20,000 bases of DNA from an uncultured virus (IMG/VR IMGVR_UViG_2838114448_000008) (IMGVR_UViG_2838114448_000008); one strand, 5' to 3'; positions 1 to 20,000 are shown, counted from the stretch's first letter. Numbers and translations: made by a program. The notes: generated by a model from the letters alone, not told the origin.

Positions 1-2
1 TC

Positions 3-3000
3 TTGGACGACCTACAAAGCATTCTGAGCGATATGCGGGTTGAGCAACGCGGCGGAAACAGGGTCCGATTGGCGTCCGAACGATACCGTGCCGTGGTTCG
101 CCTGCAATGGGATAACCAAGCGAAAAATTGGCTGCTCACGGCCTTCGAAAAGAGAAGAAGCGGCATCGGCACGACGACAGGCACTGCCGAACTTTCTGGT
201 GGGGATGACACAGCTCGCTCCACCGCCGCTTCATCTCATAATGTAGACCAAAGCACGCCGGGGTTCCAGAGCCCTGACGAATCCCGCCGCCTCCCCGCCG
301 ACACGCCGACCCCGGATCAAGCCATCCGACAGGGCGAAGCCGGCCTTCGCGACCAGCGCACCACCCAGGGCCAGGGCGAGACCTTGGCCCACCAGCTCGG
401 GCGTATCCGGTCCTACATCCTGCATCCGCGCATGATCGCCAGCCGGCACGCGGGCTTCGTGCCCGTCTACAACGCCGTCATCGACCGGCGCCGGCTGCGC
501 GACAACATCACCATCACCCTGACCGAGAAGCGCCGCCCCTATGTGAACTTGAACGAGGCCAGCAAGCGCAAGGTCAACGCGGTGCTCGAGATCGGCCGCC
601 TCCACCAGTCCAACTACACGGACACCCAGCTGAGAGAGGGCGTCACGACGGCTCTCGAAGGCACATCCGCCGCCACGAAGGGCACCGTCTACCGCCTGAC
701 CGATAAGGAGATCGCGGGCTACCGCGCCTACCGCGAGACCATGGATACGGCGCTGGACCTGTTCCGCGACCAGATGATCGAGGAATGGGCCGACCGTCTG
801 GGTGTGCCGAAGGCCGAGGTGGCGACCCTCAAGCAGATCGCCGAAAAGATCGCCGTCATGGAGGACGGGCCACAGCGGGACCAGTGGCGGCAGTTCTACG
901 ACACCATCTTCCAGATCGAGAACCAGAAGCGAATCGGGTACGTGCCGTTCAGTCGCTGGGGCACCATCGCCGTCAAGGTCACGTCCGAGACCGAGACGGA
1001 GCCTGTTCCCGGTGCCGAACCGGACCCGCAGACCGGAGAGGTCCCGACCCGGCCGAAACTGGTGCGCTGGGAGAAGATCGAGATCGACGGCATGGGCCAA
1101 GCCGCGCAGCGGGCTATCGAGGCCGCCTTGCAGCGCGGTGACGGCGGCCGGATCGCGCAGATCCCGGCCGTGCGCAAACGGCTCGCAGCGCTGCGCCGGC
1201 AGTACCCGGAGGGCGCGTTCAAGATCAACCCGCCGCGCGAATTGGCCGGCCCCCTCAACACCGAGGACGTCACCATCGCCGGCATCGACGCCCTCGCCAA
1301 CAACGCCGGCATCGCCCAGAACAAGGCCTACGGGGAAGTCCGGGACGCACTTGAGGATGCGATCCAGGCCCGCGGCTTCCGACGGCACTTCTTCCAGGCC
1401 CGCAACGTGCCCGGATACAGCGGCGACCTGGACCGGGCTGGCGCGGACTATGTCGTCGGGATCGCGCGCTACCTGTCCGACCGGCACTACCGCCAGCCGA
1501 TCGAGACGGCGCTCGGCAAGATCGACCCGCGCCAGAAGCGCCTGAAGGACTATGCCGACCGCTACGTGGACTACGTCGATCAGCCGCAGGAGGAGTGGCA
1601 GACGCTCCGCGCCTTCGCGTTCTACTACCTGCTGACCGGCTTCGGATCGGCCTTCGTCAACCTTACCCAGGTGCCAATCATCACCGCACCGTATGCCGCC
1701 ATGTTCGAAAGCAACCCCGGCCGCCTCGCCTGGCAGTTCGCGCGGGCCGCCGGCGAGGCCATGGCGATGGTCACGGTCAAGAACGGCTGGGAGGCCTTCG
1801 ATCCAAGCAAGGCGCCAAAGGACGTGCGCGACGACCTCACTGCCGCGTGGCACGACGGCCAGATGTGGCCGCAGACGTCATTCGAGGAAATGGCCCTCGC
1901 CCATCGCCGTACCCTGTTCCAGAACCTCGGGCACACGGCCGCATCCGATGCCGGCCGGATCGGCGGCAAGGCCCTGGGCGGCGCCTTGGAAACGCTGACC
2001 CTGATGTTCTCGTTCGCGGAGCGGTTCAACCGGATCGTGACGTTCATCGTTGGCCACCGGCTGGGGCAGAAGCCGGGGACGAAACGGCGGCTGGCCGAGA
2101 TTTACGCCAAGAACCCGCTCGCCCGCTCCAACGTGGTGCTGGATCCAAGCCCGCGCGCGGTCGGGACGTGGCTCATCGAAGAGACCCACTACCGCATGGG
2201 CAAGGAGAACCGCGCGGCCATCGGACGCGGACCGGGAGCCCCGATCACACAGTTCAAGGGCTTCATGATGCAGACCCTGGAACTGTACGCCCGCATGGCG
2301 ACCCGTCATGGCCCGGCCGGCCGGCGGGCGTTCGCTGGCATGATGGTCATGCTGCTGATGTCGGGGGGCGCGTTCGGCCTGCCTGGCGCGGACGACCTGA
2401 AGGATATGATCGAGGCCCTATGGCGTCAGTATTTCGGGGTCGACCGCGACTTCGAGACCGAGTTCCGCGAAGCGCTGATCGAACTGACCGACAGCCGCAC
2501 CGTCGCCGAGGTGCTGGCGCGCGGCGCATCGCGGGCCACCCCGGTTGACCTGGGCCGTCGCATCGGCTTGGGCGACCTGATCCCGACCGCTCAGCGCGAC
2601 ATGGATTGGTCTGATCTGGCCGGGCCGGCCGTCTCGACGGTCACGCAACGGGCCCGCCAGTTGGCCGTCGCCTCTAGCCGCGATGACTGGTCCGAGGCGA
2701 TGGCGCTGGCCCTGCCCGCCCTCGTTCCGGCCTTCCTGCAATATCCCCTCCAGGGCCTCGTGACCTATCCGACCGTCGGCGTCGTCTCGTCCTACGACGG
2801 CATGACGCTGATCCGGCCGGAGGACATCCAGACCGACGATCAGATGTGGAAGGCCCTCGGCTTCACCTCGACCCGCCTCTCGCGCGAATGGGAGGCCCGG
2901 GAGGCCATCCGCCGGCGCGGCTCCGCCGTCGATGTGCTGCGCTCACGCACATACATGAAACTCGCCCTGGCTCTGGCGGAGCAGATGCAGGCCGAGGAAG

Positions 3001-3233
3001 CCGGCGACACGGCTCGCGCGGATGCCGCTGACCGACGCTACCGGGACGTGCTGGCCGCCAACGCCCTGCACAACGAGGCCGTCCGCGCCGCTGGACGCGA
3101 GTGGGAAGAGGTGCATGTGCGAAAAGCCACCCTCATTCGCAAGGTCCACGAGCTGATCGAGGGCAAACGCCCCCAACTGCCCCAACGCCTCCAGGGCACC
3201 CAGGAGCGGACCGAAGCGGTGTTCGGCCACTGA
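3..3233 (+). CDS. C-terminal part (5'-truncated by window edge) of a large phage internal virion / polyvalent protein; N-terminal barnase/colicin E5-like (PBECR-type) nuclease segment and PLxRFG-like domain
   Basis: Open for >1076 codons from the window edge with strong GC3 bias. 'NRVRLASERYRAVVRLQWDNQAKNWLLTAFEK' resembles PBECR nuclease domains of polyvalent proteins. 'GYVPFSRWG' resembles the PLxRFG motif. The helical C-terminus with 'QFKGF..Q.LE' and 'GG..GLPG' is typical of podovirus ejection proteins. Sits directly before the lysis genes. Confidence 0.75.
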   Translation: MDDLQSILSDMRVEQRGGNRVRLASERYRAVVRLQWDNQAKNWLLTAFEKRRSGIGTTTGTAELSGGDDTARSTAASSHNVDQSTPGFQSPDESRRLPADTPTPDQAIRQGEAGLRDQRTTQGQGETLAHQLGRIRSYILHPRMIASRHAGFVPVYNAVIDRRRLRDNITITLTEKRRPYVNLNEASKRKVNAVLEIGRLHQSNYTDTQLREGVTTALEGTSAATKGTVYRLTDKEIAGYRAYRETMDTALDLFRDQMIEEWADRLGVPKAEVATLKQIAEKIAVMEDGPQRDQWRQFYDTIFQIENQKRIGYVPFSRWGTIAVKVTSETETEPVPGAEPDPQTGEVPTRPKLVRWEKIEIDGMGQAAQRAIEAALQRGDGGRIAQIPAVRKRLAALRRQYPEGAFKINPPRELAGPLNTEDVTIAGIDALANNAGIAQNKAYGEVRDALEDAIQARGFRRHFFQARNVPGYSGDLDRAGADYVVGIARYLSDRHYRQPIETALGKIDPRQKRLKDYADRYVDYVDQPQEEWQTLRAFAFYYLLTGFGSAFVNLTQVPIITAPYAAMFESNPGRLAWQFARAAGEAMAMVTVKNGWEAFDPSKAPKDVRDDLTAAWHDGQMWPQTSFEEMALAHRRTLFQNLGHTAASDAGRIGGKALGGALETLTLMFSFAERFNRIVTFIVGHRLGQKPGTKRRLAEIYAKNPLARSNVVLDPSPRAVGTWLIEETHYRMGKENRAAIGRGPGAPITQFKGFMMQTLELYARMATRHGPAGRRAFAGMMVMLLMSGGAFGLPGADDLKDMIEALWRQYFGVDRDFETEFREALIELTDSRTVAEVLARGASRATPVDLGRRIGLGDLIPTAQRDMDWSDLAGPAVSTVTQRARQLAVASSRDDWSEAMALALPALVPAFLQYPLQGLVTYPTVGVVSSYDGMTLIRPEDIQTDDQMWKALGFTSTRLSREWEAREAIRRRGSAVDVLRSRTYMKLALALAEQMQAEEAGDTARADAADRRYRDVLAANALHNEAVRAAGREWEEVHVRKATLIRKVHELIEGKRPQLPQRLQGTQERTEAVFGH

Positions 3234-3255
3234 GCGCGGCGGGACAAGCCGTAGG

Positions 3256-3621
3256 GTGACCGAAGACCACCCCACGGAACCCGGCGCGCCCATGACCACT
3301 CCGATCACCTTCGAAGTCCTGGGGACCATCCTGACCATCATCGCGACCACGGTAGGGGTGGCGATCTGGATCGTGACCGAGATCGCGAAGAGCCGGCGAG
3401 ACTCCCAGGACGGGCGGCGGGAGCTGTATGCCCGGATCGACCAAAACATGCATGAGATCGCGGAAACCTATATGCGCCGCGACCTGCATGACGCCGAGAT
3501 GCGAGCCGTCCAGCACTCCTTGCAGGAAACGAACACCATCCTGTCGAACATCACCAACCGCGTTTGCCCATTCGAGGCGCGCCCGGACCCAGGGGACCGT
3601 CCTTCGCAGGAGACACGATGA
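3256..3621 (+). CDS. Holin-like single-TM membrane protein of the prophage lysis cassette (alternative start ATG 3292)
   Basis: One hydrophobic segment (VLGTILTIIATTVGVAIWIV) followed by a charged coiled coil. Its stop overlaps the endolysin start (ATGA at 3618-3621). Confidence 0.55.
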   Translation: MTEDHPTEPGAPMTTPITFEVLGTILTIIATTVGVAIWIVTEIAKSRRDSQDGRRELYARIDQNMHEIAETYMRRDLHDAEMRAVQHSLQETNTILSNITNRVCPFEARPDPGDRPSQETR

Positions 3622-4271
3622 TGGTCGAGACCCCGAGCCTTTATTCCCACTACCGCGATGTGCCGGCCGGCTCCTGGCGCTGGCCGCATTTCAGCCCGGC
3701 CGAAATCGCCTGTCGGGGAACCGGGGAAATCCTGGTCCATCCGCAGGCGCTCGACGCGCTGGAAGCCCTGCGCGCTGCCCTGGGCGGCAAGCCTCTGATC
3801 GTCAACAGCGCGTACCGGTCCGCGACGCACAACAAGGCGGTTGGTGGCGCCACGCACTCCAAACACCGCGAGGGCACCGCCTTCGACATCGCGTGCGGCA
3901 ACGTCCACCCGACCGTGCTGCGCGATGCCGCCATGGCCTGCGGCTTTCAGGCCGCCGCCTACTACCCCAAGCAGGGATTCGTGCATGTGGACCTGGGACC
4001 GCCCCGCTCCTGGGGCCCGGCGTTCCCGGCCCGACCGCTTGTGGATGGCGAGGACGACGAACGGTTCGCGGTCGAGAAGACCAAGCCCGCGCCCGGCAAA
4101 GTCTCGACCGCCGTTGGTCTGGGCACGTCCGTTGCCGGCGGAGGGGCCGCCATCCTGGAGCAGTTCGATGGCGACCTCGCCAAGCTCGCCGTCGTGGCCT
4201 TGGTCCTGCTGGTCGGCGGCGCTCTCCTTGCGGCGTGGCGTCTGGGTTGGTTGACGGAGCGTGCGCGGTGA
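3618..4271 (+). CDS. Endolysin, peptidase M15 (D-Ala-D-Ala carboxypeptidase/YcbK-like) family with C-terminal hydrophobic segments
   Basis: AGGAG RBS before ATG 3618. M15 motifs 'SAYRS..HN..VGGA..SKH..G.A.DI' and 'FVHVD'. C-terminal 'LAVVALVLLVGGALLAAW' is TM-like. Confidence 0.85.
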   Translation: MMVETPSLYSHYRDVPAGSWRWPHFSPAEIACRGTGEILVHPQALDALEALRAALGGKPLIVNSAYRSATHNKAVGGATHSKHREGTAFDIACGNVHPTVLRDAAMACGFQAAAYYPKQGFVHVDLGPPRSWGPAFPARPLVDGEDDERFAVEKTKPAPGKVSTAVGLGTSVAGGGAAILEQFDGDLAKLAVVALVLLVGGALLAAWRLGWLTERAR

Positions 4272-4669
4272 TCGGCGCTATCGGGCTCGTCGCCCGTTTC
4301 GGCCCGGCCTTTGCCGTCGTCGGCGTGCTTCTGGCGGCGGCCGCAGGGGGATCGTGGATCACGTCGACCGTAGACGAACGCGACCAACTGGAACTGGAGA
4401 CAGCGGAGCAGCGCGAAACCATAGCGGCCTACGACGCCGCGCTGAAAAAGGCCGAGGCGGATCGGCGGGCCGTCGAAGCGGCGCTAGGCCGCGCTGCTGA
4501 GCAAACCGCGCGTCTCGTCTCCGACCGCGCCACCATCCTGGAGGACCTAAGCCATGCGACCGCTCCGGACTGTCCTGTGCCTGATGCTGTGCGCCGCGCC
4601 GTTGATCGCCTGTACTCCGGCGAGGGAAGTGGCTGGGCCGCCGACCGAGGCCCGCAAGCCGATCCCTGA
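4268..4669 (+). CDS. Inner-membrane spanin (Rz-like)
   Basis: GTG start coupled to the endolysin stop (GTGA 4268-4271). N-terminal TM (FAVVGVLLAAAAGGSWI), long Ala/Glu/Arg coiled coil, C-terminal 'DCPVPDAVRRAVDRL'. Confidence 0.75.
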   Translation: MIGAIGLVARFGPAFAVVGVLLAAAAGGSWITSTVDERDQLELETAEQRETIAAYDAALKKAEADRRAVEAALGRAAEQTARLVSDRATILEDLSHATAPDCPVPDAVRRAVDRLYSGEGSGWAADRGPQADP

Positions 4670-4868
4670 CGCGCTGATGGACTGCCCGGAGGGATCCGAG
4701 AGGCCGGATCGGATCGACATAGTGTCCCTGTCGATCACCCTGGCCGAGGAACGAACCGCCGGGGAAATCTGTCGCGCCAGGATGCGGGAAATCAGGGATC
4801 TGGTGACCCCAGCACCTCGGCGCGGCGGGCCCGCCCTGCCTCTGTCAGGCTCCACCGACCCTCGATAG
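4554..4868 (+). CDS. Outer-membrane lipoprotein spanin (Rz1-like), overlapping the i-spanin in another frame
   Basis: GGAGG upstream. Signal peptide MRPLRTVLCLMLCAAPLIA-C with lipobox LIAC. Pro-rich 'IPDALMDCP' and a second Cys. Starts inside the i-spanin gene. Confidence 0.8.
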   Translation: MRPLRTVLCLMLCAAPLIACTPAREVAGPPTEARKPIPDALMDCPEGSERPDRIDIVSLSITLAEERTAGEICRARMREIRDLVTPAPRRGGPALPLSGSTDPR

Positions 4869-4998
4869 GGGGAGCCACCAGCCCAGCCCGCAAGGCCCTG
4901 ACAGACAGCCATATCGGCACATCAAAGTCCAGGTGCCCGTCTTGATCGGCCCCCATAAGCCACAGGGTCACGGCGTGGTCTTCGGTCAAGCGTGTCAT
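4792..4998 (-). CDS. Small hypothetical protein with a winged-helix-like C-terminal signature
   Basis: 68 aa. 'ALRAGLV....GRWSLTEAGRAR' pattern is typical of small wHTH proteins. Overlaps the o-spanin 3' end convergently. Confidence 0.4.
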   Translation of the reverse strand: MTRLTEDHAVTLWLMGADQDGHLDFDVPIWLSVRALRAGLVAPPIEGRWSLTEAGRARRAEVLGSPDP

Positions 4999-5301
4999 GA
5001 TAGGCGGCCCGATGCTCTTCCCAGCGAATTCACTTTGTCACGCCCCCGCCCGCATTTCAACTCCCGCCGCGCGGGGCTCTCTCTTAGGTCGAGACCGGAA
5101 AAGGTCCGGCCGACGCGCACACTGACGCGCACCGTGACCGTAGATGGCGTCGCCGTCAGCCTCGATCATACGGTGGATGGCGCGGCGGTCGGGGTCTACA
5201 TCACGCCACCGGATCAGACCGAGCCGGAGGTCCGCATCCTGTGTCACCGGCTTTCGGTGGCGCTGTGCCGGCTGATCCAGGACCGGCCAGCGGACCTTTG
5301 A
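4933..5301 (+). CDS. Possible small hypothetical protein (true start probably downstream of the ORF-track start)
   Basis: C-terminal half (TVTVDGVAVSLDHTVDGAAVGVYITPP...LCRLIQD) is protein-like with GC3 bias. The N-terminal half is not convincing. Confidence 0.3.
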   Translation: MPVLIGPHKPQGHGVVFGQACHDRRPDALPSEFTLSRPRPHFNSRRAGLSLRSRPEKVRPTRTLTRTVTVDGVAVSLDHTVDGAAVGVYITPPDQTEPEVRILCHRLSVALCRLIQDRPADL

Positions 5302-5485
5302 CCTGCGCCCCGTCTAGGTACGCGGCGGGCCGCGATCAAGCGCGCCACGACGTCTTCTCTATAAGCGATCCAAGCCGCCAGCAACCGCTTCCGTTTCGCC
5401 CCGCCAACGTCGCCGATAGCCCGAAACAGCGATTAAACTGATAGCCATAGGTCGCAAATCGCACCTACCCACCCTTCTCCACATA

Positions 5486-5494
5486 TGGTATAAT
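5486..5494 (+). promoter_or_regulatory. Extended -10 promoter element (TGgTATAAT) upstream of the PRTase-DprA operon
   Basis: Perfect TGnTATAAT about 140 nt upstream of ATG 5636, in an AT-rich intergenic region. Confidence 0.55.
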
Positions 5495-5566
5495 TGTTCG
5501 CGATATCGTGGCGACGGCTAATATTCTCAATCCCCATATCCGCGCGACGAGAGCAATCGAACCCAA

Positions 5567-5591
5567 ATCGGTTGATCTAAAGTCAACCGAT
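5567..5591. promoter_or_regulatory. Perfect inverted repeat ATCGGTTGA-N7-TCAACCGAT (operator or leader hairpin)
   Basis: 9-bp arms read directly from the sequence, about 45 nt before the PRTase start. Confidence 0.45.
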
Positions 5592-5635
5592 CCAAAATAA
5601 AAAAATCACGTCAGCAAAAAAGTGGGAAGTTTAAT

Positions 5636-6307
5636 ATGTCGATACCAAGCTGGACCCCTTTTGGTACAATGATGTATTTTCCTCGTCTGGATGCAAGCGG
5701 ACACACGCTTCCTGTTTACACCATAGGGTGGCGCTTCACTGATGATGCCGATGAGTGGTCAAGGCGTTTCATTGGCTTTAAAAATGGCGAACGCGAACAT
5801 TTGCGCGGCGCCGCCCGGGCCTTAAGGTACTGCATGCAGGACTTTGTGTATAAGAAAAAATTAAAAAAAGAAAGCACTGGATTATTAACCGCCATATATT
5901 CTTCAAAGACAAGGTCAGAAGAAAATTCTTCCTTATATATACTTGGAAAGTGGCTGTCGGCTCAGTTGGATGTAAAATTTCTTTCACATCACCTTACAAA
6001 AGAGGTGCACAGATCCCTTCATAGCTTGGGGTCAAGGTACGATCGAGATTCGGAGGTTTTTCAAAAATATAGATGCACGAAAATTACTGGAGTAACTGAT
6101 GTTATTATTTTAGATGATCTTGTTACTAGGGGCGCTACATTTAAAGATATAAGTCGATCGATCGAAAAAAGTACGCCCGGAGTCTCAGTATACGGAATTG
6201 CTCTTGCCAAAAATGAGAGGGTTTCGTATGCTAAACAATGCGGAGCCTCCATAAGTAATGGTCATATACCGGAAAATATGAATAGGTTATGGATTGGAAG
6301 TAAATAA
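5636..6307 (+). CDS. ComF-like type I phosphoribosyltransferase (ShosT-like putative toxin)
   Basis: PRPP-binding motif 'VIILDDLVTRGATF'. AT-rich codon usage. Abuts the DprA gene (TAA ATG at 6305-6310). Confidence 0.8.
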   Translation: MSIPSWTPFGTMMYFPRLDASGHTLPVYTIGWRFTDDADEWSRRFIGFKNGEREHLRGAARALRYCMQDFVYKKKLKKESTGLLTAIYSSKTRSEENSSLYILGKWLSAQLDVKFLSHHLTKEVHRSLHSLGSRYDRDSEVFQKYRCTKITGVTDVIILDDLVTRGATFKDISRSIEKSTPGVSVYGIALAKNERVSYAKQCGASISNGHIPENMNRLWIGSK

Positions 6308-7228
6308 ATGAGCTCCATTGTATCAAATGAAACCTACCGCATACTGAAACTTTCAGTGACACCGGGAGTTGGCGCAGCTTGTTTGCGTAAGATATCCTTA
6401 TTTGCTCAGAAAAATGGAATCGAATCACTTTACAATGATAGAGATGTATACAAGTTTCTGCCCTCAAGAATAGAAGCGTATAACGCAGAGAGCTCAAGTA
6501 CATCTGCGGACAAAATTCTTGTGTCCTGTGATGAAAACAATGTTCGTTTGATATCGTTTCTAGACCCCCTATACCCTGCCGCATTAAAAAGTGTCCCCGA
6601 CTTTCCAGTTCTCCTTTATATAAAGGGCGACGCAGCAGCCCTCTCGAAGGTTGGCTGCGCTGTCGTCGGAACGAGGCACGCAAGTAAGCTTGGGCTTAGC
6701 TGGGCTCGGCAAATTGCCTCACTACTTGTTAAGAACGGATTTTGCGTCGTTAGTGGTCTCGCGCTCGGAATTGATACGGCAGCTCACGAAGGCGCTTTAC
6801 AGGCTGGCGGGGCTACGGTGGCGGTCATGGCCCATGGTCTTGATAAGGTGACGCCAGCAAGAAATAAGAACCTATCGACCCAAATAATTGAAAATGGTGG
6901 AGCCCTGGTTTCTGAACATGCTCCTGGAGTTCCGCCCCGAAAACAAGAGTATGTTCGTAGAAACAGGATACAAAGCGGCCTTTCTATATGCTCTTTAGTG
7001 GTAGAGAGCAGCGAAAGCGGCGGATCAATATATCAGGGCAAGTTTACATTGCAACAGAATAGGAAGTTATTTTGTATTATGCCCCCTGAAAATACACGCG
7101 GGGTATCCGACTTTCAGGCAGCGGGCGCGAGGAGGTTGATTAGAGAAGCGGGAGCCAAGCCGATTGGCTCGAGCGAGGAGTTGCTTTCGGCAATTAATTC
7201 CGCAGAGATAACCAACTCAATGAACTAA
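6308..7228 (+). CDS. dprA: DprA/Smf-family DNA-processing protein (ShosA-like putative antitoxin)
   Basis: Motifs 'YP..L....D.P.LLY.KG', 'AVVGTR.AS', 'VVSGLALGIDTAAH', 'RRNRIQSGLS', 'VVES...GGS'. Lacks the C-terminal extension of housekeeping DprA. Accessory, AT-rich copy. Confidence 0.9.
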   Translation: MSSIVSNETYRILKLSVTPGVGAACLRKISLFAQKNGIESLYNDRDVYKFLPSRIEAYNAESSSTSADKILVSCDENNVRLISFLDPLYPAALKSVPDFPVLLYIKGDAAALSKVGCAVVGTRHASKLGLSWARQIASLLVKNGFCVVSGLALGIDTAAHEGALQAGGATVAVMAHGLDKVTPARNKNLSTQIIENGGALVSEHAPGVPPRKQEYVRRNRIQSGLSICSLVVESSESGGSIYQGKFTLQQNRKLFCIMPPENTRGVSDFQAAGARRLIREAGAKPIGSSEELLSAINSAEITNSMN

Positions 7229-7306
7229 AGCTCTTAGCGTCGTGGATGGCGTCCCAGAGCTCAGTGACGGTGCGGACGCCGCAGATGGAACCGCGTAAGC
7301 ATTTGC

Positions 7307-7684
7307 CTACTTCGCAGCCACTCCCAATAGGAAATCGAGAAACCCCCGCCGCGCATCAGGCCGCAAGGCCCTGTACGCCTCCAGGACTTCGCGCTCCTCG
7401 GGATCATCCGACGCCGCGGAGTTGCCACCTGCTAGCGGATCATGCTGTCCGAAGAAGGTAGAGACGGGAACGCCGAGAACACGGGCCGCTGAAGCCATGG
7501 CGCTGACGGTGATGATCACGCTGCCATTCTCCAGCCGGTGGACCTGAGCCGGCTGCATCCCCATGCGCTCCGCCATGTCAGCCACCGACAGGCCCGCGCG
7601 TTCCCGCGCCTCTCGGATGGACTGGCCTATGTCGCGCTCCAAGGCAACGTTCCGCTGCCCACGGCGCCGCACGCTTTCATTCAT
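7307..7684 (-). CDS. XRE-family helix-turn-helix transcriptional regulator
   Basis: 'IGQSIREARERAGLSVADMAERMGMQPAQVHRLENG' Cro/C1 HTH and the typical 'EEREVLEAYRAL' C-terminus. Confidence 0.85.
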   Translation of the reverse strand: MNESVRRRGQRNVALERDIGQSIREARERAGLSVADMAERMGMQPAQVHRLENGSVIITVSAMASAARVLGVPVSTFFGQHDPLAGGNSAASDDPEEREVLEAYRALRPDARRGFLDFLLGVAAK

Positions 7685-7759
7685 TGAAAGCCCCCCCTAC
7701 TGTCACCCATTGATAGCATAGGGGCTGGTGGCGCTATAGCCTTTCTTTAGTTGTGTATC

Positions 7760-7781
7760 TCCCCTAACGAAAGTTAGGGGA
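7760..7781. promoter_or_regulatory. Perfect palindrome TCCCCTAAC-GAAA-GTTAGGGGA upstream of the XRE gene (candidate operator or hairpin)
   Basis: 9-bp perfect arms, about 75 nt upstream of the XRE start codon. Confidence 0.45.
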
Positions 7782-7893
7782 TCTCGCGGGACTCAAAACT
7801 TCAGCGATGGCTCGCCGCGACGGGCGGCTCGCGCCAAAACCACGACGGTCCGAAAAACGGGATTCTTAGCACTCGTCGGATCCTCGAACTGAC

Positions 7894-8322
7894 TCACCTT
7901 GAAACGCAGTACCCTGGCAGAGGCATTCGCTGCGCCTCGGGCTGCTCATCTTCAGCGTATCGGCCGCCGCTGAAACGCGGGCAATCGCGCCCGAGGCCGG
8001 CGCGGACAAGGGCCGCCGCAATATCATGGTGATCGATCGAGCACACCCCGATCATTCGGTCGTATGACCTTTCGCCCGTCAGCGTGCAGGTGACGATCCG
8101 GCCGCCAACCAAGGTGCGCATGAACCGCGCTGCCTCAGGGCCGCCAGGGTCGGCCAGCTCCGGAGCATGCAAGCCCTGGAGTCGGATCGGCTGACCGGAA
8201 ACCACAATCGTGTCGCCGTCGCGGACGTGCGTGACCTGACCGGTCAGTGTGTCGGTGGCGTAGGCGGAGGTCATCATGATGATGGTCATAATGGTGGCTA
8301 GCTGGGCGGAGATACAATGCAT
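7894..8322 (-). CDS. Secreted thermonuclease (SNase family)
   Basis: GAGGT RBS before ATG 8322. Signal-peptide-like N-terminus ending SAYA. SNase motifs 'VRDGDT', 'IRLQGLHAPE', 'SYDRMIGVC', 'LVRAGL'. Confidence 0.85.
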   Translation of the reverse strand: MHCISAQLATIMTIIMMTSAYATDTLTGQVTHVRDGDTIVVSGQPIRLQGLHAPELADPGGPEAARFMRTLVGGRIVTCTLTGERSYDRMIGVCSIDHHDIAAALVRAGLGRDCPRFSGGRYAEDEQPEAQRMPLPGYCVSR

Positions 8323-8422
8323 CGGCGGGACCTCATACTCGAAACAAATTGTGGTGGCCTCAATCCGGCCACCACCTTCTTTCGGCATACTTCTTCGCTA
8401 ATCGCAGCGAAAAACGGCACAA

Positions 8423-8435
8423 TAACCGATTGATT
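8423..8435 (-). promoter_or_regulatory. IHF-consensus site next to the putative attR junction
   Basis: Minus strand reads AATCAATCGGTTA, an exact match to WATCAANNNNTTR, 13 nt from the start of the capsid fragment. Confidence 0.6.
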
Positions 8436-8448
8436 TTAGGAACGAACC

Positions 8449-8532
8449 CACTTCGTGAACAACATGATGAGCCAGGGCGCGGTGCTGATCGACGGGGCCG
8501 GCGTGGCCTCCCTGCCCTGCCACGAAGACTGA
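8449..8532 (+). pseudogene. Orphan 3' end of a major capsid protein gene (HFVNNMMSQGAVLIDGAGVASLPCHED*)
   Basis: Clean GC3-rich codons begin at 8449, with in-frame TGA (8431) and TAG (8437) just upstream. The peptide matches my recollection of the C-terminus of alphaproteobacterial podovirus-type capsid proteins. It occupies the capsid position (before terminator, small gene and tubular A/B). Confidence 0.75.
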
Positions 8533-8560
8533 TCCCCCTCTCGCCGATCCCCCAGTCGTG

Positions 8561-8601
8561 CGCCCGCGTGTCGTCCGGTCCCGAACCGCGCGGGCGTTTT
8601 T
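8561..8601 (+). terminator. Intrinsic terminator-like hairpin after the capsid stop
   Basis: CGCCCGCG (8561-8568) ... CGCGGGCG (8589-8596) followed by TTTTT. Confidence 0.55.
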
Positions 8602-8622
8602 GCCTCCGAAGGAGACCCCGCC

Positions 8623-8865
8623 ATGGCCTTTGCCCCTCAGGATCTGTCGGTGCTCTGTTACGCCAACGGCTTCACGCTCTGGCACTACACCACCGACGAC
8701 ACCGCCGCCGCCGTCACCGGCGCCCGGTATTTCGATCCGGCCGCGCCCTATGTACGCGTCGGCGATGTGATGATCTGCAACACCGATACGGATGGGACGC
8801 CCGGCGCGGCGCTCTACCGCGTGGCGGGCAACGCCGACGGCGCGGTCAGCGTGGCGGCGGTGTAG
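8623..8865 (+). CDS. Small conserved virion-cluster protein (candidate head decoration protein)
   Basis: AAGGAG RBS. 80 aa. 'DLSVLCYANGFTLWHYTT' is an N-terminus I recall from similar alphaproteobacterial clusters. Position right after capsid; function is inferred. Confidence 0.7.
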   Translation: MAFAPQDLSVLCYANGFTLWHYTTDDTAAAVTGARYFDPAAPYVRVGDVMICNTDTDGTPGAALYRVAGNADGAVSVAAV

Positions 8866-8894
8866 GCCCCCCGACCCATTCCGCGCCGCACCAC

Positions 8895-8922
8895 ACCCCG
8901 CCCCTCACCGGGCGGGGTTTCT
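8895..8922 (+). terminator. Intrinsic terminator-like hairpin
   Basis: ACCCCGCCC-ctcacc-GGGCGGGGT followed by TTCT. Confidence 0.6.
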
Positions 8923-8970
8923 GTGTGCGCGTCTCAATCCACGCGCCCGCGCCAGAGGAGGACCCCCGCC

Positions 8971-9540
8971 ATGCCCCTGTCCGCCGTCGCCCTGTGTTCC
9001 CGCGCGCTCATCGCGATCGGCGCCGGCCCGCTCACCAGCCTGGACGACGGCACCGCCGAGGCCCAGGTGGCCGGCGCCCTGTACCCTGGTGTGCGCGACG
9101 CCCTGCTGTCGGCGCACCCCTGGACCTTCGCCACCGCGCAGACCGCCCTGGCGCGGCTGTCGGAGGTGCCGGCGGCCGACTTCGCCCATGCCTACCGGCT
9201 GCCCGGGAACCACCTGCGCACCCTGTCGGCCGGCGCGGGTGGAAGCGGGAGGGGGCTGGTCTACCGTCAGGCCGAGGCGCGGCTGTGGACCGACGCCCCC
9301 GCCGTGACCCTGACCTACATCTTCCGCCCGGACGAAAGCGCCTTTCCCGCGCCCTTCGTCGAGGCCCTGGCGGCGCGGCTGGCCGCCGCGTTCTGCCTGC
9401 CGCTGACCGAAAGCACCAGCCGGGCGCAGCTTCTCCATCAGCTGGCGGAGGATGCGGTGCGCGCCGCCCGCCTGATCGACAGCCAGCAGGACACCCCGCC
9501 CGCGCTCGCCCACTTCCCGCTGGTGGAGGTGCGCGGATGA
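8971..9540 (+). CDS. Tail tubular protein A / head-tail adaptor (T7 gp11-like)
   Basis: GAGGAGG RBS. 189 aa. 'LCSRALIAIGAGPLTSLDD', 'LLSAHPWTFA', 'AYRLP', 'FP..FVEALAARLAA'. Coupled to the next gene by ATGA. Confidence 0.8.
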   Translation: MPLSAVALCSRALIAIGAGPLTSLDDGTAEAQVAGALYPGVRDALLSAHPWTFATAQTALARLSEVPAADFAHAYRLPGNHLRTLSAGAGGSGRGLVYRQAEARLWTDAPAVTLTYIFRPDESAFPAPFVEALAARLAAAFCLPLTESTSRAQLLHQLAEDAVRAARLIDSQQDTPPALAHFPLVEVRG

Positions 9541-11441
9541 CCCGGGTCAACGTCACCCAGACCAACTTCACCGCCGGCGAGCTGTCGCCCGATCTGTATG
9601 GCCGCTCGGACCTGCGCGCCTACGTCAACGGCGCGGCCCGGCTGCGCAACGTGTTCCTGCGCCCGACCGGCGGCGTGGCGCGCCGCGACGGGCTGCGCCA
9701 CCTCGCCACCCTGCCGGGGCGCGCCCGGCTGATCGCGTTCACGTTCAACAGCGAGCAAACCTACCTGCTGGTGTTCACCGACGGCCGCATGGATGTCTAC
9801 CTCGACGGCGTGAAGGCCTTCCACACCGCGACCCCCTGGGACGCCTGGCACCTGCCCGGGCTGTCGTGGACCCAGATGGCCGATACGCTTCTGGTCGTCC
9901 ATCCGGAGACCGCGCCCCGGCGCATCACCCGGGCCTCGCACACAAGCTGGACCATCCGCACCTGGACCTATCCCAACGAGGGCCAACGCTATTTCGAGCC
10001 CTATTACCGCTTCGCCAACCCGCTCATCAGCCTGACCCCCTCGGACGTCGTGGGCGCCATCACGTTGACCGCGTCCTCGCCCGTGTTCGCCCCGGCCCAT
10101 GTGGGCACCCGCCTGCTCCTGCGGGGCAAGCCGGTCTCCATCACCGGCTATACGGCGGCCGACGCGGTCACGGCGACCCTGCACGAGGAGATCGAGAACG
10201 CCTATGCCACCCGCGACTGGGTAGAACAGGCGCTGTCGCCCGTGCACGGCTATGCCCGCAGCGTCACGTTCCACCAGAACCGGCTGGTGATCGGCGGCTC
10301 GCGCGACGTGCCGCATCATCTGTGGATGTCGAAGGTGGGCGACCTGTTCAACTTCGACACCGGCGAGGGGCTGGACGACGAGGCCATCTCCTTCGATCTG
10401 CTGTCGGACCAGCTCAACGCCATCCGCGCCGTGTTCTCGGCCGGGGACCTGGAGGTGTTCACGTCCGGCGCGGAATGGACCATCAGCGGCAGCCCCCTGA
10501 CCCCGGGCGCGCTGACCGCCCGCCGCCAAACCCGGATCGGTACCCTGGGGCCGCACACCGTGCCGCCGCGCCGCGTGGACGGAGCCACCCTGTTCGTGGG
10601 CGCGACCGGGCGCGACCTGCGGGAGTACCTATTCACCGACCTGGAGAACGCCTATCAGGCCGCCGACCTCGCCCTGCTGGCCCGGCACCTGATCCACGAT
10701 CCGGTGGACATGGACTACGACCCGGTGCGGCGGCTGCTGCATCTGGTGCGGTCCGATGGCCGGCTGGCCACGATGACGAACTACCGCGCGGAAAAGGTCA
10801 CCGCCTGGACCCTGCAGGAGACGGACGGCGCCATTCAGGCCGTCGCGGAGGTGGGCGGCGCGGTCTATGTCGCCGTGGAGCGCGCCAACGGGGTGAGCCT
10901 GGAGCGGTTCGACCCGGCCCTGGCCCTGGACGCCGCCCTGCCCGGACAGGCGACGACACCGCGCACCACCTGGAGCGGCCTCGGTAATCTGGAGGGCCGC
11001 ACCGTGCGCGTGCTGGCCGATGGCAACGATGTCGGTTCGGCCGTGGTCGCGGGCGGGGCGATCACCCTGGAGGGCCCCGCCCGCGATGTCGTCGTCGGCC
11101 TGCCCTTCACGCACGAGATCGCCCCGCTTCCCCCGTCAGTGTCCGGCGGGCGCGGCGGCGGCCCGGGCACGTTGGTCCGCCTGATCCGGGCCACGCTGCG
11201 GCTTCAGGACACCGCCGCGCTGTGGCTGGACACCGGCGCCGGCCCCTCGATCCAGCCGTTCCGCGCCTTCGGCGGCGGGCCCGTCCTCGACCAGCCACCC
11301 CGGCCCCTGTCCGGGGACCTGTCCGTCCGCGCGCTCGGCTGGCAACGCGACCCGATGGTGCCCCTGTGGCGGGTGATCCAGGACGCCCCCCTGCCCTGCA
11401 CCGTTCTCAGCGCCACCCTTGAAGTAAAGGTCACCGACTGA
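9537..11441 (+). CDS. Tail tubular protein B / nozzle (T7 gp12 / P22 gp10-like)
   Basis: 634 aa. N-terminus 'QTNFTAGELSP...GRSD...Y.NG...LRN....TGGV.RR.G', plus 'VTFHQNRLVIGGS', 'WMSKVGD.FNF', 'FTSGAEW'. True start is ATG 9537, not the ORF-track 8349. Confidence 0.85.
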   Translation: MTRVNVTQTNFTAGELSPDLYGRSDLRAYVNGAARLRNVFLRPTGGVARRDGLRHLATLPGRARLIAFTFNSEQTYLLVFTDGRMDVYLDGVKAFHTATPWDAWHLPGLSWTQMADTLLVVHPETAPRRITRASHTSWTIRTWTYPNEGQRYFEPYYRFANPLISLTPSDVVGAITLTASSPVFAPAHVGTRLLLRGKPVSITGYTAADAVTATLHEEIENAYATRDWVEQALSPVHGYARSVTFHQNRLVIGGSRDVPHHLWMSKVGDLFNFDTGEGLDDEAISFDLLSDQLNAIRAVFSAGDLEVFTSGAEWTISGSPLTPGALTARRQTRIGTLGPHTVPPRRVDGATLFVGATGRDLREYLFTDLENAYQAADLALLARHLIHDPVDMDYDPVRRLLHLVRSDGRLATMTNYRAEKVTAWTLQETDGAIQAVAEVGGAVYVAVERANGVSLERFDPALALDAALPGQATTPRTTWSGLGNLEGRTVRVLADGNDVGSAVVAGGAITLEGPARDVVVGLPFTHEIAPLPPSVSGGRGGGPGTLVRLIRATLRLQDTAALWLDTGAGPSIQPFRAFGGGPVLDQPPRPLSGDLSVRALGWQRDPMVPLWRVIQDAPLPCTVLSATLEVKVTD

Positions 11442-12172
11442 TGGCTCAGTTCGCCACCGCCTTTGTGCCCTTCGCGCTTCAGGCCGCCACCAGCGCCTGG
11501 CAGCAGTACGAATACTACGACCGGTATCAGCGCCAGCAGCAGGCGCAGGCGGCCGCCGATCAGGCCGGCGCCCAGGCTGCGCGGCAGCAGGCCGAGGCGC
11601 AGGCCACCCGAACCGCCGACAGCGCCACCCAAGCCAACCGCGCCGCCTGGCAGGAGCACGACGCCTGGGCCGCCCAGCGCGACCGCGACAGCGCCGCCGC
11701 CGTCACCGCGCTGAACCGGGATTTTGCCCGCACGGAGTTGGAGCGCGCCGATGCCCTGCGCCGGCAGGCGGCGACCGAACGCGCCCGTTTCGCCGGCATG
11801 GGGTTGGATGCGGCGGCCGGCTCCGCCCGCGCGGTGCTGTCCGGCCTAACGCAGGAGGCCGCGACCCAGACCCGGCGCGACGCCGACACGCTCACCCAGC
11901 GGACGGGCGACCTGAACCGGGACGCCCGCGCCGACATCGCCGCCGGCTGGGACGCGACGGCGCGGGAGACCGCCGACCGCGCACACGCGGCCAACCTCGA
12001 CATCTGGCAGCGTCAGGTAGACCTCGACAGCGCCCTGTATGCGCGCGGGGTGCGTCAGGACGCGTTCGCCCAGCGCGATCTGCTCGACCTGTCGGTCAGC
12101 CACCAGCGCGCCGCACTCGGCCTTGTCGACGCCGGCATCGGTGCAGTCGGGGCCTACGCGCGGCGCCGCTAA
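11441..12172 (+). CDS. Small internal virion (ejection) protein, T7 gp14-like
   Basis: TGATG coupling. Ala/Gln-rich helical protein with the 'RARFAGMGL...GS..AVL' motif typical of this class. Follows tubular B. Confidence 0.6.
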   Translation: MAQFATAFVPFALQAATSAWQQYEYYDRYQRQQQAQAAADQAGAQAARQQAEAQATRTADSATQANRAAWQEHDAWAAQRDRDSAAAVTALNRDFARTELERADALRRQAATERARFAGMGLDAAAGSARAVLSGLTQEAATQTRRDADTLTQRTGDLNRDARADIAAGWDATARETADRAHAANLDIWQRQVDLDSALYARGVRQDAFAQRDLLDLSVSHQRAALGLVDAGIGAVGAYARRR

Positions 12173-12220
12173 GCCGCCGTCACCACCCCCCCCCAGAGGT
12201 TCCCCGGAGGAGTCCCAACC

Positions 12221-13450
12221 ATGACCGCGCCGATCCAGATCGGGGACACGCGCCCCCGCGTCCAGTACGTGGGGGACGGCGCCCAGACCGCGTTTGCCTA
12301 TCCATTTGCGGTGGACGACGCCGACGCCCTCCACGTCTATGTGAACGAGATCCGCATCACCACCGGCTTTGCCGTGGACGGGATCGGCGCGGTGGAAGGC
12401 GGCACCGTCACCTTTGCCGTCCCGCCCGCCGCCGGGAGTCGCGTCACGCTGCTGCGCCAGCTCGGGCTCGGCCGGGTCACCGTGTTCCAGCCCGGCGGGC
12501 CGTTGCGGGCCGAGGCCTTGAACGACGCGCTGGACCACCTGACGGCGGTGGACCAGCAGCTTGATGACGCCATCCGCCGCACGGTCCGGTTGGCGCCGGG
12601 CGCCGCCGAGACCGCCGACCTGACCCTGCCGGAGCCGCAGGCCGGGGCCGTGTTGGGCTGGGACGCCACCGCCACCGGGCTGGTGAACGCGGTGCCCGGT
12701 GGGGTCTCGGCCTTGCCAGCCGACCTGGAGGGGCTGCTGCGCCGACACACCGCGCGCGCCGAGGCCTGGGCGGAAGACGCCGCCGTGTCGGCGTGGCGGG
12801 CCGGCCTGCGCGACGCTGGCAGCGCGGGTGGGATCCAACCGGACGCACCGCTGGTCGCGGCCAGCCTGACCACGACGGGAAACATCACGGTCGGGGGCGC
12901 GCTGACGGTGGAGGGGGCCACGCTGTCGGCCTGGGGCCGCACGCTGCTGACCGCCGAGAATGCGGCGGCGGGGCGCACGGCGCTCGGGCTCGGCCCGGTC
13001 GCGACCGCCGACCGCACCGCCTTCGCCACCGCCCTGCAGGGTACAACCGCCGACACCGCCCTTCAGCCAGGGGATGACGCGACCCTGGGCCTGCTGGACT
13101 ACACCGCCGGCCGGCCCCGGGCGCACACCGCGACGGTCCGCGCCGCGCACACCGTGACCCTGACCGAGGGCGAGATTCAGACCCTCACCCTGACCACCGA
13201 CACCGTCCTGACGCTGCCGGACCCGCCGGCCGGACGCGGGGCGTCGATGCTCCTCGTCCTGATCCAGGACGGCACGGGGGGACGCACGCCCGCGCTCCGG
13301 ACGGCGGACGGCGCTCCGCTGCGCTGGCTCGGCAGGAGCGCCCCGTCCTGGCAGACCGCCGCCGGCGCGTTCGACGTCGTGGCCGTCACGCACGCGGGCG
13401 CCGTGTCGTTCGCGGCCCATATCGGGGCCCATATCGGGGAAAACGCCTGA
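12221..13450 (+). CDS. Tail fibre protein with T7 gp17-like N-terminal attachment domain
   Basis: GGAGGAG RBS. 'YVGDGAQTAFAYPF', 'GGTVTFAVPPAAG..VTLLR', 'F..GG.LRAEALNDALD.LT...QQ', C-terminal 'LVLIQDGTGGRT' module. Confidence 0.8.
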   Translation: MTAPIQIGDTRPRVQYVGDGAQTAFAYPFAVDDADALHVYVNEIRITTGFAVDGIGAVEGGTVTFAVPPAAGSRVTLLRQLGLGRVTVFQPGGPLRAEALNDALDHLTAVDQQLDDAIRRTVRLAPGAAETADLTLPEPQAGAVLGWDATATGLVNAVPGGVSALPADLEGLLRRHTARAEAWAEDAAVSAWRAGLRDAGSAGGIQPDAPLVAASLTTTGNITVGGALTVEGATLSAWGRTLLTAENAAAGRTALGLGPVATADRTAFATALQGTTADTALQPGDDATLGLLDYTAGRPRAHTATVRAAHTVTLTEGEIQTLTLTTDTVLTLPDPPAGRGASMLLVLIQDGTGGRTPALRTADGAPLRWLGRSAPSWQTAAGAFDVVAVTHAGAVSFAAHIGAHIGENA

Positions 13451-14337
13451 TGCCCGGCAACGCCATCCCGCGCACCATCCCCGTGTTCATCCGACCCGCC
13501 AGCGGGGATCGGCTCGATCTGGTCACGGCCGGGGTGATCCAGCCGGCCGCCACGTTCTCGCGGGCCTCCGCGGCGATCCTGTGGGACGGCACCGCGTTCC
13601 GGGCGGTCGATCCCGACGTCCCGCGCGTCGAAGGTGGCGCGCTGGTCATCGAGCGCGCCGCAACCAACAGCGCGTACCACGCGACGGACATAGGGGCGCT
13701 CTCGTCCAGCTCCGCGATCATCACCCCACGCGACGCCTTCGGGGTCGGGGCCTGGGCCACGCTGACCGCCAACGCCGACGGGTCGGCCCTGCTGATCGGC
13801 AGCGCCGACGGCATGACGGTCGGGGAGACCTACACGTTCTCCTGCTACGTCCGCGCGGGGACACGCGACCACATCTTTTTGCAGGGTCGGCAAAGCGGGT
13901 ATCCGAAAACGATCTTCGACCTCGCGGCGGGCGCAATCAGCGCCGAAGCGTCCGAGTACACCAGTGCCATCACACCGCTTGGCAACGCCGTCTTTCGCTG
14001 TTCCATCCGGTTTGTTTCGGACACCGCGGGATCCTACATCGTCGCGCTTGGCTTCACGGCACAGACCGGGGACTCGGTCGACGTTTACGGCCGGCAGCTT
14101 GAGCGCGGGCCCGGCCCCACGTCCCTGATCGCGACCAGCCGCGGGTCCGCGACGCGCGCCGCCGACGTCCTGAGCCACAGGCCCACAACGGCCGGCACCG
14201 TGCACCTGATCGGCACCGCCGCCGACGGCACCGCGTACCCGGCGGACACCCCCGGCACCGCCCCGGTCACCGCCGGCATCCCCTGGACCGCCCCACCCGG
14301 CCGCTGGTCCGACGTGTGGGTCACGCCCGCCGCCTGA
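13450..14337 (+). CDS. Spike/fibre protein with carbohydrate-binding-like module (head spike fibre-like), paralogue 1
   Basis: TGATG coupling. Motifs 'TFSRAS', 'LVIERAATN', 'YTFSCYVRAG', 'QLERG..PTSLIAT...ATRAADVL'. Confidence 0.65.
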   Translation: MPGNAIPRTIPVFIRPASGDRLDLVTAGVIQPAATFSRASAAILWDGTAFRAVDPDVPRVEGGALVIERAATNSAYHATDIGALSSSSAIITPRDAFGVGAWATLTANADGSALLIGSADGMTVGETYTFSCYVRAGTRDHIFLQGRQSGYPKTIFDLAAGAISAEASEYTSAITPLGNAVFRCSIRFVSDTAGSYIVALGFTAQTGDSVDVYGRQLERGPGPTSLIATSRGSATRAADVLSHRPTTAGTVHLIGTAADGTAYPADTPGTAPVTAGIPWTAPPGRWSDVWVTPAA

Positions 14338-14389
14338 CCCGCCTCCCCCCTCCATCCATTCCGTCCTGCTAGTTGCCATGGAGACCGGC

Positions 14390-15601
14390 ATGACCGCCCT
14401 CTATCCTACGGTCCATCTGCTCGCCCGCCCCGACGTCACGCCGTCCGGCCTGACGATCGCCCGAACGTCCCCGGCGACGCGGATGACCGCGTTCGGCCGG
14501 GTGGAGCGCGTTCCGGCGGACACCCTGCGCCACGATTATGATCCGCACACCGGCGCCTATCGGGGTTGGCTGATCGAGGCGGCGCGCCGCAACGCGCTCC
14601 TGTATTCCGAAAGCCTTACCCACGGTCTGTGGATCGCCCGCGCCGCCAGCGTCCGTGTCGCGGATGTCCCGGCCCCGGACGGCCTCAGCGCGGCCTTTAC
14701 GCTGACCGAGACGGCCGGCACCGCCATCCACACTCTGTACCAGGAGGACCGGTCGTTCACCGCCGGGCAGACCTATGCGCTGTCGGTGTTCGCGCGCGCC
14801 AACGGACGGGAACGGCTTCAACTCGTGCTGCCCTCGACCGCGTTCGGCGCGGTCCAATCCGCCGTGTTCGACCTAACGACCGGCACCATCGGCTTTGTCG
14901 AGGGCGCCGCGATCCCCACGCTGGAGGCCCTGGCCGACGGCTGGTACCGCTGCGCCATCACCGCAACCGCCGCCACCACGGTGACTATCGCGCCGGTGCA
15001 TCTGCGACTGCGCGATCCCGGCGGCAGTTCCACCTACGCCGGGGACGGCACCCGCGGCGTCCTGCTGTGGGGCGTCCAGCTTGAGGCCGGGTCGGGCGCC
15101 ACCAGCTACATTGCCACCACATCGGCCCCCGCCGCCCGCGATGCGGATCGGATGAGCCTGCCCCTCGCCGGCCGGGCCATGAACCCGAACGAGGGAACCA
15201 TGCTGGTGCTCGGGACCGTGCCGGCGGGCCAGGGCGCGACCCTGGCGACGCTCCACGACGGCACCAGCGACACGCACCTCGCCCTAACGCGCGCCGCCGA
15301 CGGGACCGCCGGAGGCACGCTCGTGACCGGCGGGGCGACCCGCGCCGCCCTCACCCAGGGCGGTGTGGACGGCGGCGCCGAAATCCGAATCACCGCGGCC
15401 TATGCCCCGGGAGACCTCACCCTGGCGGCGAACGGCAGCGTTCCGGTCACCGATCCCGGCGGCGCGCCCCCGAGCGGCCTGACGACCCTCGGCCTCGGCG
15501 GCACGGCGACCGGTCCGACCGGCGGGCGTGTCTGGGTGCGTCAGGTGGGACTGTTTCCGCGCCGCCTGACCGACATCGACCTTCAGGTCATCACCGCCTG
15601 A
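14390..15601 (+). CDS. Spike/fibre protein with carbohydrate-binding-like module (head spike fibre-like), paralogue 2
   Basis: GGAG before ATG 14390. Motifs 'GWLIEAARRNALLYSE', 'YALSVFARA', 'GWYRCAIT', 'WGVQLEAGSGATSYIATT..PAARDAD'. Lectin-like beta-rich C-terminus. Confidence 0.7.
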   Translation: MTALYPTVHLLARPDVTPSGLTIARTSPATRMTAFGRVERVPADTLRHDYDPHTGAYRGWLIEAARRNALLYSESLTHGLWIARAASVRVADVPAPDGLSAAFTLTETAGTAIHTLYQEDRSFTAGQTYALSVFARANGRERLQLVLPSTAFGAVQSAVFDLTTGTIGFVEGAAIPTLEALADGWYRCAITATAATTVTIAPVHLRLRDPGGSSTYAGDGTRGVLLWGVQLEAGSGATSYIATTSAPAARDADRMSLPLAGRAMNPNEGTMLVLGTVPAGQGATLATLHDGTSDTHLALTRAADGTAGGTLVTGGATRAALTQGGVDGGAEIRITAAYAPGDLTLAANGSVPVTDPGGAPPSGLTTLGLGGTATGPTGGRVWVRQVGLFPRRLTDIDLQVITA

Positions 15602-15641
15602 CGCCGGAGCCCTTCCCCGCGTTCGTTCCGAGAGGATCATC

Positions 15642-15995
15642 ATGACCGCCGCACCCGCGCCCGACACCGTCCCCGATCTGTCCGCCGCGCGCGACCGCCT
15701 GCGCGCGTCCCTGCCCGAGACCCTGCACCGTGCCCTGGATGCCTACGACGCCTTCGCCGCCCGCCCCGTGCCGGAGGACGCCAAAGCGTTCAGCGCCTGG
15801 CAGACCGGCTGCAAGGCCGTGCTGGCCCATATCGAGCTGCTGCTGAAGCTGGCGGGGCGGGTCGGGCTGGACCTGTCCGACGCCGGGGACGACGACCCGC
15901 TGGCCGCGCTCCTGGCCCGCGCCCGGGCCGCCATGGCGGAGGGCGACGGGACGGATGAGGAGAGCGAGGGCGACGAGGACGCCCCGGATGACTGA
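15642..15995 (+). CDS. Small helical protein, candidate terminase small subunit
   Basis: GAGGA RBS. 117 aa with acidic tail. Overlaps the TerL start by 8 nt. Function is inferred from position only. Confidence 0.5.
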   Translation: MTAAPAPDTVPDLSAARDRLRASLPETLHRALDAYDAFAARPVPEDAKAFSAWQTGCKAVLAHIELLLKLAGRVGLDLSDAGDDDPLAALLARARAAMAEGDGTDEESEGDEDAPDD

Positions 15996-17490
15996 TCCGC
16001 GCCTGTCGTTCCCGGAGGTCCTGTGGATCTGGAACCACGTCCAGGGACGCGGCACCCCGGCCCATCACCAGCGCATGGCGCGCTGGCTGGAAGAGCGCTG
16101 GGCGGCGCGCGACCGGGGGTGCCTGCTGATGGCGTTCCGGGGTTCCGGCAAGTCCACCGTGGTCGGGCTGTTCTGCGCCTGGCTGCTGGCGGGGTGGCCG
16201 GACACCCGCATCCTGGTGCTGGCGGCGGAGCAGGGCTTGGCCGCGCGGATGGTGCGCAACGTCAAGCGCATCCTGGAGCGTCATCCCGCCACCCCGGGCC
16301 GCAAGCCCCCGCACCCGGACCAGTGGGCGTCGGATCAGTTCACCATCGTCCGCCCGACCGAAAGCCGCGACCCGTCCATGGTCGCGCGCGGCATCACCGG
16401 CAACATAACCGGCACCCGCGCCGACCTCATCATCTGCGACGACGTGGAGGTGCCGAACACCAGCGACACCGTGACCAAGCGCGCCCATCTGCGGGCGCGC
16501 CTGAGCGAGTTGGATTACGTGCTGACCCCCGGCGGCGTGCAGGTCTACATCGGCACGCCGCACGCCTATCAGTCAATCTATGCCGCCGAGCCCCGGGTGG
16601 AGGCGGGCGAGACCACACCGTTTCTGGACGGCTTCCCGCGCCTGGAGATCCCGCTTCTAAACGCGGCCGGCGCCAGCGCGTGGCCCGGGCGCTTTTCACC
16701 CGCCACCGTCGAGACCATCCGGCGGCGCCAGGGGCCGAACAAGTTCGCCAGCCAAATGCAGTTGCGGCCGGTCAACCTCGCCGACAGCCGCCTCGATCCC
16801 GACCGGCTGCGCGTCTACGACGACGCCCTGAGCTACAGCGAGGCACGTGGGCGGCCGGTGCTGCGCCTGGGGGAGCGGCGACTGGTCTCCGCGTCGTGCT
16901 GGTGGGACCCGGCCCTGGGCGATCCCACGCGCGGCGGCGATGGGTCCGTCTTAGCCGCGCTGTTCACCGCCGAGGACGGAAGCTACTGGCTGCACCGCGT
17001 CGCCTATCTGACCGCCTCGGCCGAGGGCGACGCGCCGGACGACGCCGCCTCCGCCCTGTGCCGTCAGGTGGCCGGAATTCTGGACGCCCTGCACCTGCCC
17101 GCCGTGACGGTGGAGACCAACGGCATCGGCCGCTTCCTGCCGGGCCTGCTGCGCAAGGCCCTGCGCGAGGCCGGCGTGGCGGCGGCGGTGGTCGAGCATG
17201 CCTCCTCCCGCGCCAAGGCCCAGCGCATCGTCGATGCCTTCGACCCCGTGCTGGCGGAGCGCGCGCTGTGGGCGCACCGCTCGGTGTGGGAGAGCCCGTT
17301 CATCGCCGAGATGCGCGAATGGCGCCCCAACGGCGGCGGGCACGACGACGGCCTGGACGCGGTCGCCGGCTGCCTCGCCAGCCAGCCGGTACGGCTGGGG
17401 CACGGCGCGGCGGCCAGAGCGTCCCGGGCGGGCGACTGGCGCCCCGGAGCCGCGTCCGTCACCGCCGCCGAAACGGACTGGCGGCCGTGA
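15988..17490 (+). CDS. terL: Terminase large subunit (T7 gp19-like)
   Basis: Walker A 'LLMAFRGSGKST', 'ITGTRADLIICDDVE' Walker B, 'YIGTPH', nuclease-domain 'WDPA', 'VETNG' and 'HDDGLDAVA'. Confidence 0.92.
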   Translation: MTDPRLSFPEVLWIWNHVQGRGTPAHHQRMARWLEERWAARDRGCLLMAFRGSGKSTVVGLFCAWLLAGWPDTRILVLAAEQGLAARMVRNVKRILERHPATPGRKPPHPDQWASDQFTIVRPTESRDPSMVARGITGNITGTRADLIICDDVEVPNTSDTVTKRAHLRARLSELDYVLTPGGVQVYIGTPHAYQSIYAAEPRVEAGETTPFLDGFPRLEIPLLNAAGASAWPGRFSPATVETIRRRQGPNKFASQMQLRPVNLADSRLDPDRLRVYDDALSYSEARGRPVLRLGERRLVSASCWWDPALGDPTRGGDGSVLAALFTAEDGSYWLHRVAYLTASAEGDAPDDAASALCRQVAGILDALHLPAVTVETNGIGRFLPGLLRKALREAGVAAAVVEHASSRAKAQRIVDAFDPVLAERALWAHRSVWESPFIAEMREWRPNGGGHDDGLDAVAGCLASQPVRLGHGAAARASRAGDWRPGAASVTAAETDWRP

Positions 17491-17517
17491 GTTCGGGATG
17501 CGCTCAAGGGGTTATTT

Positions 17518-17545
17518 TTGCGTGTCGGCGACGCGCTGTTATACT
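17518..17545 (+). promoter_or_regulatory. Sigma70-like promoter of repeat unit 1 (TTGCGT-N16-TATACT, extended TG)
   Basis: Same elements and same spacing are conserved in unit 2 (18781-18808). Confidence 0.55.
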
Positions 17546-17616
17546 GAAACGTCGTCGGATTGACGCGGTCCTGGTTCGGTCCATCGAAACCGACGATCCT
17601 AAGGGAGTGCCAGCGG

Positions 17617-17832
17617 ATGACACAGGACCTCTCCGAGAAAGCTTTAGCGGCACGACGCCTCCGGCGCCGTTTATCGCCGGAAGAAGACGCGAATCCGGAC
17701 TGGATCAAGCGCTGCAACCCGAAGACGTGGTCGCAGTCGGAGAGGGACTCATTGGCCGCTCTTTGGAAGCGGTTCCGAGTAGCGCGCTCCCGCGGGGAAC
17801 TCGAGGTGTATACCACGCGCGTTCGGGAGTAG
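17617..17832 (+). CDS. 71-aa basic hypothetical protein, paralogue 1 (MTQDLSEKAL...)
   Basis: AAGGGAG SD and ATG conserved in all three copies. Frame open in all three with shared 'LSPE..RC.P.TWSQS.RDS.AA..AR.RGELE'. Confidence 0.7.
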   Translation: MTQDLSEKALAARRLRRRLSPEEDANPDWIKRCNPKTWSQSERDSLAALWKRFRVARSRGELEVYTTRVRE

Positions 17833-17889
17833 AGGACCCCAAAAGGCCCCCGAAAAAGGTATCGTATCTTCGCTCGCAGGCTTGAGGGA

Positions 17890-18315
17890 GTGCACCAGGA
17901 TACCGTCATCGCACACGAGAGCGGGCCCGTCGCCATCAGGCCGGTCGCCGCTGAACCGCCCCCCGTCTTCAAGACCCCCACACCGGATCAGATCGAGGCG
18001 ATCCTGCGGGATCCTCTGGGCGGCGGCGCCGTGGCTCTGTTGGAGGACGCGAATGGCGACGGGTTCGCCTGGCGGCGCGAGACCGCACCGCCACACCTCA
18101 TCATATCGCACGACCTGGAGGAAGCGGTCGGAGCCGTGTTCTCTCCGGGGCAGCCGCTCAACCGCCACGTTGCCCGAAGCCTGGACGAAGCCATGACCAT
18201 CATGCGCGATCGCGGTGTTTATAGGCAACACCGCTCGCCAAGGCCGCACGCCCGCGTCGGTCGCGAAAGACGATCAGCGCGGCGTCGCTTCCGGGGGGCC
18301 CCATGTACGCCATGA
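17890..18315 (+). CDS. Hypothetical protein
   Basis: GTG start after GAGGGA. Protein-like composition up to about residue 112; the 3' tail overlaps the convergent gene. Confidence 0.4.
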   Translation: MHQDTVIAHESGPVAIRPVAAEPPPVFKTPTPDQIEAILRDPLGGGAVALLEDANGDGFAWRRETAPPHLIISHDLEEAVGAVFSPGQPLNRHVARSLDEAMTIMRDRGVYRQHRSPRPHARVGRERRSARRRFRGAPCTP

Positions 18316-18748
18316 GGATATCCGCTGGGCCCGGCGGGTCTGCTGTCCCGTTCGCCCAGGCCTCAACCTCCCCAACGGGCGAACGGATGATCCCGGCCAA
18401 CTCTTCCACGGTTATCGCGAGGTCCTGGAGCAGACCGGCCACCGGCGGCCTCTCCGGCGGCGGCTGGAGGGGCGGCGGAACCGGCGAAACCCGGCCCTCG
18501 GGTGACACCGTATACGGTCCTGGGCTCGCCCAATCGTCGCCCTTGATGGGTTGGTCGAGAGTCGTGGGCCATGCGTAGGGAAGAACGTAGACCATGTATT
18601 GACCCGGCGGGACCTGCGCGCCGGCCTCGTCAACGGAGCCCGCGTCCAAAATGGCAACAATGGTCGCGTCGCGAACAAAACAGAACCGAAACACACCGCG
18701 GCCGTTGTCAGTCTCCCACAAACCATGGGGCTTATTTGGACTGGGCAT
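18200..18748 (-). CDS. Two-domain protein with C-terminal Cro/XRE-type HTH
   Basis: GGAGG RBS before ATG 18748. Beta-rich N-domain, Pro-rich linker, then 'LLQDLAITVEELAGIIRSPVGEVEAWANGTADPPGPADILM', resembling HigA/MqsA-type HTH. Confidence 0.6.
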   Translation of the reverse strand: MPSPNKPHGLWETDNGRGVFRFCFVRDATIVAILDAGSVDEAGAQVPPGQYMVYVLPYAWPTTLDQPIKGDDWASPGPYTVSPEGRVSPVPPPLQPPPERPPVAGLLQDLAITVEELAGIIRSPVGEVEAWANGTADPPGPADILMAYMGPPGSDAALIVFRDRRGRAALASGVAYKHRDRA

Positions 18749-18780
18749 TCCGGTGCCTCCGTCGTTTCGCGGCATCACCT

Positions 18781-19079
18781 TTGCGCGATCTCCGCGCTCT
18801 GTTATACTGAAACGGCGTCGGATTGACGAGGTACCGGTTCGGTCCATCGCCCCCGACGATCCCCAGGGAGTCCGACGGATGACACAAGACGCCTCACGCA
18901 TGACATTGGAGGGCGCGCCGTGTCTGCACCGTTTGTCGCCGGAAGACCGAGCGCGACCGGCCTGGAGTCTGCGGTGCGACCCGAGGACGTGGTCGCAGTC
19001 GGAAAGGGACTCATTCGCCGCAGAGTTAAGGATGTTACGAGCGGCACGCGCGCGCGGTGAACTGGAGATAATTGTCTAG
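18781..19079 (+). repeat. Repeat unit 2 (promoter TTGCGC-N16-TATACT + hairpin leader + SD + small ORF)
   Basis: Leader nearly identical to unit 1; the ORF is the most diverged of the three. Confidence 0.85.
18879..19079 (+). CDS. 66-aa basic hypothetical protein, paralogue 2 (MTQDASRMTL...)
   Basis: AGGGAG SD; colinear with paralogues 1 and 3 without indels. Confidence 0.65.
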   Translation: MTQDASRMTLEGAPCLHRLSPEDRARPAWSLRCDPRTWSQSERDSFAAELRMLRAARARGELEIIV

Positions 19080-19194
19080 AGCGAATCCCGAGCGACCTGG
19101 AACAGATCGCCGGCCACGAAAACGGGGACGATCTGCGCCAGTTGCCACTTAAGGATGACAGCCCGCGGCAGGGCCGTCCAAACACGCGCGGGCA

Positions 19195-19446
19195 ACGATC
19201 CGAAGGGAGTCCGACCGATGACACAGGACCTCTCCGAGAAAGCTTTAGCGGCACGACGCCTCCGGCGCTGTTTATCGCCGGAAGAAGACGCGCAGCCGGA
19301 CTATATCAAGCGCTGCAACCCGAAGACGTGGTCGCAGTCGCAGAGGGACTCACAGGCCGCCCTCTTGAGGCGGTCCCGAGCCGCGCGCGCTCGCGGAGAG
19401 CTCGAGGTGTATATCTAACGCAAGAAGGACCGGGCGGCCCCGAAAA
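19195..19446 (+). repeat. Repeat unit 3 (SD + small ORF + 3' tail; different upstream leader)
   Basis: Coding part differs from unit 1 at about 20 of 198 nt by manual count. Shares downstream AGGACC...GGCCCCGAAAA. Confidence 0.9.
19218..19418 (+). CDS. 66-aa basic hypothetical protein, paralogue 3 (MTQDLSEKAL...)
   Basis: AAGGGAG SD; near-identical N-terminus to paralogue 1. Confidence 0.7.
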   Translation: MTQDLSEKALAARRLRRCLSPEEDAQPDYIKRCNPKTWSQSQRDSQAALLRRSRAARARGELEVYI

Positions 19447-19688
19447 TACAGTCGGTATAGTCGAACACGACGATCCGACCGGAGCCGCCGGATGACGTCG
19501 TGGGGACGATTCACACCGAAGGATCCGAAAAAACCCGGACGATCTGGGCGATGACCGAGTCCGATGCAATGGACAATGCCATCCGGTTTCTGCGCACCGT
19601 GGCCGACGACGGCCAACGGATCGGTCTGGACGCATAGACGCTCCGCGCCGCCTCCCCTCCTCCTGTCCATTCCCCAACGGAGACACCC

Positions 19689-20000
19689 ATGCTTGACGCC
19701 GAGTCCCACCTGCTGTGGGTCACGGCGGTCGAGGTGCCCGTGCTGGGCGCCTTGTTCTGGCTGGTCTGGCGCAACCGCCGGGACACCGACGACCGCCTGA
19801 CCGAGACCCAGCGCCGCGCCGACATCGCCATCGCCCAGACCAAGGACGCCCTGACCGCCTTCAAGCTGGAGGTGGCGCGCTCCTATGCCTCGATCAGCAC
19901 CTTGAAGGACGTCGAGGCCCGCCTGACCGCCCACCTGCTGCGCATCGAGACCAAGCTGGACGAGACCCGCGCCCGCGCGCTGGAAACGCATGGGCCGTAG
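19689..20000 (+). CDS. Single-TM coiled-coil membrane protein (holin-like) of the resident virion cluster
   Basis: GGAG RBS. 'LLWVTAVEVPVLGALFWLVW' TM, then 'FKLEVARSYAS...LKDVEARLTAHLLRIETKLD'. Codon style matches the structural cluster. Confidence 0.6.
   Translation: MLDAESHLLWVTAVEVPVLGALFWLVWRNRRDTDDRLTETQRRADIAIAQTKDALTAFKLEVARSYASISTLKDVEARLTAHLLRIETKLDETRARALETHGP

Follow-up and report, generated by a model that had tools for sequence, protein, structure and literature searches.

The window, by which we mean the whole stretch of 20,000 nucleotides analysed here, corresponds to C8:116677-136676 in the draft genome of a Roseospira bacterium (4.6 Mb, 57 contigs, approximately 68% G+C). 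The right arm of a phage meets a resident T7-like gene cluster in it, and the border is a fragment of the cluster's major capsid gene. In window coordinates, the features are as follows:

1..8448, plus strand: right arm of an inserted temperate phage, the bulk of which lies upstream of the window (repeat, junctions, gene content)
3..3233, plus strand: last third (C-terminal) of a phage protein of 2901 aa encoded at C8:111204-119909, for which a role in the virion or in ejection is probable (phrog_616 7e-123, phrog_11358, weak DarB-like tail match)
3428..4669, plus strand: phage protein of 413 aa that weakly resembles Rz-like spanins (phrog_214 6e-4), possibly belonging to the lysis region
5636..7228, plus strand: low-G+C moron (38-48% versus ~68% for the genome) with a Shosta-like defence pair, ShosT-like at 5636-6307 and ShosA/DprA-like at 6308-7228 (PADLOC: ShosA 1.8e-71, ShosT 1e-9; Pfam DNA_processg_A 2.4e-61)
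7894..8388, minus strand: staphylococcal-nuclease-like protein, last phage gene before attR (PF00565 1.4e-5, phrog_18798 5e-12)
8423..8435, minus strand: perfect match to the IHF consensus, 14 bp away from the core on the phage side of attR
8449..8463, plus strand: attR copy of a 15-bp core, capsid codons H-F-V-N-N (exact repeat of the attL copy at C8:71743-71757)
8449..8532, plus strand: orphaned 3' end of the cluster's major capsid gene, 27 codons and a stop (alignment to intact relatives)
approximately 8560..8602, plus strand: terminator-like hairpin and U-run 3' of the capsid stop (fold)
8623..8865, plus strand: conserved 80-aa cluster gene (phrog_18004 1e-13), found 3' of the capsid gene in 10/10 relatives compared
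8971..9540, plus strand: tail tubular protein A (phrog_394 4e-45)
9537..11441, plus strand: tail tubular protein B (phrog_376 5e-140)
11441..12172, plus strand: 243-aa cluster protein, 52-62% identical in three other named Roseospira species; family search without match
12221..15601, plus strand: fibre region of three genes, the first (409 aa) with a T7-fibre-type N-terminus, the 295-aa and 407-aa products with a head-spike-fibre domain (phrog_1640 1e-19, phrog_5939; NF048003 GTA_spike_fiber 3e-30 and 2e-46)
15642..15995, plus strand: 117-aa gene 5' of the terminase, its position conserved in relatives and suggesting a small terminase subunit; family search without match
15955..17490, plus strand: T7-type large terminase (NF033889 2e-128; phrog_38 1e-80)
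19689..20000, plus strand: 103-aa gene downstream of the terminase, found 3' of TerL in 5/10 relatives compared and probably the last gene of the cluster

The capsid gene of the cluster is present in two pieces. The 3' piece had been described in the initial annotation as a start-less 27-codon fragment behind two in-frame stops, and the translation agrees: frame 1 from position 8401 reads D, stop, F, stop, ERTHFVNNMMSQGAVLIDGAGVASLPCHED and a final stop, with the two upstream stops at 8431-8433 and 8437-8439 and the fragment at 8449-8532. Its peptide aligns with the final residues of the intact capsids of relatives (272-276 aa), which bears out its earlier assignment to the capsid C-terminus. 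The 5' piece consists of the first 250 codons (C8:71008-71757; PF19821 (Phage_capsid_2) 1.9e-75; phrog_3437 'major head protein' 7e-62) and lies 53.4 kb upstream on the same contig and strand, directly preceded by genes for a portal (PF12236, 1e-132) and a T7 scaffold (PF05396, 5e-13). While an intact relative capsid covers the Phage_capsid_2 profile in full (1-293/293), the 5' piece covers only 1-273/293: capsid homology of this ORF stops at ...GDRAAHFVNN in the left core copy, and 141 unrelated codons follow, overlapping the integrase gene on the opposite strand. These codons bear no resemblance to capsid tails, so the idea that the phage supplies a replacement capsid C-terminus at attL finds no support. 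Both pieces align end to end on the relatives' proteins with HFVNN as their sole overlap, and the 3' piece begins at the right core copy in the same frame as the 5' piece. The tail and terminase genes are consequently displaced by 53 kb from the portal end and stand behind the hairpin and the convergent nuclease gene. Inactivation of the resident particle system, one of the outcomes envisaged earlier, is thus visible at the level of sequence as a capsid gene in two pieces; because the one piece is fused and the other start-less, the lysogen would be unable to make the cluster's capsid, and hence its heads, until the phage leaves.

Several smaller signals surround the right junction. The exact IHF consensus that the initial annotation had noted at this place, WATCAANNNNTTR, is the sole match in the window and lies on the minus strand; 0.07 matches are expected per window, and at least one match occurred in 15/200 shuffles. 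A terminator had likewise been noted 3' of the fragment, and a G+C-rich hairpin followed by UUUUU indeed lies at approximately 8560-8602 (-27.7 kcal/mol, z -1.75; equal folding in 9/200 shuffles), although a simple terminator scan is silent there because the loop is long. The same scan calls other hairpins in the window, at 8351-8375 and 8895-8918. The genes for tubular proteins A and B further downstream are intact, in line with the initial annotation.

The two capsid pieces are bordered by an exact duplication. The core, CACTTCGTGAACAAC, is present at C8:71743-71757 and at window positions 8449-8463, 53,382 bp apart; BLAST found no further copy of this 15-mer elsewhere in the 4.6-Mb genome, and when the 30-residue peptide and the junction DNA were searched against the whole genome for additional copies, only the att repeat emerged, the rest being at chance level. 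Between the repeats, there are 53,367 bp (C8:71758-125124). A tyrosine integrase of 341 aa is encoded just inside the left end on the minus strand (C8:71866-72891; PF00589 1.4e-17), its stop codon approximately 110 bp from attL, and an excisionase-type HTH gene (HTH_17/TIGR01764) follows it, which places int and xis within 110-1300 bp of attL. Further along, the insert has recombination genes, an HTH regulator, a MazF-like gene and an S24 CI-type repressor, accompanied by genes for methyltransferases, a RuvC-like resolvase and a helicase. Packaging and head functions are represented by TerS, TerL, a portal and a major head protein of a different family (phrog_334), and the insert further carries an Hc3-type adaptor, fibre and tail genes, the 2901-aa protein and lysis-like genes. 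Thus, the 5' capsid part, the duplicated core and the adjacent integrase that the earlier proposal led one to expect upstream were all found on C8, and its central claim, a temperate phage in the capsid gene of a second, resident cluster, is supported by the core repeat, by int and xis and by the full phage gene set.

The capsid of the insert is closest (30-39% identity) to those of Acidovorax AP1, Pseudomonas KPP25/phiR18 and Stx2 phages, all of which we take to be short-tailed, and searches for tape-measure, tube and sheath families among the insert genes gave no matches. It is therefore plausible, as judged by its genes, that the insert is a temperate podovirus.

Since the genome is a draft in 57 contigs, one might ask if a phage contig has been wrongly joined to a capsid fragment during assembly. 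We regard the chance of such an artefact as practically negligible: the same 15-bp core stands in frame at both junctions, and IMG/VR has this element, delimited from repeat to repeat, as a 53,397-bp provirus. Moreover, two public runs (X1 and X2) contain the junction, both in the form of assembled contigs; no RNA run is among those listed as containing it. In run X1 (Logan assembly), a single 35-kb contig crosses the junction, and in run X2 the assembly branches exactly at the core, into the chromosome and attP. It is also important to note that the two runs are not fully independent pieces of evidence, because both may derive from the same strain.

What remains to be described is the element that was interrupted. 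The cluster is a late module of approximately 17 kb with the gene order portal, scaffold, capsid, 80-aa gene, tubular A, tubular B, fibres, small gene and TerL; the portal, scaffold, tubular A/B and TerL genes are of T7 type, follow the T7 order and have intact ORFs in this genome. Its left border is formed by transketolase, TRAP-transporter and secreted protease-cadherin genes, and its right border by an amidase gene and then housekeeping genes. Neither RNA or DNA polymerase, integrase or replication genes nor large internal core proteins were found between these flanking host genes, and no NCBIfam names exist for the cluster capsid, portal and tubular proteins. Two small genes that accompany the portal gene in other genera sit here on another contig (C3:367123-367868), so control of the cluster may already be altered.

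We searched 119 genomes of the same GTDB family with the 5' capsid piece as query and obtained matches in 37 of them, in 12/30 genera and in 6/7 other species of the same genus. At all 29 family loci that were fetched, the ORF continues via MMSQG... to its stop and encodes 272-276 aa. A scan of one genome per species, with a profile built without the two fragments of this genome, returned 587 relatives, the best 80 of which are all full length. An uninterrupted allele, on which the reading as an insertion depends, is therefore present at 29/29 family loci and in 80/80 named records. The named relatives are Roseospira navarrensis (95% in the 5' part), R. goensis and R. visakhapatnamensis, as well as members of Caenispirillum, Telmatospirillum, Terasakiella, Novispirillum, Roseospirillum, many Azospirillum and others. 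Across the order, the capsid was found in 222/401 Rhodospirillales genomes and 69/136 genera, and nearly always matched once per genome; of the 150 matches that were listed (86 weaker ones fall outside this list), only that of the present genome ends at profile position 251. The best 80 hits of a capsid-profile scan of IMG/VR are likewise all intact, in a ranking that disfavours interrupted copies.

Does such a cluster do anything for its hosts, or did the phage simply land in junk DNA, the decaying remnant of a T7-like prophage? The latter would fit with the lack of RNA and DNA polymerase, integrase and large internal core proteins and with the frameshifted or truncated cluster copies seen in several relatives (G309, G420, G438, G004). 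However, capsid identity falls stepwise by genus (89-95% within the same genus, then 76-82%, 72-73% and 60-65%) in a cluster found, usually as a single match, in more than half of the order sample, and the codon changes relative to R. navarrensis comprise 47 synonymous and 13 non-synonymous ones, pointing to a capsid gene under purifying selection. The intactness of the portal, scaffold, tubular A/B and TerL genes likewise argues against decay. So does the host DNA 5' of the portal gene, which is common to Caenispirillum, Telmatospirillum, Terasakiella, Roseospirillum and a MAG (five genera) and contains a class IV aminotransferase gene, a divergent S24/HTH repressor gene and small genes. Gene order is kept in 7/10 relatives compared, the other three being rearranged or having halves missing. 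Inside Roseospira, local synteny gives no support for vertical descent because the upstream flanks of three other species of this genus map to different contigs of the present genome; across the five other genera it does. We therefore consider the remnant interpretation very improbable.

Our preferred interpretation is that the cluster is a particle locus of Rhodospirillales that derives from a phage, is old and has been passed on vertically. The presence of portal and terminase genes predicts that it packages DNA, which would make it GTA-like, and we treat it as a candidate GTA. The label 'GTA-like' used in the initial annotation is a fair one for a conserved, single-copy cluster that lacks replication and integration genes and is known by its genes. 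Our full-text searches found no description of a T7-type cluster of this kind in Rhodospirillales. Older findings of 'GTA-like' particles of approximately 10 kb in certain Azospirillum strains are cited in a genome paper on this genus (PMC3899980), which makes no connection between them and the cluster locus.

Turning back to the phage, we might ask whether it still moves. In run X2, its side of the junction is represented by a 23.7-kb contig of depth 670 that ends at window position 8463, and the chromosome side by a contig of depth 269 that begins at position 8434; another chromosomal contig has depth 275. Phage DNA is therefore present at approximately 2.5 times the chromosome depth. A third contig of 45 nt (depth 325) joins window positions 8434-8463 to GAACGGGCACCCCGC. 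Because GAACGGGCACCCCGC is identical to the 15 letters 3' of the core at attL, this contig represents the attP joint of a phage that has excised or is replicating. The phage is active: it excises or replicates in culture. Neither X1 nor X2 contains a contig of the empty attB, and this is weak counter-evidence because contigs drop rare forms.

The two core copies are identical and share one frame; a precise excision would therefore leave a capsid gene of 272 codons, i.e. of normal length, and by its sequence the restored ORF would be free of scars. The protein made from it might be impaired or weaker, nevertheless. The 3' piece differs from its nearest relative at 6/22 residues and the 5' piece at 13/250; some of the differing positions in the 3' piece are the same in most relatives, and intact relatives vary at 3-4/22. 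Over the same 22 codons, the 3' piece has 5 synonymous versus 6 non-synonymous changes, and intact relatives have 4-5 versus 3-4, so these counts are no guide to relaxed selection on the orphaned piece.

Such an arrangement brings to mind regulated gene integrity, or active lysogeny, in which the phage would be a removable spacer and particles would be made only after DNA damage had triggered excision. The sequence would allow an excision in frame and without a scar, and attP forms in culture, both of which are in keeping with it. The phage encodes an S24 repressor (of the RecA-cleavable type), an S24 repressor also stands beside the cluster in relatives, and a GAAC-N7-GAAC motif, which we take to be the alphaproteobacterial LexA (SOS) box, lies approximately 560 bp upstream of the portal gene (C8:67615-67629); phage and cluster could therefore answer the same signal. 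However, 0.5 copies of this motif are expected per 20 kb by chance, and, as its count is not above chance, it serves as a lead only. Of the 37 genomes in the family and the at least 150 matches listed for the order, this genome is the only one that carries the phage, and the phage is therefore not a regulatory device that has become fixed. Where attP was seen, phage DNA was over-replicated, so excision looks like lytic induction rather than a reversible switch, and the cell in which it takes place is probably dying. For these reasons, we find a purposeful spacer quite unlikely.

The insertion point itself is of wider interest, since the capsid gene also breaks off at this codon boundary in six other genomes from two further families. 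In the first of them (f6), the capsid was found in 37/66 genomes; BLAST alignments to the capsid break off at residue 251 in three of them, at 255 in a fourth and at 263 in a fifth. Direct reading places the departure from the consensus immediately after F-I-N-N in G411, G470 and G471 and one residue further on in G441, and what is left in G438 is a stop-ridden remnant that ends at the same point. Host DNA comes next to the broken capsids (methylmalonyl-CoA mutase, GcrA and others), and tubular A was found in none of the five broken genomes. Where the cluster is intact in a member of this family, this mutase gene is found approximately 1.2 kb past TerL; because it directly follows the break elsewhere, the breaks are best seen as deletions from the core to the cluster end. 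More than one such event must have occurred, as intact copies are present in two of the same genera. We infer that these deletions stem from the faulty excision of an element once integrated at the core. In the second family (f25), the homology of G302 is lost after F-I-N-N and AT-rich foreign DNA follows, the contig ending 270 bp later. Overall, a 15-bp stretch of the cluster's capsid gene is pointed to as a recurrent recombination site.

It is tempting to suppose that phages have evolved to hit the capsid gene on purpose, disabling particles that compete with them for receptors or kill the host by GTA-type lysis. Breakage at one boundary (F-(V/I)-N-N), or a residue after it, in 5/37 capsid-bearing f6 genomes and at the boundary in one f25 genome would fit targeted sabotage. 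Furthermore, the 295-aa fibre protein of the cluster is 81% identical to the product of an inserted-phage gene (C8:93564-94373), so cluster and phage may use the same cell-surface target. Yet any highly conserved, dispensable sequence attracts integrases, and recurrence is no proof of purpose. The relatives of the integrase are not associated with the capsid gene either. A search of the 401 order genomes (E<=1e-30) gave integrase matches in 47 of them, the best being 48% identical; a capsid piece or core was found beside none of the 29 loci fetched, so that no integrase lineage dedicated to the capsid gene is apparent. Within IMG/VR, the integrase matched the same element and a single 42% relative only. 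Deliberate sabotage is, in our opinion, unlikely.

Most likely, the site was chosen as a safe harbour, i.e. highly conserved DNA in a gene that the cell can lose harmlessly. Among the 84 relatives scored, the core is exact in seven and one base off in 41; such strong conservation in DNA fits a phage that chooses a stable, dispensable target. The knock-out of the particle system and its restoration in induced cells only would then be consequences of this choice. We give roughly even chances to a safe harbour with a collateral knock-out.

Altogether, the tyrosine-integrase prophage interpretation draws on a direct repeat, int and xis at one att site, an empty site in relatives, an attP form seen in contigs and a full set of phage modules by genes. 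We consider it very likely that a 53.4-kb temperate, probably short-tailed phage is integrated site-specifically in the capsid gene of an old, vertically kept cluster, and we are highly confident of the anatomy and the integration mechanism. The crossover catalysed by the tyrosine integrase would have fallen in the 15-bp core spanning capsid codons 246-250 (H-F-V-N-N), and integration would have produced the 5' capsid piece with its 141 additional codons, the start-less 3' piece of 27 codons and the displaced tail and terminase genes.

The evidence also induces us to outline a broader scenario, which we hold to be somewhat unlikely at present. The capsid gene of an undescribed, order-wide T7-type GTA might be the shared landing site of several unrelated temperate phages of Rhodospirillales. 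Lysogens would then make no particles, the capsid would be rebuilt only in cells induced by DNA damage, with the release of particles tied to the phage or vetoed by it, and faulty excisions would explain the repeated loss of tail and terminase genes elsewhere. To our knowledge, the mobile elements found integrated in phage late genes have so far been small satellites, which reside in their helper prophages. In the present case, it is a complete and active phage that interrupts a cluster of phage origin, and this cluster belongs to the chromosomal gene set in half of the Rhodospirillales genomes sampled. If the cluster is a GTA, this would be a natural, and possibly conditional, viral knock-out of a host DNA-exchange system, and a comparison of the lysogen with a cured strain would offer a simple experimental handle. 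The cluster itself, of which we found no printed description, may be the larger novelty.

Gene interruption by prophage-like elements has well-known precedents. The skin element in sigK of Bacillus subtilis and phi10403S in comK of Listeria split an ORF that precise excision restores. There, the genes that are split are cellular ones, and the species carry the arrangement in fixed form; in the present case, the target is phage-derived, the arrangement was found in one genome and excision is apparently coupled to phage replication.

As for the interrupted cluster, the RcGTA-type GTAs (Rhodogtaviriformidae) are HK97-type and long-tailed. The cluster is like them in being a locus for heads, tails and packaging that lacks genes for replication and integration and is conserved across an alphaproteobacterial order, and its fibre proteins carry the NCBIfam 'GTA_spike_fiber' domain. 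It differs in being T7-type and, by its genes, short-tailed, with a PF12236 portal, a T7 scaffold, tubular A/B and a T7-type TerL. It matches GTAs at the gene level as a structural and packaging locus with vertical inheritance, the latter being deduced from prevalence, genus-wise identity steps, the 47 versus 13 changes and the upstream context. With T7-like phages of the Autographiviridae type, the cluster shares the late genes and their order, whereas it lacks the RNA polymerase, the DNA polymerase and the internal core proteins. The phages nearest to its tubular protein B are HTVC010P-type, MEP301 and epsilon15-like podoviruses (approximately 30-33% identity over 90-100% of the protein), which are complete phages of approximately 35-40 kb, unlike a cluster of approximately 17 kb of late genes.

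Finally, we would like to compare the insert with HE-PICIs. These helper-embedded satellites integrate by a tyrosine integrase within late genes of a prophage, the capsid gene being the most frequent target, and their attP brings no replacement sequence; the interrupted gene stays broken until excision, which the authors interpret as regulated gene integrity serving the embedded element (PMC10111431; Tommasini, Mageeney & Williams 2023). The present insert resembles these elements in breaking a capsid gene without supplying a replacement end. It differs in being a full 53-kb phage rather than an 11-kb satellite; where a satellite depends on its helper, the insert brings along genes for TerS, TerL, a portal, a major head protein and a tail. 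The interrupted element is a replication-less, order-wide cluster and not an inducible helper prophage, and the integrase gene points against the interrupted gene. HE-PICIs are the closest published parallel to the present insert, which is not itself a member of that group.

The fibre region of the resident cluster, the T7-type, GTA-like candidate locus whose capsid gene is split by the inserted temperate phage, holds a gene that also occurs in the inserted phage and on another contig of this Roseospira genome:

Window 13450-14337, resident cluster: 295-aa protein with a head-spike-fibre domain; its counterpart in the inserted phage lies at C8:93564-94373 (contig C8).

The cluster protein and this counterpart are 81% identical. 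Several further copies of the gene, with 58-66% identity to the cluster protein, are found on C15, a 96-kb contig with 61% G+C. C15, possibly a plasmid or a further phage, also encodes a fibre N-terminus that is 83% identical to the 409-aa fibre of the cluster. Proteins at the orthologous positions in other Roseospira share only 25-33% identity with the 295-aa protein. Such a distribution suggests that a surface-binding module was recently exchanged between the resident cluster and local phages.

The front end of the cluster lies upstream of the window and carries two features before the portal gene:

C8:67615-67629: putative SOS-box-type motif, GAAC-N7-GAAC, of a kind whose count is not above chance.
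C8:67852-68172: small proline-rich ORF.

Relatives that include R. goensis, R. visakhapatnamensis and Caenispirillum have two small genes immediately before the portal gene. Their homologues in the Roseospira genome are located at C3:367123-367868, so that they are now separated from the front end of the cluster, lying on contig C3 vs. the cluster on C8.

The cluster also varies at a second point, after the 80-aa gene, where it is interrupted in two relatives. In the locus of Roseospirillum parvum (L067), tubular genes were not found within 10 kb, and in locus L083 a 7.6-kb insert precedes tubular A. Two loci from genomes of another family, L245 (G471) and L246 (G441), have a truncated capsid ORF that runs in frame into a tail of 65-70 residues. 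This tail is conserved between them (...DFTA-GFK-R...IYLAFA..PFGG...AQARA) despite their difference in G+C (0.55 vs. 0.65), and it may be a separate coding sequence.

Two further features belong to the inserted phage:

C8:111204-119909 (end at window 3-3233): 2901-aa protein.
Window 5636-7228, near attR: two-gene moron.

This protein matches a number of families of giant phage proteins without an assigned function, among them phrog_616 (7e-123). The moron pair is low in G+C (38-48%) and matches the Shosta anti-phage system (ShosA at 1.8e-71, ShosT at 1e-9), the domain make-up of this Shosta-like pair being DprA/SLOG plus PRTase-like.
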